A stretch of DNA of 64,000 nt from positions 1,639-65,638 of the forward strand of contig DAOUDZ010000015.1 of the NCBI GenBank assembly GCA_034430575.1, in the 5' to 3' direction. Shown in pieces: positions 1 to 64,000 of the stretch. The stretch is from Dehalococcoidales bacterium (GTDB lineage: Bacteria; Chloroflexota; Dehalococcoidia; Dehalococcoidales; RBG-16-60-22). A program made the translations under genes and the position numbers. Below the pieces are notes generated by a model that was not told the DNA's origin, ran no database searches, and worked only from the letters and a program-made list of their open reading frames with translations. The stretch's first letter is position 1; the number at the start of each line of letters is the position of its first letter.

Positions 1-88
1 AATAACACCATGTTTAACCATGTTAACATTATGGTCAAAAAAATTTGAATCTAAAAAAGGAGGGAATGCCCTCCGCCACCGATTTTAA

Positions 89-163
89 GCGGGAGTAACT
101 CAGTGGTAGAGTCCCTGCCTTCCAAGCAGGTTGTCGCGGGTTCGAGTCCCGTCTCCCGCTCCA
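89..163 (+). tRNA. tRNA-Gly (anticodon TCC), CCA encoded
   Basis: Acceptor stem GCGGGAG/CTCCCGC. Anticodon loop cTTCCAa. T-arm GGTTCGAGTCC. 3' CCA present. Confidence 0.9.
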
Positions 164-174
164 CCTGTTAAACA

Positions 175-225
175 GGCTGATATGACAGGCTGAGAAACTG
201 AAAAATCCGGATATCAGCCCTTTTT
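175..225 (+). terminator. Possible terminator hairpin after tRNA-Gly
   Basis: 9-bp arms GGCTGATAT (175-183) and ATATCAGCC (211-219), followed by TTTTT (221-225). The loop is large, so the structure is uncertain. Confidence 0.3.
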
Positions 226-849
226 CTAAGTTGCCTTAACAATCAGGCCTTTCGGAACAACATATCCCTTAAAGGGGACCCGGAAACCCTGGTAATAAGA
301 AACAACTATATCGCTAAATCCGGACTCTTTAAGCATTCCGGTCATTTCATCAGCGCTGTATAAGTTTAAATTCATTTTATTGATGTGCCCGGTGTGGTCC
401 AGTCCGTCATCTTTATTATATCCCATTTCAATTACCAGCCTGCCGCCCGGAGCTAATACTCTATATATTTCCTTAAGCGCTGCAACCGGTTCGGGCCAGA
501 AGTAAAATGTCTCAACTACAACAACTACAGAAAATTCATCATCTTTCCAGGGAATAGATGATACATTCCCTTGCTTAAATTCAGCTTTGCCCGCTTTGAT
601 AAGATTTTTATTGATACCGCCGGCTAATTTTACCATGTCTTCAGAATAATCTAATCCGGCTATTCTGGCGACATGCGAAGCATACTTTTTAATAAATAAT
701 CCGGAACCAAACCCTATTTCAAGATATTTATCATCATGCTTGAGATCAAGCACCTTTGCAGTATTTTTATAAAAATCTCTGTGCCCCCATGCCATGCCTC
801 TCGCCAATATCCTCCCAAGAAATCCAGAAGGGTTTCCAAATTCCGGCAT
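226..849 (-). CDS. Class I SAM-dependent methyltransferase
   Basis: Motif I LEIGFGSGLF, and LAPGGRLVI in the post-I region. 207 aa. Confidence 0.75.
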   Translation of the reverse strand: MPEFGNPSGFLGRILARGMAWGHRDFYKNTAKVLDLKHDDKYLEIGFGSGLFIKKYASHVARIAGLDYSEDMVKLAGGINKNLIKAGKAEFKQGNVSSIPWKDDEFSVVVVVETFYFWPEPVAALKEIYRVLAPGGRLVIEMGYNKDDGLDHTGHINKMNLNLYSADEMTGMLKESGFSDIVVSYYQGFRVPFKGYVVPKGLIVKAT

Positions 850-904
850 TTTATATTTCTCCCTTCTATAACGTGTTATTAACTAAAAATATATTTATTA
901 AAGA

Positions 905-2356
905 TTACCCCGGCGCCTCCACGGTGACGGTCGTTCCCTTGCCCGGCCCGGATTCCGCCGTCAGCGTCCCCCCGACGAATTGAGCGCGTTCCCGCATGCC
1001 CGCCAGGCCCAGCTTGCCGTGCTTGGCAAGGTCGCCCATATTATCGGGCATTTCAAAGCCCTTGCCGTCATCCTTAACGGTCACCCGCGCCTTCTTATCC
1101 TCGAACTCCACTATAATCTCCGCCCGGGTAGCGCCGGAGTGCCGCCACACGTTCCTCAACGCCTCCTGGGTAACGCGGAACAGGGCGATGGCCACCTCCT
1201 CCGGCAGGCGGTGTTCCTTACCCACGAAAGTGACGCTGGTATCTATCCCGGAATACTCCTTGACATTGGAGGCCAGCCATTCCACCGCCGGCAGCAGCCC
1301 CAGGCGGTCCAGGGCCGCCGGACGCAGGTCCTGGCTCAAGCGGCGCACGCCCTGCAGAATATTATCCGTCTGCTGCCACAGCTCCTCAAGTCGCTGCCGG
1401 GCTTCATCGGATAGTCCTTTGCCTCCGGTAGCCAGCGCGTCCAGCTGGCGGGAAAGCACCACCAGGGACTGGACGGTATCGTCATGAAGCTCATGGGAAA
1501 TACGCTTCCGCTCCTCCTCCTGCGCCCGGTTAGCCTGCTGTAAATAAAAATGCAGGTTCTCGTCCATGCGCTTCTGCTCGGTAATATCCCGCGCGATGTG
1601 CTGAAACGCCACGGCCTCGCCTTTATCAAGGACGAGACTTGTCGCCAGCTGAAGAAATGCCTCGCTACCGTCCCGCCGGCGAATACGCTGTTCGTAAGGC
1701 TGCTCGACCACCTCATCGTTAAGCAGCTTGCTCCTAGTGCGGTGAGCCAGTTCCAGGCTTTCTTCAGATAGAAAGCTTTTAACGTTCATTTTAAGCAGTT
1801 CTTCCGCACTGTACCCCGTCATCTTTTCAGCCGCCCGGTTAACCGTAACGAAATTACCATCCAGGTCGTGAATCCAGATAGCATCGTGAGCGTTCTCGAA
1901 CAGCTGCCGGTATCTCTCCTCGGATGTGCGGAGTTCCTGCTGCGCCGCTTCAAGTCGAGTACGGTACTCCCGCTCCCCCCGCAGCGACGCAAAACTGATA
2001 GCCAGGACATTGCCGACGATGAAAATGGCCCCGGTCTCGAAGAAAGCGTCTACCCGGTAGTCGGAAATTAAGATAGCCCTCGGCAACATGCAGCCGAGAG
2101 CCGCCAGTGAAGTAACGAAAGCCCCCCTCCAGCCGAAAATAAAACCGGCCCAGACGATGGGCGCCAGATAAAGGACTCTCTCAAAAGCGTGGCGTGACAG
2201 GCCGAGAGTGGCCGAAAACTGGCTGACAAACGCCGGCACAACCAAGGTTTCCTCGTAGTGGAGCAGGGTGATAAGCGCCAGCACAACCAGAATAAGCCAG
2301 AAACCTGGTTTACGAAGCGTCTTTACTATCCAGCCAGTATCCAAACACCGTACCAA
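905..2356 (-). CDS. Sensor histidine kinase (membrane domain + PAS + HisKA_3 + HATPase), NarL-type partner
   Basis: N-terminal hydrophobic helices. PAS (ERYRQLFENAHDAIWIHDLDGN). H-box ISHELHDDTVQSL. Complete ATPase boxes (EALRNVWRHS, DDGKGF, GLAGMRERA). Confidence 0.85.
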   Translation of the reverse strand: MVRCLDTGWIVKTLRKPGFWLILVVLALITLLHYEETLVVPAFVSQFSATLGLSRHAFERVLYLAPIVWAGFIFGWRGAFVTSLAALGCMLPRAILISDYRVDAFFETGAIFIVGNVLAISFASLRGEREYRTRLEAAQQELRTSEERYRQLFENAHDAIWIHDLDGNFVTVNRAAEKMTGYSAEELLKMNVKSFLSEESLELAHRTRSKLLNDEVVEQPYEQRIRRRDGSEAFLQLATSLVLDKGEAVAFQHIARDITEQKRMDENLHFYLQQANRAQEEERKRISHELHDDTVQSLVVLSRQLDALATGGKGLSDEARQRLEELWQQTDNILQGVRRLSQDLRPAALDRLGLLPAVEWLASNVKEYSGIDTSVTFVGKEHRLPEEVAIALFRVTQEALRNVWRHSGATRAEIIVEFEDKKARVTVKDDGKGFEMPDNMGDLAKHGKLGLAGMRERAQFVGGTLTAESGPGKGTTVTVEAPG

Positions 2357-2391
2357 AGCTATACCTCGAACATCCTATTAACCAAGTTTTA

Positions 2392-3057
2392 TCAGGGTAT
2401 ATCCTCTAAAGTAACCCAGCCCTCTTTCAGGGCGCGCACAACGGCTTCGGTCCGCGAACTCACCTGAAGCTTGTTGAAGATATGCCCCAGGTGTGCCTGA
2501 ACGGTACGTAGACTTAGACAAAGCTCGTCGGCGATATCCTGGTTGCTCAATCCACGCGTCGCCGATTTAAGCACTTCCAATTCCCGTTCGCTTAAAACTT
2601 CAGAAGGTTTCTGACCTGCCGTCTTGCCGGGAGCTGGCACGAAACGATTAAGGACTTTACGGGCAATGGTCGGGTGCAGCACAGATTCGCCCCCGTAAAC
2701 CTGGCGTACGGCATCGACTAATTCGCGACCCCGCACGCTTTTCAGTAAATAACCGGCCGCTCCCGCTTCCAGAAGGCTGAAAACGAACTGGTCATCGTCA
2801 TAAGCGGAGAGTATCAACACAGCGATAGAGGGATACAGCGACTTAATTTGCCGGGTAGCCTCAATGCCATCGACTCCAGGCATGGCAATATCGACGATGG
2901 CGACATCCGGCCGGGCGCTTCCGGCCAGTTTCACCGCCTCGGCGCCATCTGCGGCCTCCGCGACTACGTCCATATCCACTTCTGCCTCCAGAATCTGGCG
3001 GGTGCCATCCCGCACCACGGCATGGTCGTCAGCAATTAATATCTTGATTTTTTCCAT
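2392..3057 (-). CDS. LuxR/NarL-family response regulator
   Basis: REC domain (ILIADDH..., DVAIVDIAMPGVDG). C-terminal HTH (LSERELEVLKSATRGLSNQDIADELCLSLRTVQAH). Confidence 0.9.
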   Translation of the reverse strand: MEKIKILIADDHAVVRDGTRQILEAEVDMDVVAEAADGAEAVKLAGSARPDVAIVDIAMPGVDGIEATRQIKSLYPSIAVLILSAYDDDQFVFSLLEAGAAGYLLKSVRGRELVDAVRQVYGGESVLHPTIARKVLNRFVPAPGKTAGQKPSEVLSERELEVLKSATRGLSNQDIADELCLSLRTVQAHLGHIFNKLQVSSRTEAVVRALKEGWVTLEDIP

Positions 3058-3276
3058 ATGACACGCCCCGTCATTCTATTATTTATACCATAATCATACA
3101 CCCTAATAAAAAAGTCCTCAAACCCCGCTATTACTTAATGTCTCTGGTGATTTATAAGTATAAATACCTAAAATGCGCAGGCTGAAAATAGGTAGCAAGA
3201 CAGAAGTATATTTCTACATCCTAGTGATAGAATTATATTGAGAACCAGAAGATGGTCTTGAAAGGAGATTACCACG

Positions 3277-3450
3277 ATGCAATGGGAATTAGTAATAGCA
3301 CTGGTAATAGCGATACCGATTATTCTCTTCCCGGCAGCCTATGTCTGGTATTTGAATATCGGCGGTATTTATACCGCTATTAAGGAAGCCAGAGCCAGAC
3401 GTGTTGCCCGGCAAAAGAAGGTCAGGACAACGGTAGACATAAAGTCATAA
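3277..3450 (+). CDS. Small single-pass membrane protein (57 aa), copy 1 of a tandem pair; absent from the ORF track (<60 aa)
   Basis: ATG is 8 nt after AAGGAG. Translation: MQWELVIALVIAIPIILFPAAYVWYLNIGGIYTAIKEARARRVARQKKVRTTVDIKS. A paralogue lies 39 nt downstream, and the differences between them are mostly synonymous or conservative. Confidence 0.7.
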   Translation: MQWELVIALVIAIPIILFPAAYVWYLNIGGIYTAIKEARARRVARQKKVRTTVDIKS

Positions 3451-3488
3451 AAAACCCGCTACAATATCAAGAGAGGACGTTAAATAAA

Positions 3489-3659
3489 ATGGAATGGCAA
3501 ATTATAGTAGCTCTAGTGGTAGCAATCCCCATCATATTGCTCCCGGTAGCGTTTATATGGTACCTGAACCTGGGCGGCATCTACACCGCCATCAGGGAAG
3601 CCAGAGCCAGACGGGCTGCACGCGTCAAGGAAAAGAAGGTGGCTGTAGAAGTCAAGTAG
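3489..3659 (+). CDS. Small single-pass membrane protein (56 aa), copy 2 of the tandem pair
   Basis: Translation: MEWQIIVALVVAIPIILLPVAFIWYLNLGGIYTAIREARARRAARVKEKKVAVEVK. About 35 of 56 residues are identical to copy 1 in my hand alignment. The track ORF 3494..3685 is in a different frame. Confidence 0.7.
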   Translation: MEWQIIVALVVAIPIILLPVAFIWYLNLGGIYTAIREARARRAARVKEKKVAVEVK

Positions 3660-3790
3660 ACGGTTGCTGTAATAAACGCATATAGAATGCAATCGGGAAA
3701 AGGGGCAACGATAGGGGATTTACTCCTTGCGAAAAGCCCTTTTTTTGATGAAATAACACTCCTTAAGCGGATGAGGGAGGTAAAGAAATA

Positions 3791-4513
3791 ATGCGTAAAG
3801 TCACTTTCAAATCGTTCATACTGCCGCTGCTTCTGGTAGTATGCACGCTTTTTTATTACTTCGGAGAGCTGGTGGACTGGACTACCTGGGAAGTTTTGCG
3901 TAAGAACTTTTTCTACGGCGTCCACGATGTACACCGCCTGCTTTTCCTGGCCCCGATAGTCTACGCCGGCTATACCGCCAGGATAAAAGGGGCGATTATT
4001 ATTACCCTGATAAGCTTTATTATATTCCTGCCGCGCGCTTTCTTTATCTCCCCCTATCCCGACCCATTACTTAGAATGGTGATATTCACCTTCTTCGCTG
4101 GAGTCATCGGTTACCTTGTGGCCAGGCTGCGCAACGAGGAGGAAAATTGCCGGAAAATCGAAACGACCCACACCCGCCAGAAAGACAGGATGCTGAACGT
4201 AATAGAAAGTATGGCCGACGGCGTTGTCATTACCGACCCGGACTATCGAATACGGTTCATGAATACCGCTATGACGAAGAACTTCGGTGAGGGCACCGAA
4301 GTCACCTGCTATAAACACCTGCATAATATTGATACGCCGTGTCAGGACTGTAAAATCACCACCACCATTAAAGATAAGCGAATCTGTAACTGGCAATGCC
4401 GATGTCCTAACGGCAGAACTTATGAAGTGATGGCGGCGCCCTTCACCGATAATGACGGGACAGTCTGCCAGATTTCTATATTCCGGGATGTATCTCAACT
4501 CAAGACAGACTGA
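3791..4513 (+). CDS. Membrane protein with sensor-type N-terminal domain and Cys-rich PAS-like domain; no kinase domain
   Basis: RBS GGGAGG lies upstream. The N-terminal TM block (RLLFLAPIVYAGY...FLPRAFFISPY...RLRNEEE) is homologous to the N-terminus of the kinase at 905..2356. The PAS-like part carries a C-x11-C-x2-C...C-x3-C-x-C pattern. Confidence 0.65.
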   Translation: MRKVTFKSFILPLLLVVCTLFYYFGELVDWTTWEVLRKNFFYGVHDVHRLLFLAPIVYAGYTARIKGAIIITLISFIIFLPRAFFISPYPDPLLRMVIFTFFAGVIGYLVARLRNEEENCRKIETTHTRQKDRMLNVIESMADGVVITDPDYRIRFMNTAMTKNFGEGTEVTCYKHLHNIDTPCQDCKITTTIKDKRICNWQCRCPNGRTYEVMAAPFTDNDGTVCQISIFRDVSQLKTD

Positions 4514-4610
4514 ATTGAGAGACTGAATTAATCACGTTCACCTTACCAGACTTTTCCTGCGAACATATAGTATCATAGTATATTAGCTAATAAAGTATCG
4601 GAGTCTGGGC

Positions 4611-4841
4611 ATGGATCTCGATTGGATTATAAGGATTGTCCTCTTCAGTATCGTGCACTGGATACTGGCCGGGATCATGCTCAATGATTTATCATCAAGA
4701 GAGAAAGTATTCGGGCGGCGTAAGGCACCGTGGGCAATAACGATACTGGTAATTCCCTGCTTCGGTTCCCTGTCATATCTGGCATTTCATCCTCAAATAT
4801 TATCTCACGACCAGGACCGGGACCGGCACGACGGTGAATAA
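4611..4841 (+). CDS. Small membrane protein, PLD-nuclease-N-terminal-like (PLDc_N)
   Basis: Two TM helices with a W..ML.D...KAPWAI..LVIP.FGS..Y pattern, as I recall it for PLDc_N. Confidence 0.45.
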   Translation: MDLDWIIRIVLFSIVHWILAGIMLNDLSSREKVFGRRKAPWAITILVIPCFGSLSYLAFHPQILSHDQDRDRHDGE

Positions 4842-4891
4842 AGCGCAGGAACGGTTATCCGGGCATTATACCGCCACTTCCTATCCGGTTA

Positions 4892-5194
4892 TTACCAGGG
4901 TTGTTCTCTTTCTTTCAGGGTCGCAATGAGGTCTTCAATACTTATGGCGGCAAGAGTCAACGTTTGAGTGGTTCCCTTGGCGCTTAAACGTATGGCCAGT
5001 TTGGCTACGGCCTCGTTATTGGGAGCATCAACAATATTGACGAAATCATACTGGCCGAGAAGCGCGTACTGGGTCAGCATCTTTACTCCCATAAACTCGA
5101 CTTCTTTGTTTATTTCCTTGAGAATCTCCGGGTCATCCTGAAGGGCCTTTCGCCCCGAATCGGTAAGAGTCGTCAGCATAAGATAGGTGGACAT
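4892..5194 (-). CDS. GYD domain-containing protein
   Basis: 100 aa, with the LGQYDFVNIVDAP signature. Confidence 0.7.
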   Translation of the reverse strand: MSTYLMLTTLTDSGRKALQDDPEILKEINKEVEFMGVKMLTQYALLGQYDFVNIVDAPNNEAVAKLAIRLSAKGTTQTLTLAAISIEDLIATLKEREQPW

Positions 5195-5330
5195 CGCTAC
5201 CTCCTTTAAGCACAGTATCCGGCTTTATTATGAAGATATATACACCCCGTTTGTCAACATGCCGTAATTTTGCCTGACAACAAGTTATGCTATAATGTAA
5301 CGAAATTAACATCGGAAGGGAAGTGGCAGG

Positions 5331-5750
5331 ATGTTAGCAAGGGAAAACGAGCCGTCCGATAACGTGGCGGAGTTGAAAGAAAAAGAGGCCGGGGAACCCA
5401 TTGCTTCCTTTCTTAAAATTAAGCTGGTAGAACTATCCCCGGGGTACTCCAAAGTAACCATGAAACTAACGCCCGACTATATGAACTTTAACGGCATGGT
5501 CTTCGGGGGGATTGTAATGTCCATAGCCGACCAGGCCTTCGCCTACGCCACGAACTCACTGGTGAGCCCCAGTATCGCCACCCAGTTCAATATCCACCTG
5601 ATTTCCGCCGCCGCCGGCGGCGATGAATTGACCGCCGAATGCCGTGTAGTTAAGAGCGGGCGGCGTATCGGCGTGTCCGAGATGACGGTGACCAACCAGG
5701 ATGGAAAGCTCATCGCCAAGGCTACCGGCACTACCGTTACCACGGCGTGA
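5331..5750 (+). CDS. PaaI-family hotdog-fold thioesterase
   Basis: 139 aa. NGMVFGGIVMSIADQAF motif and a GRRIGV strand. Confidence 0.75.
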   Translation: MLARENEPSDNVAELKEKEAGEPIASFLKIKLVELSPGYSKVTMKLTPDYMNFNGMVFGGIVMSIADQAFAYATNSLVSPSIATQFNIHLISAAAGGDELTAECRVVKSGRRIGVSEMTVTNQDGKLIAKATGTTVTTA

Positions 5751-5939
5751 GCACAGAACGGGCTGTTTCAGCTTCAATTGAATTGACAGGACGACCTCCC
5801 GTATGGTAAGCTAGTCCGTCGTTTAGCCTGTATGAAAGTGTTACGGAAATGACCATTATCCGCGGTAAATTGGAGAAACCGAAATTCATCTTTACCAAGC
5901 GCACGGAGGTGCGCGGGGAGGTGATGATTTACTTTTAGA

Positions 5940-7931
5940 TTGGCAGACTATTACTGGCTACAATCGATGGGTTACAGATTACCTCCCGGTCGGGAGGTAA
6001 TTCAATTTATGGAGGTAAAAAACAGGCTTTCAAGCAACATGGAAAAAAGAGAGACCATTCCGCAGGTTATTAAGAGCAATCGCGACAGGTGGAGTTCACG
6101 GACAGCCATGTCCATGAAGATGTTCGGCGTCTGGCACAGGTACAGCTGGCAGGACTACTACGAGAACATCAAGCATTTCTCGCTGGGTATGATAAGCCTG
6201 GGGCTGGCACACGGTGACGTGGTCTGCATCATCGGGGACAACGAGCCGCAGTGGTTCTGGGGCGAGTTCGCGGCTCAGGCGGCCGGAGGCATCGCCACGG
6301 GCATCTTCGTCGACTCTATTCCGTCAGAAGTTAAATACGTTGCCGAGCACTCCGACGCCAAATTCGCCATCGTCAACGACCAGGAGCAGACGGACAAGTT
6401 CCTGGAAATCAAGGACGAGCTGCCCCTGCTGAAAAAGGTCATCTACTGGGACCCTAAGGGACTGCGCAACTACGAAGACCCGATACTCATCAGCTTCGAC
6501 GAGGTAATAGGACTGGGCAGGGAATACGAAAAATCGCACCCCGGGCTTTTCGAGCAGAATGTGGACGAAGGTAAAGGCGAGGATATCGCTTTCATCTACT
6601 ACACATCGGGGACTACCGGCCTGCCTAAAGGGGCCACGCTTAACCACCGCGCCCTGATAACCACAGCCCAGGGATTTGTCGACCGTTACCCGCTGGATGA
6701 GAACGACGACCTGATTTCCAATTTCCCGGCGGCCTGGGTCGGCGACAGTTTCTTCGCGACCATCCCGCATTTACTGACGGGGGCCAAGCTCAACTTCCCC
6801 GAGGAGCCGGAAACTATCGCCGAAGACACCCGGGAAATTGGCCCGAACTTCGTTATCTACGGCCCGCGGCAGTGGGAGGGGCTGGTCAGCGAAATCCAGG
6901 TAAAGATGATGGACGCCAATCCCCTGAAGCGTTTCATCTATAACCTCTTCCTGCCGGTAGGGCATAAAATCGCCGATATCAAGTTCGATGGTAAAACACC
7001 GAATTTGTTCTGGCGTATTCTCCACAGTATCGCCTATTTAGCTTTATTCCGGCCGCTAAAAGACCGTCTGGGACTTAGCAAGGTAAGGTTCGCCGTGACG
7101 GGAAGCTCGGTGCTAAGTCTGGATACCTTCCGACTCATCCACGCCATCGGCGTTGAGCTCAGGCAGTGCTACGCCAGCACTGAAGCCGGCTTAATTTCAT
7201 CTCATGGGAAAGGCGAAATAAAGTTCGAGAGCGTCGGCAGGCCGTCACTCGGCACTTCACTTCGGATAACCAGCGAGGGTGAACTCCTGGTTGCCAGCGA
7301 CTGCATGTTCAAGGGTTACCATAAAAACGAGGAGAAAACGGCGGAAACCCTCATAAATGGCTGGTGCCATACCGGGGACGCCGTCAATATCAACGAGCAG
7401 GGGCACCTGATATTCATGGACCGTCTGGAACATATGGGCCAGCTGAAGTCGGGCGCCAAGTACGCTCCCCAGTACATCGAGGGCAGGCTCAGGTTCAGTC
7501 CGTATATCAAGGATGCTATGGTCATAGGAGGCAAGGATAAAGACTATGTCTCGGCCATATTAAATATAGATTTCGCCATGGTGGGGAAATGGGCGGAGCG
7601 CCACCGTATTCCTTATACTACCTTTGTCGACCTTTCCCAGAAGAAAGAGGTGGCCGACCTCGTGCGGCAGGACCTGGAGCGGGTCAACGGTTATCTGCCG
7701 GAGCAATCCCGCGTACAGAAATTCGTCCTGTTGCACAAGGAGTTCGACCCTGATGAGGCAGAGCTCACGCGCACACGGAAGCTGCGAAGAGAGTTCGTGG
7801 AAGAACGTTATAAAGATTTAATTGACGCTTTATACGGCAACAAGGATAAGGTTGACGTACAGGCAGCGGTGACCTATAGAGACGGGCGGAAAGGCCAGGT
7901 AACCACGAGTATTCAGGTAAGGAGTATCTAG
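5940..7931 (+). CDS. AMP-dependent acyl-CoA synthetase (long-chain fatty-acid-CoA ligase-like)
   Basis: Canonical P-loop YTSGTTGLPKGA, YASTEAG, and TGDAV...GHLIFMDR. The track start is a TTG, so the true start may be an internal ATG (MEVKN or MEKRE). Confidence 0.8.
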   Translation: MADYYWLQSMGYRLPPGREVIQFMEVKNRLSSNMEKRETIPQVIKSNRDRWSSRTAMSMKMFGVWHRYSWQDYYENIKHFSLGMISLGLAHGDVVCIIGDNEPQWFWGEFAAQAAGGIATGIFVDSIPSEVKYVAEHSDAKFAIVNDQEQTDKFLEIKDELPLLKKVIYWDPKGLRNYEDPILISFDEVIGLGREYEKSHPGLFEQNVDEGKGEDIAFIYYTSGTTGLPKGATLNHRALITTAQGFVDRYPLDENDDLISNFPAAWVGDSFFATIPHLLTGAKLNFPEEPETIAEDTREIGPNFVIYGPRQWEGLVSEIQVKMMDANPLKRFIYNLFLPVGHKIADIKFDGKTPNLFWRILHSIAYLALFRPLKDRLGLSKVRFAVTGSSVLSLDTFRLIHAIGVELRQCYASTEAGLISSHGKGEIKFESVGRPSLGTSLRITSEGELLVASDCMFKGYHKNEEKTAETLINGWCHTGDAVNINEQGHLIFMDRLEHMGQLKSGAKYAPQYIEGRLRFSPYIKDAMVIGGKDKDYVSAILNIDFAMVGKWAERHRIPYTTFVDLSQKKEVADLVRQDLERVNGYLPEQSRVQKFVLLHKEFDPDEAELTRTRKLRREFVEERYKDLIDALYGNKDKVDVQAAVTYRDGRKGQVTTSIQVRSI

Positions 7932-7950
7932 GAAAGGGGCATACTGGTAA

Positions 7951-8835
7951 ATGGCTGAACTACTCCAGTTTGTTATCACCGGCATATCGGTGGGCATGGT
8001 CTATTCACTCATCGCCCTGGGATTCGTCCTGGTCTGGAAATCGAGCAGCGTGGCCAACCTCGCTCTGGGGCAGATAGTCTTGATTTCTTCATGGTTCACC
8101 TACTCAATGCTGGCACAGGCCGAGTTGCCCGTTTATATTGCGTTTCCGCTGGTGATTCTCTTCGCCCTGTTCTTAGGGTGGGTAATCGAAAGGTTTGCCC
8201 TGCGCCCGCTCATCGCCCAGCCTATTCTATCGCTTATCACCGTCACACTGGGGATAGGCTACTTTATCGAAGGAGTGATAACATTCATCTGGCCGTGGAG
8301 CGTCGACGCTCTGCCCCGCCTCTTCCCCAGGGACGTAATACACATCGGCCCGGCGGTTATCTCACAGGAGTACGTATGGGTAATCGTCATCTGCCTGGTG
8401 GTATTCATTTTACTGACCGCATTCTTCCGCTACCACAGGATGGGTATCGCCATGCGGGCCACCGCCGATGACCAGATGGCAGTGCAGGCCTGCGGTATCC
8501 CCGTGACGAGGGTCTTCTCCACATCGTGGATGTTCGCCTGCTGCGTGGCGGCTATCGGCGGCATCCTGATATCCAGTATCGGCGGCATTACCCACGGGCT
8601 GGTCGAGACCGGGCTGAAAGCCTTTTCCGTGGTGATACTCGGCGGGCTGGACTCCTTCGCCGGAGCTATCATCGCCGGCCCGATTATCGGTCTTTGTGAA
8701 AGCCTCGGCGGCGGCTACCTGACGCCGTATATCTGGGCCGGGGTCAAAGATATTATACCCTTCGTTATCATTATAATCGTCATGGTTATCAAGCCCTACG
8801 GGCTGTTCGGAGAGGAGCGCATAGAGAGGATATAA
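7951..8835 (+). CDS. livH: Branched-chain amino acid-type ABC transporter permease (LivH family)
   Basis: Multi-TM protein of 294 aa, typical LivH length and position. Followed 2 nt later by the LivM-like gene. Confidence 0.8.
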   Translation: MAELLQFVITGISVGMVYSLIALGFVLVWKSSSVANLALGQIVLISSWFTYSMLAQAELPVYIAFPLVILFALFLGWVIERFALRPLIAQPILSLITVTLGIGYFIEGVITFIWPWSVDALPRLFPRDVIHIGPAVISQEYVWVIVICLVVFILLTAFFRYHRMGIAMRATADDQMAVQACGIPVTRVFSTSWMFACCVAAIGGILISSIGGITHGLVETGLKAFSVVILGGLDSFAGAIIAGPIIGLCESLGGGYLTPYIWAGVKDIIPFVIIIIVMVIKPYGLFGEERIERI

Positions 8836-8836
8836 G

Positions 8837-9889
8837 ATGAGCTTACCGTGCGGGACGCGTAACCATAACTACGCTGAAGACATGGCTATAGTGCGCACCA
8901 AGACCCACTGGGTGCTGCTCATCGGCCTTCTCGTTATTATCTTCACGGCGCCGCTGTATTTCAGCAACTACTGGCTGGGAGTCTTCAATCTTATCGGCAT
9001 TACCCTCATCGCCGCTATCGGACTGAACATACTGGTCGGCTACTGCGGTCAATTATCAATCGGACATGCCGGCTTCATCGCCGTGGGAGCTTATACTGCC
9101 GCCATACTGACCAACCGACTGGAAATGCCTTTCCTGGTGGGACTCATCGGCGCCGGCGTTGTCTCCGGGTTAATCGGCATTATCTTCGGTTTACCATCGG
9201 TACGCGTCAAGGGATTTTACCTTGCCATTACTACTATCGCCGCCCAGTTTATCATCATATGGGTCATCAACCACTGGGGTTTTACCGGCGGCTTCCTCGG
9301 TATCAAGGTGCCCTATGCTTCCATAGGGGGGCTGGTCTTCCGCAGCGAATCGAGCCAGTTTTATCTTATTATTATTATTGCCGCTCTGTGTGTTTTCTTT
9401 GCCAAGAACCTGACCAGGACAAAGGTAGGCAGGGCATTCATCGCCATCCGCGATAACGACCTTGCCGCCGAGGTTATGGGCGTGAATCTCCTTTATTACA
9501 AGCTGCTGGCCTTCTTCATCGGCTGCTTCTTCGCTGGTATCGCCGGGGCTCTGCTCGCCCACTGGATAGGATTCCTCAACGCCGAGCAGTTCAGCTTTAC
9601 GGAGTCGATTCTTTACGTCGGCATGATTATCATCGGCGGATTGGGCACTTCCATAGGCCCCATCTTCGGCGTGGTTTTTATCAGAATTCTGCAGCAATTA
9701 CTTACCGTGGAGCTGGTTCCCTTTTTGGAGAGCTCGTTTACCATGTTTCCCTCGGGATTTGCCACCGGCGTTACCCCGATGCTCTTCGGGCTGGTAATAG
9801 TGCTTTTCCTGATACTGGAACCGAGGGGATTGGCCCACCGCTGGGCGTTATTTAAGTCGGCCTATCGCCTGTGGCCGTTTTCATATTAA
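8837..9889 (+). CDS. livM: Branched-chain amino acid-type ABC transporter permease (LivM family)
   Basis: Multi-TM protein of 350 aa. GQLSIGHAGFIAVGAYT motif. Confidence 0.8.
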   Translation: MSLPCGTRNHNYAEDMAIVRTKTHWVLLIGLLVIIFTAPLYFSNYWLGVFNLIGITLIAAIGLNILVGYCGQLSIGHAGFIAVGAYTAAILTNRLEMPFLVGLIGAGVVSGLIGIIFGLPSVRVKGFYLAITTIAAQFIIIWVINHWGFTGGFLGIKVPYASIGGLVFRSESSQFYLIIIIAALCVFFAKNLTRTKVGRAFIAIRDNDLAAEVMGVNLLYYKLLAFFIGCFFAGIAGALLAHWIGFLNAEQFSFTESILYVGMIIIGGLGTSIGPIFGVVFIRILQQLLTVELVPFLESSFTMFPSGFATGVTPMLFGLVIVLFLILEPRGLAHRWALFKSAYRLWPFSY

Positions 9890-9974
9890 ATACAAAGTAT
9901 AAGGGGGTATGGGGTATGTAGTTCACAGATGGCAACCAGAACAACGAACTGATAAATATTAAGAGGAGGGAAAA

Positions 9975-11240
9975 ATGAAAAACAGGACGTTAATTATCAC
10001 CACAATCGTATGCCTCGCGCTAATAATTGCGGTAATGCCCTTGGTCAGCGCCTGTGGTGAACCCAGTACGGAGGGTAAAACACTGAAAGTAGGCATCACC
10101 ACGCCGACGACCGGACCCGCTGCCGAGAAGGGTGCCCCCATGGGGCATGCCAACCTTGACTGTATCAAATACATCAATGAAGAACTCGGTGGTGTGGAAG
10201 GATACCAGATTGAGGTCATCTGGCGAGACAACGGTTACGATGCGGCCAAGATAGTTACCATTGTCAAGAACTTCATGGATGAGGGCTGTCTGATGTATAC
10301 TACATCCTCTTCGGCCATGATGACGGCTTCCATGGAGATTGCCAACCGGGCCGGATTCCCCGGTATGGCCGCCTTCTCCTCGCCGATTATCTACCGGCCT
10401 CCGCAGCATATTTACGGTCAGATGCCCGATTACGGCGATGACTTCCTGGTGTTCGCCAAGTATTACATGGATAACATCTGGAAAGGTGAAGGCAAACCCA
10501 AGATGGCGATGCACCTGCTGAACAACTCCACCGGCTATGGCGCCAAGGACGCCGCCACGGCTTATGCCGCCGACATGGGTATTGAGATTGTGGCTACCGA
10601 AGAACATTCCAAGACCACAACCTCCGAGATGGAATCCCTGACCCGAATCAAGGCGTTAAATCCCGATGTCCTTTACATCTCCAGCACACCGGCACCGACG
10701 GCGATAGTCGTTAAGAACGCCTACGAACTGGACATGTTCCCCGGCATCACTATCGGCTCGGGCCACGCCGGCTACACCAAGGCGCTGATTGATATTGCCG
10801 GAGCTGATGTTACTGAAGGTGTTTATGGCGTGTTCCCCACGGTAAACTGGGGCGATGATGTTCCCGCTATGGCCAAGATGACGGAATACATGGAGAAAAA
10901 CCACCCCAAGGACGCCGGCAACATGGACTACATCACGTGCTGGGCACAGAGCCTTATCATAGCGGAAATTCTCAAAGAAGCCGTCAAGAATGCCGGATAT
11001 GATGTTCTCGCCAAGGGCGACGCCGAATCATGGAAAGCCCTGGAGGAACAGGGCATTCAGAAGCTAAATAACTATGATGTCGATGGACTGCACGGCCCGG
11101 TAAGCTATTCGGAAGATGATAACCGCCTGTCGAAATCGGTACGCGTCTTCCAGGTCCAAAGCGGCAATATCGTACCGCTGACCGACTGGATTGATGCGCC
11201 GGCAGTCAGGTACGAAGACTTCGATTGGTTTGGCAAGTAA
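9975..11240 (+). CDS. ABC transporter substrate-binding lipoprotein (Leu/Ile/Val-binding family)
   Basis: Signal peptide with lipobox LVSAC. LKVGITTPTTGPAAEKG is typical of Peripla_BP_6 proteins. Confidence 0.8.
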   Translation: MKNRTLIITTIVCLALIIAVMPLVSACGEPSTEGKTLKVGITTPTTGPAAEKGAPMGHANLDCIKYINEELGGVEGYQIEVIWRDNGYDAAKIVTIVKNFMDEGCLMYTTSSSAMMTASMEIANRAGFPGMAAFSSPIIYRPPQHIYGQMPDYGDDFLVFAKYYMDNIWKGEGKPKMAMHLLNNSTGYGAKDAATAYAADMGIEIVATEEHSKTTTSEMESLTRIKALNPDVLYISSTPAPTAIVVKNAYELDMFPGITIGSGHAGYTKALIDIAGADVTEGVYGVFPTVNWGDDVPAMAKMTEYMEKNHPKDAGNMDYITCWAQSLIIAEILKEAVKNAGYDVLAKGDAESWKALEEQGIQKLNNYDVDGLHGPVSYSEDDNRLSKSVRVFQVQSGNIVPLTDWIDAPAVRYEDFDWFGK

Positions 11241-11250
11241 CACGTAGAAC

Positions 11251-11274
11251 GGGGCTCCGCCGCGGCGGAGCCCC
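11251..11274 (+). other. GC-rich intercistronic stem-loop after the binding-protein gene
   Basis: GGGGCTCCGCC-GC-GGCGGAGCCCC, with 11-nt complementary arms. There is no T-run, so it is not a classic terminator. Confidence 0.5.
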
Positions 11275-11297
11275 CACCCATCAGGGGAGAATCAAAT

Positions 11298-12089
11298 ATG
11301 CTCAAACTGAACAACATTGAGGTTACCTATCTCAATGTCATAAGGGTATTGCACGGCGTATCCATGGCCATGGAAGACGGCGCAATAATCGCGCTCCTCG
11401 GGGCCAACGGCGCCGGCAAGAGCACCACCCTCAAAGCGATATCGGGGCTGCTCCACATCGAGGAGGGGGAGGTGACCGACGGCAGCATCGAGTGGAACGG
11501 CGAGAGAATAGATAAGAAAAACGCCGAAGAGATAGGGAAACTGGGTATCATCCAGGCACTGGAAGGCCGCCACGTCTTCGAGCACCTCAATACCGAGGAG
11601 AACCTGATAGTCGGCGCGCATAACCGCCGCGACCGCTCCGCGGTCAGGCAGGACCTGGATATGGTCTACGACTACTTTCCCCGCCTTAAGGACCTGCGCC
11701 GGAATACGGCCGGCTACCTTTCCGGCGGGGAGCAGCAAATGCTCGTCATCGGCCGGGCGATGATGGCTACCCCCAAGCTGATGATGCTGGACGAGCCTTC
11801 GCTGGGACTGGCGCCGCTGCTGGTCGAGGAAATATACGATATTATCCGGCGGTTTAATACCGAGCAAAATACTTCGGTCCTGCTCGTGGAGCAGAATGTC
11901 CGGATTGCCCTGAGCATCGCCGATTACGGCTACGTCATGGAGAACGGGCGGGTCGTGCTCGACGGCACCGCCGATTTCCTTAAAAACAACGAGGACGTAA
12001 AAGAGTTTTATATGGGACTTTCGTCGCTGGGCACCAAGAAAAGCTACCGCGAAGTGAAGCACTACAAGAGGAGAAAGAGATGGCTGTAA
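11298..12089 (+). CDS. livF: ABC transporter ATP-binding protein (LivF family)
   Basis: Walker A GANGAGKST, signature LSGGEQQML, Walker B LMMLDEPS. Confidence 0.85.
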   Translation: MLKLNNIEVTYLNVIRVLHGVSMAMEDGAIIALLGANGAGKSTTLKAISGLLHIEEGEVTDGSIEWNGERIDKKNAEEIGKLGIIQALEGRHVFEHLNTEENLIVGAHNRRDRSAVRQDLDMVYDYFPRLKDLRRNTAGYLSGGEQQMLVIGRAMMATPKLMMLDEPSLGLAPLLVEEIYDIIRRFNTEQNTSVLLVEQNVRIALSIADYGYVMENGRVVLDGTADFLKNNEDVKEFYMGLSSLGTKKSYREVKHYKRRKRWL

Positions 12090-13357
12090 AGAAGGATGAG
12101 TTCTTCGACGAACTGGAAACGATGTCAGCGGCAGCCCGGGAGCAATATCTCAACCGCAAGCTGGCAGAGCATATACACCATGCTTATAAACATTCTCCCG
12201 CCGTGAAAAGACTCCTCGACCGGGCCGGGGTCATCCCCGACCAGATTCGCACGGTAAAAGACATGGAAAAGCTGCCCGTTACCCGTAAGACCGACCTCCT
12301 GGAGATGCAGAAGGAGAATCTGCCTTACGGGGGAGCCGCCGCCGCACCTCTGGAAGACATCGAGCGCGTATTTATATCCCCCGGCCCGATTTACGAGATT
12401 CAACCTTCCAGCATCAAATGGTTCGCCAAGTCGTTCTGGGCGGCCGGGTTCAGGAAGGGCGACGTAGCTATAAACACCTTCACCTACCACATGTCTCCCG
12501 CGGGCATTCTCTTCCACGAAGGCATACGCGACTGCGGAGCGACGGTGGTCGTGGCCGGCACCGGTAATACCGACCTCCAGATACAGATAATGAAGGACCT
12601 CAAAGTAACCTGCTTCGTGGGCACGCCCAGCTTCCTGATGGCCGTTATCAATCGGGCCGAGGAAATGGACTTTAACCTTAAAAAGGATTTCTCCTTAAAG
12701 CGCGCCTGGTTTACCGGTGAGATGCTGCCGCCTTCCCTCCGCAAGACCTTCGAGGGGGACTACGATATTGATACGTACCAGGCCTACGCCGTCACCGAGC
12801 CGGGCGGCGCCATCGCTTACGAGTGTCACCAGAAGTCCGGGATGCACCTCATGGATGAGTATGTTACCGAGATAGTCGACCCCGAGACGGGGAAACAGCT
12901 GGGCCCCGGCGAAATCGGAGAAATAGTCACCACGCAGCTGTTTAATAAGGACTGGGGACTTATCCGATTCGGCACCGGTGACCTTTCCTCGTATGTTACG
13001 GGAAAATGCCCCTGCGGCCGGACGGCTCACCGGATTACGGGCATCGTCGGCAGGGCAGGGGACGCCGTCAAGGTACGGGGTATGTTTGTCGTGGCCAAAC
13101 AGGCGGAGCAGGCGATTACCGGCTTCAGCCAAGTCAACCGGTACCAGCTGGTCGTGGGTCGTCGTCAGCACCGCGACGAGATAACTCTCAAGCTAGAGTT
13201 GAAAGACACCAGTGCGGATAAGGCAAAATTTACCGAAGGCATTAATAAAAAATTCCAGGACACCTGTCGCATCAAGATAGATAAAATAGAATTCGTTGAG
13301 CAGGGCAGCATACCGGAGGACAGGCAGGGGATTACCGACGAGCGGAAGTGGGAATAA
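12080..13357 (+). CDS. Phenylacetate-CoA ligase (PaaK)-like adenylate-forming enzyme with a non-canonical P-loop region
   Basis: PaaK-like core motifs are present: YAVTEPGG, RFGTGDL, GRAGDAVKVRGMFV. Where PaaK has SSGTTGKP, this protein reads FISPGPIYE. Overlaps the livF stop by 10 nt. Confidence 0.6.
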   Translation: MAVKKDEFFDELETMSAAAREQYLNRKLAEHIHHAYKHSPAVKRLLDRAGVIPDQIRTVKDMEKLPVTRKTDLLEMQKENLPYGGAAAAPLEDIERVFISPGPIYEIQPSSIKWFAKSFWAAGFRKGDVAINTFTYHMSPAGILFHEGIRDCGATVVVAGTGNTDLQIQIMKDLKVTCFVGTPSFLMAVINRAEEMDFNLKKDFSLKRAWFTGEMLPPSLRKTFEGDYDIDTYQAYAVTEPGGAIAYECHQKSGMHLMDEYVTEIVDPETGKQLGPGEIGEIVTTQLFNKDWGLIRFGTGDLSSYVTGKCPCGRTAHRITGIVGRAGDAVKVRGMFVVAKQAEQAITGFSQVNRYQLVVGRRQHRDEITLKLELKDTSADKAKFTEGINKKFQDTCRIKIDKIEFVEQGSIPEDRQGITDERKWE

Positions 13358-13369
13358 GGCGAACGGCGG

Positions 13370-14221
13370 CTACTTCTTTTCCTCGCCGAGGTAAGCGGCG
13401 ATAACTTCAGGGTTATTTTTAATTTCTTCAGGCGTGCCCTCGGCAATCTTACGGCCAAAATCAAGAACGATGATACGGTCGGCGATGTCCATGACCACCC
13501 CCATATCATGTTCGACAAGAACAATGCAGCTGACACCGTCCTGTAAAACGGGTGTATCCGGATAGGTGACACCCTGACCCTCAAAGATATCAATGATGAA
13601 GCGGGCGATATCCTCTTTTTCCTCGAGGTTCATGCCCGCCATCGGTTCATCAAGGAGTAAAACCTTTGGCTCCAGGGCTAAGGCCCTTCCCAATTCCACG
13701 CGTTTGCGCATTCCGTAGGGTAGAACGCCGACGGTTGTCTTGCGAATCGATTCTATTTCCAGAAAATCGATTATATCTTCCACGGTCTTTCGATGAGTAA
13801 TTTCTTCCTTGTGCGCCCACCCAAAATATAGGGCGCTGCCGAGCGCGTTCTGGTTCATCAGCACATGGCGGGCTGCCATAATGTTATCCAGGGTGCTCAA
13901 CCCGGTATAAAGCTCGATGTTCTGGAAGGTCCTGGCGAGACCCATTCTGGCAGCCTTATCGGGGCGTACGCGGGTAATTCTCCTGCCCTCGAAGTAGATA
14001 TCACCCTGCTGCGGCTTGTAAAAACCGTTGATACAGTTTAGCAGGCAGGTCTTACCGGCGCCGTTGGGTCCGATTATAGCCAGGATTTCTTTATCCCTGA
14101 TATCAACATTGATATCAATCAGGGACCTGACACCGCCGAAGGAGAGTGAAAGGTTTTCAATCTTTATCTTGGCCTCGTCGGGGCTGCTTTGTTTAGTATT
14201 ATCTTTATCTGATATCGTCAC
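13370..14221 (-). CDS. livG: ABC transporter ATP-binding protein (LivG family)
   Basis: Walker A GPNGAGKT, and LLLDEPMAGMN. Has the LivG-type C-terminal extension. GTG start overlaps the upstream stop (GTGA). Confidence 0.85.
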   Translation of the reverse strand: MTISDKDNTKQSSPDEAKIKIENLSLSFGGVRSLIDINVDIRDKEILAIIGPNGAGKTCLLNCINGFYKPQQGDIYFEGRRITRVRPDKAARMGLARTFQNIELYTGLSTLDNIMAARHVLMNQNALGSALYFGWAHKEEITHRKTVEDIIDFLEIESIRKTTVGVLPYGMRKRVELGRALALEPKVLLLDEPMAGMNLEEKEDIARFIIDIFEGQGVTYPDTPVLQDGVSCIVLVEHDMGVVMDIADRIIVLDFGRKIAEGTPEEIKNNPEVIAAYLGEEKK

Positions 14222-14463
14222 TTCTTACCCAACAAACTAGCCTTGTATTCCGTTACCCTGAAACACTCCAACCCCTGGCACTCAATCTGCTTGCCAGACC
14301 GCTGGCTTTTCTTTTTCATTTCTTTAGCCGTTTCTTTGCCGGGCTTTAAGTATCTCTGGTGGCCGGTACATTTTACCGTGCCATCCGCCGATACTATCAA
14401 TGTTACTTCATCATCAACGGCGTCGCAGTAAATAGTCGTAGCGGTAACTTGCCAGTCGGCCAT
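14218..14463 (-). CDS. Small hypothetical protein with four Cys, translationally coupled to livG
   Basis: 81 aa. Cys at positions 13, 32, 62 and 67, with a basic linker. Its stop overlaps the livG GTG start. Confidence 0.5.
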   Translation of the reverse strand: MADWQVTATTIYCDAVDDEVTLIVSADGTVKCTGHQRYLKPGKETAKEMKKKSQRSGKQIECQGLECFRVTEYKASLLGKK

Positions 14464-14653
14464 GTTCAGAGTCGATTCTCCCGATTTTTGCTTAACCTAT
14501 ATTACTATTATTCAGGCTGTAATTCAAACACTAGGGACACAAATTTACATAATACAAACACTTTTTTATTATGCCCCCGGCATTTCCCGAGACTTTCCTT
14601 AAAATACGCCTAATTACAACGTTTGTGCGGGATAACAGAGAATTTATTATCCC

Positions 14654-14683
14654 TTGATATTGAGGGTGCGGTCAGAGTAAAAT
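14654..14683 (+). promoter_or_regulatory. Candidate sigma70-type promoter for tRNA-Met
   Basis: TTGATA (14654-14659), 18-nt spacer, TAAAAT (14678-14683). About 60 nt upstream of the tRNA. Confidence 0.3.
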
Positions 14684-14742
14684 AATGAGACGGGCAGGGG
14701 AGTTATTGGGGAGAAGAGTGCCCGTAAACCCGGGCTAAACAG

Positions 14743-14814
14743 GGGCTCGTAGCTCAGCGGCAGAGCGGCCGGCTCATAACCGGTTGGTCGTAGGTTCGAA
14801 TCCTACCGAGCCCA
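14743..14814 (+). tRNA. tRNA with CAT anticodon (elongator Met, or Ile2 if lysidinylated); no encoded CCA
   Basis: Acceptor stem GGGCTCG/CGAGCCC. Anticodon loop CTCATAA. T-arm GGTTCGAATCC. The anticodon stem lacks the three G-C pairs of an initiator tRNA. Confidence 0.85.
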
Positions 14815-14823
14815 CTTTTGAGG

Positions 14824-15237
14824 CTAATTCTCCAGTAAAGCCGCCAAATCCACACCTTGTTTGTCCTCCGCCACGGCGTACTTAAGGTAATCCAGGCTTA
14901 TGGTATATCCCTCGTAGTGCTGCCGGTCGAAACGCGGTATTCCCCAGTCGTAAGCGATGTCATTGTCGCCGGATTCTACCAGCAGCCAGACATGGTTGCA
15001 CTCCATATACTCTTCGCCATCCATGTCCAGGTTGCCCACAATCGGTATCGAATCGATTCCCAGTCCCTCGAAGTACCGGTACATTCTTAACGTGCCGTCA
15101 TCGCAATCGAACGCTGGTGAAGGCTCCGGAAGAGCCGGGAAAATAACCGGACTTAACCGGGGCAATGTAAGCATTATAATCATTGCGATAAAGGCGAAAG
15201 TCACGATTTTAAAGATGCCGCCGCTGAAATTCCCCAT
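14824..15237 (-). CDS. Membrane-anchored hypothetical protein, possible transglutaminase-like Cys-His-Asp fold
   Basis: N-terminal TM helix. Spacing is FDCDDG...GLGIDSIPIVG...CNHVWLLV...IAYDWG, reminiscent of a transglutaminase core. Confidence 0.4.
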   Translation of the reverse strand: MGNFSGGIFKIVTFAFIAMIIMLTLPRLSPVIFPALPEPSPAFDCDDGTLRMYRYFEGLGIDSIPIVGNLDMDGEEYMECNHVWLLVESGDNDIAYDWGIPRFDRQHYEGYTISLDYLKYAVAEDKQGVDLAALLEN

Positions 15238-15287
15238 ACTATTTTCATTATATTAAAGCCCGGCGGCATGGCGAATAGGTTTTTATT

Positions 15288-15320
15288 AAGGTTTGATAAA
15301 GGTTTGATTAAGGTTTCATA
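15288..15320. repeat. Three head-to-tail 11-nt repeats: AAGGTTTGATA / AAGGTTTGATT / AAGGTTTCATA
   Basis: Read directly from the sequence. Bracketed by a 12-nt direct repeat AAAGCCCGGCGG at 15255-15266 and 15320-15331. Confidence 0.8.
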
Positions 15321-15393
15321 AAGCCCGGCGGTCAGGTTTGCGAAAAAGGCTCCGACTGCCTATACTAATTGGGTAGCAAAGGAGGTACTCGAC

Positions 15394-15963
15394 ATGAAGG
15401 TTCTGGGAATTGTCGGCAGCCCACGCAAGGGCGGTAATACCGAGATAATGATAGAGGAGGCCCTGGCGGCGGCGCGAGAGCTTGGGGCGGAAACGGATAC
15501 CTTTCTGGTATACGATAAGAATATCGCGGGATGTGACGGCTGTCATAGCTGCTTTAAGACGGGCAAGTGCAAGATAAACGACGATATGCAGTCGTTATAT
15601 CCCAAAATGGAGGCGGCGGACGCGATACTTTTCGGGAGTCCGGTCTATTTCAATTATGTCACCGCGCAGGCAAAAGCCATCATCGACCGCACGTTCTGTT
15701 ACCTGAAGGACCACCCGTTGAAGGGAAAAGTGGCGGCTTCCGTTCTCACATTAAGGAAGATAGGCGGCGGTCAAACACGCGTACAGCTTTACGGCTGGTT
15801 TATGTCCCAGGGGATGGTGCCGGTGCAGGGGGCAATTGGTTACGGACGCGAAAAAGGCGATGTTAAAACCGGAGAGGGGGCCGGCATCGGCACTACGGCG
15901 CTGGAGGAGGCCCGCGCCGCCGGTAAAGATGTTGTGGAGATGGTAAAAAAGCTGGGCGGATAA
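15394..15963 (+). CDS. Flavodoxin-like fold FMN reductase / iron-sulfur flavoprotein-like
   Basis: MKVLGIVGSPRKGGNT, and the compact Cys cluster CDGCHSCFKTGKC. RBS AAGGAGG. Confidence 0.75.
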   Translation: MKVLGIVGSPRKGGNTEIMIEEALAAARELGAETDTFLVYDKNIAGCDGCHSCFKTGKCKINDDMQSLYPKMEAADAILFGSPVYFNYVTAQAKAIIDRTFCYLKDHPLKGKVAASVLTLRKIGGGQTRVQLYGWFMSQGMVPVQGAIGYGREKGDVKTGEGAGIGTTALEEARAAGKDVVEMVKKLGG

Positions 15964-16122
15964 AAATTAATACATTACCTCAGGGTATTTTAAAAATCCG
16001 GGAGAAATAAGCAGGGGAGCACCCGTTGTTATTATGTAAATTACTTATTCTACGTGTGTAACACTACATAACATATATTGTGCGCCCCAGATATTTTGCT
16101 CTTTAGAGGTTGACATAATTAA

Positions 16123-16644
16123 TTGAATAATTTGCGAACTCATAGACATCGCGACGACCTTACCGGCGAACATAAACTCGGCGATGCAGGTCAGGCTATA
16201 CTCTTTATTCTCTTCCTGGCCGTGTGGATAACCGACGCCTTCTTTTTCAAATACTCCACTCTTCTCGACGATTACATTCCGTTCTTCGCTGTCAGATTAC
16301 CGCTCGGGATTATCGTGTTAATTATCTCGGCTTACCTGGCGTTGACCGGCCTGACTATAGTTTTCGTCCAGGTTAGAGAAAAACCGCACGTTATCAGGAA
16401 GAGCGTCTTCGGGTTCGTCCGGCACCCGATATACATCGGCGAGATACTGCTTTACCTGGGAATGCTCCTGTACAGTACGTCGCTGGCGGGCCTGGCGGTA
16501 TTGATTATTATCATCGCCTTTCTGCATTACCTCTCGCGCTGTGAAGAGAGGATGCTGCTGGCGCGTTTCGGCGAGGATTATAAACAGTACATACGGGACG
16601 TGCCGATGTACTTTCCGCGACTCCGCCGGAAACCCTCAAAATAA
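16123..16644 (+). CDS. Isoprenylcysteine carboxyl / phospholipid methyltransferase family membrane protein
   Basis: Multi-TM protein. C-terminal motif FVRHPIYIGEILLYLG...EERMLLARFGEDY. TTG start. Confidence 0.7.
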   Translation: MNNLRTHRHRDDLTGEHKLGDAGQAILFILFLAVWITDAFFFKYSTLLDDYIPFFAVRLPLGIIVLIISAYLALTGLTIVFVQVREKPHVIRKSVFGFVRHPIYIGEILLYLGMLLYSTSLAGLAVLIIIIAFLHYLSRCEERMLLARFGEDYKQYIRDVPMYFPRLRRKPSK

Positions 16645-16687
16645 ACAATCCCGCGATATTTTCCACGGAAAATATTATCAAGGCGCT

Positions 16688-16699
16688 CAGATTTCGATT
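16688..16699. repeat. Direct repeat CAGATTTCGATT, left copy
   Basis: An identical 12-mer recurs at 17688-17699. Each copy abuts the stop codon of a minus-strand ORF. Confidence 0.85.
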
Positions 16700-17233
16700 T
16701 CAGGGCTTGGTTTTTCTAGATTCGGAGACCATATTAAGTAAATTACGAATGTTCTGCTCTAAAACACTATTGTTGGCTATTAGAATTCCTTTTGCTTCTT
16801 CACTCTCATCATATGGTACTCCTTGTTTTAAAACGTTAATAACGACATTAAGGGAGTTTAAAATATTATTCACAGCATCACCTAACTCTTGATTAATTGA
16901 CAACGCAGATTGTTTAATTATTCCTTTTCCTTTGACTTCAAGTAATTGACATCCTAATAATCTATTCACATTAGCAAGTCTTCCCTGTATTACTTTGCTT
17001 GGTGCAGCTGTAATTTCTCCACCAAAATTAACTCTTGTAACATTTTCTGCCCACTCAATAATCTCATTTAATAATTTCTCTTTACGTTCTTTTTTCTGTA
17101 GACTTTGAGTATACAAAATAGATGCAACACCTATTCCTAATGCTACTAGGACTGCTCCAAGGGTTATCCAATCTCCTACATCCATACCCCCATTATACCT
17201 TAATAAGTCAAGTGTATTATGTAAACTTATCAC
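16700..17233 (-). CDS. Hypothetical single-TM protein in an AT-rich segment
   Basis: 177 aa. TM helix WITLGAVLVALGIGVASILY followed by a helical domain. Composition is clearly more AT-rich than the neighbouring genes. Confidence 0.5.
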   Translation of the reverse strand: MISLHNTLDLLRYNGGMDVGDWITLGAVLVALGIGVASILYTQSLQKKERKEKLLNEIIEWAENVTRVNFGGEITAAPSKVIQGRLANVNRLLGCQLLEVKGKGIIKQSALSINQELGDAVNNILNSLNVVINVLKQGVPYDESEEAKGILIANNSVLEQNIRNLLNMVSESRKTKP

Positions 17234-17251
17234 CTGCCCGTATTTTCAGGT

Positions 17252-17278
17252 CTGGATTCCCGCTTTCGCTGGAATGAC
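17252..17278. repeat. REP-like palindromic element CTGGATTCCCGCTTTCGCTGGAATGAC (copy 1 of 3)
   Basis: The same 27-nt unit occurs at 59715-59741 and 62061-62087 with 1-3 substitutions. Confidence 0.8.
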
Positions 17279-17479
17279 GTCATAGCGGGGTGTTTAAGAG
17301 GGGCGGTTTCTTAAATCCCTCTTAATCTCCCTTTACGAAAGGGAGAAAGATATTGCAGGATGTAATAGTGTACTGATTCTCGGGCAGTTCGGGAATGCTC
17401 CCGCCCCCTCACCTAGATTCTTCGCTACACTCAGACTGACAGGGGAGAGCGCTCAGAATGACAGAAGTGAGTTGTTTAG

Positions 17480-17548
17480 GAGGGGTGTAAGCCCCTCTTT
17501 CTAATACTTTTCCCCCTCTCCTGCTGAAAGCCTTGTCAGGAGAGGGGG
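17480..17548. repeat. Intergenic hairpin elements (GAGGGG-loop-CCCCTC, and CCCCCTCTCCTG...CAGGAGAGGGGG)
   Basis: 12-bp inverted repeat with arms at 17512-17523 and 17537-17548. Related hairpins occur at 60325-60361 and 63774-63799. Confidence 0.75.
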
Positions 17549-17687
17549 ACCAAGGGGGTGAGGTTCAATGATATCAGGGGGGAATAACGGGGGACGTGTC
17601 GCCAAAAAACTAAAACTGTAAAGCCCTGTAATCCACCGCAGGGCCGGTCAAAAGGTAAAATTCCCTTAACCAGACCCTTAAAACGCC

Positions 17688-17699
17688 CAGATTTCGATT
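17688..17699. repeat. Direct repeat CAGATTTCGATT, right copy
   Basis: Identical to 16688-16699. The flanks are also similar (A..CGC.CAGATTTCGATT..AG). Confidence 0.85.
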
Positions 17700-18140
17700 C
17701 TAGCGCGTCTCAGCTTCGGGGAGGGGCGGCCAGGGGCGTATATACTTCAGGTAGCTGAATTTCCAGTCGCCTCTTTCCCGGACGTACCTGCATTCGTACT
17801 TTCCCTGGAAATATTGCGTCGACGGTTCGTCTATGAAGAGGTATAAAATCCAGTAGCCCTCCGCCGTATCCCCATCTACCTTGATAACCGGCTGGGCCAC
17901 CAGGTGCCCGTGCGTCGGCAGTATCTTACCCTCAAACCCCTGGAACAACTCACCTATTTCTTTTTTACCGCGGCGCGGCCCGTGCGTCCAGATATCTGCC
18001 ACGGCATCCTCGGCAAAGCAGTCCAGCATATCGTCCCACTGCTGGCTCGCCAGCGCGTAGATATAATCGTTATGCATGTTCTTAATCGCTTCTATGTCCT
18101 CTAAAACCTTGAGCCTCTTTTCCATTTCCTCTAACGTCAT
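17700..18140 (-). CDS. SnoaL-like / NTF2-fold protein
   Basis: Pattern LEDIEAIKNMHNDY...WDDMLDCFAEDAV...G. ATG at 18140 is preceded by AAGGAGG; the track ORF extends to 18173. Confidence 0.6.
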   Translation of the reverse strand: MTLEEMEKRLKVLEDIEAIKNMHNDYIYALASQQWDDMLDCFAEDAVADIWTHGPRRGKKEIGELFQGFEGKILPTHGHLVAQPVIKVDGDTAEGYWILYLFIDEPSTQYFQGKYECRYVRERGDWKFSYLKYIRPWPPLPEAETR

Positions 18141-18180
18141 GCCGACCTCCTTCAAGAAAAACGCTTTCACCACATCATTA

Positions 18181-19290
18181 TTATGTCAACTTTCCAACCC
18201 TATCGCTGGTCAGACTTTGGCCTACCACTTCCAGTAGCCCATCTAACCCCCATTCCTTTACCGCCGAAATATGCACTGTATCCTCGTCAGTGGGTACTTC
18301 CTGATTTGAGAAATAGTCCAGCGCCGATTTTTCATCCCAGACACGGCTGGAATCCAGCAGTAAATCTATCTTATTCAGCGCCGTAATACGCGGTCTATCG
18401 GCCAGCCCCAACTCACCAAGGATATCCTCGACCGTCTGGCACTGCTCCGGCGCATCCGGGGAAGAAAGGTCAACCACGTGCAGCAGCAGAGTTGCCTCGC
18501 CAAGCTCTTCCAGGGTCGCCCGGAAAGCATCGATAATAGTCGGCGGGAGCTTGCGTATAAAGCCGACGGTATCGGTAACCAGCACCACATTTTTATCAGG
18601 GAGTGCCAGCCGACGGGTGGTGGGGTCTAGGGTGGCAAAGAGACGGTCGTCCGCGTAAATATCCGCCCGGCAGAGGGCATTCAGTAACGTGCTTTTACCG
18701 GCGTTGGTATAGCCGACCAGCGCTACCACGGGCATGCCGCTCTTGCGGCGTTTCTTTCGATAGAGGGCACGGTGTTTTCTTATCGTCTCGGTCTGCTCTT
18801 TAAGATGCTGTATCTTGCGGCGTATCAGACGGCGGTCTGTCTCCAGCTGCGATTCGCCGGGGCCCCTGGTTCCGATACCGCCGCCGAGCCTTTCCAGGTG
18901 TCGCCACTGTCCGGCCAGACGGGGCAGGAGATACTGGTGCTGGGCCAGTTCTACCTGAAGACGCCCCTCGTGGGTGCGGGCGCGTTTGGCGAAAATATCC
19001 AGAATCAGCGCCGCACGGTCGATTACTTTGATGTTCAGGGCTTCTTCCAGGTTCCGCTGCTGGTTCGGCGTAAGCTCGTCATCGAGAAGAAGGACAGTGA
19101 ATTCACTGCTTTCTTTGAGAGCCTGGAGTTCTTCGAGCTTGCCTTTGCCTATGTAGAAGTCATGCGAAGGCGCCGGCAGCTGCTGGATAATTCTCCCGAC
19201 GACATGAGCCCCCGCAGCGCCCGCCAGCTGTGCCAGTTCTTCTACCGAATTCTGGGCTGATTCCCTTCCCCTGCTCCCCTTATGAGCCAC
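18181..19290 (-). CDS. hflX: GTPase HflX (start probably further upstream at a non-canonical codon)
   Basis: HflX N-domain (DIFAKRARTHEGRLQVELAQ) and G-domain (GYTNAGKSTLLN, DTVGF, NKID). The reading frame stays open to 19347 and encodes the conserved ERALLLAV strand. Confidence 0.85.
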   Translation of the reverse strand: MAHKGSRGRESAQNSVEELAQLAGAAGAHVVGRIIQQLPAPSHDFYIGKGKLEELQALKESSEFTVLLLDDELTPNQQRNLEEALNIKVIDRAALILDIFAKRARTHEGRLQVELAQHQYLLPRLAGQWRHLERLGGGIGTRGPGESQLETDRRLIRRKIQHLKEQTETIRKHRALYRKKRRKSGMPVVALVGYTNAGKSTLLNALCRADIYADDRLFATLDPTTRRLALPDKNVVLVTDTVGFIRKLPPTIIDAFRATLEELGEATLLLHVVDLSSPDAPEQCQTVEDILGELGLADRPRITALNKIDLLLDSSRVWDEKSALDYFSNQEVPTDEDTVHISAVKEWGLDGLLEVVGQSLTSDRVGKLT

Positions 19291-19378
19291 CGCCAGCAGA
19301 AGGGCTCTCTCCGGCTCGGCCCTGGTAACAATTGCGTTCCTGGCGATACTATTCTCCTCTAAACAGGATTATGTCAAA

Positions 19379-20563
19379 TTACTTTTTCGGTGTCAGTCGC
19401 CGCGTATTACGCCATCCGGAAAGCCGCGATAGCCCCTTGACCAGCGCCGCATCCGGGATGGTCAGCGATAACCTCACATACCCCTCGCCGCTACGGCCAT
19501 ACCCTACACCGGGGGTGACCGCCACACCCACCTGGTCGAGCAAATCAGTCGTAAAATCAACCGAGTTATATCCTTCGGGGACCTTGGCCCATACGTACAG
19601 GCTGGCCTTGGGCAACGTAACCTCCAGGCCGATATTGGTCAATACTTCAACAATCAGGTCGCGGCGTCTCTGGTAGGTGTTATTATGCTCGGCGATACAA
19701 TCCTGCGGCCCGTTTAACGCTTCGATGGCCATGTATTGAACCGCCTGTGGTATCCCCGAATCGAGATTCGACTTTAATGTCCTTAAAGCACCTACCGCCT
19801 CGGCATTACCGACGACCATGCCAATACGCCAGCCGGTCATGTTATAGCTCTTGGAGAACGAGTGGAACTCCACACCCACATCCCTGGCACCCTCGGCCTG
19901 CATCAGGCTCACAGGCTGGTACCCGTCAAAAGCCACCTCCGAGTACGGCCCGTCGTGACAGACGAGTATTTCGTGCTTCCCGGCGAATTCAACCACCCGA
20001 TTGAAAAAATCGAGCTCGGCAACGGCCCCGGTGGGGTTGTTGGGGTAGTTAATCCATAGCAGCTTCGTCTTCTCCAGAATATAATCGCGTATGCCGTTCA
20101 GGTCGGGCAGAAAATCGTTACTCTCTTTGAGCGGCAGATAGTACGGCCGTCCGCCGGCCAGTTGCGTACCGATAGCATAGACCGGGTACGCCGGGTCCGG
20201 CACCAGGGCGGTATCCCCGGGGTCGATGAAACAAAAAGCGATATGCCCGATACCCTCCTTGGAACCGATGAGCGGCAACACCTCGGCCTCCGGGTCGAGG
20301 GACACATTAAAGCGCTTCTGATACCATGCGGCGATAGCCTGGCGTAGCTCCGGCAGACCTTCCGACTCCGGATAACGATGGTTAGCCGCGTCTTGAGACG
20401 CCTTGCAGAGTGCCTCAATGACATGTGCCGGCGTGGGAATATCAGGGTCGCCGATAGCGAAGCTGACTATGTCCTCACCCTTAGCCTTTTTTTCGGCTAT
20501 TTTCTTATTTATCTCGACGAACAGGTATGGCGTTAATTGTTCTATTCTTCTGGCTATTTTCAT
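19379..20563 (-). CDS. dapL: LL-diaminopimelate aminotransferase (class I/II aminotransferase)
   Basis: N-terminus RIEQLTPYLFVEINKK...GDPDIPTP, and PLP lysine context SFSKSYNMTGWR. Adjacent to dapF. Confidence 0.75.
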   Translation of the reverse strand: MKIARRIEQLTPYLFVEINKKIAEKKAKGEDIVSFAIGDPDIPTPAHVIEALCKASQDAANHRYPESEGLPELRQAIAAWYQKRFNVSLDPEAEVLPLIGSKEGIGHIAFCFIDPGDTALVPDPAYPVYAIGTQLAGGRPYYLPLKESNDFLPDLNGIRDYILEKTKLLWINYPNNPTGAVAELDFFNRVVEFAGKHEILVCHDGPYSEVAFDGYQPVSLMQAEGARDVGVEFHSFSKSYNMTGWRIGMVVGNAEAVGALRTLKSNLDSGIPQAVQYMAIEALNGPQDCIAEHNNTYQRRRDLIVEVLTNIGLEVTLPKASLYVWAKVPEGYNSVDFTTDLLDQVGVAVTPGVGYGRSGEGYVRLSLTIPDAALVKGLSRLSGWRNTRRLTPKK

Positions 20564-20573
20564 AAATCACACC

Positions 20574-21434
20574 TCAATCCGGCCATTTTCCCTGGAAAAC
20601 TATCTCCGCTGGTCCGCCCAGTATCACCTCACCGCTTCCGTTCCATTCGGCTTCAAGCACTCCGCCGGGCAGTTTGATATCTACGATACGTTCGGTATAT
20701 CCCAGTTTCTTCGAAGCAACCGCTATGGCACAGGCGCCGCTGCCGCAGGCTAATGTCTCTCCGACACCCCTCTCCCAAACACGGGCTTCCAGATGCTTTT
20801 CATCAAGCACCCTGGCTATCTCGAAGTTGACGCGATTGGGAAAGACCGGCAAATTCTCCACCAGAGGCCCGATGTTAGATAACGGAAAATCAGCCACCGG
20901 CCCCTGGCAAAAATGAACGGCATGCGGGTTTCCCATAGACACGAGGTTGAGTGTCAGGCCAGTCCCGTTTACTTTGACCTTATAGCTTAACATATCTTTT
21001 ATGTCAACTACGCCGTTTTCTCCCGACTTTAAATTTACCGGGATATTACCGGCGTTAAAGTTGGGCTTGCCCATGTTGGCCCGGAACTTTACAACCTTAC
21101 CGCCTTCCCGTTCAAACGTAACCCGGTTGATGGTGGCTACCGTTTCTATCGTTATCTCTTCCGCATCCGGACTGACCAAGCCTTTCTCCAGGACGTATCT
21201 GGCCAGGCACCTGATACCGTTGCCGCAGGTCTCGGCTTCATAGCCGTCGGTATTAAAAATACGCATACGGAATTCGGCACTATCGGAAGAAAGCAGCAAG
21301 AGCAGGCTATCGGCACCGATACCCAGATGACGGTCGCACGCGGCTACGGCCACTTTGGACCAGTCGCGGTTTATATTACGCGCGTCCACCACGACAAAAT
21401 CGTTGGCAGCGCCCTGCATCTTGGCAAAGTCCAT
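20574..21434 (-). CDS. dapF: Diaminopimelate epimerase
   Basis: MQGAANDFVVVD, both catalytic Cys contexts (ETCGNGIRC and TLACGSGACA), and GNPHAV. Confidence 0.9.
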   Translation of the reverse strand: MDFAKMQGAANDFVVVDARNINRDWSKVAVAACDRHLGIGADSLLLLLSSDSAEFRMRIFNTDGYEAETCGNGIRCLARYVLEKGLVSPDAEEITIETVATINRVTFEREGGKVVKFRANMGKPNFNAGNIPVNLKSGENGVVDIKDMLSYKVKVNGTGLTLNLVSMGNPHAVHFCQGPVADFPLSNIGPLVENLPVFPNRVNFEIARVLDEKHLEARVWERGVGETLACGSGACAIAVASKKLGYTERIVDIKLPGGVLEAEWNGSGEVILGGPAEIVFQGKWPD

Positions 21435-21458
21435 TATTGTCTCTCTTTCTAACCCCGA

Positions 21459-22379
21459 CTATTCGCCTTTTAAAAACTCCGCCAGCTCTTTCTCTATCTC
21501 ACTATCTCCCTGGCTCTCCATATCGAACCAGTGTATTTTCTCGTCCTTCAGCCGGAACCAGGCGTACTGGTGCCGGATAAAACGGTGCGTTTCCGTTTTA
21601 ATTTTCTCCGCCGCCGCCTCCAGGGCAAGCTCCCCTTTAAGATACTGTCCGACCTGCCGGTAGCCGATGCCGGACATGGACGTTAAGTCTAAATGATACC
21701 CCATTTTCAGCAAATTTTCTACTTCCTGCACGAGACCGCGCTCCATCATTTCATCCACTCTGCGGTCGACCATGTTGTACAGCGATTGTCTATCGGCCGT
21801 CAAGCCGATGATAAAGGAATTAAAAGCCGGGGCTTTTTTCTTGCCGAGCTTCGAAAACGGCTTCCCGGCCCCGGCATGCACCTCTAGCGCCCTGATTACC
21901 CGGCGTACGTTGCGATGGTCAATCTTTAGCGCCGCTTCAGGGTCTACCCTGACAAGCTCTTCGTATAATTCGTCGATACCGCTCTCAATGGCCTTCTTCT
22001 CTACATTATACCTGAATTCAGGGTTGGGAGAAACTCCCGGCACCTGCCATCCTTCCAGCACCGCCTTGACGTATAAACCCGTGCCTCCCACCAGAAAGGG
22101 CTTCCGATTACGCTTAAAAATTTCCTCAATAGCCTGATTAGCCATTCTCTGATATATGGCCAGGCTGAAATCATCATCGGGGTTAATTATATCAATAAGA
22201 TGGTGTGGAACGAGGGACAGCTCATGCGGGGACGGCTTGGCCGTGCCGATATCCAGGTAACGGTACACCTGACGGCTGTCGGCGCTGATAATCTCTCCGT
22301 TGAATCGACCCGCTAGATACAGAGCCAAGCGGCTCTTGCCGATACCCGTAGGACCGACGATAGCGACAATACGGTTCAT
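21459..22379 (-). CDS. miaA: tRNA dimethylallyltransferase
   Basis: P-loop GPTGIGKS, SADSRQVYRYLDIGTAKP, and GGTGLY. Confidence 0.9.
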   Translation of the reverse strand: MNRIVAIVGPTGIGKSRLALYLAGRFNGEIISADSRQVYRYLDIGTAKPSPHELSLVPHHLIDIINPDDDFSLAIYQRMANQAIEEIFKRNRKPFLVGGTGLYVKAVLEGWQVPGVSPNPEFRYNVEKKAIESGIDELYEELVRVDPEAALKIDHRNVRRVIRALEVHAGAGKPFSKLGKKKAPAFNSFIIGLTADRQSLYNMVDRRVDEMMERGLVQEVENLLKMGYHLDLTSMSGIGYRQVGQYLKGELALEAAAEKIKTETHRFIRHQYAWFRLKDEKIHWFDMESQGDSEIEKELAEFLKGE

Positions 22380-22383
22380 GCCA

Positions 22384-23151
22384 TCAGGAAATGCCCCGTA
22401 TCTCCGAGGCCTGTTGAGCGATGCTCAAGAAATCACCGGCTTTAAGGCTGGCTCCGCCGACCAGAGCACCGTCAATCTCCGGTTTATTCATTAATTCGGT
22501 GATATTATTGGCGGTAACGCTACCACCATACAAGATATGGACACTATCGGCAATTTCACCGCCGTGCCGGTGACGTATCAACTGCCGGATGAAGCCGATG
22601 GTCTTATTGGCTTCTTCGCTGGTAGCCGACTTACCCGTGCCGATAGCCCACACCGGCTCGTAAGCGATAACCATGCCGCCGAAGAAGTACAGGCGGTCGC
22701 AGGACGCCATAAGCTGGCGGGTCAGGATTTCCTCTGTTCTCCCCGCTTCGTTCTCCTCCAGGCTCTCACCCACACAGAAGATTGGTTTTAACAGATTCTC
22801 TACAGCCGCCTTTATTCTTAAATCGATAATTTTCTCGGTATCGCCGAAATACTGACGGCGTTCGGAGTGCCCGATGATAACATATTCACAAAGTCCGGCA
22901 AGCATCTGCGGCGATATTTCACCAGTATAGGCTCCCTTTTCCTTATAAAAGACATTCTGCGCCCCCAGCTTAATCGAGCTTCCTTCGATAATATTTTTCA
23001 CCGCCGCCAGTGACACGAAGGGCGGACAGATAACTTTATCTACACCGCTTATCTCATCGAGCCCGGGCAGCATCGCCTTTACCAGCTTGACGGCATCATC
23101 TACCGTCGTATTCATCTTCCAGTTACCGGCAATCATCGGTACACGCGCCAT
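22384..23151 (-). CDS. tpiA: Triose-phosphate isomerase
   Basis: IAGNWKMN, IIGHSERR, YEPVWAIGTG and YGGSV. ATG at 23151; the track TTG start at 23172 would overlap apgM. Confidence 0.9.
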   Translation of the reverse strand: MARVPMIAGNWKMNTTVDDAVKLVKAMLPGLDEISGVDKVICPPFVSLAAVKNIIEGSSIKLGAQNVFYKEKGAYTGEISPQMLAGLCEYVIIGHSERRQYFGDTEKIIDLRIKAAVENLLKPIFCVGESLEENEAGRTEEILTRQLMASCDRLYFFGGMVIAYEPVWAIGTGKSATSEEANKTIGFIRQLIRHRHGGEIADSVHILYGGSVTANNITELMNKPEIDGALVGGASLKAGDFLSIAQQASEIRGIS

Positions 23152-23161
23152 TTTTGAACCC

Positions 23162-24370
23162 CTACGCACCAAATTTAGTCAGTTTTAGAGCATTAGCCAT
23201 AGCCAGGGGCATGATATCCGCAGATTGAATCCTGCCAAGTCCGCCGGCTACACAAGCCGATTCTGAAAACGCCTTTACAGTGTCCGTGCGGCAGTACTTC
23301 GAGCAGAGGAGGACCGGAACCGCGTGCCAGCTGTGGCCCTTGAGCACCGCCGGAGTAGAGTGGTCTCCGGTTACCACCAGTACTTCCGGCTCCAGAGATG
23401 TCAGACCGGGCAAAGCCGCATCGACCTGTTCCAGGACTTTCACCTTGCGGGCAAAATCGCCGTCTTCGCCGGCGCTATCCGTCCACTTTACATGCAGGAA
23501 GAAAAAGTCGTATATTTTAAAACTATCCTGCAGTGTTTGAAACTCATCTTCGAGAGCTGTGCCTGTTCGGGCGACTTCCATGCCGACCAGCCTGGCAAGT
23601 CCACGATACATCGGGTAAACGGCGATAGCCAGCGGGTTCAGTTTGTATATTTCCTGCATGGTGGGGAACCGAGGTTTTTTAGCGAAGCCGCGCAGTAGAA
23701 GCATATTAGCCGGATGATGTTCGGCCAGTCTCAATTTAGCCTCATCAATAAATTGATTGACGATATTTGCCGTTCCGGCAGCTTCCGGGTATTTCGCCCT
23801 GATTGATTCAGGTGCAACCCCTGTTCGTGAAGGGTCAGACTCGGAAAGTTCAGGGCTTAACTCCTCGCCGCGAAAGACGGTCACAAAACGGTGCTCCCTG
23901 ACAGGATAGACCATAATCTTTACGCCATTGAATGAGATACCGTCGAGTAGTTTGCATAACTCGGCGCATTTCTCGGTGGAGATACGTCCGGCCCTACGGT
24001 CGGTAATAATGCCCTTGCCATCAATGGTGCAGAAATTACCGCGTGCCGCTACATCGCCCGGCTGAAGTTCAACGTCGATGCCGACAGCCTCCAGCACGCC
24101 GCGCCCGATGTTGCTGTTGACGGGGTCGTACCCGAAGAGCGCCAGGTGGCCAGGTCCGCTGCCGGGGGTAATACCCGGGGCTATAGGGTCGGCCAGACCG
24201 CAAATTCCGCTGGCAGCCAGAGCGTCAAGATTGGGGATTCGGGCCGTCTCCAGCTCCGACCTGCCCGTTTGCGGGTCGGGCAATCCTCCCAGTCCGTCGA
24301 TTACCAGCATTACAATCTTCGATGGCGAAGTTACCGAGATATCTTTTATTAAGTCCATACCGGTTGTCAT
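23162..24370 (-). CDS. apgM: Cofactor-independent phosphoglycerate mutase, archaeal type
   Basis: 402 aa. MLVIDGLGG, TGDHSTP and HS..AVP motifs. Sits between pgk and tpiA. Confidence 0.8.
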   Translation of the reverse strand: MTTGMDLIKDISVTSPSKIVMLVIDGLGGLPDPQTGRSELETARIPNLDALAASGICGLADPIAPGITPGSGPGHLALFGYDPVNSNIGRGVLEAVGIDVELQPGDVAARGNFCTIDGKGIITDRRAGRISTEKCAELCKLLDGISFNGVKIMVYPVREHRFVTVFRGEELSPELSESDPSRTGVAPESIRAKYPEAAGTANIVNQFIDEAKLRLAEHHPANMLLLRGFAKKPRFPTMQEIYKLNPLAIAVYPMYRGLARLVGMEVARTGTALEDEFQTLQDSFKIYDFFFLHVKWTDSAGEDGDFARKVKVLEQVDAALPGLTSLEPEVLVVTGDHSTPAVLKGHSWHAVPVLLCSKYCRTDTVKAFSESACVAGGLGRIQSADIMPLAMANALKLTKFGA

Positions 24371-25567
24371 TTAAAGCGTTCCTTTGTCCTGTAATGCTAC
24401 CACACCCGGTAACTCTTCGCCACCCAAGAACTTTAGTGAAGCTCCGCCGCCGGTTGAAACAAAGGAGACTCCATCAGCCAGCCCCATGGCATCTATAACC
24501 TCCGCCGTTGAACCACCGCCCACGATGGTCTTGCCATGAAGCTCGGAGAGAAGTGTTGCCAGCACCCGGGTCCCCACGGCAAATTGCGGTATCTCCTCTA
24601 CGCCCATGGGACCGTTCCAGAATACCGTCCAACTCCGTTTTAGCTCATTACTGAAACACTCAATAGTCAGCGGGCCAACATCGACGATTTTTTTATCGGG
24701 GGGTATAGCATCGACGGATACGACTTTTCCTTCGGCTTCGCTGCTGATTTCATCGGTGATTACCACGTCTACCGGCAGCATAAGCCTGACGCCGCTCATC
24801 TCGGCCTCTTTAATCAACTCCGCCGCCGTGTCCACCCAGTCCGTCTCAATCAGTGAAGTCCCCACCTCATAAGACTTTGCTTTCAGGAAAGTAGCCGCCA
24901 TGCTGCCGCCGATTAACAGGCAGTCTACCTTCGCCATGATGTTTTTCAGCATGCCTACCTTGTCGCTGACCTTGGCGCCCCCGAAAACCGATACAAACGG
25001 GTGAACGGGATGTTCCAGGAGGTCGCCGAGAGTATTGATTTCCTTTTCCAATAGCAGCCCGGCTACCGCCGGCAGATATTGCCCGATGCCGGCTATCGAA
25101 GCGTGGGCCCGGTGGGAGGTGCCGAAGGCATCATTGACGAAGATATCGCCCAGGCGGGCTAAAGCTTTGGCAAATTCGGAACTGCCCGTCTCCTCGTCGG
25201 AATGAAACCGCAGATTCTCCAGCAGCAGGACATCACCGGCCTGTAGCGTCTCTACAGATTTTTCCACTTCCGGCCCGATACAGTTGATGGCAACGCCGAC
25301 CTGCTGTCCCAAAATCTGGGAAAGCCGCTGGGCTACCGGAGTCAACCGCAGAGAGTCGACCACCTTGCCCCTGGGCCGGCCCAGATGAGAAATTAGAATG
25401 ACCCTGGCGTTACGCTCGGTAAGGTATTTAATCGTCGGCAGGGCCGCCCTGATACGGTTATCATCAACGATTTCTCCCGTCCTGGTATCAATAGGGACAT
25501 TAAAGTCGACCCGGACCAGCGCTCTCTTGCCGGTAACCTCTATGTCCCTGACGGTCATCTTGTTCAT
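24371..25567 (-). CDS. pgk: Phosphoglycerate kinase
   Basis: RVDFNVP, SHLGRP, FGTSHRAHAS and STGGGASL. Confidence 0.95.
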   Translation of the reverse strand: MNKMTVRDIEVTGKRALVRVDFNVPIDTRTGEIVDDNRIRAALPTIKYLTERNARVILISHLGRPRGKVVDSLRLTPVAQRLSQILGQQVGVAINCIGPEVEKSVETLQAGDVLLLENLRFHSDEETGSSEFAKALARLGDIFVNDAFGTSHRAHASIAGIGQYLPAVAGLLLEKEINTLGDLLEHPVHPFVSVFGGAKVSDKVGMLKNIMAKVDCLLIGGSMAATFLKAKSYEVGTSLIETDWVDTAAELIKEAEMSGVRLMLPVDVVITDEISSEAEGKVVSVDAIPPDKKIVDVGPLTIECFSNELKRSWTVFWNGPMGVEEIPQFAVGTRVLATLLSELHGKTIVGGGSTAEVIDAMGLADGVSFVSTGGGASLKFLGGEELPGVVALQDKGTL

Positions 25568-25589
25568 GCATCGCTCCCGAATATCATTA

Positions 25590-25628
25590 ATATAAAATAA
25601 TAATCAGGCGCTGACTCGAACGCCTGAT
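25590..25628 (-). terminator. Candidate rho-independent terminator downstream of dxs
   Basis: On the minus strand: ATCAGGCG, 10-nt loop, CGCCTGAT, then TTATTATTTTAT. Confidence 0.4.
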
Positions 25629-25657
25629 AAGTAATAACGCTGCTTATATTTACAAAA

Positions 25658-25675
25658 TCGATTGCACGCAATCGA
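25658..25675. promoter_or_regulatory. Perfect palindrome TCGATTGC-AC-GCAATCGA upstream of pgk
   Basis: 8-bp arms with a 2-nt spacer. That is too tight for an RNA hairpin and is more like a dimeric-regulator operator. Confidence 0.3.
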
Positions 25676-25748
25676 CGGATAACAAACCAACTTAAGTATC
25701 AGTTTTAACTGCACTCCCCTACCCTTTTCAGGAAGTATAAAATATCGC

Positions 25749-27659
25749 TCATCTCTGTGTCGTCCTGGCTTCACCTTCAACCTTTAAAGATAAATCCGAG
25801 ACGGAATCAGGAAATAATTTTAAAATCTGCTTTTCTATTCCCCCGGCATCCAGACCGCACTTGGAGCGTAAAATGGCCTGGGTGCCATGCTCGACGAACT
25901 CATCCGGAATACCGATATTCTTTACCTGTACATTGTATTGACCGGACTCCTGCAATAATCTATTAACACTGCTGCCGAAGCCGCCGGTCAGCACGTTCTC
26001 TTCCACCGTGACGACACGCCTGATACGACCGGACAGGTCGTTTATTAGCGACGCATCCAGCGGCTTGGCAAAGCGTGTATCTATCACAGCAGCCTCGATG
26101 CCCTTCGCCGCCAGTTTATCGGCTGTATCCAGGGATGGCGCCACCGAAGCACCCAAGGCAAAGATAGCCACATCTTCCCCATACCGGAGCACTTCACCAC
26201 TGCCTATAGAGATTTCATGTAATTTTGCATCCAGCGTCACGCCCAGTCCGGCACCGCGGGGATACCGTACCGCCATGGGACGCCCCGCCCTTACCGCGGT
26301 ATACAACAGGTGCTGAAGCTCGTTTTCATCCCTGGGAGCCGCGACCGTGAGGTCGGGAATCAGGGTGAGGTAAGAGATATCGAAGGCACCCTGGTGCGTT
26401 TTGCCGTCATCGCCGACGATTCCTCCCCGGTCAATGGCAAAGATGACGGGCAGGTTCTGAAGACAAACGTCATGGATTACCTGGTCGAAGGCCCGCTGCA
26501 GGAAGGTCGAGTATATCGCCACGACCGGTATAAAGCCCTGCGTCGCCATGCCGGCGGCGAAAGTAACGGCATGTTGTTCGCAGATACCCACATCAAAGAC
26601 ACGGCCCGGGAACTCGGCCTCAACGATGTTCAGACAATTCCCTTCGGGCATGGCCGGCGTAACTATCACCAGCCTGGGCTCTTCGCGGGCCAGCCGCAGC
26701 ATTGTCTGGGCAAAGACCTCGCTGTAGGTCGTCACTTCCCTTTTATCACCACCTTTAGCGGGAACGCCATGGAAGTAAACGGCATTACTTTCGGCGGGAC
26801 TATATCCCTTACCTTTTGTGGTTACCACGTGGACGAGAGTCGGCTTATTTGCAGAGTCCCTTACCTGGGTAAGAACGGTATCAAGGTCATGAATATTATG
26901 CCCGTCAATCGGCCCGATATAGGTAAAGCCAAGCTCCTCCCAGATGGGCGTCGGCATTAGAAATTCCTTGAACCTGTCTTCCAGCTTTTGACCAAGTCGC
27001 CACAGGTCCTCACCTTTGGGAAGAGAAGTGATTATCTTCTTGCCGCTTTTCTTTGCCTTGCGTAAACGCTGGTCAAACCGCACCCGGCTTAACAATTTAG
27101 CCAGGGCTCCTACGGTAGGTGAAATGGACATGCCGTTATCATTGAGAATCACGATAAGCCTGGAACCGAGGTGCCCTGCATGGTTAAGCGCCTCAAAAGC
27201 CATGCCCGCCGTAATAGCTCCATCACCGATAACCGCCACGACATGATAATCGTCACCGGCGAGGTCTCGTGCGATGACCATGCCCAGGGCGGCCGAAATC
27301 GAGGTGCTGGCATGGCCGGCGCCAAAGGGGTCATGCTCGCTTTCATCACGGCAGGTGTAGCCGGATAACCCGCCATATTGACGCAGGGAATCGAACTCGC
27401 GACGGCGTCCGGTAAGCAGTTTGTGCACATAGCTCTGATGACCTACATCCCAGATTATTTTATCCGTGGGACTATTGAAGACACGATGCAGAGCTATGGT
27501 AAGCTCGACGACGCCAAGGTTTGAGGCCAGATGCCCGCCGGTATTGGTTACCGTGGTAATGACTTCATGCCTAAGCTCGGCAGCCAGTTCTTCCAGTTCC
27601 GCCAGCGATAATCCTTTAAGAGCGGCGGGGCTATCGATTTTATCCAGCAATCTCGGCAT
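25749..27659 (-). CDS. dxs: 1-deoxy-D-xylulose-5-phosphate synthase
   Basis: GGHLASNLGVVELT, DVGHQSY, the GDG ThDP motif (AVIGDGAITAGMA), and 636 aa length. Confidence 0.95.
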   Translation of the reverse strand: MPRLLDKIDSPAALKGLSLAELEELAAELRHEVITTVTNTGGHLASNLGVVELTIALHRVFNSPTDKIIWDVGHQSYVHKLLTGRRREFDSLRQYGGLSGYTCRDESEHDPFGAGHASTSISAALGMVIARDLAGDDYHVVAVIGDGAITAGMAFEALNHAGHLGSRLIVILNDNGMSISPTVGALAKLLSRVRFDQRLRKAKKSGKKIITSLPKGEDLWRLGQKLEDRFKEFLMPTPIWEELGFTYIGPIDGHNIHDLDTVLTQVRDSANKPTLVHVVTTKGKGYSPAESNAVYFHGVPAKGGDKREVTTYSEVFAQTMLRLAREEPRLVIVTPAMPEGNCLNIVEAEFPGRVFDVGICEQHAVTFAAGMATQGFIPVVAIYSTFLQRAFDQVIHDVCLQNLPVIFAIDRGGIVGDDGKTHQGAFDISYLTLIPDLTVAAPRDENELQHLLYTAVRAGRPMAVRYPRGAGLGVTLDAKLHEISIGSGEVLRYGEDVAIFALGASVAPSLDTADKLAAKGIEAAVIDTRFAKPLDASLINDLSGRIRRVVTVEENVLTGGFGSSVNRLLQESGQYNVQVKNIGIPDEFVEHGTQAILRSKCGLDAGGIEKQILKLFPDSVSDLSLKVEGEARTTQR

Positions 27660-27798
27660 AGCCTTTTAATAGGTAGATAAGGGACACTAACCTAAATACT
27701 ATCAATCTGGACGAGTAATTGTCAAGCTGGTTATCCGTTTGAAGTCGCTTCATCCGGTCAGCTTGACGCTATCGGCATACGTTTGCTACACTCGCAGC

Positions 27799-28434
27799 AT
27801 GACATCTCTCGAACAACAGATACTCGACTTTATAGCGGCCACCTATAACCTGCTCCAATGGCCGGGGGTAGTCATTCTCATGGCTGTCGAAAGCGCCTGT
27901 ATCCCCTTCCCAAGCGAACTTATCATGCCTCTGGCAGGCTGGATGCTCATCAGGGAACAGGGGCTAACCGTTCACCACATTTTTATCGCCGGTGCCTACG
28001 GGGCTCTGGGCAATACTATCGGTTCGGTTATCGCTTATATCGTCGGCATGCGGGCCGGTCGTCCTCTGCTGAATAAATACGGACGTTATATCCTCATATC
28101 GCAGCGTGACCTCGACCTAGCGGATAGGTGGTTTTCAAAAAGCGGTAGCTGGACGGTCTTCATCTCCCGCCTACTGCCGGTAATACGCACGTATATCAGT
28201 CTGCCTGCCGGTATCGCCAGAATGAATATTGTTAAATTCCTGATATATACCTTTACAGGTTCGTTTATATGGAGCGCGGGGCTTGCTTACGGCGGTTACC
28301 GGATGGGAGAACACTGGGAACAACTACGGGACGCCATGCGTCCTTTCGACCCGTTATTTATTGCGATAATAGTGGCTCTTATTGTTTTCTACATTTACAG
28401 GCATGTAAAACACTCGAACAGCAATCAGGCATAA
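27799..28434 (+). CDS. DedA-family membrane protein
   Basis: VESACIPFPSELIMPLAGW and LPVIRTYISLPAG motifs. ATG at 27799; the track start at 27739 is a non-ATG extension. Confidence 0.8.
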   Translation: MTSLEQQILDFIAATYNLLQWPGVVILMAVESACIPFPSELIMPLAGWMLIREQGLTVHHIFIAGAYGALGNTIGSVIAYIVGMRAGRPLLNKYGRYILISQRDLDLADRWFSKSGSWTVFISRLLPVIRTYISLPAGIARMNIVKFLIYTFTGSFIWSAGLAYGGYRMGEHWEQLRDAMRPFDPLFIAIIVALIVFYIYRHVKHSNSNQA

Positions 28435-28501
28435 TGTTCTTGAGAGAACTGTATTGACCTTAGTCTCTATTCGTGTTACATTTTTAATGAAATGCAGTCC
28501 C

Positions 28502-28579
28502 GTCCCTGTAGCTCAGTTAGGATAGAGCAGCTGCCTTCTAAGCAGCGGGTCGTGGGTTCGAATCCCTCCAGGGACGCCA
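28502..28579 (+). tRNA. tRNA-Arg (anticodon TCT), CCA encoded
   Basis: Acceptor stem GTCCCTG/CAGGGAC. Anticodon loop CTTCTAA. T-arm GGTTCGAATCC. Confidence 0.9.
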
Positions 28580-28710
28580 TCTAAGGCTCAAGCTAAGGCT
28601 AAATTAACCCTCCAAAAAGCGGGCAAAATCCTCCGAAAATGCTAAAAAGACCCGCTACTTCGTCAAAAAAGCACGATGAAAAGACCCTTTATCTTTTCAT
28701 CGAAAGAAAG

Positions 28711-28785
28711 ACTATAATGCAACGCGGCCTCCGCCTCCTTGAGTACGGCGATGATTTGTTACTCGGTGTATTTCATGGCTTTCAT
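28711..28785 (-). pseudogene. Relic of an IS3-family transposase OrfA N-terminus
   Basis: The minus strand reads MKAMKYTE*QIIAVLKEAEAA. This matches the characteristic (F/Y)(T/S)EEQIIAxLKEAEAG start of IS3 OrfA, but with TAA in place of a Glu codon. Similarity is lost after about 22 residues. RBS GGAGGA is retained. Confidence 0.5.
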
Positions 28786-28910
28786 GAGTCCTCCTGGTGT
28801 CTTCATTATATTGGAAAGACTTCAAGTCATGATGTAGCGGTTCCGGGGGGCAGAATTTGTAATATGTTGCCGTTTATATTACGCTATTTAACAATACAAA
28901 GGAGGAAATA

Positions 28911-29885
28911 ATGAAAGATTTTGCTGGTAAAATTCTATTTATAACCGGAGGCGCTTCCGGTGCCGGATTCGGTCAGGCAAAGGTGTTTTCAGAAGCAGGC
29001 TGTAAGATTGTGATTGCAGACATTCGTCAGGATCATTTGGACGAGGCAATGGAGTATTTCCGGGATAAGAAGGTCGAAGCTCACGCCATACAACTGGACA
29101 TTACGGACCGCAAGGCATATGCGGCGGCGGCAGACGAGGTAGAAAAGGTATTCGGCGGTCCCCCCCAGCTTCTCTTCAATACCGCGGGGGTGAATACTTT
29201 CGGTCCGGCTGAAGCCTCGACATTTGAAGATTATGATTGGGTTATAGGTGTCTGTCTCGGCGGAGTCATCAACGGTTTGGTGACATTCGTGCCGCGCATG
29301 ATAAAAGCCGGTAAGGGCGGTCATATCGCCACGACTTCCTCAATGGGAGGTTTTATGGCAGCATCCGGGTGTACTCCATACTCGGTTGCCAAGGCCGGAG
29401 TCAACAGTCTCATGGAGTGTTATTACCAGGCGCTTAAGCCTTATAATATAGGCGTATCTGTCCTGTGCCCGGGTAATATCAAATCAAATATAGCTGAAGC
29501 AACTTTTACACGACCAGAGCATTTACAAAATACCGGATATAATGTAAATGAAAAGACAATCGATTTTCTGCGTTCTATTCATGCACAAGGAATCGAACCT
29601 GTGGAGCTGGCACACTTGCTCAAGAGGGGCATTGAGAACGAGCAGCTCTTTATTATCCCGGCCCCGGACCCGGAGAAGATGTTGAGGGATAATTTTGAGC
29701 GGCTCATCAATTATGCCACTCCTGAAGGCATGAAGAGACAGGAAGAGCTGATGAAGAAGCGCATGGAAGAAATGAGGAAACACATGGGCGACAATAATCC
29801 CTTCGGGGGTGCAGCCGAAGCCGGATGGGGGAAAGCCAGGCAGGATATAACATGGGTCAAAGATTCTTTTGGGCCTCCTCAATAG
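28911..29885 (+). CDS. Short-chain dehydrogenase/reductase (SDR) family oxidoreductase
   Basis: ITGGASGAGFG cofactor motif, NTAGV, catalytic Y-x3-K (YSVAKAG). RBS AGGAGG. Confidence 0.85.
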   Translation: MKDFAGKILFITGGASGAGFGQAKVFSEAGCKIVIADIRQDHLDEAMEYFRDKKVEAHAIQLDITDRKAYAAAADEVEKVFGGPPQLLFNTAGVNTFGPAEASTFEDYDWVIGVCLGGVINGLVTFVPRMIKAGKGGHIATTSSMGGFMAASGCTPYSVAKAGVNSLMECYYQALKPYNIGVSVLCPGNIKSNIAEATFTRPEHLQNTGYNVNEKTIDFLRSIHAQGIEPVELAHLLKRGIENEQLFIIPAPDPEKMLRDNFERLINYATPEGMKRQEELMKKRMEEMRKHMGDNNPFGGAAEAGWGKARQDITWVKDSFGPPQ

Positions 29886-29967
29886 AAATGAGGAAATAAT
29901 AGCCACCGATAAAAAACAGACTCGGAATCCTGTCAACCGGGTCCCGCAGGTCGAATGGAGGAATATA

Positions 29968-31689
29968 ATGACAATTGAAGTACGATATTCAGTAATGAGT
30001 CCTGAAGCTGGAGTCCAGAAGAGTACGGGTGGACCGCCGCCGGGTATGGGTGGGCCTCCACCGGGTATGGGTGGACCTGCGCCATCTTCACCTTCTTTTG
30101 CCAAGCGGTTGGATACATTGGAAAACAAAACTGTGTATCTGGTGGATATCGGTTTCGGCGGCGGCTATGAATTCATGCTGCAACTGCAGAAATGGTTTGC
30201 CGAACACATGCCGTCCGTCACCACGATACCAAAACGGAAACCGGGGCATGTGTTCATGGACGATGACAATGACCTCTGGGAGGAAATCAAGGAAAAGGGC
30301 CATGCCGTTGTCCTTGGCGTAGCCGGCTGACCGGGCTGTATTGCAGCGGTCGCTGCAGGTAGTACGAATCTTGAACAGTCCTACGGTATCCCGGTTGCTC
30401 CCGTCTCAGCATACACGATGGAAAGCGTTGCAAAGAGTAACCCGAGAGCCGCTTCTTTAAGTTTCATATATACGCCGTATCCGGTGATAGGTCTGTCTCC
30501 TGAAGTCCTCGATAGATATATCGTAGGCAATGACCCCGATACCGGTAAACCTGTCATCAATGAAATACTTGATGTATTGACCAAACCGATAAGCGAAACA
30601 AAGTTAGAGCCCGAGTCTCCTGTAACTGTAAAAGCCAGCCCTCCCCAGGTACTCCTGGAACCGGATACCGAAGATAATTTACAGCGTCTATTTTATGAAA
30701 AAGGCTGGACAGACGGGTTACCCATCATTCTTCCTACCGAGGAGCGCGTGAAGAAAATGCTTGCGGGCACCAGCGCTGCTCCGGACGAGGTGGTGAGCGA
30801 ATCATTCCGGTTCGATACCGGAGAACTCGTTAAGTACACGGTTTCCAATATCGCGGCCATTGCGGTCATGGCCGGCGCCAGGCCGGAATATTTCCCCGTG
30901 ATACTGGCTATCGCGTCCACCAAACAACCATCACTGATGCCCTCGACAACAGCCTTTGAAGCGATGCTTTTGGTGAACGGACCGATTCGCAACGAGATCG
31001 GTATGAACTCCGGTATTGGCGCGTACAGTGCGGTAAACATGGCAAATTCGGTAATCGGAAGAGCCTGGACATTGATGAGCATTTGCCAGGGATTTGCCAA
31101 GCCTAAAAATACCCTGTGGAGTTCCCAGGGAAATAATCACACTTACAATAACATGTGCGCTGCCGAGAATGAGGAGAGGAGCGTTTGGACGCCTTTCCAT
31201 GTCGGGAAAGGTTTCAAGGCCGAAGAGAGCGTTGTCAGTATCTTCAGGGGATGGTCTTTTCTGAACAGCACCGGCGCAGCTTCCCATCGGTCAGTGGGAG
31301 AGGAATTGAATATCCAGTTAGCGGTGATGCCCCCGCTTAATTCCGCGGCTACCTTAATCATGGATCCGCTGGTGGCCAGAAATTTAAAGGAGAACGAGGG
31401 CTTTACCACCAAGCAGGATTTCTGTCGCTGGATGTCGCAGAACATAAAGATGCCTGCGGGGCAGTACTGGAAAACCGATTATATAGACATGCTGGTGGCA
31501 TCCCAGGCATACAAGGGTGTCGAGCCTTATGCTTCATGGAAAAAGCTCCCGGATAACGAGCTGATAGCTCCCTATCATAATCCGGACAATATCAACATCA
31601 TCGTCGTGGGCGGAGAGGCAAGCCCCTTGTGGAAAGCTGCGGATTACGGCTACGCGGCCAGCGCGTCTATCGACCGGTGGCGCGAATAA
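29968..31689 (+). CDS. Selenocysteine-containing protein (Sec at codon 121, TGA 30328-30330): U-x-x-C redox-type N-terminal module fused to an uncharacterised C-terminal domain of about 430 aa
   Basis: Track ORFs 29869..30330 and 30418..31689 share one frame and are separated only by this TGA. A SECIS-like hairpin lies 11 nt downstream. Read-through gives AVVLGVAG-U-PGC-IAAVAAGS. ATG at 29968 is 6 nt after GGAGGA. Confidence 0.75.
30028..30090 (+). repeat. Three 21-nt in-frame tandem units encoding GGPPPGM-GGPPPGM-GGPAPSS
   Basis: GGTGGACCGCCGCCGGGTATG / GGTGGGCCTCCACCGGGTATG / GGTGGACCTGCGCCATCTTCA. Units 1 and 2 differ only at synonymous positions. Confidence 0.85.
30342..30357 (+). promoter_or_regulatory. 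Bacterial SECIS-like hairpin TGCAGC-GGTC-GCTGCA
   Basis: Perfect 6-bp stem with apical loop GGUC. It begins 11 nt after the UGA, the same geometry as the minimal E. coli fdhF SECIS. Confidence 0.7.
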
Positions 31690-31944
31690 ATCCGATAATG
31701 AATACAGTGACGGATCGTGCGGGCTTCCGGATGAAGTGGCTGATGCTGATTATGATTAGCTTTTTCACGACCTGATTATCGTGCTTTTACTAATCAAAAT
31801 CAGGTACACTACAGGATATTATAGCATATATGCTTATATTATATTTAAGTTAACGAGCTATTATGAGACTGATTACTTATTGAGCTGATACTTAGAGTCC
31901 AGCAACGAGGCTTATACTGGTCCTCGGCAAGCCGTGGTATTCCC

Positions 31945-33405
31945 CTATCTGCTGATAATAACCATGAAAATAAGACCCTGATTGGTCCCGGCATGATGTG
32001 GTCTGTCTATACTGATTATATTCGCTTCGGAAAATCCGCCTGATGTTTCAAGATTGTTTACGAACTGTACAACAAGGGAAGGCTCATTTATGTTCCCCAG
32101 CACAATAATCTGATTGGTACCAATTTCTATTGATTCGAAAGTTAGACCAGCGGGCATAGCCTCTATAATTGAAGAAATATCGCTTACATAATCATTTGAG
32201 CTTAGTATATTCTGATTCTCGTATTTAATTTCCTTAATGTTCGTTTCTATTACCCTGATATCATCCTCGAGTTGATCGGCATTCTCAACCGATTCAAGTA
32301 GTTGATTGAGTTCCAGGTTCGCCTGTGTCATATCCGTTTGCAGTTCCGTAAGACTTGCCTGTACATTGTTCTGTAACTGATAACCGGTTATCAATACACC
32401 TATACCCACGACCAATGTTAATGGCAATAACATTTTTTTAACTGATAGTCTGTTCTTTCTGCTGTTACGTCGCTCTTCAAGGATTTCACCCAGATTGATA
32501 TTGCGATATGGAGCCGCATTTCTATCCATGTCCTTGTTTGGAGTGACGTTCATCAGCACAGAGCCTGTATTAACGGCATACTCATCTAAAGGCAGGGCAG
32601 TTGGAACATTATTTGCCGGAGCTAGTACCTCCACCGGGTGCGTAATTTCCTCCCGTATGATTTCAACCGCCCTTGCATCATTTATTAACTCACCGGTCAG
32701 GAGCACTTTGGTCGTTTCTTGTATCGGATTCTTCGGATTGTTGCTATTATAGAAATCAACCATCTTGGTGAGTTTATCGGTAATTTGCCCGATTTCATCT
32801 TGTAGGTTTGCTTCGGGACCCGGTGAGGGTACGATATGCATCCCCAGAGGCACGCCTTCGACAAGCATTACTATATTAGAATGGCCTGGCTCACAATCTA
32901 CGATGATTGTGTCCTTTTGTTTGGTCAGTCTTGCCAGTGAAAGATGCGGCAGGTCCAGCAAATAGGGTTTAATGCCAGCTTCCGCTAGCGTGCTAATAAG
33001 GGCGTCAATAGGTTGACGTGATACTCCTATAACCAGAATTTGCCATTCGCCTTTCTCTGCCGGGTATGCCTGCCAGGATAGATACATATCTTCAAGAGAA
33101 ATTGGCATTTCCCTTCTGGCTAATCTAAGCGTGGCTTCATTGAGGTCCGAAGGCTTCATTTGGGGTAACGTAAATAATCTGTAGGAAAACGGCAGGCCAT
33201 TGATGCTGCATATCACTTTATCCCTGGGTAGCCGGAGTATTCTAAATACGGATTTTAACTGGTTTGCGATGGCTTCCGGGTCTAAAATATGGCCATTCCT
33301 GATAGAAGCGGCTGGCTGTATATTTTCGCGTTTAAGTACCTTGTTGCCCTTGATTGCAAGGCATTTAATAGCATCCGAGCTAATGTTTAACGTGGTAATT
33401 GTCAT
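31945..33405 (-). CDS. pilM: Type IV pilus assembly protein, PilM (actin-like ATPase fold) fused to a PilN-like TM/coiled-coil part
   Basis: About 300 aa of cytoplasmic PilM-like domain, then TM helix LLPLTLVVGIGVLITGY and a periplasmic-type domain. Position in the cluster also fits. Confidence 0.65.
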   Translation of the reverse strand: MTITTLNISSDAIKCLAIKGNKVLKRENIQPAASIRNGHILDPEAIANQLKSVFRILRLPRDKVICSINGLPFSYRLFTLPQMKPSDLNEATLRLARREMPISLEDMYLSWQAYPAEKGEWQILVIGVSRQPIDALISTLAEAGIKPYLLDLPHLSLARLTKQKDTIIVDCEPGHSNIVMLVEGVPLGMHIVPSPGPEANLQDEIGQITDKLTKMVDFYNSNNPKNPIQETTKVLLTGELINDARAVEIIREEITHPVEVLAPANNVPTALPLDEYAVNTGSVLMNVTPNKDMDRNAAPYRNINLGEILEERRNSRKNRLSVKKMLLPLTLVVGIGVLITGYQLQNNVQASLTELQTDMTQANLELNQLLESVENADQLEDDIRVIETNIKEIKYENQNILSSNDYVSDISSIIEAMPAGLTFESIEIGTNQIIVLGNINEPSLVVQFVNNLETSGGFSEANIISIDRPHHAGTNQGLIFMVIISR

Positions 33406-34049
33406 TATACAGTGTCCTCATTCGCCACCGGAGAGTAGGCGTAAAGAGCAATATTCATGTTGACCGCCACCTGTATATTGTCCTCAAGATTAGAGATATC
33501 AAGTCCGTCCAGTCTCTGAACAGTAAGCTCTGTAATAGTCATTGTTGGGTATTTACTACCCTGCAACTTAGATATAAAATTGGTTGCCTGCTCAAGGCTG
33601 CCTGTGACGGTGCCACTTAATTTCAAGACACGGTAAGATTGGCCGGCATTTTCTGTTACCCACCCTTGTGATATCAGTGGGACAACCTGTACCTGGCACT
33701 CTTCGGCCACATCAATAATATAATCAATCACATCATTTCTGTTTACGGTACCCGGAAAGACATTTTGTACCGCGGCTAATTCAGCCTTAACTGTCTCCAG
33801 TTTTACCTCAAGATTCTGCGGAGGTTGGGGTGTTTCCCCGATTCTCTGGTGGACATGGCTTATTTCATTATTGAGGACATCGATTTGCGCCCGCTCGCCC
33901 AGATGGTCTTTCCATACAACAATATTAGCCACCACGATGATGACAAGCACAATTAATCCAATTGAGGTTATGGAAAACAACTTCTTTTTATTACGATTGG
34001 TTTCCCCTGCCATTATTTTTTCACCATCCGCTTCGTTTAATAATCTCAA
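33405..34049 (-). CDS. PilO-like pilus assembly membrane protein
   Basis: N-terminal TM helix, coiled coil, then a small alpha/beta domain. Overlaps the pilM start by 1 nt. Confidence 0.55.
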   Translation of the reverse strand: MRLLNEADGEKIMAGETNRNKKKLFSITSIGLIVLVIIVVANIVVWKDHLGERAQIDVLNNEISHVHQRIGETPQPPQNLEVKLETVKAELAAVQNVFPGTVNRNDVIDYIIDVAEECQVQVVPLISQGWVTENAGQSYRVLKLSGTVTGSLEQATNFISKLQGSKYPTMTITELTVQRLDGLDISNLEDNIQVAVNMNIALYAYSPVANEDTV

Positions 34050-34057
34050 TCTTATAG

Positions 34058-35362
34058 CTAGATGATATACCAGGAAAAAACGGTAACAATGCCGTCATCG
34101 GTATTTACCGCAGCTTTTATCACGCGGTCACCAGCAGTTACCGTAATGGCGTAGCCGTGCAGACTTTCAATATTAATATTGTCAACATAAAAATAATCAC
34201 CCGCCTGCTCCATATTAGATACAAAACTAATCCAGAAATTATCGGTTAAAGTGTAAGAAGATAAATCTATATCGAAGAAATGGTACTGGCTATCATCACC
34301 GTTAACCCATATATAAACCGTCGTCCAGTTAGTACCGTCGCTGCTTATCCGAGCGCGCGCGTTTCCACTCCCCTCGAACGAGTCAGCCTTAGCCCAGAAC
34401 TTAAGATGGACGACACCTTGCTCCGAGAGGTCGAGCGGCCTTCTGACATCGCCGTTGCTGTCTTGCAGCATCAGGTGATAAGTGCCTTGATAGGGAGCGC
34501 CGGTGTCAGTGATGCTGGAGTTCCCGGTATGGGTCCAGTCACCCAGCCAGCCACTGCCGCCTGTCCATCCCCCGCTCTCAAAATCTTCGGAAGCGATATT
34601 TTTATAGGAACCTACCACCCAGGCAATATCCAGGTCATCGACATAAAAGTAATCGCTGGTATCGCTCATATGGGCGTTAAAAGCTATCCAGAACTGGCTG
34701 GTGAAACTGTAGGAAGTTAAGTCGATATCATAGTAATGGTAGGTATTATCGCTTTCGACGGTGGTCCAGGTGTAGGCTGTCGTCCAGTCGACACCGTTAC
34801 TGCTGACGTCGCAGGTCGCCGTCTCGCCGGTTTCGAAAGAGCGGGCCCTGGCCCGGATGCGGAGTCGAGCGCTGACCTCTTTAGAGAGGTCGACAGACCG
34901 GCTAACGGCAGCGGTGTCAGTTCTTAGCATCATGTGATAAGTTCCTTCATAGGGAGTGCCGGCGTCAGTGATGCTGGAGTTCCCGGTATGGGTCCAGTCA
35001 CCCAGCCAGCCTTCGCCGCCCGTCCAGCCCCCGCTCTCAAAGTCGTCCCAGGCGATGGTTTCCCAGCAATTGCTGACAGTGACATTCGCTCCCAGACCAT
35101 TAATTGATTCATCCAGCGAATAACTCACCATATCACCGGCCGCGGGTATACTGGCGGTGAGTCCCCCGTCAGTCAGATTCCAGATGGCATGTTCGGCACC
35201 GGCGTCACAGGCGTACTGGGAGTGTATCGCCTGCGTGTAGATCCTTGAGCCGATAAGGCTGGTGCCAGTGTGACCCAGGAAAGGCGGTATTATCAGAGCG
35301 CCAGCGAGTATGGCTATCATAACCATGGGCAATGCCTGGCCCTTTTCACTTTTTATCTTCAT
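34058..35362 (-). CDS. PilX-like large minor pilin / tip protein with two tandem beta-sandwich-like repeats of about 153 aa
   Basis: N-terminus KGQALPMVMIAILAGALIIPPFL. Duplicated block DFESGGWTGG(E/S)GWLGDWTHTGNSSITD.G.PY.GTYH.ML. Confidence 0.6.
   Translation of the reverse strand: MKIKSEKGQALPMVMIAILAGALIIPPFLGHTGTSLIGSRIYTQAIHSQYACDAGAEHAIWNLTDGGLTASIPAAGDMVSYSLDESINGLGANVTVSNCWETIAWDDFESGGWTGGEGWLGDWTHTGNSSITDAGTPYEGTYHMMLRTDTAAVSRSVDLSKEVSARLRIRARARSFETGETATCDVSSNGVDWTTAYTWTTVESDNTYHYYDIDLTSYSFTSQFWIAFNAHMSDTSDYFYVDDLDIAWVVGSYKNIASEDFESGGWTGGSGWLGDWTHTGNSSITDTGAPYQGTYHLMLQDSNGDVRRPLDLSEQGVVHLKFWAKADSFEGSGNARARISSDGTNWTTVYIWVNGDDSQYHFFDIDLSSYTLTDNFWISFVSNMEQAGDYFYVDNINIESLHGYAITVTAGDRVIKAAVNTDDGIVTVFSWYII
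34505..34552. repeat. 48-nt exact internal repeat (copy A) inside the PilX-like gene
   Basis: Identical to 34964-35011. The offset is 459 nt, which is 153 codons. Confidence 0.9.
34964..35011. repeat. 48-nt exact internal repeat (copy B) inside the PilX-like gene
   Basis: GTCAGTGATGCTGGAGTTCCCGGTATGGGTCCAGTCACCCAGCCAGCC occurs in both copies. Confidence 0.9.
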
Positions 35363-35368
35363 TTGTTA

Positions 35369-35812
35369 TTATCCTGTGGGTCGCATATATATCTGGTATG
35401 TTTGATTCTCGCTTATGTCCCAGCGGCTATCCGGCGCTGCAGTAATATCCATGGTAATAACACGGCCCAGAACCGAGAAGTTGGCGCTGGTGATTTCTCT
35501 GGCTATCAACCGGTTTGAGCCACCGTAGACGCGATATAACTCATCGCCAGTCAAGGTGTAGCTTATCACCGAATCATCGGGAAGAGTCAATGACAGACTG
35601 CTGCCGCCGGCGGCTGACTTAGCCGTCTGCCCGTCAACGCTGACCCAGTGAGCTGCGTTCTGGACGGAGTGCAGTGCCGTCACCTGGTCATTACCTCGTT
35701 CGGGTACGGTTAAAATTTGCTGTACTACCAGAGCCAGGACCGCAGCGATACAGCCGGTGATAGCGATAGCTACCATCAGTTCCACCAGGGTATAACCCCT
35801 CTCTCTTTTCAT
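35369..35812 (-). CDS. Prepilin-type N-terminal cleavage/methylation domain protein (minor pilin)
   Basis: MKRERG|YTLVELMVAIAITG. Confidence 0.8.
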   Translation of the reverse strand: MKRERGYTLVELMVAIAITGCIAAVLALVVQQILTVPERGNDQVTALHSVQNAAHWVSVDGQTAKSAAGGSSLSLTLPDDSVISYTLTGDELYRVYGGSNRLIAREITSANFSVLGRVITMDITAAPDSRWDISENQTYQIYMRPTG

Positions 35813-36207
35813 CGGTCCACCTTGTAATCCTCGACAGTCATGATAACGGCACCGTCTCTGGAAATATTAGCTGTAACCTTCTGAATATTAGTATTTGTAC
35901 TCGGAACGGAGGTAACTCCAACCGATATACTGTATCCATTAGGCACGCTTACTGTCGGGTAGGTTGTAGCGTCAGGGTCATAAGTATAATTTTTAATATA
36001 TTCCATCTGTGTCCGTGCCAGACTTTGAGCGCTAACCTCCTGGTCATTCTCTCTTATCGCAAGTGCCCCACCGGACATGGATAAAACCATGGTAAGTACA
36101 CCGCCACCAAGTATAGCAATGGCTACCACAGACTCTACGAGGGTGATGCCCCTTTCGTCCCAGTCCCACAACATCCTGTTCAGCCACCGGTAAAACCTTT
36201 TTTTCAT
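35809..36207 (-). CDS. Prepilin-type N-terminal cleavage/methylation domain protein (minor pilin)
   Basis: A leader of about 20 aa ending ERG|ITLVESVVAIAILGGG. Confidence 0.75.
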   Translation of the reverse strand: MKKRFYRWLNRMLWDWDERGITLVESVVAIAILGGGVLTMVLSMSGGALAIRENDQEVSAQSLARTQMEYIKNYTYDPDATTYPTVSVPNGYSISVGVTSVPSTNTNIQKVTANISRDGAVIMTVEDYKVDR

Positions 36208-36229
36208 ATCAACACTGACCTGTGAATAG

Positions 36230-37438
36230 TTAGTATGCGGTTTGATATATTGAATATAGCGGCGTAATGATAGCTATACCAATAAGACTGATAATTAACC
36301 CGACAACGATAATAGAGGCAGGTTCAATCATTGATAGGAGCCTCTGGACCCTCTGGTCAAATTTCTTCTCATAAAAGTCCGCCATAGTGGCAAATGATGA
36401 TTGCAGGGTACCTGTTTTTTCGCCAATATAAATCATATCTACCAGCAGTCTGGGAAACATGGCAATTTTCGCCATTGGCTGCGAAAGACCTTTACCCTTA
36501 ATTAAATCCTGCCGGATATCAGCAAGAGCTTGCCTAATAATGCTGCTATCGATAACCCCGATTATAGTATTTATGGTCTGGGGAAGCGTGAGCCCGGCTT
36601 CAAGCAGCATGGCGCTGCTGCGGCAAAAACGGCAAATATTGCGCATAATAACGATGTTTCTAACTACCGGCAGTTTCAGCGCTAATGAGTCCAGGAACTT
36701 TCTAACGGTCGAAGATTTTAAGCAAAACATAATAATAACAACCAGGCCTATTAGACCCGCCGCAAGGTAGAATTTATAGTCTGAAATAAAACTGCTCAAT
36801 GCAATTAATATCCTGGTCGGCAGTGGCAGGCTAGCACCGAGTGAGTTGAAGAGCGTTACCAGCGAGGGCAGGGCTACAGTGGCAAGGATGGAAATGACTA
36901 TGACGGCCATAATGGCCAAAAAGGCAGGATACGATAACATGTGTTTGATATTATGTGACATGCTCGTTTCCTTTTCTATATAGCCGGCTACCAGCCTCAG
37001 ACCCCGCGTTAAATCTCCTGATTTTTCACTTACTCTAATTACCTCGCAGTAGTGAGCCGACACAATACGCGAATACCGCGAAAGTGCTTGTGAGAGAGCA
37101 ATGCCGCCAGAGAGTTCTTGACCCAATTTGTAAATAACATTTCTTAAAGCGGCTTTGGGAGCTTGTTCTGCAAGAAGCCACAGAGCTTGAACAATGGGCA
37201 TGCCGGAATCCATCAATGCGGCCAATTGATTGAATAAATCAACAATGTCTTCCTTTTTAGTGCTATGGAACCGAAGAAATAATAGTTCGAGTGATAATGG
37301 TGAACTTGTTTTTTTTAATGTCAGGACATGGGTGTATCCGGCTTCTAGTAAATATTCTTCAGCCATTTGCTCGCTCGGAACATCAATGGTGCCTTCGACA
37401 ACCTTTTTATCGAAAGTATAGGCTCTATATTGATACAT
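36230..37438 (-). CDS. pilC: Type IV pilus platform protein (GspF/PilC family)
   Basis: 402 aa. Duplicated T2SSF-type architecture with three TM segments. Confidence 0.85.
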   Translation of the reverse strand: MYQYRAYTFDKKVVEGTIDVPSEQMAEEYLLEAGYTHVLTLKKTSSPLSLELLFLRFHSTKKEDIVDLFNQLAALMDSGMPIVQALWLLAEQAPKAALRNVIYKLGQELSGGIALSQALSRYSRIVSAHYCEVIRVSEKSGDLTRGLRLVAGYIEKETSMSHNIKHMLSYPAFLAIMAVIVISILATVALPSLVTLFNSLGASLPLPTRILIALSSFISDYKFYLAAGLIGLVVIIMFCLKSSTVRKFLDSLALKLPVVRNIVIMRNICRFCRSSAMLLEAGLTLPQTINTIIGVIDSSIIRQALADIRQDLIKGKGLSQPMAKIAMFPRLLVDMIYIGEKTGTLQSSFATMADFYEKKFDQRVQRLLSMIEPASIIVVGLIISLIGIAIITPLYSIYQTAY

Positions 37439-37467
37439 TGTAGTTACCTAAAAATCAAAATCTAACA

Positions 37468-39156
37468 CTAACCGAGTGTAAATATACCATTAATCACTTC
37501 ATTGAAAGTCGTGATTCCCTCCGCCGCCTTAATCATACCGTCACGCTTCATTGTAAACATCCCTTCGCGAAGGGCCTCCTCTCTAAGTTCACCAATGCTG
37601 GCATTACTAATAATAAGTTTCTGTATTTCCTCGCTGATAACAAGCAATTCAAAGATACCTGTTCTACCCTGGTAACCGGTATTGGCACAGAGATGACAGC
37701 CGGTGCCTGTATAAACGGCGGGTAACTCCTGCAGCATTTCTCTGGCGTAGATTTCTTGCTCAAGTTTCGAGGGTGCTGAAACGGTGCGACAATTGGTACA
37801 GATGCGCCGAACCATGCGCTGGGCTACCAGAGCGATGAGTGTTGACGAGACCAGGGCAGGTTCGACGCCAAGGTCTGTCAGACGCGATAACATACTCACG
37901 GCATCATTGGCATGAATGGAAGAGAAAACCAGATGTCCCGTCAGGGCTGCCTGCACTGCCGTTACGGCTGTTTCTTTATCCCGTATTTCTCCTACGAGAA
38001 CAACATCAGGGTCCTGCCGCAGCATTGCCCGTAATCCGCCGGCGAAGGTCACCCCGGCCTTGGGGTCTACCTGGCTCTGACTGATATCCTCAAACTGGTA
38101 CTCAACAGGGTCCTCAATCGTCATAATGTTATATTTACTACGGTCTATTTCATTGATGGACGTATAGAGGGTAGTTGTCTTTCCAGAGCCGGTGGGGCCA
38201 CCTACCAGAACCATGCCGAAGGGGTAATGCAGGAGCGCTTTATATCTCTTAAGGGTCTCCGGTAAAAAACCCAGTTCTGGTAAAGTGAAAAGGGATAATG
38301 ACTTATCTAGAAGGCGCAGGGTTATCCGCTCACCATAGACTGTATTCGTTGTAGCTACACGAATATCGATATTGTGGTCACCGACGTTTACGGAAAATTG
38401 GCTATCTTGAGGCTGTTTAGAACGGGTAACATCCATTTCAGCAAGTATCTTAATTCTGGACGCCAGTTCGGCGTGGACGCTGATGGGCAGCGAATTCATG
38501 TCATGTAATATCCCATCAATACGATAACGTATACGCAGCCTGTTTTCCTGCGGCTCCAGGTGAATGTCCGAAGCCCGGTCTCTCACAGCTTGTTCAATGA
38601 TAAGGTCCAGGCTTTCCGTGATGGGAGTCTCAACAATAAAACCAGAACGGGCCTTCTGGTCTCCGAATGCCGTGAGTTCAAATTCACTTGCCTTTTCCTG
38701 GATTTCTTCATTAGCCCGATAATAAATATCTATGGCGCGCCTGATATCAGAGGCATTTGCATACACCACTTCGATTTTCATATTGGTTTTAGTAAAAATA
38801 TCGCTTATAGCAATGTAATCATCAGGGTCAGCCATTACCACCACAAGCGATTCTCCCATGATATTCAGGGGAATGAGAGTATTCTTCCTCGCCAGTTCCT
38901 CCGGTATTAGTTTCAATGCCTCCGGCTGTACAATATGAGTTTTCAGGTCGATAAGTGGTACATTTAATATGATGCTAAGGAAGGAAGCCAGTTCCTCCGC
39001 ATTAATAACTCCCTGACTTACCAGAATCTCGCTAAGTTTGCCCCCTCTTTCACGCTGCAATTCCAGGGCGTGATGCAATTGCTCAGCCGTGATGATTTGC
39101 GCTTGAACCAGTGATTCGCCGAGCTTGGCTCTTTTTCGGCTATTAGCAACAATCAT
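37468..39156 (-). CDS. pilB: Type IV pilus assembly ATPase (GspE/PilB family)
   Basis: T2SSE_N domain at the N-terminus, Walker A GPTGSGKTTT, Asp and His boxes, and the tetra-Cys motif (C..C...C..C). Confidence 0.9.
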   Translation of the reverse strand: MIVANSRKRAKLGESLVQAQIITAEQLHHALELQRERGGKLSEILVSQGVINAEELASFLSIILNVPLIDLKTHIVQPEALKLIPEELARKNTLIPLNIMGESLVVVMADPDDYIAISDIFTKTNMKIEVVYANASDIRRAIDIYYRANEEIQEKASEFELTAFGDQKARSGFIVETPITESLDLIIEQAVRDRASDIHLEPQENRLRIRYRIDGILHDMNSLPISVHAELASRIKILAEMDVTRSKQPQDSQFSVNVGDHNIDIRVATTNTVYGERITLRLLDKSLSLFTLPELGFLPETLKRYKALLHYPFGMVLVGGPTGSGKTTTLYTSINEIDRSKYNIMTIEDPVEYQFEDISQSQVDPKAGVTFAGGLRAMLRQDPDVVLVGEIRDKETAVTAVQAALTGHLVFSSIHANDAVSMLSRLTDLGVEPALVSSTLIALVAQRMVRRICTNCRTVSAPSKLEQEIYAREMLQELPAVYTGTGCHLCANTGYQGRTGIFELLVISEEIQKLIISNASIGELREEALREGMFTMKRDGMIKAAEGITTFNEVINGIFTLG

Positions 39157-40325
39157 TCACTCGTCTCCAAAGAAGGCAATTTTCTCTTGGATTGCCGGGG
39201 CTGTTGTTTGGTATAACTATAAGCTGTGATATATTGAGCAATTTGCTTTATATCTTGGGCAAGTTTACAGTCTGGATTGGCCTGGATTATTGGCGGATTG
39301 TCTAGATAAGATAGCTGATGCATCTTGGCATCATAAGAGATTGCACCTGCCAGGGTAATACCCAGATTAACCTCCATATATGGTTTCACATTGCCCAATG
39401 ATACACTGGGGAATTTACCTTCCAGGTCAACCAGCAACATGGCAATCTTTTCAGGAGTAATACCCAGAAAAAGGAGCAACGTAACCGTATTTTTTGTTTT
39501 CGCTATATCGCTAATCTTATAGTCACTTAAAACAACGACAAGATCGCAATTTGTTAGGATTGTCCTACTAAAAGGGGTAGATTTTAAGGTCAGGTCTACC
39601 AGGAGATAATCATTGACTTTGCCTATATTCTGCAACAGGCTAATGCTATGTTCGGATGTGTCGCCCTCATGCTTTGAGGCATCATCAACATGCAATATGC
39701 GTACACCTGAAGGCAGCACTTCAATAGCCGGTTCTGTTTTTGTATTACTGGTAGAAACCGTCTCCAGTATCACGCGACCGGGACTTTGAGAAAATATTGT
39801 GTCCTGGCTGCTATCTCTTTGATTAGTTGCCATATCAACCAGAGTGACCTGCTTGCCCTGTTCTAAGAAAACTGCAGCTACATTGGCCAGTATCATCGTC
39901 GTTCCCAGACTCTCGTCTGGTCTGATAAAAACGATGGTCTTTGCCTTGCCAGCGGCTTTCTTGGAAACAAGGCTTTCTACCTTGCTGACAATTTCAGAGG
40001 GAGCTGCCGGTTTGGGTAAGTAATCGTCCGCCCCCGCTCGGAATCCGGCGGCAATGTCTTCTTGTTGAGTCTTGCCGGATATTATCAGAATCGGTATTTG
40101 AGATGTCTGGGTTCCAGCGCGTAAACGCTTACACACTTCGAAGCCGTCAATTCCAGGCAACATTATATCAAGAATAATAAGGTCAGGTTCCTCCTTCTGG
40201 GCTGTGATTATACCTTCAAGCCCGTTACAGGTCGCCAGAACCTGATATCCACGTTGTTTCAGAGTGAATTCAGTTAGCCGCATTGCGGTCGGGTCATTCT
40301 CTATAATGAGTATTTTTTTATTCAT
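39153..40325 (-). CDS. Response-regulator receiver fused to a MinD/ParA-like (CpaE/TadZ-like) domain with a degenerate Walker A
   Basis: REC domain (ILIIENDP, DLIILDIMLPGIDG, ISGK). The ParA-like part has IRPDESLGTT where KGGxGKTT is expected, plus a Walker B-like DYLLVDL. Confidence 0.7.
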   Translation of the reverse strand: MNKKILIIENDPTAMRLTEFTLKQRGYQVLATCNGLEGIITAQKEEPDLIILDIMLPGIDGFEVCKRLRAGTQTSQIPILIISGKTQQEDIAAGFRAGADDYLPKPAAPSEIVSKVESLVSKKAAGKAKTIVFIRPDESLGTTMILANVAAVFLEQGKQVTLVDMATNQRDSSQDTIFSQSPGRVILETVSTSNTKTEPAIEVLPSGVRILHVDDASKHEGDTSEHSISLLQNIGKVNDYLLVDLTLKSTPFSRTILTNCDLVVVLSDYKISDIAKTKNTVTLLLFLGITPEKIAMLLVDLEGKFPSVSLGNVKPYMEVNLGITLAGAISYDAKMHQLSYLDNPPIIQANPDCKLAQDIKQIAQYITAYSYTKQQPRQSKRKLPSLETSE

Positions 40326-40351
40326 AAAAATACCTTATTGTATTCCTGTGT

Positions 40352-42304
40352 TTATTTTGAGCGTACTGGAGCCAAAGGTAATGTGATACTAAATGTGCTA
40401 CCCTCTCCTTCCACGCTTTCTACCCGGATACGTCCGCTATGTGCTTCAATAACCTGCTGGCAGATATGAAGGACAGGGTCTTGCCCCGGGATTTCACCCT
40501 GGTTCTTTACCTGTATAAGCAACTCGTTGTCCCGGGCTTCAGCACTGATTTCAATAGTGCCGTTATCGTGGCTGAACTTAATGGCATGCGTCAGGAGGTT
40601 AATAATTACCTGCTTTATAAGAGATTCGTCGGCTTCAATCTCTGGCAATAAGGGGCTAATGTTACAGTTGATTAGATTTTTTTTTTGCGAAGCCATCCCC
40701 TGCACGCTGCTGACAGCTTCGGTAATCAGCTTGTGTGAGGAAACCGGCTCCTTATTGATACTAAATGTTTCGGTATTATGACTCAAATTACCTGACAAGT
40801 TTTCAAGTAACTGGCTAAGATTGTCGCTCTGTTGAACCATAATGGAGAGAAATTCTTTTTGGGTCACACCGTCAGATACATTATCCTCAAGCATTAATTT
40901 GGCGAAACCAGAGATAGAATGCAGGGGAGCACGCATCTCGTGTAATACGGCGGCTATATTATATGAATTATCTTTATCGAATTGACATGAAGAGCCATTG
41001 GCTTTTATACTCGCTTTCAATGACTCGTCAAACAGAGATGCTGGGTTGTTGCTGGCTTCTGCGATTTCTTGCCTTGTTTGACTAATTTCATTTTGAGTGT
41101 GTCTAATCTTATCTTGTGTAGCCTGTCTCATAGCTTTGGAGGTCATAAATGCATTTTCTTCGACCTCTGCTTTCACTTTCTGGCTTTCCAGCTGTGCCTT
41201 GCTGACGGCTTCAATCGCGGCCTGTTTGGTTATCTCCGCCTCTTCCCTTGCTTTTCGGCTTTCCTCACGAGCCTGGCGGATAGCTTCTTCGCTAGCCTTT
41301 TTAACAATTTCCGCTTCTTCCCTCGCCTGCTGACTTTCTCCCCTGGCTTTAGCGATGGCTTCAAGTGCCATCTTTTTAGCCGCCTCAACCTCTTCCTTCG
41401 CTTTATTTATCTCTTCAAAAGCACGGGCCAGGGCTTGCTGTTCGGCCAAGGTACTGGTTTCTTCTGCCCTTTCTATCGCCTCTTCAGCCTCTTTTTTTGT
41501 CTTTTGGATTTCAGGCTGGGCTCGGCTGATGGCTTCCTGTTGAGCCACCATGGCTTCGTCTCTCGCCCTGCTACCCTCCTCCTCCGCTTGCCGAATAGCC
41601 GCTCCAGCCTCCTCTCTTGTTTTTTGTAGTTCTTCCCTGGCTTCTCTAATCTCCTCCTGGACTTGCCTGACAGCCAGTTTAGACGCTATTCGGTCTGATT
41701 TGGCTGCTTGTATGGCTGTTTCCACCTTCTTTTGAGCCCTGTCTTCGGTTAAGTCCTCAATAAGTTGGCGAAGCTGCGGGCTTTGCCGCATTACGACATT
41801 GAAAAACTCCTCCCTTGTTTCTGGGTCAATCACCTTATTACCGAATAGTGATTTAGCCACTTCAGAAACGCCATGGAATGGGCTATACTTGTTATTCAGT
41901 ATTTTTTTCACCAGCCCTGAACCTGCCGGCTTACCATGATATGATGACACCCGGTGCTGCCCGCTCTCTTGGCTGGCCTGGGCATCATTCTCGTTAATTA
42001 CTGTTTTGCCTGAGTTACTAATGATGCCCACGGCGCACTGTATAGCCTTATCGAAAGCCGTCGCCAATGCCTCCGCCTTCTTTCGCAAAGCCTGGCTCGC
42101 CCGGTGGGTCCGACTGATGGCATCCCTGGCAACCTCTTTGGCGAACTTGGCCCTCCTTTGGGCTTTTAGGAACTCCTGCGAATAGCTTATACCCGGGTCG
42201 GCATCGCAGGTTTGAGGGCTCTCAGGCGTCACGGCAATTGGCGTACTTAACCTCTCGTTACGTTTATCGCAACGCGTGTTTCCAGTTGCAGACCGAACAG
42301 TCAT
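40352..42304 (-). CDS. Soluble coiled-coil histidine-kinase-like protein with intact H-box but degenerate ATP-binding domain
   Basis: H-box HEMRAPLHSISGF. The N-box reads NLLTHAIKF (His where Asn is expected). G1 reads KNQGEIPG. The F/G2 region is missing. A Glu/Ala/Arg-rich coiled coil of about 200 aa is present, and there is no TM segment. Confidence 0.7.
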   Translation of the reverse strand: MTVRSATGNTRCDKRNERLSTPIAVTPESPQTCDADPGISYSQEFLKAQRRAKFAKEVARDAISRTHRASQALRKKAEALATAFDKAIQCAVGIISNSGKTVINENDAQASQESGQHRVSSYHGKPAGSGLVKKILNNKYSPFHGVSEVAKSLFGNKVIDPETREEFFNVVMRQSPQLRQLIEDLTEDRAQKKVETAIQAAKSDRIASKLAVRQVQEEIREAREELQKTREEAGAAIRQAEEEGSRARDEAMVAQQEAISRAQPEIQKTKKEAEEAIERAEETSTLAEQQALARAFEEINKAKEEVEAAKKMALEAIAKARGESQQAREEAEIVKKASEEAIRQAREESRKAREEAEITKQAAIEAVSKAQLESQKVKAEVEENAFMTSKAMRQATQDKIRHTQNEISQTRQEIAEASNNPASLFDESLKASIKANGSSCQFDKDNSYNIAAVLHEMRAPLHSISGFAKLMLEDNVSDGVTQKEFLSIMVQQSDNLSQLLENLSGNLSHNTETFSINKEPVSSHKLITEAVSSVQGMASQKKNLINCNISPLLPEIEADESLIKQVIINLLTHAIKFSHDNGTIEISAEARDNELLIQVKNQGEIPGQDPVLHICQQVIEAHSGRIRVESVEGEGSTFSITLPLAPVRSK

Positions 42305-42366
42305 TGGTCACCTGCTTATACCGTAAATTCGGTAACGTTATCTATTGTTTCTATACTATTTGTATA

Positions 42367-42738
42367 TTATTCGTAGCCGTCCGTTATCTGCTCGACCAGG
42401 CCGGTGGTGTCGCACTCGTACGTTCCCTTAGTCGTCGAGTCTCTCAAGTAGCTAGGGTAAAGAGGGTGAGTGCCGTCAGGAAATCCCGACATGTTAGCTG
42501 TCGCAGTTTCAACTTCAGTTACTGAACTCTGACTTTCCCTGGCCATCATGCTGTCCATCGCTGTCTGCAACACCGATAATTCAGTCTCTCCTCCCTGTGT
42601 TTGCCCGTAACCAATAAGCCCGGCGACATTGGGTATCATGATTGCCGCCAGAACCCCCAGCAAGGTAAACACAATGAGCAATTCAACCAGAGTAAAACCC
42701 CTCTCACCTCCGCGGATTTCCCCAGTAATCCTTTTCAT
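42367..42738 (-). CDS. pilA: Type IV major pilin (prepilin-type N-terminal cleavage/methylation domain)
   Basis: Leader ending GERG|FTLVELLIVFTLLGVLAAIMIPN. 123 aa. Confidence 0.85.
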   Translation of the reverse strand: MKRITGEIRGGERGFTLVELLIVFTLLGVLAAIMIPNVAGLIGYGQTQGGETELSVLQTAMDSMMARESQSSVTEVETATANMSGFPDGTHPLYPSYLRDSTTKGTYECDTTGLVEQITDGYE

Positions 42739-42809
42739 TATTTTGTCTCCTTTTTTAGTTTGAAGATATTCTATTAAATCAACTTGAGATAATGGCCATC
42801 CTATGTAGT

Positions 42810-43016
42810 CTATGCTTCACAAATTCGGTTAGCCTCTGATGCTAATTTATTCACATCCTCTTCAGTAAATAGCCGCCAACTTCTTCTATCACGATAATCC
42901 GGTATGTCAAGGTTTTCCTCTTTTAACCAGCGTAGTAAGGTGCTTCTGCTGATGCGGGCTATTTGACATACTTCCGAGGTTCTATAAAATGTTTTATCAT
43001 CTATATTTACTGGCAT
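42810..43016 (-). CDS. Stand-alone MerR/excisionase-type helix-turn-helix protein
   Basis: 68 aa. YRTSEVCQIARISRSTLLRWLKE...RSWRLFTEEDVNKL. Confidence 0.65.
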   Translation of the reverse strand: MPVNIDDKTFYRTSEVCQIARISRSTLLRWLKEENLDIPDYRDRRSWRLFTEEDVNKLASEANRICEA

Positions 43017-43438
43017 TGTAATACTCCCTGAGATGTCATAAATGGTTCAAATGCTATAGCTTGAAACATCATAATATAGGTTAATTCATATATAATGATA
43101 CGTGTTTGGCCAGGAAGCGAACAGGAAGATTCCCCCGATTTTCACTAGGGAAAACACCTATATTGAGTGGGTTCTGGCTCCTAGACCAGGTTTTCCGGCA
43201 ATATCATCTAAATCTTATCTAACAAAATGACAATCTGTTACACATCTGAATGTTTAGCTGGGGGGTAAACGTCTGTTTCTGTCACGCTTATAGCTTTCTC
43301 CGGATGCCCATCAAGCATGGAGTGCCCACAGGATTTCTGTTTGTTTGATTATCTTCAAAATAACTGGGTTTTTCTGCTTTTTGGTGAATTTCCCCATCTC
43401 AATTAAGTGATTATACGCAAGACACCGCTGGGTATCCT

Positions 43439-44341
43439 ATGAATATACTGGAAGAAAATAGCGTATTGTACTGGTCGACCAAGATGCCTGAAGAATTTCA
43501 TGGTAAAAAGCCTCCAGACGAGAAAATGATTGTTCCGCTAGATGGCTCAAAATTAGCTGAAATCGCACTACCATATGCGGAAGAACTAGGTGCAAGGACA
43601 GGTATCAATATTACTTTGCTGTCGGTCCTTGAATTCGCTGACAATGAGTATATAGCCTACCTGCAGAAAATAATGGATATCACCAGGCACCATGCCAAAA
43701 AATACTCGGTGATACCTGGAAGTAAAGAAGTTGAGGTTTACGCAACAACTCACGTTGGCTATCCGGCTGAAGCAATCGTAGATTTTGCTTGTAAATGGGA
43801 CCACAAACTGATTGTCATGGCTACTCACGGTCGGTCTGGTATTGGACGTTGGGCAGTGGGGAGTGTCGCCGATAAGGTAGTGAGGGCTACTATAAATTTG
43901 CCAGTTATGCTTATTAGAGGTAAGAAGTCCCGTCCAGATGTGCGCCAGAAGCGCCTTCTTAGGAAGGCCATTGTGCCACTTGACGGCTCAATATCGAGCC
44001 AAGCCGTGATTCCCTATATTAGCCAACTTGCCTTAAAGCTCGAAATGGAACTGACCATTTTACAGGTCGTGCAACAGACCAATAACCATAAGGCGGACGC
44101 TGAATCTTACCTGCAGACCCAGTGTGCCGAACTGGAAAAGCAAGGTATAGCTGCTAATTACAAGGTGCGGGTTGGCTCTCCGGCAGACGAGATTATTGAC
44201 TTTGCCGATGAGCTGGCAGTTGACTTGGTAGCTATGTCCACTCGTGGGAAGAATGGCATCGCGCCTTGGACTCTAGGGAGCGTCGCTCAAAAGGTTTTGC
44301 TAGGGGGAAGTACACCCCTGCTACTAGTGAGACACAAGTAA
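43439..44341 (+). CDS. Universal stress protein, tandem UspA domains
   Basis: Two copies of the pattern (I/V)VPLDGS...ATHGRSG.....GSVA.KV. The true start may be the internal ATG before MIVPLDGS. Confidence 0.8.
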   Translation: MNILEENSVLYWSTKMPEEFHGKKPPDEKMIVPLDGSKLAEIALPYAEELGARTGINITLLSVLEFADNEYIAYLQKIMDITRHHAKKYSVIPGSKEVEVYATTHVGYPAEAIVDFACKWDHKLIVMATHGRSGIGRWAVGSVADKVVRATINLPVMLIRGKKSRPDVRQKRLLRKAIVPLDGSISSQAVIPYISQLALKLEMELTILQVVQQTNNHKADAESYLQTQCAELEKQGIAANYKVRVGSPADEIIDFADELAVDLVAMSTRGKNGIAPWTLGSVAQKVLLGGSTPLLLVRHK

Positions 44342-44480
44342 CAACTGAAGATGTCGTGACTGTAGTAAGTCAAACTACCACCGGACACCACATGAAAATC
44401 ATATCACTTTTATTTTTATTCTTCCGGGGGTTGAAAGCGCCAAAAACACCGGGACACCTTTATACTCTATGAGTAATACA

Positions 44481-45827
44481 TCATTTTATCATCATACCCG
44501 GTAACCACAGACTTAATTCGGGGAATGCCACCATAAGCGCAAGAAATATTATAAGAACGGCGAGGAAGGGTAATATTCCTCTAAGTAGCTCACCGGTCTG
44601 AATATCAAAAGTATTTCTCACCAGGAACAAGTTGATTCCCATCGGCGGCGTAATTAGAGCTATTTCCATGTTGGTTACGTATAATATCCCGAACCATAGC
44701 GGGTCATAACCCAGCGCAAGAACCATAGGAACAAAGAGGGGTATCGTCAACATCATGATAGTAATTCCCTCGATAAAGCAACCGAGGATGAGAAGGGCAA
44801 CCATGATAGAAACGATTATCAGGGTTGGGGGTAAATTTAGCGATGTGACTAAACCGGCCAGATTTTCCGCCAGGGCGGAACTCCCCACCACGTAAGCAAA
44901 GAACTGGGTCCCGACCAGAATAATGAGAATCATGGCATTTATCAGCGCCGTCTCTATCATAGCCCGATACAGGCCTTTTATCCGGAGACCGTAAAACACA
45001 ACGGCGATGACCAGCACGACAAAAGCCCCGACGCCCCCCGCTTCTGTAGGCGTGGCTATTCCCATGTAAATCGAACCGAGAACACACACCATCACAAAGC
45101 CGACGGGCCAGACCCTTTTTAACGAGGAGAACCTTTCTCCCCAGCTAACGGAACCTAGGGTACCGCCGAGAGAAGGATTACGCGAGCATAATATTACAGG
45201 TACTATCGATAACATGCAGGCAAGTATAACACCCGGGACAACCCCCGCTATGAAAAGCCGTCCGAGAGGTACGTTCGATAAAATGGCGAAAATGATCATG
45301 GTAGCGCTGGGCGGAATCAATGGGCCAAGGACACCACCGCAGACCAGCGCACCCAGTCCGAGTGCCTTATTATAGTTATACCGCTCGAATTCAGGTACCG
45401 CGACTTTCCCCACCGCGACTATCGTGGGGGCGCTGGCGCCTAAAGCGGCGGCCATCCCGGCTTCGCCCCAGATACTGGCGGATATCAGCCCTCCGGGGAC
45501 GCGGGACAGCCAGTTCCTCGCGGCTCGGTAAAGGTCCTCACCTATCTTGGTTTCGGCGATGATACACGCCATCAGCGTAAAAAGCGGCAGCGGCGTCCAG
45601 CTTAAGTTGTACAACAGGTGGAATGTCATCCACCCGACTTTCTGGAGACAAAGACTTCCGAAGGTGATAAACCCGACGATTATCGACACGAATCCCAGCG
45701 AGTAGGCAATCGGCACCCCGAGCATCAGGAAGATAAGCATGACGACTACGCATATCACGGCTGCGACGGTATAATCCATGAAACCCCCAGTTTGCCAGGC
45801 GATGTAATTATCAACGCCAAAGAACAA
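44481..45827 (-). CDS. dctM: TRAP transporter large permease (DctM family)
   Basis: Polytopic protein of 448 aa. Follows a DctQ-like gene. Confidence 0.8.
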   Translation of the reverse strand: MFFGVDNYIAWQTGGFMDYTVAAVICVVVMLIFLMLGVPIAYSLGFVSIIVGFITFGSLCLQKVGWMTFHLLYNLSWTPLPLFTLMACIIAETKIGEDLYRAARNWLSRVPGGLISASIWGEAGMAAALGASAPTIVAVGKVAVPEFERYNYNKALGLGALVCGGVLGPLIPPSATMIIFAILSNVPLGRLFIAGVVPGVILACMLSIVPVILCSRNPSLGGTLGSVSWGERFSSLKRVWPVGFVMVCVLGSIYMGIATPTEAGGVGAFVVLVIAVVFYGLRIKGLYRAMIETALINAMILIILVGTQFFAYVVGSSALAENLAGLVTSLNLPPTLIIVSIMVALLILGCFIEGITIMMLTIPLFVPMVLALGYDPLWFGILYVTNMEIALITPPMGINLFLVRNTFDIQTGELLRGILPFLAVLIIFLALMVAFPELSLWLPGMMIK

Positions 45828-45833
45828 GTCGAG

Positions 45834-46361
45834 TTAGTCTGTTTTCTTATCCGCCCTGCTTCTCAAGTAGGCAAAACCATTGTAAACCCTGGCCAGAAGA
45901 ACGAGAAGAAGCAGGGCATAGCCTATGGGTACCATCAATTTTATCGGGAATATAGGCTCTCCCCAGGACGATGAACTCACTTCACCGATTTCCAAGGAGA
46001 ACAGCGCTACTTCTACTCCCTTCCAGGTGAGGAAGAAAGCGAAAAAAAGCCCCATAATAGGTGCGATAATATTAACGATAATATGTTGCGCATGTTGAGA
46101 TAGGTGACTGCTTACGAAGTCTACCCTGATATGACGCCCTAACCTCTCCACGGCCGATATAGCGAAGACGAAAGAGAATAACAGGAACATGATGCTGATT
46201 TCGTAAGAATACGGCTCCGGATTATTGAATGCGTACCGCCTTACAACACCATAAGTTGCGGTAAACATCATTATCACTATCAACATACCGCTTAGCACGA
46301 GAAAGATGTGGCTGGCTTTATCAATTACTTTCTCCGGTATGCTCTTGTCTTCACTGGCCAA
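45834..46361 (-). CDS. dctQ: TRAP transporter small permease (DctQ family)
   Basis: 175 aa with four TM helices. Sits between the dctP-like and dctM-like genes. Confidence 0.75.
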   Translation of the reverse strand: MASEDKSIPEKVIDKASHIFLVLSGMLIVIMMFTATYGVVRRYAFNNPEPYSYEISIMFLLFSFVFAISAVERLGRHIRVDFVSSHLSQHAQHIIVNIIAPIMGLFFAFFLTWKGVEVALFSLEIGEVSSSSWGEPIFPIKLMVPIGYALLLLVLLARVYNGFAYLRSRADKKTD

Positions 46362-46621
46362 TCTCGCAGCCTCCAGATAATAAGACGCTGGTCACAGGAT
46401 TATAGCCCTTTTGTGATAATCCACATTTATCCAGGCTATCACACTGTAAGACCTCCCCCTAAAACCGCTCTTACAGAAATCCGCAAGAGTCAATAACTGC
46501 CCCCGGGTTCGGCTCTATTAATTCCACACTTCCCCCGCTTCCAGCGGGGATGGCCACCAACCGGCATTGCGATTGGCGGCCAATCACACTATTACTTTAG
46601 GTTACAGTTATTCCTTAAGTC

Positions 46622-47644
46622 TTAGGGATTATCGGCATTCGCCTTTTCGGAGATTTCCCTTAACTTCTTACCGAAATCTCCCAGACTGGCTATTTTTTCA
46701 TCTACGTACGGTTTGACGGCTGCTTCCCACTTGGCACGTTCATCTTTGGGAAGGTCGTATACTTCCACCCCCAGCCCTTCAAGTATCTCTTTGTCCTCTT
46801 TGTCGGACTGTATATGAGCGGCGCTCATAACTTCTGAAGCTTTCCACGCCTCCTCAACCAGGGCATCCTGTACTTTTTTCGGCATGCCGTTGAAGACGTC
46901 CAGGTTGATTAGATACGTGTTAAAGGTCGGAGTGGAATAGAAGCGTATTACGTACGAAGCAACATCGCTCAACCCGGATACTAAAGTCCACTGGGTCGAT
47001 GTCAGTACGGCGTCAACAACGCCTTTCTCCAGGTTTGAATAACATTCGGTCCAGGGAATCGTTACCGGGGAAGCGCCGAGAGCTTTTGCCAGCGCCGCAG
47101 ACTCCGGATTGGTGGCACCTATCATCATGCCTTTCCAGTCCGCCAGCGTCTTTACAGGCTTGGTAGAAATCAGCTCCTGGGCTCCAGTGGTATATGAGGC
47201 AAGCGCCACCTGGTTGAGCTTTCCCTGAAGCCTCTCGTTGTAAAGCTCTGCCGAAGGTTTGCAGGCGGCCGCATTAGCCCGGACGTTGCTGTAAAAAAGA
47301 GGGATTTCCGCTAGACCCGGGTCTAGAAATGCGAAAATACCCAGGCCGATTGAGGCCATCTCGACGGTGCCGCTCCTCACCGCGTCCATAGTCTCCGGTA
47401 CTTTAACGAGTTGCTCGCCGGGATAAACTTTAATCTGGTAGGCGCCATCCGTACGGTCGCTAAACGCTTGGGCAAGCTCCTCGGCATTTACGGTGAGCTT
47501 GTCCCCCGCGGGCGTTGGTATTGTAAGCCTTAACATGAGCGGCTCTTCTGGAGTTGCGCCCTCTTCACCTCCACAGGAAATAGCCAGACTGGAAAGCAAC
47601 AGGACGGCAATTGTAATTGGTAGCAATAAAGATAATTTCTTCAT
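46622..47644 (-). CDS. dctP: TRAP transporter substrate-binding lipoprotein (DctP family)
   Basis: Lipobox LAISC. 340 aa. Gene context fits. Confidence 0.75.
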   Translation of the reverse strand: MKKLSLLLPITIAVLLLSSLAISCGGEEGATPEEPLMLRLTIPTPAGDKLTVNAEELAQAFSDRTDGAYQIKVYPGEQLVKVPETMDAVRSGTVEMASIGLGIFAFLDPGLAEIPLFYSNVRANAAACKPSAELYNERLQGKLNQVALASYTTGAQELISTKPVKTLADWKGMMIGATNPESAALAKALGASPVTIPWTECYSNLEKGVVDAVLTSTQWTLVSGLSDVASYVIRFYSTPTFNTYLINLDVFNGMPKKVQDALVEEAWKASEVMSAAHIQSDKEDKEILEGLGVEVYDLPKDERAKWEAAVKPYVDEKIASLGDFGKKLREISEKANADNP

Positions 47645-47657
47645 TATATCCTCCTCG

Positions 47658-47674
47658 TACGTTTAGTAAACGTA
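47658..47674. promoter_or_regulatory. 17-bp perfect palindrome TACGTTTA-G-TAAACGTA in the dctP 5' leader
   Basis: Read directly from the sequence. It lies 14-30 nt upstream of the dctP start, next to the RBS (AGGAGGA). Confidence 0.35.
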
Positions 47675-48014
47675 ACAACTGTCTGCGGCTAATAAATGAG
47701 CTACATTTTCCAGGGATAATATTCCATGTACTTTCATTTATGTGGAATTATGATATGCCGTATGTTTAACTGTCTTAATTGAATCTATTCACCTCCCTCC
47801 AATATATAATACTAAAATACACCGTTTTCATCTACCAAAGCAAGCACGCCGCTCGACCGGCGTTTTCACCTGGAAGAAACATGGCGCGGATTCGTCAGGT
47901 CTAATTACCCATATACGATATCATAACTAATAATATTCCAACTGAACACCGGTTTACAACTCCCTGAATAACTATTTTTACGCCGCCAACCAGGCAATTT
48001 CCCATGTCCGTTAT

Positions 48015-48044
48015 TTCAACTATCCCCGCCGTCAATGGTATAAT
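48015..48044 (+). promoter_or_regulatory. Candidate promoter for menA-ubiE
   Basis: TTCAAC (48015-48020), 18-nt spacer, TATAAT (48039-48044) preceded by TGG. Confidence 0.35.
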
Positions 48045-48086
48045 ACTCCGAGAGTTTAAAAGTATCAAGCTAGAAAGAGGGATAAC

Positions 48087-48980
48087 TTGACAGGACTGAA
48101 AACCTGGTTTTTAGAGACACGCCCTCAATTCCTGACGTTATCCATCGTGCTGGCTTTCCTGGGGACAAGCGTCGCCTGGTATGACCACTATTTCAGCCTG
48201 TGGCATGCTCTACTCGCCGGAATCGGACTGGTGTTTGCACATGCCAGCGTGAATATACTCAACGATTATTTCGATTTCCGGAGCGGCATTGACCTTGCCA
48301 CAAAACGAACCCCCTTCAGCGGAGGTAGCGGTATCCTTCCCGCAAGTTTGCTTACCCCCCGGCAGGTTTTTTGGCTGGGGCTTGCCGCATTAATACTTGC
48401 GATACCCATCGGTATATATTTCATCGTAGTAAGCGGCTGGCTGCTCCTGCCGCTACTTTTGGTGGCGGCCTTCTTCATTCTGCTTTACAGTCCTTTTATC
48501 CTCAAGCACCCCTGGCCGGAGTGGGTAGCCGGGGCCGGCCTCGGCGCCCTGCCCATCTTGGGAATGTACTTTACGCAGACGGGCGTTTATACTTTTACGG
48601 CGGTTATCGCCTCCGTTCCATCCGGTTTACTGGTGCATAACCTGCTGTTGCTCAATGAATTCCCCGACGTCGAAGCCGACCAGCTGGCCAATCGCAAGAC
48701 CGTGCCCATTACCATCGGCAAGAAAAAATCCGCCATCTTCTACTCGGTAGTAGCCATCGCCGTTTACGCCTGGGTAATAGCCTGGGTGGCGGCGCAGGTG
48801 ATACCCGTCTGGACACTGCTGGCGCTCCTGACATTGCCGCTTACCATCAGAGCTATCAGGGGCGCCATCCATTATGACAACCCTGCCAGACTCATGCCGG
48901 GCATGGCCGCCAACATCATGGTGGTGCTGGCGACGCAACTGCTGATAGGCATCGGCTTTATATTGGGTCGCATCTTTTAA
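48087..48980 (+). CDS. menA: UbiA-family prenyltransferase, MenA-like (1,4-dihydroxy-2-naphthoate polyprenyltransferase)
   Basis: NILNDYFDFRSGID motif and a second Asp-rich motif NEFPDVEADQ. Polytopic. TTG start. Confidence 0.7.
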   Translation: MTGLKTWFLETRPQFLTLSIVLAFLGTSVAWYDHYFSLWHALLAGIGLVFAHASVNILNDYFDFRSGIDLATKRTPFSGGSGILPASLLTPRQVFWLGLAALILAIPIGIYFIVVSGWLLLPLLLVAAFFILLYSPFILKHPWPEWVAGAGLGALPILGMYFTQTGVYTFTAVIASVPSGLLVHNLLLLNEFPDVEADQLANRKTVPITIGKKKSAIFYSVVAIAVYAWVIAWVAAQVIPVWTLLALLTLPLTIRAIRGAIHYDNPARLMPGMAANIMVVLATQLLIGIGFILGRIF

Positions 48981-48986
48981 ATAGAT

Positions 48987-49715
48987 ATGGAGAGTTCCAA
49001 TCCCACGCGGCAATCCGAACCACTGCACGGCATCTTCACGGCGGTCCCGCCGCGCTACGACCTGGTTAACCGCATCATCAGCCTTGGCATGGATAAGCGA
49101 TGGCGGCGACTGGCGGCCGCGGCCTGTCTGGAAGGGAAACCGCGGCGAATCCTCGACCTGGGCTGCGGCACCGGCGACCTGACCATAAATCTAGCCCGGA
49201 TGGCCATAGAAAGCGTTGAAATTACCGGCCTGGACTACAGCCTGCCGATGCTTGAGCGAGCGCGTCAAAAGACCGCCGGAGCCGGGGTGGAGAAGAAGGC
49301 CGATTTTGTTCATGGACAGGCCACGCAAATCCCCTTCCCGGACGGCTATTTCGACTGCGTTGGTATATCCTTTGCCTTCCGCAACCTTACCTATAAAAAC
49401 CCTCTTTGCCAACCCCACCTTGCCGAGGTAAAGAGAGTCCTCAAACGGGGCGGCAGGTATGTTATTGTAGAGTCGAGCCAGCCGGATAACCCGCTAATCA
49501 GGACTCTTTTCCACTTCTACGTCCGAGCCGTCGTGGGGCCGGCTGGCACGCTGGTCTCCGGCCATAAAGGCGCCTACCGATACTTGACAGAATCAATGAC
49601 GAGGTTCTATCCCCCGCGGGATATCAGGGATATACTACTGGCGGCGGGATTCAAGACTGTCAGCTACCGTCTGCTCTTCTTCGGGGCCGCCGGAATACAC
49701 GTGGCTACCGCGTAA
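48987..49715 (+). CDS. ubiE: Demethylmenaquinone/ubiquinone methyltransferase (UbiE/MenG family)
   Basis: FTAVPPRYDLVNRIISLGMDKRWR and LDLGCGTGD. Confidence 0.8.
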   Translation: MESSNPTRQSEPLHGIFTAVPPRYDLVNRIISLGMDKRWRRLAAAACLEGKPRRILDLGCGTGDLTINLARMAIESVEITGLDYSLPMLERARQKTAGAGVEKKADFVHGQATQIPFPDGYFDCVGISFAFRNLTYKNPLCQPHLAEVKRVLKRGGRYVIVESSQPDNPLIRTLFHFYVRAVVGPAGTLVSGHKGAYRYLTESMTRFYPPRDIRDILLAAGFKTVSYRLLFFGAAGIHVATA

Positions 49716-49717
49716 TT

Positions 49718-50965
49718 CTAAATCTGGTTTTCAATACAATATTCCCGCAACGTGTTAAGAGCAGCAAAGAAGTCCCGCATCATGACGCTTACCGGGTACA
49801 TCCCCTTCTCGGTAACGTTCAGCATTCCGTTCCCGGAAACAAGCCCGAAGGTCTTGAAAAAAGCCAGCTCTGTCCGGAGTTTCTTCTGCGCGTCCTTGCC
49901 GAAGCGATGGCGAAGGGATTGCATATCCAGCTTCATGCCGAAAAGCTTGGTTAAAAGGTAGTAACGCAGATTTTCCTTCTCGGACAGCTTACGCCAGCCA
50001 ATTATCGGCAGAATCCCGGCCCCGGTCATATCGTGATAACGGTCGAGTGAAAATGAATTCACGAAGAAATTGCCCTTGACGATGCTCACGGAACCGGAGC
50101 CGATGCCGATATAGTCATCTGACTCGATGATATATTCGTCAATCATCCGCTTGCCCCGTGAAAAGCACCAGGCCGTCGATGCATTATAGCCGCCGTGGAA
50201 GAGCTCCTTCAGAACAATTTCGTAAAACCGTTTCTCGCGGGAATTGTCCACCCTGTTGAATTTCCTCTCCATCGCGTCTTTCTTGTGCGGCGAGGCCATC
50301 AGAGGATAAAATGTTGCCTGGTCGATGCCCATCTCCTTGAAGGCGGTCACGTCGGCGGAGAACTGCTCAATCGTCTGTCCGGGAAAATTACAGACGAAGT
50401 CCACGTTCAGCGTATCGAACTGCCCCTCGGCTGTGAGCAGGCGCTTCTTGACATCCTCGGCGGGGCCGTTAACCCGTCCCATCGTTTTCAGCACCGGTTC
50501 CTCGAAGCTCTGCACCCCGATGGAGAGTCGATTAATGCCCATCTCCCTTAAAAGGCCGATATTCCGCCCGGTTAGCTCCCGGGGTGTAGTCTCCAGAGAA
50601 ATTTCGCTAACATTGAATTGCGCCCGCAGGTAGCCGATAAACGAAGCAAGTTCATCCATGAGCACTGTAGGCGTTCCCCCGCCGAAGTAAATGCCGGAGA
50701 AATCAAAGCCGCGCCGCACGTATAATTCAATCTCCTTTTTCAGGTCGATAAAATAGCGGCGCGCCAGGTCTTCGTCAAAGAGATAACGATTGAAACAACA
50801 GAAAGGGCATAACGAACGGCAGAACGGTATGTGCACGTAGAGCGATATGCCGGCTTTGCCACCCAGTTTCTCTCCGTACACAATCGATTCGTCAATGGTG
50901 GGACTCAAACGGCGGAACTTACGCCCCTCGCGCCTGGTAACAAAGCTAACGAGCTCGGGTATCAT
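49718..50965 (-). CDS. HemN-like (class C) radical SAM protein
   Basis: YVHIPFCRSLCPFCCF (CxxxCxxC), GGGTP, and a HemN_C-like tail. Confidence 0.8.
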   Translation of the reverse strand: MIPELVSFVTRREGRKFRRLSPTIDESIVYGEKLGGKAGISLYVHIPFCRSLCPFCCFNRYLFDEDLARRYFIDLKKEIELYVRRGFDFSGIYFGGGTPTVLMDELASFIGYLRAQFNVSEISLETTPRELTGRNIGLLREMGINRLSIGVQSFEEPVLKTMGRVNGPAEDVKKRLLTAEGQFDTLNVDFVCNFPGQTIEQFSADVTAFKEMGIDQATFYPLMASPHKKDAMERKFNRVDNSREKRFYEIVLKELFHGGYNASTAWCFSRGKRMIDEYIIESDDYIGIGSGSVSIVKGNFFVNSFSLDRYHDMTGAGILPIIGWRKLSEKENLRYYLLTKLFGMKLDMQSLRHRFGKDAQKKLRTELAFFKTFGLVSGNGMLNVTEKGMYPVSVMMRDFFAALNTLREYCIENQI

Positions 50966-51086
50966 GTCTTATTTACTAACGTCTCCCCTGAAAAATAATA
51001 CCACATGGGAGTGACTTTAGCTAACGCGGAACGTGAGAAATTACCGGCGGGGGTCTTTAGAAGATAAGGTAACAAGCCATTGAGAC

Positions 51087-52199
51087 TTATTTCCTGGACA
51101 AACGGGACCTGACGAATCCGGAATTGAAGGCCCTTACGGCAACCGGACAAAATTGACTGCGAGCGTATTGATGCAACTCGGCAAAGGCCTGCTGCCGACT
51201 TAGCGCTTTACGATAGACGTGGTTGGTGGTCATATTGTCGAAAGCATCGGCCACGGCTATCAACCTGGCTCCCAGAGGTATAGCTTCGGCTTCGAGCCCC
51301 TGCGGATATCCTTTGCCGTCATACCTTTCATGGTGACAGAGAATCAGCCGGCTGGCTTCCTTGAGAAAAGGGATATCTTTCAGCAGGTTGTAACCGGTTG
51401 TCGAGTGCTTTCGTATTATTTCCCATTCACTATCCGTAAGTTTACCGGACTTGTTCAGTATGTTATCGGGTATGCTAAGCTTACCTATGTCATGAAGAAT
51501 AGCGGCATATTCGATATCTTGCTTCTCTTCCTTCGAAATTGATAACTCTCTCGCACCGGTAAGCGCGTACTCCGATACCCTTCGCGAGTGCCCGCCGCCG
51601 CTGGTCTCCTTACAATCGGCCAGGGATACCAGTGCTGTGACGGTACCCCTGTAGGATTTAAGCAAACTTACATTCATCCTGGCGTTTTCAATCGTCATGG
51701 CGGTGTTCGTCGCCACGCCCATCATCGTTTTCAAGTCCTGTCTGTTAAAACCAGTCCCGTCCGCTTTATTGAGTACTTCGATAACTCCGATAACCTTATC
51801 CCCGATGATAATCGGCACAGCGATGATAGACCTCGTTTTAAAACCGGTAGCATTATCTATCAGCTTGTAAAATTTCGCATTCTTTTCGGCGTTATTTACA
51901 ATCAGGGGTTTACCATTCCGCGCTATCCATCCGGCGATACCTGATTGACGGCTGACGTGCAGTCGTTTAAGCTGCTGCCCCACCGGGCCATCGGCAAACT
52001 TAAAATACAGTTCCTGGGTCTTTACGTCGAGCAGGAGCAATGACGACGCCGAAGCGCCGAGGGCATTATGCGTCATCCGCATGATGCACGTAATCAGCTC
52101 ATCTTGTTTATCTTCCGGCCTGGCCCTGGCCCAGAGCTTTTCCAGAAGGTCAATTCTAGATATGCCAACAGGTATAACTTTTCCAGGAGGATCTTTCAT
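51087..52199 (-). CDS. GAF domain + HD-GYP phosphodiesterase domain protein
   Basis: GAF domain in the N-terminal half. HD (AAILHDIGK) and HHERYDGKGYP. Confidence 0.85.
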   Translation of the reverse strand: MKDPPGKVIPVGISRIDLLEKLWARARPEDKQDELITCIMRMTHNALGASASSLLLLDVKTQELYFKFADGPVGQQLKRLHVSRQSGIAGWIARNGKPLIVNNAEKNAKFYKLIDNATGFKTRSIIAVPIIIGDKVIGVIEVLNKADGTGFNRQDLKTMMGVATNTAMTIENARMNVSLLKSYRGTVTALVSLADCKETSGGGHSRRVSEYALTGARELSISKEEKQDIEYAAILHDIGKLSIPDNILNKSGKLTDSEWEIIRKHSTTGYNLLKDIPFLKEASRLILCHHERYDGKGYPQGLEAEAIPLGARLIAVADAFDNMTTNHVYRKALSRQQAFAELHQYARSQFCPVAVRAFNSGFVRSRLSRK

Positions 52200-52357
52200 T
52201 TCCCACCACTCTTTATAAAATAGGCGTATTCACCTTTTTTATCATTCTGTCAATAAGCCTGTTAATTAAATATAAAATTTATCTGCCAAAAACTAAATAT
52301 TATGTAAATATTTACCCTGCTTATGGGAAGGAACACCATAACAAAGGGGTAAGGTTA

Positions 52358-53611
52358 TTACCGGATACTTTCGGCCAAGTCCTGCCGGCCGGTCATGCCG
52401 GCAACAGTATTCAGAAATTCTTTAAGGGAATCGCTGCGGTCTCTTAGTTCCTCAAGTTCGGCGCCGATGGGGCTGATAGAGGCAGGACTATCGGCATAAG
52501 CCCCGTGGAAGGCAAAATAGGCCTGGTTCAGTTTCCTGATATTATAGCCGTTTTCGGCCAGATACCGCCGCTTCTGCTCCATGAATTCCTCTGCCTGCTC
52601 GATTTCACCACGGGCGAGGTAGCCATCCACGGCTTTCCTGATTTCTCTCATCTCTTTATTAAAGTCAAAGCCCGCGCCTTCCTTTTGCTCCGTGTCGCCC
52701 GTTTCGTTTTCAGCGTAGTACTGACTGTAGATAATCCCGCCGATTTCCTTGCTGACCATACCGGCCACAGTCTCGTTCATGGTAGCAATATCATAGTCAC
52801 GGCGTATTCCGGCCAGGTCCAGCACGTAGAGAAACCCCAGCGGCGTAAACGCCAGGTACTGGTGCAGCGATTCCTCTCCGACGGTATCTAGCATGAACCT
52901 GATATCGGCCTCATTCATAACGTAGCTCGGGTAGGTAGCCATGCCGCCCAGGTTGACCACCAGCGAGGAGACTTTGAGGTTGTCTATTTCAGCTTCGATA
53001 CTCGACATATCTTCCACACTCATGTCCGGCAGGAGAGTAACCTCCCTGATACTATCTATCCTGTCCCTGGGGGATACCACCAGCAGATGAGGCGGCCTGT
53101 CTATATGAATATTAACCGGAGGAAAACCAAGTTTGATATTTACGTATCTATCCAGGGGATTGAAGATGCCCTGCCGGGAAAAGGCATCTCTTACCTGCGT
53201 TTCTAACAGTCTTTCAAGAGGGTCAGCCAGTTCCGAATTCTGCCGCTGAAGTCGGTCAAGCTCATCTTCAAGCGATGTCAGGTCTCCCTCCCGATTCCCC
53301 TCCCCGACGGCGCTTATTTTCGATTCCAGCCGTTTAATCCGCTTTACATTGGTAAAATACACGGCGGTGGTATTATCCGCAATTTCAGGCCCGGGGCCGA
53401 ATAATTTCCCCACCTCCCGGATTAAAGCATTGAATTCCCAACTGACGAGGTTAAAGCGGTAGGGTCCGGTGATTTCACGCAGCTGCGTATCGAAGTCATG
53501 GTCCGGAGAACACCCGGCCACAAGCGAAAAAAGCGTTAATACGATAGCAGCCAGGAGCGACATGAATATACATCGGGATTTAATCAATTTAATTCCCTGA
53601 AACACCCTCAA
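52358..53611 (-). CDS. Putative lipoprotein of unknown function
   Basis: Signal peptide with lipobox LVAGC. The start is ambiguous: TTG at 53611 or ATG at 53563. Confidence 0.5.
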   Translation of the reverse strand: MRVFQGIKLIKSRCIFMSLLAAIVLTLFSLVAGCSPDHDFDTQLREITGPYRFNLVSWEFNALIREVGKLFGPGPEIADNTTAVYFTNVKRIKRLESKISAVGEGNREGDLTSLEDELDRLQRQNSELADPLERLLETQVRDAFSRQGIFNPLDRYVNIKLGFPPVNIHIDRPPHLLVVSPRDRIDSIREVTLLPDMSVEDMSSIEAEIDNLKVSSLVVNLGGMATYPSYVMNEADIRFMLDTVGEESLHQYLAFTPLGFLYVLDLAGIRRDYDIATMNETVAGMVSKEIGGIIYSQYYAENETGDTEQKEGAGFDFNKEMREIRKAVDGYLARGEIEQAEEFMEQKRRYLAENGYNIRKLNQAYFAFHGAYADSPASISPIGAELEELRDRSDSLKEFLNTVAGMTGRQDLAESIR

Positions 53612-53632
53612 GAGATACGTGGAGTTAACGAG

Positions 53633-54409
53633 TTAAGACGAGAGTTTTTCCCTGGTCCGGGAGACTATTTGAGAAAGGGTCTTGCCCGTCTTTTCGCCGA
53701 TGACGATATCGGCGTAGTGGTCATGGGGAGTTTCTCCGATGTTAAGAATAACAAGTCTGGCGCCTCCGCGCTTGGCGATGAGCGGCATTTGCGCCGCGGG
53801 ATAGACCACCAGCGACGAACCGGCGGCCAGGAACAGGTCGCACGCGGCGGACCTCGTTTCAGATTCGCGAGTCTCTCTCTCCGGCATCGACTGACCGTAA
53901 GCGACCGTCGCCGGCTTGAGAATACCTTTACAGGTATCGCAGCGGGGGACGGCCTCACCGTCAAGCATCTTTTGATGAACTTCTTCTCTGGGATACCTTC
54001 GCTGGCAGTCGAGACAATCGACCCAGTGCATCGTACCGTGCAGCTCCAGCACCTTTTCGTCCGGCACGCCGGCTTTCTGGTGAAGGCCATCGGTATTCTG
54101 CGTGATAACGCAGTCCAGCTTGCCCATATTATGAAGCTCGGCAACGGCGTAATGACCGCTGTTCGGCTGGGCTTCTCTTACCGTCTCCCAGAACATCTTA
54201 TGCACCTGCCAGTATTTCTCCCTGATTTCCTCACTACGCAAAAAATTAGGCAGATTCAGCTCGCTGGGGTCGAACTGGCTCCAGACCCCCTGCGGCCCCC
54301 GGAAGTCCGGAATATCCGATTCGGTGCTGAATCCGGCGCCGGTAAAGACCACGACTTTCTTCGAATCCACAATCATATCCGCTACAGCTTCAATATGCTC
54401 CATTATCAA
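53633..54409 (-). CDS. cobB: NAD-dependent protein deacylase (Sir2/CobB family)
   Basis: GAGFSTESDIPDFRG, QNTDGLH, catalytic His (ELHGT), and Zn ribbon CLDC...CDTC. Confidence 0.9.
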   Translation of the reverse strand: MIMEHIEAVADMIVDSKKVVVFTGAGFSTESDIPDFRGPQGVWSQFDPSELNLPNFLRSEEIREKYWQVHKMFWETVREAQPNSGHYAVAELHNMGKLDCVITQNTDGLHQKAGVPDEKVLELHGTMHWVDCLDCQRRYPREEVHQKMLDGEAVPRCDTCKGILKPATVAYGQSMPERETRESETRSAACDLFLAAGSSLVVYPAAQMPLIAKRGGARLVILNIGETPHDHYADIVIGEKTGKTLSQIVSRTREKLSS

Positions 54410-54451
54410 CCTCCAAAAAACTTGCGGGTTAAGCCCATACTTTAGGTACAG

Positions 54452-55099
54452 CTAGCTTACCCCTATCACAGCCCTGGCGAGTTCCCAGGAATAATCGTAG
54501 AGGTGCAGGCCCTTGCTCATAGCTACCAGCCTGCCGTCGGCGACGCCAATCTCGCTGGACATGGATTCCTTGAGGAGTTGAATTGCCGCCAGGTTCGAGG
54601 GGAAGCCGGCCCACAGGTCCCACGACCGGAAATAAGCAAAGAAGTCGAGTCTACCGTCCCGGATTCTGGTATCAATCATCCGCAGGCACGGCGGGTCATC
54701 CTGATAGATAGACTGCGCATCGCCTACCGCCATGAAAGCCTGGTTGGTGTTGTATCCGTCCTCCCGATATATCCTGATTACCTCGGCGATTTGCTTTTCC
54801 AGGTATTGACCGTAAGTATACTGTTCTCCTTCCTTCCGGTGCGCCACCATAAGATAAGGCAAATAGCTTTCCACGTAATCCATGGTACTGGGCGGCGGCA
54901 CACCCTGGGGAACGTCCGGTATCAGCGGTCTTGTCTCCGGGTAATTTACCTGCACGACAGCCAGGTCTAGTTGTTTGCGCATTTGTCCTTCGTAGCTGCC
55001 GCGGTCGATTTTATATTCGTAGCCCTCATCGAGAACCCGGCACAGGCAGAGAAACCACGCTTCGGAAAGGTCCCTGGCCTCAATGACTGTAATTTTCAT
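54452..55099 (-). CDS. Thymidylate synthase (ThyA)-like protein, short divergent type
   Basis: PPCLRMIDTRIRDGRLDFFAYFRSWDLWAGFPSNL parallels ThyA's PCH..FQF...L....YQRS.D..LG.PFN. Confidence 0.55.
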   Translation of the reverse strand: MKITVIEARDLSEAWFLCLCRVLDEGYEYKIDRGSYEGQMRKQLDLAVVQVNYPETRPLIPDVPQGVPPPSTMDYVESYLPYLMVAHRKEGEQYTYGQYLEKQIAEVIRIYREDGYNTNQAFMAVGDAQSIYQDDPPCLRMIDTRIRDGRLDFFAYFRSWDLWAGFPSNLAAIQLLKESMSSEIGVADGRLVAMSKGLHLYDYSWELARAVIGVS

Positions 55100-55125
55100 G
55101 AAGAAATCCCTTCCAGTCCGGAATA

Positions 55126-55830
55126 CTATTTTTTACCTCTTACCAGCGTAAAAAATCTGTCCTGGTACTCCTCGAAGACGCCCCACCGGTTCAGTTCCCG
55201 TTCGAGCTCATAGGCCTTTATTACTCCCCCGGCGACCTGCTGGAACATTTCCTCGATTTTCTGCCGGGCACCGACAGGTACTCCGCCGTGGCTCATACCG
55301 AGGAGCCCCCTGGAGCCGAGCTGGGCGATATTACTCGGCATGGAGCGGGTGGTAATTTCGTAAATAAACTTCAGCAGGGATACGTCCCAGAGTTCGTCCT
55401 GACCCTTGATGATGGATGCCATGGGGTCGCCCTTTTTATCGATTTCCTCATTCAACTTATCCACCACGACCGGCCAGTTGTCCGAGACGATATTCAGTCC
55501 CTTCGGCTCGTTTTTATAGGTATAAAACAGTCCGGGAGTATCCGGGCCGTGCATTCTTAGCAGCGTTTCGAAATAGCGGCGCGCATCGTAGCTAAAGCCT
55601 TCCAGCTGGGTCAGGTAGTAAGGCGTGACAATCTTCGGCCTTTCGGCGATAACCCTGCCCTCTCTTATCACGGTTTCGTGAACATCTTCGACAAGCTCCG
55701 TGTAGATAGGCTCGGTTACGATGTAATAATAGACGTTGGTAATCCCGAAGGTGTCCAGGTGCTGACGGGGATGCCTCAATATTTCGGTATGGCGTGCCGC
55801 CTGCTCTATTCTGTCGTTATCAATATCCAT
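55126..55830 (-). CDS. Conserved-looking hypothetical protein
   Basis: 234 aa from the ATG at 55830. The track extension to 55923 would overlap the upstream gene by 85 nt. Confidence 0.5.
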   Translation of the reverse strand: MDIDNDRIEQAARHTEILRHPRQHLDTFGITNVYYYIVTEPIYTELVEDVHETVIREGRVIAERPKIVTPYYLTQLEGFSYDARRYFETLLRMHGPDTPGLFYTYKNEPKGLNIVSDNWPVVVDKLNEEIDKKGDPMASIIKGQDELWDVSLLKFIYEITTRSMPSNIAQLGSRGLLGMSHGGVPVGARQKIEEMFQQVAGGVIKAYELERELNRWGVFEEYQDRFFTLVRGKK

Positions 55831-55838
55831 GTTTAACT

Positions 55839-56432
55839 CTAGTCGATAGCCGCGAGTTCCTGCTTGTATTCGTCCAGTACCGTGATATACTGCGCTTCCA
55901 TCTGGGACTGCAATCTCTGCCATTCCTCCAGAAACTGCGGCTGTGATTCCACGTCTATATTCATCCTGGCGCTGCTGACACCGGCCTGCTGCTTGATAGC
56001 TTGCTGTATCTTGGCCTCAAATTCGGCCTTTAACGATGCGTAGGCCTGCTGCTTCTGCTTGGCGCCCTCCTGCACATAGTGGTCCAGCACTTTCCTTATT
56101 TTACTGAAAACATTTTCGGCGGCTGCCTTATTGTTTTTAAGGGCCTTCAAGCCGTCCATCGACCTGTTATTGGTCTTGCGGGCGGCTTCATTCCTGGGGA
56201 GGCTGATGTTTCTTTGAAGGATATCGTTAACACTGGCGACGACTACCTTCCTGGCTTTATCATCGTATTTGCCAACCTCATTGACCAGATTGTAGTCCTG
56301 CTTTAAATATTTGGCCGCGAGCTTCTCGCCTTCCGGGCCGTACTTCCACTTGAGGCGTTCTTCTTCCGTGGGCTCGCCTATCTTTTCCAGCTTTTCCCTG
56401 GCTATCTCAGCGGCGCTCTTTATCTGGCTCAT
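55839..56432 (-). CDS. Hypothetical helical protein
   Basis: 197 aa from the ATG at 56432, which is preceded by GGAGGA. The track extension to 56534 is unlikely. Confidence 0.5.
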   Translation of the reverse strand: MSQIKSAAEIAREKLEKIGEPTEEERLKWKYGPEGEKLAAKYLKQDYNLVNEVGKYDDKARKVVVASVNDILQRNISLPRNEAARKTNNRSMDGLKALKNNKAAAENVFSKIRKVLDHYVQEGAKQKQQAYASLKAEFEAKIQQAIKQQAGVSSARMNIDVESQPQFLEEWQRLQSQMEAQYITVLDEYKQELAAID

Positions 56433-56673
56433 AATAAAGTCCTCCGAACCTGTCTTAAAAGAATATTCAGCTTCAATTACTATTATACAACAATAGAGAA
56501 CCATCAGAAAGGAGAAGGTAAGGTTATTTCCCACCCCGCTTCCCGTTTTTTTAGGTGTAACCTATCCCCCCACGTTTTAAGGCTGGGTGGGTACACACTA
56601 CGTGATAAGCAGCAGATAATACGAGGCGGCTGTCTTACCCTGATGGGAAGGATAAAGGTGGGAAAAGATAATG

Positions 56674-56700
56674 TTGACATTTTAAAAAAAGGACTATAAT
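56674..56700 (+). promoter_or_regulatory. Candidate promoter: TTGACA, 15-nt spacer, TATAAT
   Basis: Both hexamers are consensus but the spacer is short. Lies upstream of the small ORF at 56730. Confidence 0.35.
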
Positions 56701-56729
56701 ATGAGCACAATAACACTCAGGAGGATAGC

Positions 56730-56921
56730 ATGTTAGGTTTTAAAATAATGAGCGTCACAGAATGGTTACTCTCTCACATCCTGCTCGCTGCCGGACTGGT
56801 ACTGGTTACAATCGGACTGCTCCAGGACCAAATGACACTGAACATCATCGGCATATGGGTTTTTGTACTGGGACTCTGCCTTGGATTCACCTTCGCCTTC
56901 AGGAAGGTGCTTCCAAAGTAG
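56730..56921 (+). CDS. Small two-TM membrane protein
   Basis: 63 aa. RBS AGGAGGA is 6 nt upstream. Two hydrophobic helices. Confidence 0.5.
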   Translation: MLGFKIMSVTEWLLSHILLAAGLVLVTIGLLQDQMTLNIIGIWVFVLGLCLGFTFAFRKVLPK

Positions 56922-56947
56922 TCTCATTTAAGAGCCGGGGGCTTGCC

Positions 56948-58531
56948 CTACCCCTGCTTCAGCAGCCAGTACTCCAGGCCGTCGGCCAGGGCCAGCCAGC
57001 TGGCCTCGATGATATTGGTGGAGCCACCGACGGTGCGCCACTCTTCATTACCATCACTGGACTCGATAAGGACGCGCACCTGCGACTCCGTGCCGGTGCT
57101 CTCTTCCAGAATGCGCACCTTGTAATCGACGAGCTTGACCTGCTCAAGGCTGGGATAAAACTGTAATAAAGCCTTGCGTAGAGCCCGGTCCAGGGCATTA
57201 ACGGGGCCGTCGCCTTCCGCCGCCGTGTGGATTTTCTCTCCGCCCACTTTTACCTTGACCATTGCCTCGGATATCATTTCTTCGGCGGATTTGCGGGTGG
57301 AAGGCCGCCGCTTCGACTCCACCACCACCATAAAGTCGACCAGCTCGAAAGGCGGTTGATAGTCCGGTCTAGCCCGGTGGAGCAGCAGCTCGAAGGAGGC
57401 CTCGGCATTGTCGTACTGGAAACCTCGACTCTCCAGAAATTTGATATGCTGAAGAAGCCCCTGTGTCTCTTTCGCATCCTTCGAGAGGTCTATCCCCAGT
57501 TCTTTAGCCTTGGTGATGATATTACGCTTTCCCGACTGGTCAGAGATAACAGTCCGCTGGCGGTTGCCCACCTTAGCCGGGTCGATATGCTGATAGGCTT
57601 CCGGCCACTTGGTCATCCCATCCATGTGATAGCCGGCCTTATGGCTGAAGGCACTGATGCCCACGTAAGGCGCGTAGGGGTCGGGAACCTTGTTAGCTAT
57701 CTCGCTTATAGCATGAGATATATCCGTCACCTTCGCCAGCTGCTTATCGGTAACGCAATCAATACCCATTTTCAGCTTCAAAGCTGGAATGATGGTGCAC
57801 AGGTTGGTATTGCCGGTGCGTTCCCCGTAGCCGTTAATGGTGCCCTGGACATGTGGCGCCCCAGCCTGCACCGCCGCCAGCGTATTGGCCAGCGCCAGTC
57901 CGCCGTCATTATGGGCATGAATCCCGAGCGGCACCGACGTGGCCTTAGCCGCCGCCCCGACAGCTTCTGCAATTTCGTCAGGCAGGGCCCCGCCGTTGGT
58001 GTCGCAGAGCACCAGGCAGTCGGCCCCGGCTTCGGCGGCCGCCTCCAGAGTCTTGAGCGCGTATTTTGCATCGGACTTATAGCCGTCGAAGTAGTGCTCG
58101 GCATCGAAGAACACAGCGATTCCCTTCGACTTGAGATAGCGTATGGAATCGGCAATCATGTTCAGGTTTTCTTCCAGCGTGGTCTTGAGGACGCGGAAAA
58201 CCTGCAAATCCGAGCTTTTAGCCACCAAGGTAGCTATCTTTACCCCGGCTTCCACCAGCGTGATAAGGTTATTATCCTCTTCCGCCCGGGTATCATGGCG
58301 CCGGGTGCTGCCGAAGCCGACGATACGCGCGTTGTTCAACGAGAGGTCTTTCACTCTTTGATAGAACTCGGCGTCCTTGGGGTTGGAGCCCGGCCAGCCG
58401 CCTTCTATGTAGTGGATACCCAGCTCATCGAGCTTCTTGGCGATGTGCAGCTTGTCCACCACGGAGAAGGATATGCCTTCGCTCTGTGCCCCGTCACGCA
58501 GCGTGGTATCGTAAAGTTGAACCAATGTCAT
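56948..58531 (-). CDS. cimA: (R)-citramalate synthase
   Basis: LYDTTLRDGAQSEGISFS...IEGGWPGSNPKD, typical of long-form CimA. 527 aa with a LeuA-dimer-type C-terminal domain. Confidence 0.8.
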   Translation of the reverse strand: MTLVQLYDTTLRDGAQSEGISFSVVDKLHIAKKLDELGIHYIEGGWPGSNPKDAEFYQRVKDLSLNNARIVGFGSTRRHDTRAEEDNNLITLVEAGVKIATLVAKSSDLQVFRVLKTTLEENLNMIADSIRYLKSKGIAVFFDAEHYFDGYKSDAKYALKTLEAAAEAGADCLVLCDTNGGALPDEIAEAVGAAAKATSVPLGIHAHNDGGLALANTLAAVQAGAPHVQGTINGYGERTGNTNLCTIIPALKLKMGIDCVTDKQLAKVTDISHAISEIANKVPDPYAPYVGISAFSHKAGYHMDGMTKWPEAYQHIDPAKVGNRQRTVISDQSGKRNIITKAKELGIDLSKDAKETQGLLQHIKFLESRGFQYDNAEASFELLLHRARPDYQPPFELVDFMVVVESKRRPSTRKSAEEMISEAMVKVKVGGEKIHTAAEGDGPVNALDRALRKALLQFYPSLEQVKLVDYKVRILEESTGTESQVRVLIESSDGNEEWRTVGGSTNIIEASWLALADGLEYWLLKQG

Positions 58532-59628
58532 TACCGACCTCCCGCCTTCCCGGCGATTAAATCCCCCATCTCTTTCGTCCCCACCTTCGTCTTCCCTTCA
58601 CTCATTATATCATAGGTGCGGTAGCCTTCATTCAGGACGGCTTCAACGGCAGACTCGACCGCCGCGGCTTCCTTTTCCAGTCCGAAGGAATACCGCAGCA
58701 TCATGGCGACGCTTAAAATGGTAGCGATGGGATTGGCCATATTAAGCCCGGCGCGCCGCGGCGCGCTGCCGTGAATCGGCTCGTAAAGGCCGAAGATTCT
58801 CACGCCCGTTTCCGGCACTCCCGCCAGGCTGGCCGAGGGCAGCATGCCCATCGAGCCGGCCAGCATGGAAGCCTCGTCGGTGAGAATATCGCCGAAGGTG
58901 TTTTCCGTAACCAGCACGTCCAGGTACCTTGGGTTCTGAATAATCCGCATGGAGCAGGCATCCACAAGCATGTGCTCCAACTCAACGTCCGGGTAGCTTT
59001 CGGCCACCTCCACCGCGACCTGCCTCCAGAGTCGTGACGATTCCAGCACGTTGGCTTTATCCACCGAGATGAGCTTTTTCTGGCGCCGCCGCGCCAGCTC
59101 GAAGCCTACCCGCACAATACGCTCGATTTCCTGCTCCGAATACGCCAGGGAGTCGACGGCCCGCCGGCCTCGCGACGTTGTCCACCGCCGTTTGGGTTTG
59201 CCGAAGTAAAGTCCGCCGGTGAGCTCGCGCACGAAGATAAACTCTACCCCCTCGATGACGTCAGGCTTAAGATTGGTAGAATCGATCAGCATCGGGAAGA
59301 CCCTGACCGGACGCAGATTGGCGAACAGTCCCAGGGCTTTACGCATCTCCAGCAGACCGTCCTCGGGGCGGACTTTAGCCAGGGGGTCGTCCCACCTGGG
59401 ACCGCCCACGGCACCCAGCAATACGGCGTCGCTTTTCTTGCAGAGCTTCAGCGTTTCCCCGGATATGGCCACGCCTTCCGCATCGATAGCCGCCCCGCCA
59501 ATCAGCCTGTTGTTAAGGTTAAATTTATGGCCGTATTTTTTACCGACCGTCTGCAATACCTTGATTGCCTCGGCGGTAACTTCCGGGCCGACGCCGTCAC
59601 CGGGTAACACTGTCAGGTTAAAGTCCAC
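58531..59628 (-). CDS. leuB: 3-isopropylmalate dehydrogenase
   Basis: LPGDGVGPEV, NLRP, and the GSAPD-like HGSAPRRAG region. Confidence 0.9.
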   Translation of the reverse strand: MDFNLTVLPGDGVGPEVTAEAIKVLQTVGKKYGHKFNLNNRLIGGAAIDAEGVAISGETLKLCKKSDAVLLGAVGGPRWDDPLAKVRPEDGLLEMRKALGLFANLRPVRVFPMLIDSTNLKPDVIEGVEFIFVRELTGGLYFGKPKRRWTTSRGRRAVDSLAYSEQEIERIVRVGFELARRRQKKLISVDKANVLESSRLWRQVAVEVAESYPDVELEHMLVDACSMRIIQNPRYLDVLVTENTFGDILTDEASMLAGSMGMLPSASLAGVPETGVRIFGLYEPIHGSAPRRAGLNMANPIATILSVAMMLRYSFGLEKEAAAVESAVEAVLNEGYRTYDIMSEGKTKVGTKEMGDLIAGKAGGR

Positions 59629-59666
59629 TTAAGTCCTCCCTACTTTATCTTAAATTAATGCCTGTC

Positions 59667-59741
59667 ATTGTCGGGCTTGACCCGACAATCCAGCCACCCT
59701 TACTCCCCACTCCTCTGGATTCCCGTTTTCGCGGGAATGAC
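59667..59741. repeat. Composite REP-like element between leuD and leuB
   Basis: Hairpin ATTGTCGGG-CTTGA-CCCGACAAT, then CCAGCCACCCTTAC..., then CTGGATTCCCGTTTTCGCGGGAATGAC. Same architecture as 62023-62087. Confidence 0.8.
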
Positions 59742-59779
59742 AACGTACTTATAGCGGTTTTTTAAATACGCGGTTGTTC

Positions 59780-60298
59780 TTACATATCTCGTGTCTCAAC
59801 GTTTTTACCAGCCAATCGTTGCCTGGTATATTCGATGAGTCCGCCAGCGGCAATCAGCTCGGCCATGAAATCGGGGTAGGGTTTGGCGGTAAACTCCATG
59901 TTTCCGGTGGCGTTCTTAATCACGCCGCTGGCAAGGTCTACTTCCAGGATATCTCCGGACTCGGTATTATCCACGGCTTCCGGGCACTCCAGCAAGGGTA
60001 GGCCGATATTGATGGCATTGCGGAAGAAGATACGGGCGAAGCTCCCAGCGATGACGCAGGATACCCCGGCGGCCTTGATGGCGAGCGGGGCGTGCTCCCG
60101 CGAGGAGCCGCAGCCGAAGTTGGTGGCGGCCATGATGATATCGCCTGGCTTTACCGTTTTCAGAAAGTCAGCATCGATGTCCTCCATGCAGTGTTCGGCG
60201 AGTTCATCGGGGTCGGATACGTTCAGGTAGCGGGCGGGGATAATAACGTCCGTGTTGACATCGGCGCCGTATTTATAGACTTTGCCTTTGAGTATCAT
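59780..60298 (-). CDS. leuD: 3-isopropylmalate dehydratase small subunit (archaeal-type)
   Basis: 172 aa. [14 protein letters not shown]-type motif ([14 protein letters not shown]). Confidence 0.9.
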
Positions 60299-60324
60299 AA
60301 TTTTATTAACCTCTCCCCCTGTAT

Positions 60325-60393
60325 CCCCCTCTCCTTACGAGGCAGGGTGAAGGAGAGGGGGAAGAATTTTTTCTAAAGGGGCTTCGCCCCTTT
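60325..60393. repeat. Two hairpin elements between hicB and leuD
   Basis: CCCCCTCTCCTT, 13-nt loop, AAGGAGAGGGGG (60325-60361). AAAGGGGC-TTC-GCCCCTTT (60375-60393). Confidence 0.8.
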
Positions 60394-60415
60394 TAATCCC
60401 CTTTTATAATAGCAT

Positions 60416-60643
60416 TTATACCTCGACGTAATCAGTAAAAGAGGCAGGTTCAGGTAAGGGTAAGCCATCTTTTGCCAGCCCTTCAATATGAAAACCGATA
60501 GCTTCTTTGATGTTCTTTTCCGCCTCTTTACGGGTTTTTCCCGTGGCGATACAACCTGGTATATCCGGTGAATAAGCCGAGTAATTATCACGGGCTTTTT
60601 CGTAAATGACAAGATACTTGTGCATAACTCTATGAACATTCAT
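60416..60643 (-). CDS. hicB: HicB-family antitoxin-like protein (UPF0150), no HicA partner nearby
   Basis: YLVIYEKARDNYSAYSPDIPGCIATGKTRKEAEKNIKEAIGFHIEGL is the classic HicB N-domain. The start could be the internal ATG at 60625. Confidence 0.7.
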   Translation of the reverse strand: MNVHRVMHKYLVIYEKARDNYSAYSPDIPGCIATGKTRKEAEKNIKEAIGFHIEGLAKDGLPLPEPASFTDYVEV

Positions 60644-60700
60644 TAAGGCAGTTTATCCCTCTCATTGTGAAACCCCCTACCGACTTGCTCTCCCGGTCCT

Positions 60701-61984
60701 TCACGCGCCTTCGTTTTCATCTTTCGTTCTTCCCATGACCTCGTCCGGGCCGGCAATCCTGCCGGCAACGGCGCTGGCGGCGGCTACCGCCGGATTGGCC
60801 AGGTAGACCTCCGATTTTGCGCTTCCCATCCTGCCGACGAAGTTACGGTTGGTGGTGGAAACACAGCGCTCGCCGGCGGCCAGGACGCCCATGTGCCCGC
60901 CGAGACACGGCCCACAGGTCGGCGTGCTGACCACCGCCCCGGCCTTGATAAACGTCTCTATCAATCCTTCCATTAAAGCGTCGAGGTATACCTGCTGCGT
61001 GCCGGGTATGATGATGCAGCGTACCCTCTCATTTACCTTATGGCGTTTCAGTATCTGGGCGGCCAGTCGCAAATCTTCAATACGTCCGTTGGTACAGCTG
61101 CCGATGAACGCCTGGTCGATTTCTACTTTCCCTACCTCGTTAACGGGCCTCGCATTGGCCGGCGAATGCGGCATCGAAACCTGAGGCTCAATGCCGGACA
61201 CGTCGTATTCAATTACACGGGCGTATTCGGCATCATTGTCCGGTTCATAGACAAGGTAAGAGCGGGGCGCTCTAGACTTTATGTAAAGCTGCGTCTTGTT
61301 GTCCACGTGGAAGAGACCGGCCTTGCCGCCCGCCTCGATGGCCATATTGGCCATGGTAAAACGGCCGTCCACGGAGAGCGCCTCGATAGCCTCACCGGAG
61401 AACTCCATGGCGGAATACAGGGCGCCGTCCACGCCGATATCGCCGATGGTATAGAGAATCAGGTCTTTACCCCCCACCCATTTTCCCAGCTCGCCGTGAT
61501 AGACGAGCTTAATAGACGGCGGCACCTTCATCCAGATATCGCCGGTGGCCATGGCGGCCGCGATATCGGTCGACCCCATGCCGGTAGCGAAAGCCCCGAT
61601 AGCCCCGTAGGTGCAGGTATGGGAATCGGCCCCGATGACCACGTCACCGGGCAAGACCAACCCCTGCTCCGGGAGGAGGACATGCTCGATGCCCATCTGC
61701 CCCACCTCGAAGTACCTTATCCCCTGCTCGTAGCAGAAGTCGCGCATGAGCTTTGCCTGCTCGGCGGAGGCTATATCCTTATTCGGCACGAAGTGGTCGG
61801 GCACCATGACAATCTTGGAGGGGTCAAAGACCTTATCCACTCCGAGCTTCCGGAACTCCCGAATGGCAATAGGCGCCGTAATGTCGTTGGAGAGAATCAT
61901 GTCCACCCGGGCATTGATAAATTCGCCGGGGCTGACCTCTTTTTTATCGGCATGAGCCGCCAGTATCTGCTCGGCTAAGTTCAA
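60701..61984 (-). CDS. leuC: 3-isopropylmalate dehydratase large subunit (archaeal-type)
   Basis: Aconitase-family motifs: GADSHT, the Fe-S Cys ligands (IGSCTNGR, CGPCLG), and 427 aa length. Confidence 0.9.
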   Translation of the reverse strand: MNLAEQILAAHADKKEVSPGEFINARVDMILSNDITAPIAIREFRKLGVDKVFDPSKIVMVPDHFVPNKDIASAEQAKLMRDFCYEQGIRYFEVGQMGIEHVLLPEQGLVLPGDVVIGADSHTCTYGAIGAFATGMGSTDIAAAMATGDIWMKVPPSIKLVYHGELGKWVGGKDLILYTIGDIGVDGALYSAMEFSGEAIEALSVDGRFTMANMAIEAGGKAGLFHVDNKTQLYIKSRAPRSYLVYEPDNDAEYARVIEYDVSGIEPQVSMPHSPANARPVNEVGKVEIDQAFIGSCTNGRIEDLRLAAQILKRHKVNERVRCIIIPGTQQVYLDALMEGLIETFIKAGAVVSTPTCGPCLGGHMGVLAAGERCVSTTNRNFVGRMGSAKSEVYLANPAVAAASAVAGRIAGPDEVMGRTKDENEGA

Positions 61985-62022
61985 TTTATCTCACCCTCTC
62001 TCAATATTGTTTACTAATATCA

Positions 62023-62087
62023 TCCCGAGTCTATCGGGAGCCAGACCCACCTTACCCCTTCTGGATTCCCGCCTTCGCGGGAATGAC
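62023..62087. repeat. Composite REP-like element between leuA and leuC
   Basis: Hairpin TCCCGA-GTCTA-TCGGGA, then CCAGACCCACCTTACCCC, then CTGGATTCCCGCCTTCGCGGGAATGAC. Confidence 0.8.
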
Positions 62088-62204
62088 ATCAAAGCGCATA
62101 AGACAGGTTATACCAGATTATAACCATTTGTGGAAAAGCGCACAAGCCAGCGGCTTCCGCAAGCGGAGAAATAGCTGCCTGATGCCTTAATTACCCCCTA
62201 CGGA

Positions 62205-63725
62205 CTAGCCGCTTTTCTCTCTGGCGGCAATCAACCGGTTAAGGGCATTAATGTAGGCCTTGGCACTGGAAACAATAATATCGGTATCGGCGCCGCGTCC
62301 CGTATAGGTAACGCCGTCGCTCTCTATCCTTATCAATACCTCGCCGATGGCGTCAATGCCTTCCGTCACCGATTTTACCGTGAACTCGGTGAGGGAATTG
62401 GGCACCCTGACGATACGATTTATAGCTTTATAAAGCGCATCTATTGGCCCGGTGCCCAGGGCAGCATCTTCTTTCATCTTACCGTCCGGCCCGATAAGCC
62501 TGACCGCCGCCGTGGGAACACCCTTATCGCCGCAGGTAACCTGGATGCGTTTAAGGTGATACTCCTCGGAAACCGTGCGCTGCTCCTCGGCCACCAGCGA
62601 CTCTATATCGCGGTCGGTAATATCCTTCTTCTTGTCCGCCAGCTCCTTGAACGCGGTAAAAGCACGGTTCAGGTCTTCATCACTCAAGCTGTAACCCATC
62701 TCGGAAAGCCTCTGCTTAAAAGCGTGCCGTCCGCTTAGCTTTCCCAGTACCAGGTTGCTGGAGGGAACACCGACCGTCCGGGGGTCGATTATTTCATAGG
62801 TTATCGGCATCTTGATGACGCCGTCCTGGTGAATCCCCGACTCATGGCTGAAGGCGTTATCACCGACGATAGCTTTATTGGGCTGCACGAGGAAACCGGT
62901 CAGGTCGCTCACCAGACGACTCGTCCGGTATATCTTCCGGGTATCGATATCCGTCGCCAGGTTATAGAGGTCTTTGCGGGTCCGAACAGCCATGACGATT
63001 TCTTCCAGCGAGGCGTTGCCGGCCCTCTCGCCGATGCCGTTAATGGTGCATTCCACCTGGCGCGCCCCGCGCCTTATCGCCTCCAGGCTGTTGGCCACCG
63101 CCAGACCGAGGTCGTTATGACAGTGCACGCTGACCACGGCTTTATCAATATTTTTCACGTTCTGGAAGATACCCGCTATCAGTCCGCCGAACTCCTCGGG
63201 CACGGAATAGCCCACGGTATCAGGGATATTGACGGTCGTGGCACCGGCATCGATAACCGCTTCCAGAATCTGGTAGAGATACTGGGGCTCCGTCCGGCTG
63301 GCGTCCATCGGCGAAAATTCGATATCGCCGGTATAGCCCCTGGCTCTGGCTACCGTATCGCAGGCCATCTTTAGAATTTCATCACGGGTTTTCTTCAGCT
63401 GGTGAATGAGGTGAATATCCGAGGCCGAGAGGAAAATATGTATACGAGGGTGCACCGCCCCCTTGACAGCCTCCCAGGCGCGGTCGACGGCCTTGAAGTT
63501 GGCGTGCGTCAGCGCGCAGATAGACGAGTTCTTTATTTCCCTGGAAATGAGGCTGACCGCCTCAAAGTCGCCGGGGCTGCTGGCGGGAAAGCCGGCCTCT
63601 ATGATGTCAACGCCCAGCTTTTCCAGCTGCCGGGCAATTTCCAGCTTTTCCTGAACGTTTAGAGTGCCCCCCGCCGCCTGCTCCCCGTCACGTAGCGTGG
63701 TGTCAAAGATTATAACCTTATCCAT
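62205..63725 (-). CDS. leuA: 2-isopropylmalate synthase
   Basis: [24 protein letters not shown], and a LeuA allosteric C-terminal domain. 506 aa. Confidence 0.9.
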
Positions 63726-63773
63726 AAAAATATTCCTCCTCGGGAAAATTATTCAGAGATGCAACCGCCTTAT

Positions 63774-63799
63774 CCCCTCTCTCTTAAATCAGAGAGGGG
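63774..63799. repeat. Hairpin CCCCTCTCT, 8-nt loop, AGAGAGGGG in the leuA leader
   Basis: 9-bp perfect stem. Same sequence family as the hairpins at 17512 and 60325. Confidence 0.75.
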
Positions 63800-63866
63800 C
63801 CGGTAAGGATGAGTTTAATTCTCCCAATAAAGGAATATTTCTGATTATCCATGACTACTCAGATAT

Positions 63867-63895
63867 ATTATACACGTTTTATGTTATCTTGTCTA
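63867..63895 (-). promoter_or_regulatory. Candidate leu operon promoter (extended -10)
   Basis: The minus strand reads TAGACA, 17-nt spacer, TATAAT, with TG immediately upstream of the -10. About 140 nt upstream of the leuA ATG. Confidence 0.45.
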
Positions 63896-64000
63896 TAGCT
63901 AAAGGCTACTAGGGATGTGTGAAACTGAAAAATCTAGTTATCATCAATACAAGCGTGAAGTTTCGTATAATACCGGTTTATGTTTTCGGTTCGTAGACCT

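Follow-up and report, generated by a model that had tools for sequence, protein, structure and literature searches.

A UGA-interrupted gene in a Dehalococcoidales genome very probably encodes a UGSC-type selenoprotein fused to a widespread C-terminal domain

One reading frame across an in-frame TGA

The locus described here lies in a stretch of 64,000 nucleotides (hereafter the window) from a Dehalococcoidales bacterium, and its features are listed in Table 1. Two open reading frames, 29869..30330 and 30418..31689, occupy one common frame, and direct reading together with translation bore out what had been read from the letters, namely that the TGA at 30328-30330 is the sole internal stop in the frame 29968-31689. 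The read-through product would carry the junction ...HAVVLGVAG-U-PGC-IAAVAAG..., with U as residue 121, and the junction peptide continues as ...GHAVVLGVAG-U-PGCIAAVAAGSTNLEQSYGIPVAPVSAYTMESVAK. At the other end, the start peptide M-[ST]-I-E-V-R-[FY]-S-V-M-S-P-E is common to the orthologues, while the N-terminal part varies between 103 and 143 aa among the complete ones, a variation for which the Pro/Gly-rich repeat region appears to account in part. A promoter and terminator scan of 28400-32000 gave counts not above those of shuffled sequence.

Table 1. Features of the locus, given as positions in the window
Feature	Position	Strand	Description and basis
SDR (short-chain dehydrogenase/reductase) gene, conserved upstream partner	28911..29885	+	Pfam adh_short, 131.8 bits
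Shine-Dalgarno-like GGAGG	29957..29961	+	6 nt before ATG 29968; direct reading
Complete coding sequence of the predicted selenoprotein	29968..31689	+	573 aa, U at residue 121, TAA stop 31687-31689; translation
Pro/Gly-rich repeat (GGPPPGMGGPPPGMGGP) near the N-terminus	30028..30078	+	Translation, orthologue comparison
UGSC domain, residues 43-181, flavodoxin-like alpha/beta, interrupted by the TGA	30094..30510	+	Pfam PF24696, 36.6 bits
Predicted UGA selenocysteine codon (U121)	30328..30330	+	TGA in 80/80 loci; Cys in uninterrupted homologues
TGT, Cys124, probable resolving Cys of U-x-x-C	30337..30339	+	G-U-[PI]-G-C in 80/80 loci; Cys invariant in alignment A2
Predicted SECIS upper stem-loop UGCAGC-GGUC-GCUGCA	30342..30357	+	Direct reading, covariation, clade comparison
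C-terminal domain, residues 183-573, no assigned family	30514..31686	+	AF2, profile and structure searches

The frame was compared with 80 related loci from species-level genomes (54-95% identity) labelled as Dehalococcoidales/Chloroflexi, Acidobacteriota, Bacillota, Actinomycetota, Desulfobacteraceae and Baltobacteraceae. The TGA column was kept in all of them with conserved peptide on both sides, within a collinear architecture of 560-600 aa, and in most of these loci the tblastn matches were collinear over residues 1-572. Among 76 distinct orthologous sequences, the 45 nt 3' of the TGA had entropies of 0.53, 0.54 and 1.33 bits at the three codon positions, indicating that this stretch evolves as coding sequence. 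The same TGA also occurs in paralogues with U-D-G-C, U-H-G-C and U-I-G-C motifs. More distant homologues do not end at this position: uninterrupted single chains of 544-569 aa carry Cys at the U column, in the motifs CPGC, CSTC, CSSC and CGSC (the last in P0169). In total, 14 of the 23 full-length forms inspected have Cys in this column, and the remaining nine have T, M, G, S or A. The window contains 16 same-frame ORF pairs split by a TGA, among which only this pair has a conserved protein-like junction, and no second plausible selenoprotein gene was found in its 64 kb.

These comparisons bear on two other explanations of the interrupted frame. According to the first, the genes are really two: a UGSC-like fragment of 120 aa, which ends at a true TGA stop, and an independent protein of 423 aa, which starts at ATG 30418. 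This is how public databases treat the family: the gene calls seen for TGA-containing members, with hundreds of listed relatives, are all split at the TGA (the downstream ORF here, P0001, is called at 423 aa, and locus L081 has separate genes of 111 aa and 423 aa), and the best 120 matches to the protein of the window cover only 68-78% of its length. In addition, standalone proteins consisting of the C-terminal domain exist (~370 aa), and this organism uses TGA as a normal stop. However, peptide conservation in 80/80 loci extends over the 29 codons that separate the TGA from ATG 30418, and these codons show a coding pattern of substitution; the start called for the downstream ORF differs among orthologues, so that its length ranges from 407 to 476 aa, as expected of arbitrary internal starts; the Pfam UGSC domain crosses the stop; the Cys homologues are single chains; and only in the TGA forms is the TGA followed by a conserved hairpin that covaries. 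Two separate genes are therefore very improbable, and the proposal that the two ORFs form one gene gains strongly from the same observations. According to the second explanation, the locus is a pseudogene, or else the premature stop arose from an error of sequencing or assembly. Although one window by itself cannot rule out an error, the TGA recurs in 80 assemblies that are independent of each other and represent several phyla, as well as in the paralogues, and the alignment indicates strong purifying selection on both halves, which leaves this explanation a negligible probability.

A candidate SECIS element and the decoding of the UGA

As originally predicted, a perfect hairpin begins after a spacer of exactly 11 nt downstream of the TGA (CCGGGCTGTAT, 30331-30341). 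It reads TGCAGC-GGTC-GCTGCA, a 6-bp helix with no bulge. Across the 76 distinct sequences, 87.7% of the stem cells were paired as compared with 72.4% in shuffles (0/500), the covariation score of the stem was 0.366 as compared with 0.132, and G22 and U23 of the apical loop were invariant. The loop is closed by a GC pair in 59 sequences and by an AU pair in 12; at the wobble-wobble pair 18-27, 44 sequences have AU and 24 have GC. At the peptide level, Ala..Ala is swapped for Ser..Gly or Val..Thr with pairing preserved. The Gaiellaceae Sec clade has the peptide APEVSG, not IAAVAA, and still keeps a hairpin, GCCGGA-GGUC-UCCGGC, in the same register. The hairpin is thus conserved among the TGA-containing orthologues, and the corresponding structure is absent from the Cys forms examined.

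The peptide itself accounts for some of the pairing, since Ala codons (GCN) dictate four of the six stem pairs in the copy of the window. Folded as a single sequence, 30320-30385 has an unremarkable energy (z = -0.49), and the evidence for the hairpin is one of sequence comparison, not of thermodynamics. The RNAalifold consensus retains the upper helix only. No Rfam SECIS match was obtained, either at the gathering threshold or in a scan of 30280-30440 at E<=10; since no suitable bacterial model responded, this result is uninformative.

The SECIS of E. coli fdhF provides the reference, with an upper stem-loop 11 nt from the UGA, an essential G23/U24 and a bulged U17 (PMC8659212). Like the minimal fdhF element, the hairpin lies inside the coding sequence and begins 11 nt after the UGA, and its apical loop is GGUC with a G-U, at positions 22/23 here (30349-30350) and 23/24 in fdhF. 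Unlike the fdhF element, it spans 16 nt, not 17 nt, has no bulged U17, and its lower stem is not conserved. The prediction of an fdhF-like SECIS therefore stands for the spacing, the GGUC loop, the invariant G22/U23 and the covarying stem, but not for the bulged U. Together, the invariant GpU, the covarying closing pair and the fixed distance from the UGA form a predicted signature of SelB recognition.

A further explanation is read-through of the UGA with no selenocysteine involved, for example by near-cognate insertion of Trp or Cys or by a local reassignment of the code, with the hairpin acting as a pausing element or read-through stimulator. The missing bulged U would fit this explanation, as would the absence of Sec machinery from the window: selA, selB, selD and tRNA-Sec were not found in its 64 kb (17 ORFs by Pfam; ARAGORN), and neither tRNA-Sec nor sel genes were found in the fetched loci, on all of which ARAGORN was run. 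Nevertheless, read-through of this kind is very unlikely, because the homologues have Cys, which commonly stands in for Sec, and not Trp; because a GpU without exception, a closing pair that covaries and a constant distance from the UGA are found; and because TGA terminates other genes of the window, being the ordinary stop of the DXS and DctM genes. Moreover, UGSC is an established Sec/Cys family (PMC2398784; NF041046), and the class Dehalococcoidia includes selenoprotein-rich genomes, with MAGs of 46-49 selenoproteins on record (PMC13326102).

Taken together, the most likely explanation, to which we assign a probability of about 0.9 from the comparative sequence evidence, is that 29968-31689 on the forward strand is one gene, encoding one Sec-containing protein through SECIS-directed recoding. 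According to this model, the UGA at 30328-30330 would be recoded as selenocysteine by a SelB-type mechanism, in which the hairpin at 30342-30357 would present the invariant GpU in its GGUC loop and direct the recoding.

The UGSC module and the C-terminal domain

The family of the N-terminal module had been proposed to be 'UGSC family (seleno)protein', and this identity holds at the level of the Pfam domain but not at that of the NCBIfam equivalog. The match to PF24696 exceeds the gathering score (36.6 bits against 25), and this profile is also matched by 46/70 family members. The score against NF041046 is 30.7 bits, far under the cut-off of 125 bits, and the relatives tested scored 17-86 bits; the motif is U-P-G-C (U-I-G-C in some orthologues), not U-G-S-C, with U-x-x-C retained. 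The AF2 model of P0137, a full-length Cys homologue (pLDDT 91.9), shows the flavodoxin-like beta-alpha-beta layout of the UGSC module, and its Cys ends the strand 94-100, just before the helix 105-118, in agreement with the predicted position of the U-x-x-C motif at the end of a beta-strand. Weak flavodoxin- or Rossmann-like Foldseek matches of the full-length model in the PDB were non-significant and were rejected.

The remainder of the protein, a domain of ~390 aa, had been left without a family, and the searches gave the same outcome: it has no match in Pfam or NCBIfam, no match in the PDB by sequence at E<=10, with a single sequence or a profile, and nothing at E<=1e-3 in a Foldseek search against the PDB. 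The best Foldseek match, class I fumarate hydratase, was non-significant (E 8e-3, probability 0.2, TM 0.17-0.19). The AF2 model of the domain has a pLDDT of 92.6 and a pTM of 0.90, and the conserved motifs are GWTDGLPIxLPTxxRV, VMAGAxPE, NGPIR, ANxxGRAW, ENEE, VVGG and a terminal W-R. With the downstream ORF (P0001, 423 aa) as the query, the protein family search returned 3,646 representative clusters at E<=1e-3 (clusters at 50% identity). The domain also occurs alone (~370 aa, as in P0159 and P0226) and as a tandem duplication, suggesting that it is an autonomous unit. No second copy was found in the 64-kb window. In addition, the alignments contain no Cys or His conserved across the whole family of the domain.

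The NCBI name 'UGSC family (seleno)protein' is already attached to truncated downstream ORFs of this orthogroup (HSW57649.1 and HEY7692435.1), and a correct gene model would repair many records. The C-terminal family, with more than 3,600 clusters, a confident model and no solved-structure match, would also be a good target for structural and functional study. Few selenoprotein families were as abundant in ocean metagenomes as UGSC. The fused form, which links UGSC to a large and highly conserved domain and, by synteny, to SDR oxidoreductases, offers a handle on the substrate.

Genomic context, possible function and known systems

The SDR gene upstream, which has only generic SDR matches below the cut-offs in NCBIfam, ends 82 nt before the selenoprotein gene. 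An SDR homologue is located directly upstream in 50/80 loci, and an SDR is also found upstream in the Gaiellaceae Sec forms and in the CPGC Cys form. The two genes are thus probably in the same operon; the redox operon proposed originally is supported by this conserved synteny, with the gap corrected from 83 to 82 nt. An apparent fusion to an SDR in locus L068, seemingly a Rosetta-stone link, was spurious, being produced by a stretch of masked N. A TrxR-like Pyr_redox_2 gene is the neighbour in four loci (L086, L090, L091 and L092), and no TrxR-like gene was found in the 64-kb window. The Gaiellaceae loci have LIV-type ABC transporters, with their solute-binding proteins, next to them.

One possible mechanism is a redox relay, which we put forward tentatively on the basis of the SDR synteny (in 50/80 loci and in distant clades), the adjacent TrxR-like genes and the autonomy of the C-terminal domain. 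In this scheme, U121-P-G-C124, situated where a beta-strand ends and the next helix begins, would cycle between the selenol/thiol and the selenenylsulfide, with Cys124 as the probable resolving Cys of the motif. The C-terminal domain would be the substrate-binding or catalytic module, and the Sec/Cys module would deliver or take up reducing equivalents. The electron partner might be the thioredoxin-type system of the cell or, in some clades, the TrxR-like flavoprotein encoded nearby, and the enzyme and the upstream SDR might act in one pathway on a small organic substrate. The nine of 23 full-length homologues with neither Cys nor Sec at the U column indicate that the C-terminal domain is not universally dependent on the redox motif. 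Two further observations count against the relay: the C-terminal domain without a conserved Cys or His, and the window without a TrxR-like gene.

On a broader view, the C-terminal domain could be a new enzyme fold and belong to a reductase system that is very widespread and has so far gone unrecognised. Besides this domain and the Sec/Cys module, such a system would include one or two SDRs, joined in some clades by a TrxR-like flavoprotein and an ABC importer of the LIV type. In function it would be comparable to the reductases of glycine and proline, and its substrate in Chloroflexi, Acidobacteriota, Actinomycetota and Bacillota would be a small organic compound taken up from outside. We regard this as speculative, with the odds against it.

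Among known systems, the closest is the UGSC family itself, first described as a 'UGSC-containing protein' of marine metagenomes (Zhang & Gladyshev 2008, PMC2398784). The protein shares with this family (PF24696/NF041046) a homologous N-terminal module, the U-x-x-C motif and the interchange of Sec and Cys among relatives. It differs from NF041046, whose profile has 147 positions, approximately the length of the UGSC module alone, in its own length of 573 aa and in the conserved C-terminal domain of ~390 aa attached to the module. The flavodoxin-like layout in the AF2 model also differs from the thioredoxin-like fold suggested for UGSC in 2008. By its description, the 'UGSC/Unknown_1 fusion' of the GOS selenoproteome, in which UGSC is joined to a conserved domain of unknown function, resembles the architecture seen here (PMC2398784, Figure S1A), and Unknown_1 may be this C-terminal domain or a different one. 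What was known is thus the UGSC domain and its family name; in the predicted gene product this domain is fused to a widespread C-terminal domain without a family or a solved-structure match.

The other systems that invite comparison are GrdB and PrdB of the glycine/sarcosine/betaine and D-proline reductases, which depend on Sec to reduce small organic substrates and whose genes lie with those of the thioredoxin system. Unlike in those systems, the conserved partner here is an SDR; no sequence relationship to GrdB or PrdB was detected, and there was no match to Pfam GRDB or Gly_reductase. By analogy, the present system may nevertheless be likened to them in two respects: its U-x-x-C motif, a motif also given for PrdB (PMC2398784 Table 2), and the TrxR-like gene adjacent to it in some clades.

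Reading frame across the UGA

We conclude, at a probability of about 90%, that a single coding sequence with a conserved, recoded UGA is present. When 29700-31800 was read and 29968-31689 translated, the two called ORFs formed one reading frame with a single TGA between its ends, as in the original prediction, and read-through gave ...KGHAVVLGVAG-U-PGC-IAAVAAGSTNLEQSYGIPVAPV..., with U as residue 121. Among 16 same-frame ORF pairs split by TGA in the window, only this one has a protein-like junction. DXS and DctM, two other genes of the window, end with TGA, and thus the genetic code is standard. The N-terminal part spans 103-143 aa among complete orthologues; a Pro/Gly-rich repeat appears to account for some of this variation and may act as a flexible linker that follows the first strand, itself conserved (IEVRYSVMSPE).

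Features of the window around the selenoprotein gene
Feature	Position	Strand	Remark
AMP-binding enzyme and LIV-type ABC transporter (BPD_transp_2, Peripla_BP_6)	5940-11240	+	~20 kb upstream
tRNA-Arg(TCT)	28502-28579	+	between VTT-domain gene and ORF90/SDR/selenoprotein unit
Classical SDR gene	28911-29885	+	upstream of selenoprotein CDS
Called ORFs	29869..30330; 30418..31689		same frame (ORF list)
GGAGG	6 nt ahead of ATG 29968	+	sequence reading
Complete selenoprotein CDS	29968-31689	+	read-through translation, 573 aa
Pro/Gly-rich tandem repeat	30028-30078		near N-terminus, GGPPPGM x2
TGA	30328-30330		sole internal stop of the CDS
Hairpin TGCAGC-GGTC-GCTGCA	30342-30357	+	exactly 11 nt past TGA
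C-terminal domain	30514-31686	+	391 residues modelled
Type IV pilus / type II secretion-like cluster (PilM/PilN-like, GspM-like, T2SSE ATPase)	31945-39156	-	directly downstream

The called ORFs could also be read as two separate genes or as a pseudogene. The Pfam UGSC family (PF24696) matches residues 43-181, across the TGA, at 36.6 bits (gathering score 25). A scan with one genome per species yielded 80 loci matching both halves, in records labelled Dehalococcoidales and other Chloroflexi, Acidobacteriota/Terriglobia, Bacillota, Actinomycetota/Gaiellales, Desulfobacteraceae and Baltobacteraceae; in most of them the match is collinear over residues 1-572, with 54-95% identity. The TGA occupies the same column in all 80, in a G-U-[PI]-G-C motif with conserved peptide on both sides, and the usual layout is ~105-140 aa, U, and ~452-480 aa. 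Over the 45 nt past the TGA, variability by codon position is 0.53, 0.54 and 1.33 bits (76 distinct sequences) and thus falls mostly on third positions. Searched exhaustively with the downstream ORF, the 50%-identity representatives gave 3,646 clusters at E<=1e-3, including uninterrupted proteins of 535-569 aa with Cys in the U column (CPGC, CSTC, CGSC). When a second search was centred on P0137, the full-length CPGC homologue, CSSC forms were added, and full-length Cys proteins came up alongside ~444-aa forms that cover 80% of the query; these shorter ones are the Sec forms cut at the TGA. Rather than ending here ahead of a separate downstream gene, the Cys homologues are thus full-length single chains, in keeping with the original prediction. 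Since the UGSC match crosses the TGA, the TGA is conserved, the sequence past it shows a coding pattern and Cys homologues exist, both the two-gene and the pseudogene readings were rejected.

Many loci carry two to four paralogues, some of them Sec forms; the window has one family copy. In L061 (4711-6495), L057, L058, L059 and L065, all acidobacteriotal loci, a second tandem paralogue is TGA-split (GVAG-U-HGC), again with G and U 22-23 nt from the UGA start. The L061 copy begins with a twin-arginine-like signal (MDRRKMLALLGVSPALVAG...), which suggests an exported form. In L002 (189-1900, minus strand), a divergently oriented paralogue lies ~2 kb from the orthologous gene on its upstream side, with like copies in L001, L003 and L006; it is a Sec form (GVGG-U-DGC) with a C-x-D-G-x-C-G tail. 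In the window this position is taken by DXS and a VTT-domain gene. An apparent in-frame SDR-UGSC fusion at L068:1247-2288 was discarded as an artefact, because a masked run of N bridges two genes.

The hairpin downstream of the UGA

The perfect hairpin, found at exactly the predicted spacing, recurs in orthologues. Alignment A1 (76 distinct sequences, no gaps; positions counted from the UGA start) shows 87.7% pairing over the six base pairs of the stem, a level that none of 500 column shuffles attains (72.4 ± 1.2%). Covariation scores 0.366, compared with 0.132 for the shuffles, and every slid register is far lower; both the conservation and the covariation expected from the original prediction are therefore borne out. 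The informative pairs are the two wobble-wobble pairs, 18-27 (AU 44, GC 24) and 15-30 (UA 25, GC 14, AU 5, CG 5), with compensatory amino-acid swaps from Ala..Ala (GC/GC) to Ser..Gly (UC/GG) or Val..Thr (GU/AC). Within the loop, positions 21 and 24 also covary (GC 59, AU 12) around an invariant G22-U23. SelB-SECIS structures have a closed loop with the GpU extruded, and the loop pattern fits this arrangement.

The Gaiellaceae Sec forms have another peptide (U-PGC-APEVSGH), yet they keep GCCGGA-GGUC-UCCGGC in the same register, and the CPGC and CSTC Cys forms have no such hairpin; this is the strongest test of the SECIS. The fold energy of the window's hairpin as a single sequence is unremarkable, four of its six stem pairs are dictated by Ala codons, and Rfam holds no matching SECIS model. 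In E. coli fdhF the upper stem-loop lies 11 nt from the UGA and G23/U24 are essential (PMC8659212); the predicted fdhF-like geometry holds for the spacing and the loop G-U, but the bulged U17 is missing. The window contains three ordinary tRNAs; no tRNA-Sec was found there or in any fetched locus, and no sel gene among the 17 window ORFs scanned. Dehalococcoidia MAGs with 46-49 selenoproteins have been reported (PMC13326102).

Protein fold and gene neighbourhood

An AlphaFold2 model of full-length P0137, from a 70-sequence alignment headed by it (pLDDT 91.9, pTM 0.92), has an alternating beta-alpha module as its N-terminal part, with the Cys/Sec site where strand 94-100 ends, directly ahead of helix 105-118, which agrees with the strand-end position proposed originally. 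Foldseek against the PDB gave only weak flavodoxin- or Rossmann-like similarities for this model. The C-terminal domain of the window's own protein (pLDDT 92.6, pTM 0.90) matched no PDB structure in Foldseek at E<=1e-3 and no PDB sequence, and no Pfam or NCBIfam family was found for it in the window protein and 70 relatives, consistent with the earlier failure to place it. Its motifs GWTDGLP..PT..RV, VMAGA.PE, NGPIR, AN..GRAW, ENEE, VVGG and a terminal W-R are invariant or nearly so. The domain also occurs without UGSC, standalone (~370 aa) and in tandem duplication (717-741 aa), and is thus an independent unit. Across the C-domain family as a whole, neither Cys nor His is conserved at any position, and the U column lacks Cys or Sec in 9 of 23 full-length homologues; compared with 80 of 80 in the orthogroup, this indicates that the redox motif is essential there but not for the domain generally.

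Most orthologues carry an extra C-terminal tail, ...W-R-A-x(4-6)-E-C-x-D-G-x-C-G-L-P-D..., which contains a conserved C-x4-C pair and could be a mobile redox arm (loci L015, L030, L042, L050, L056, L058, L061, L066, L071 and L076; columns ~455-490 of A2, an orthologue alignment). In the window's copy, as in the relatives nearest to it, the protein ends directly after D-R-W-R-E, and thus the tail is not essential.

The suggested SDR partnership recurs: in 50 of the 80 loci the gene immediately upstream is an SDR homologue, mostly in records labelled Dehalococcoidales/Dehalococcoidia or Chloroflexi, and a 1.56-Mb Chloroflexi contig has two. Two SDRs immediately precede the Sec forms in Gaiellaceae loci L089 and L090, and in L086-L088 they come first in a cluster that also contains a LIV-type ABC transporter and two Sec paralogues in tandem. 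L086 and L090 have an adjacent gene for a TrxR-like flavoprotein; none occurs in the window. The cluster of the CPGC Cys form comprises, in order, FMN reductase, acyl-CoA-dehydrogenase-like, flavin reductase, SDR, TrxR-like, SDR and the fusion, and another Cys form follows PKS, 3beta-HSD/epimerase and cupin genes. In the window, the tRNA-Arg sets the upstream limit of the putative operon, the downstream pilus genes, on the other strand, are unrelated, and a link to the LIV-type transporter is doubtful given the distance. Just downstream of the orthologue in the 1.56-Mb contig (L082:11605-12212), a flavodoxin-like/FMN-reductase gene called as 108 + 60 aa pieces could be a further TGA-split selenoprotein or a frameshift.

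A redox relay is a possible mechanism, though less likely than not. With U-x-x-C at the strand-helix junction of the flavodoxin-like domain in the predicted P0137 model, the selenol/thiol pair would cycle via a selenenylsulfide and, by exchanging reducing equivalents, would link a thioredoxin-type donor to reactions on the C-terminal domain, as part of a pathway shared with the SDR.

Relation to known UGSC proteins

The feature is real and the original reading is supported. The assignment of the N-terminal domain to the UGSC family stood at the Pfam level; in the NCBIfam equivalog test (NF041046) the protein scores 30.7 bits, short of the 125-bit cut-off, and it does not have U-G-S-C in the literal form. 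The thioredoxin-like fold proposed for UGSC protein in 2008, as a guess (PMC2398784), does not fit the weak similarities found here. NCBI names truncated members of the orthogroup 'UGSC family (seleno)protein', and a passage of the 2008 paper mentions a 'UGSC/Unknown_1 fusion' (PMC2398784), possibly with the same domain. Thus the selenoprotein call is not new in kind; the under-described part is the large C-terminal domain family, without assigned family or solved-structure match, together with the full-length gene model.
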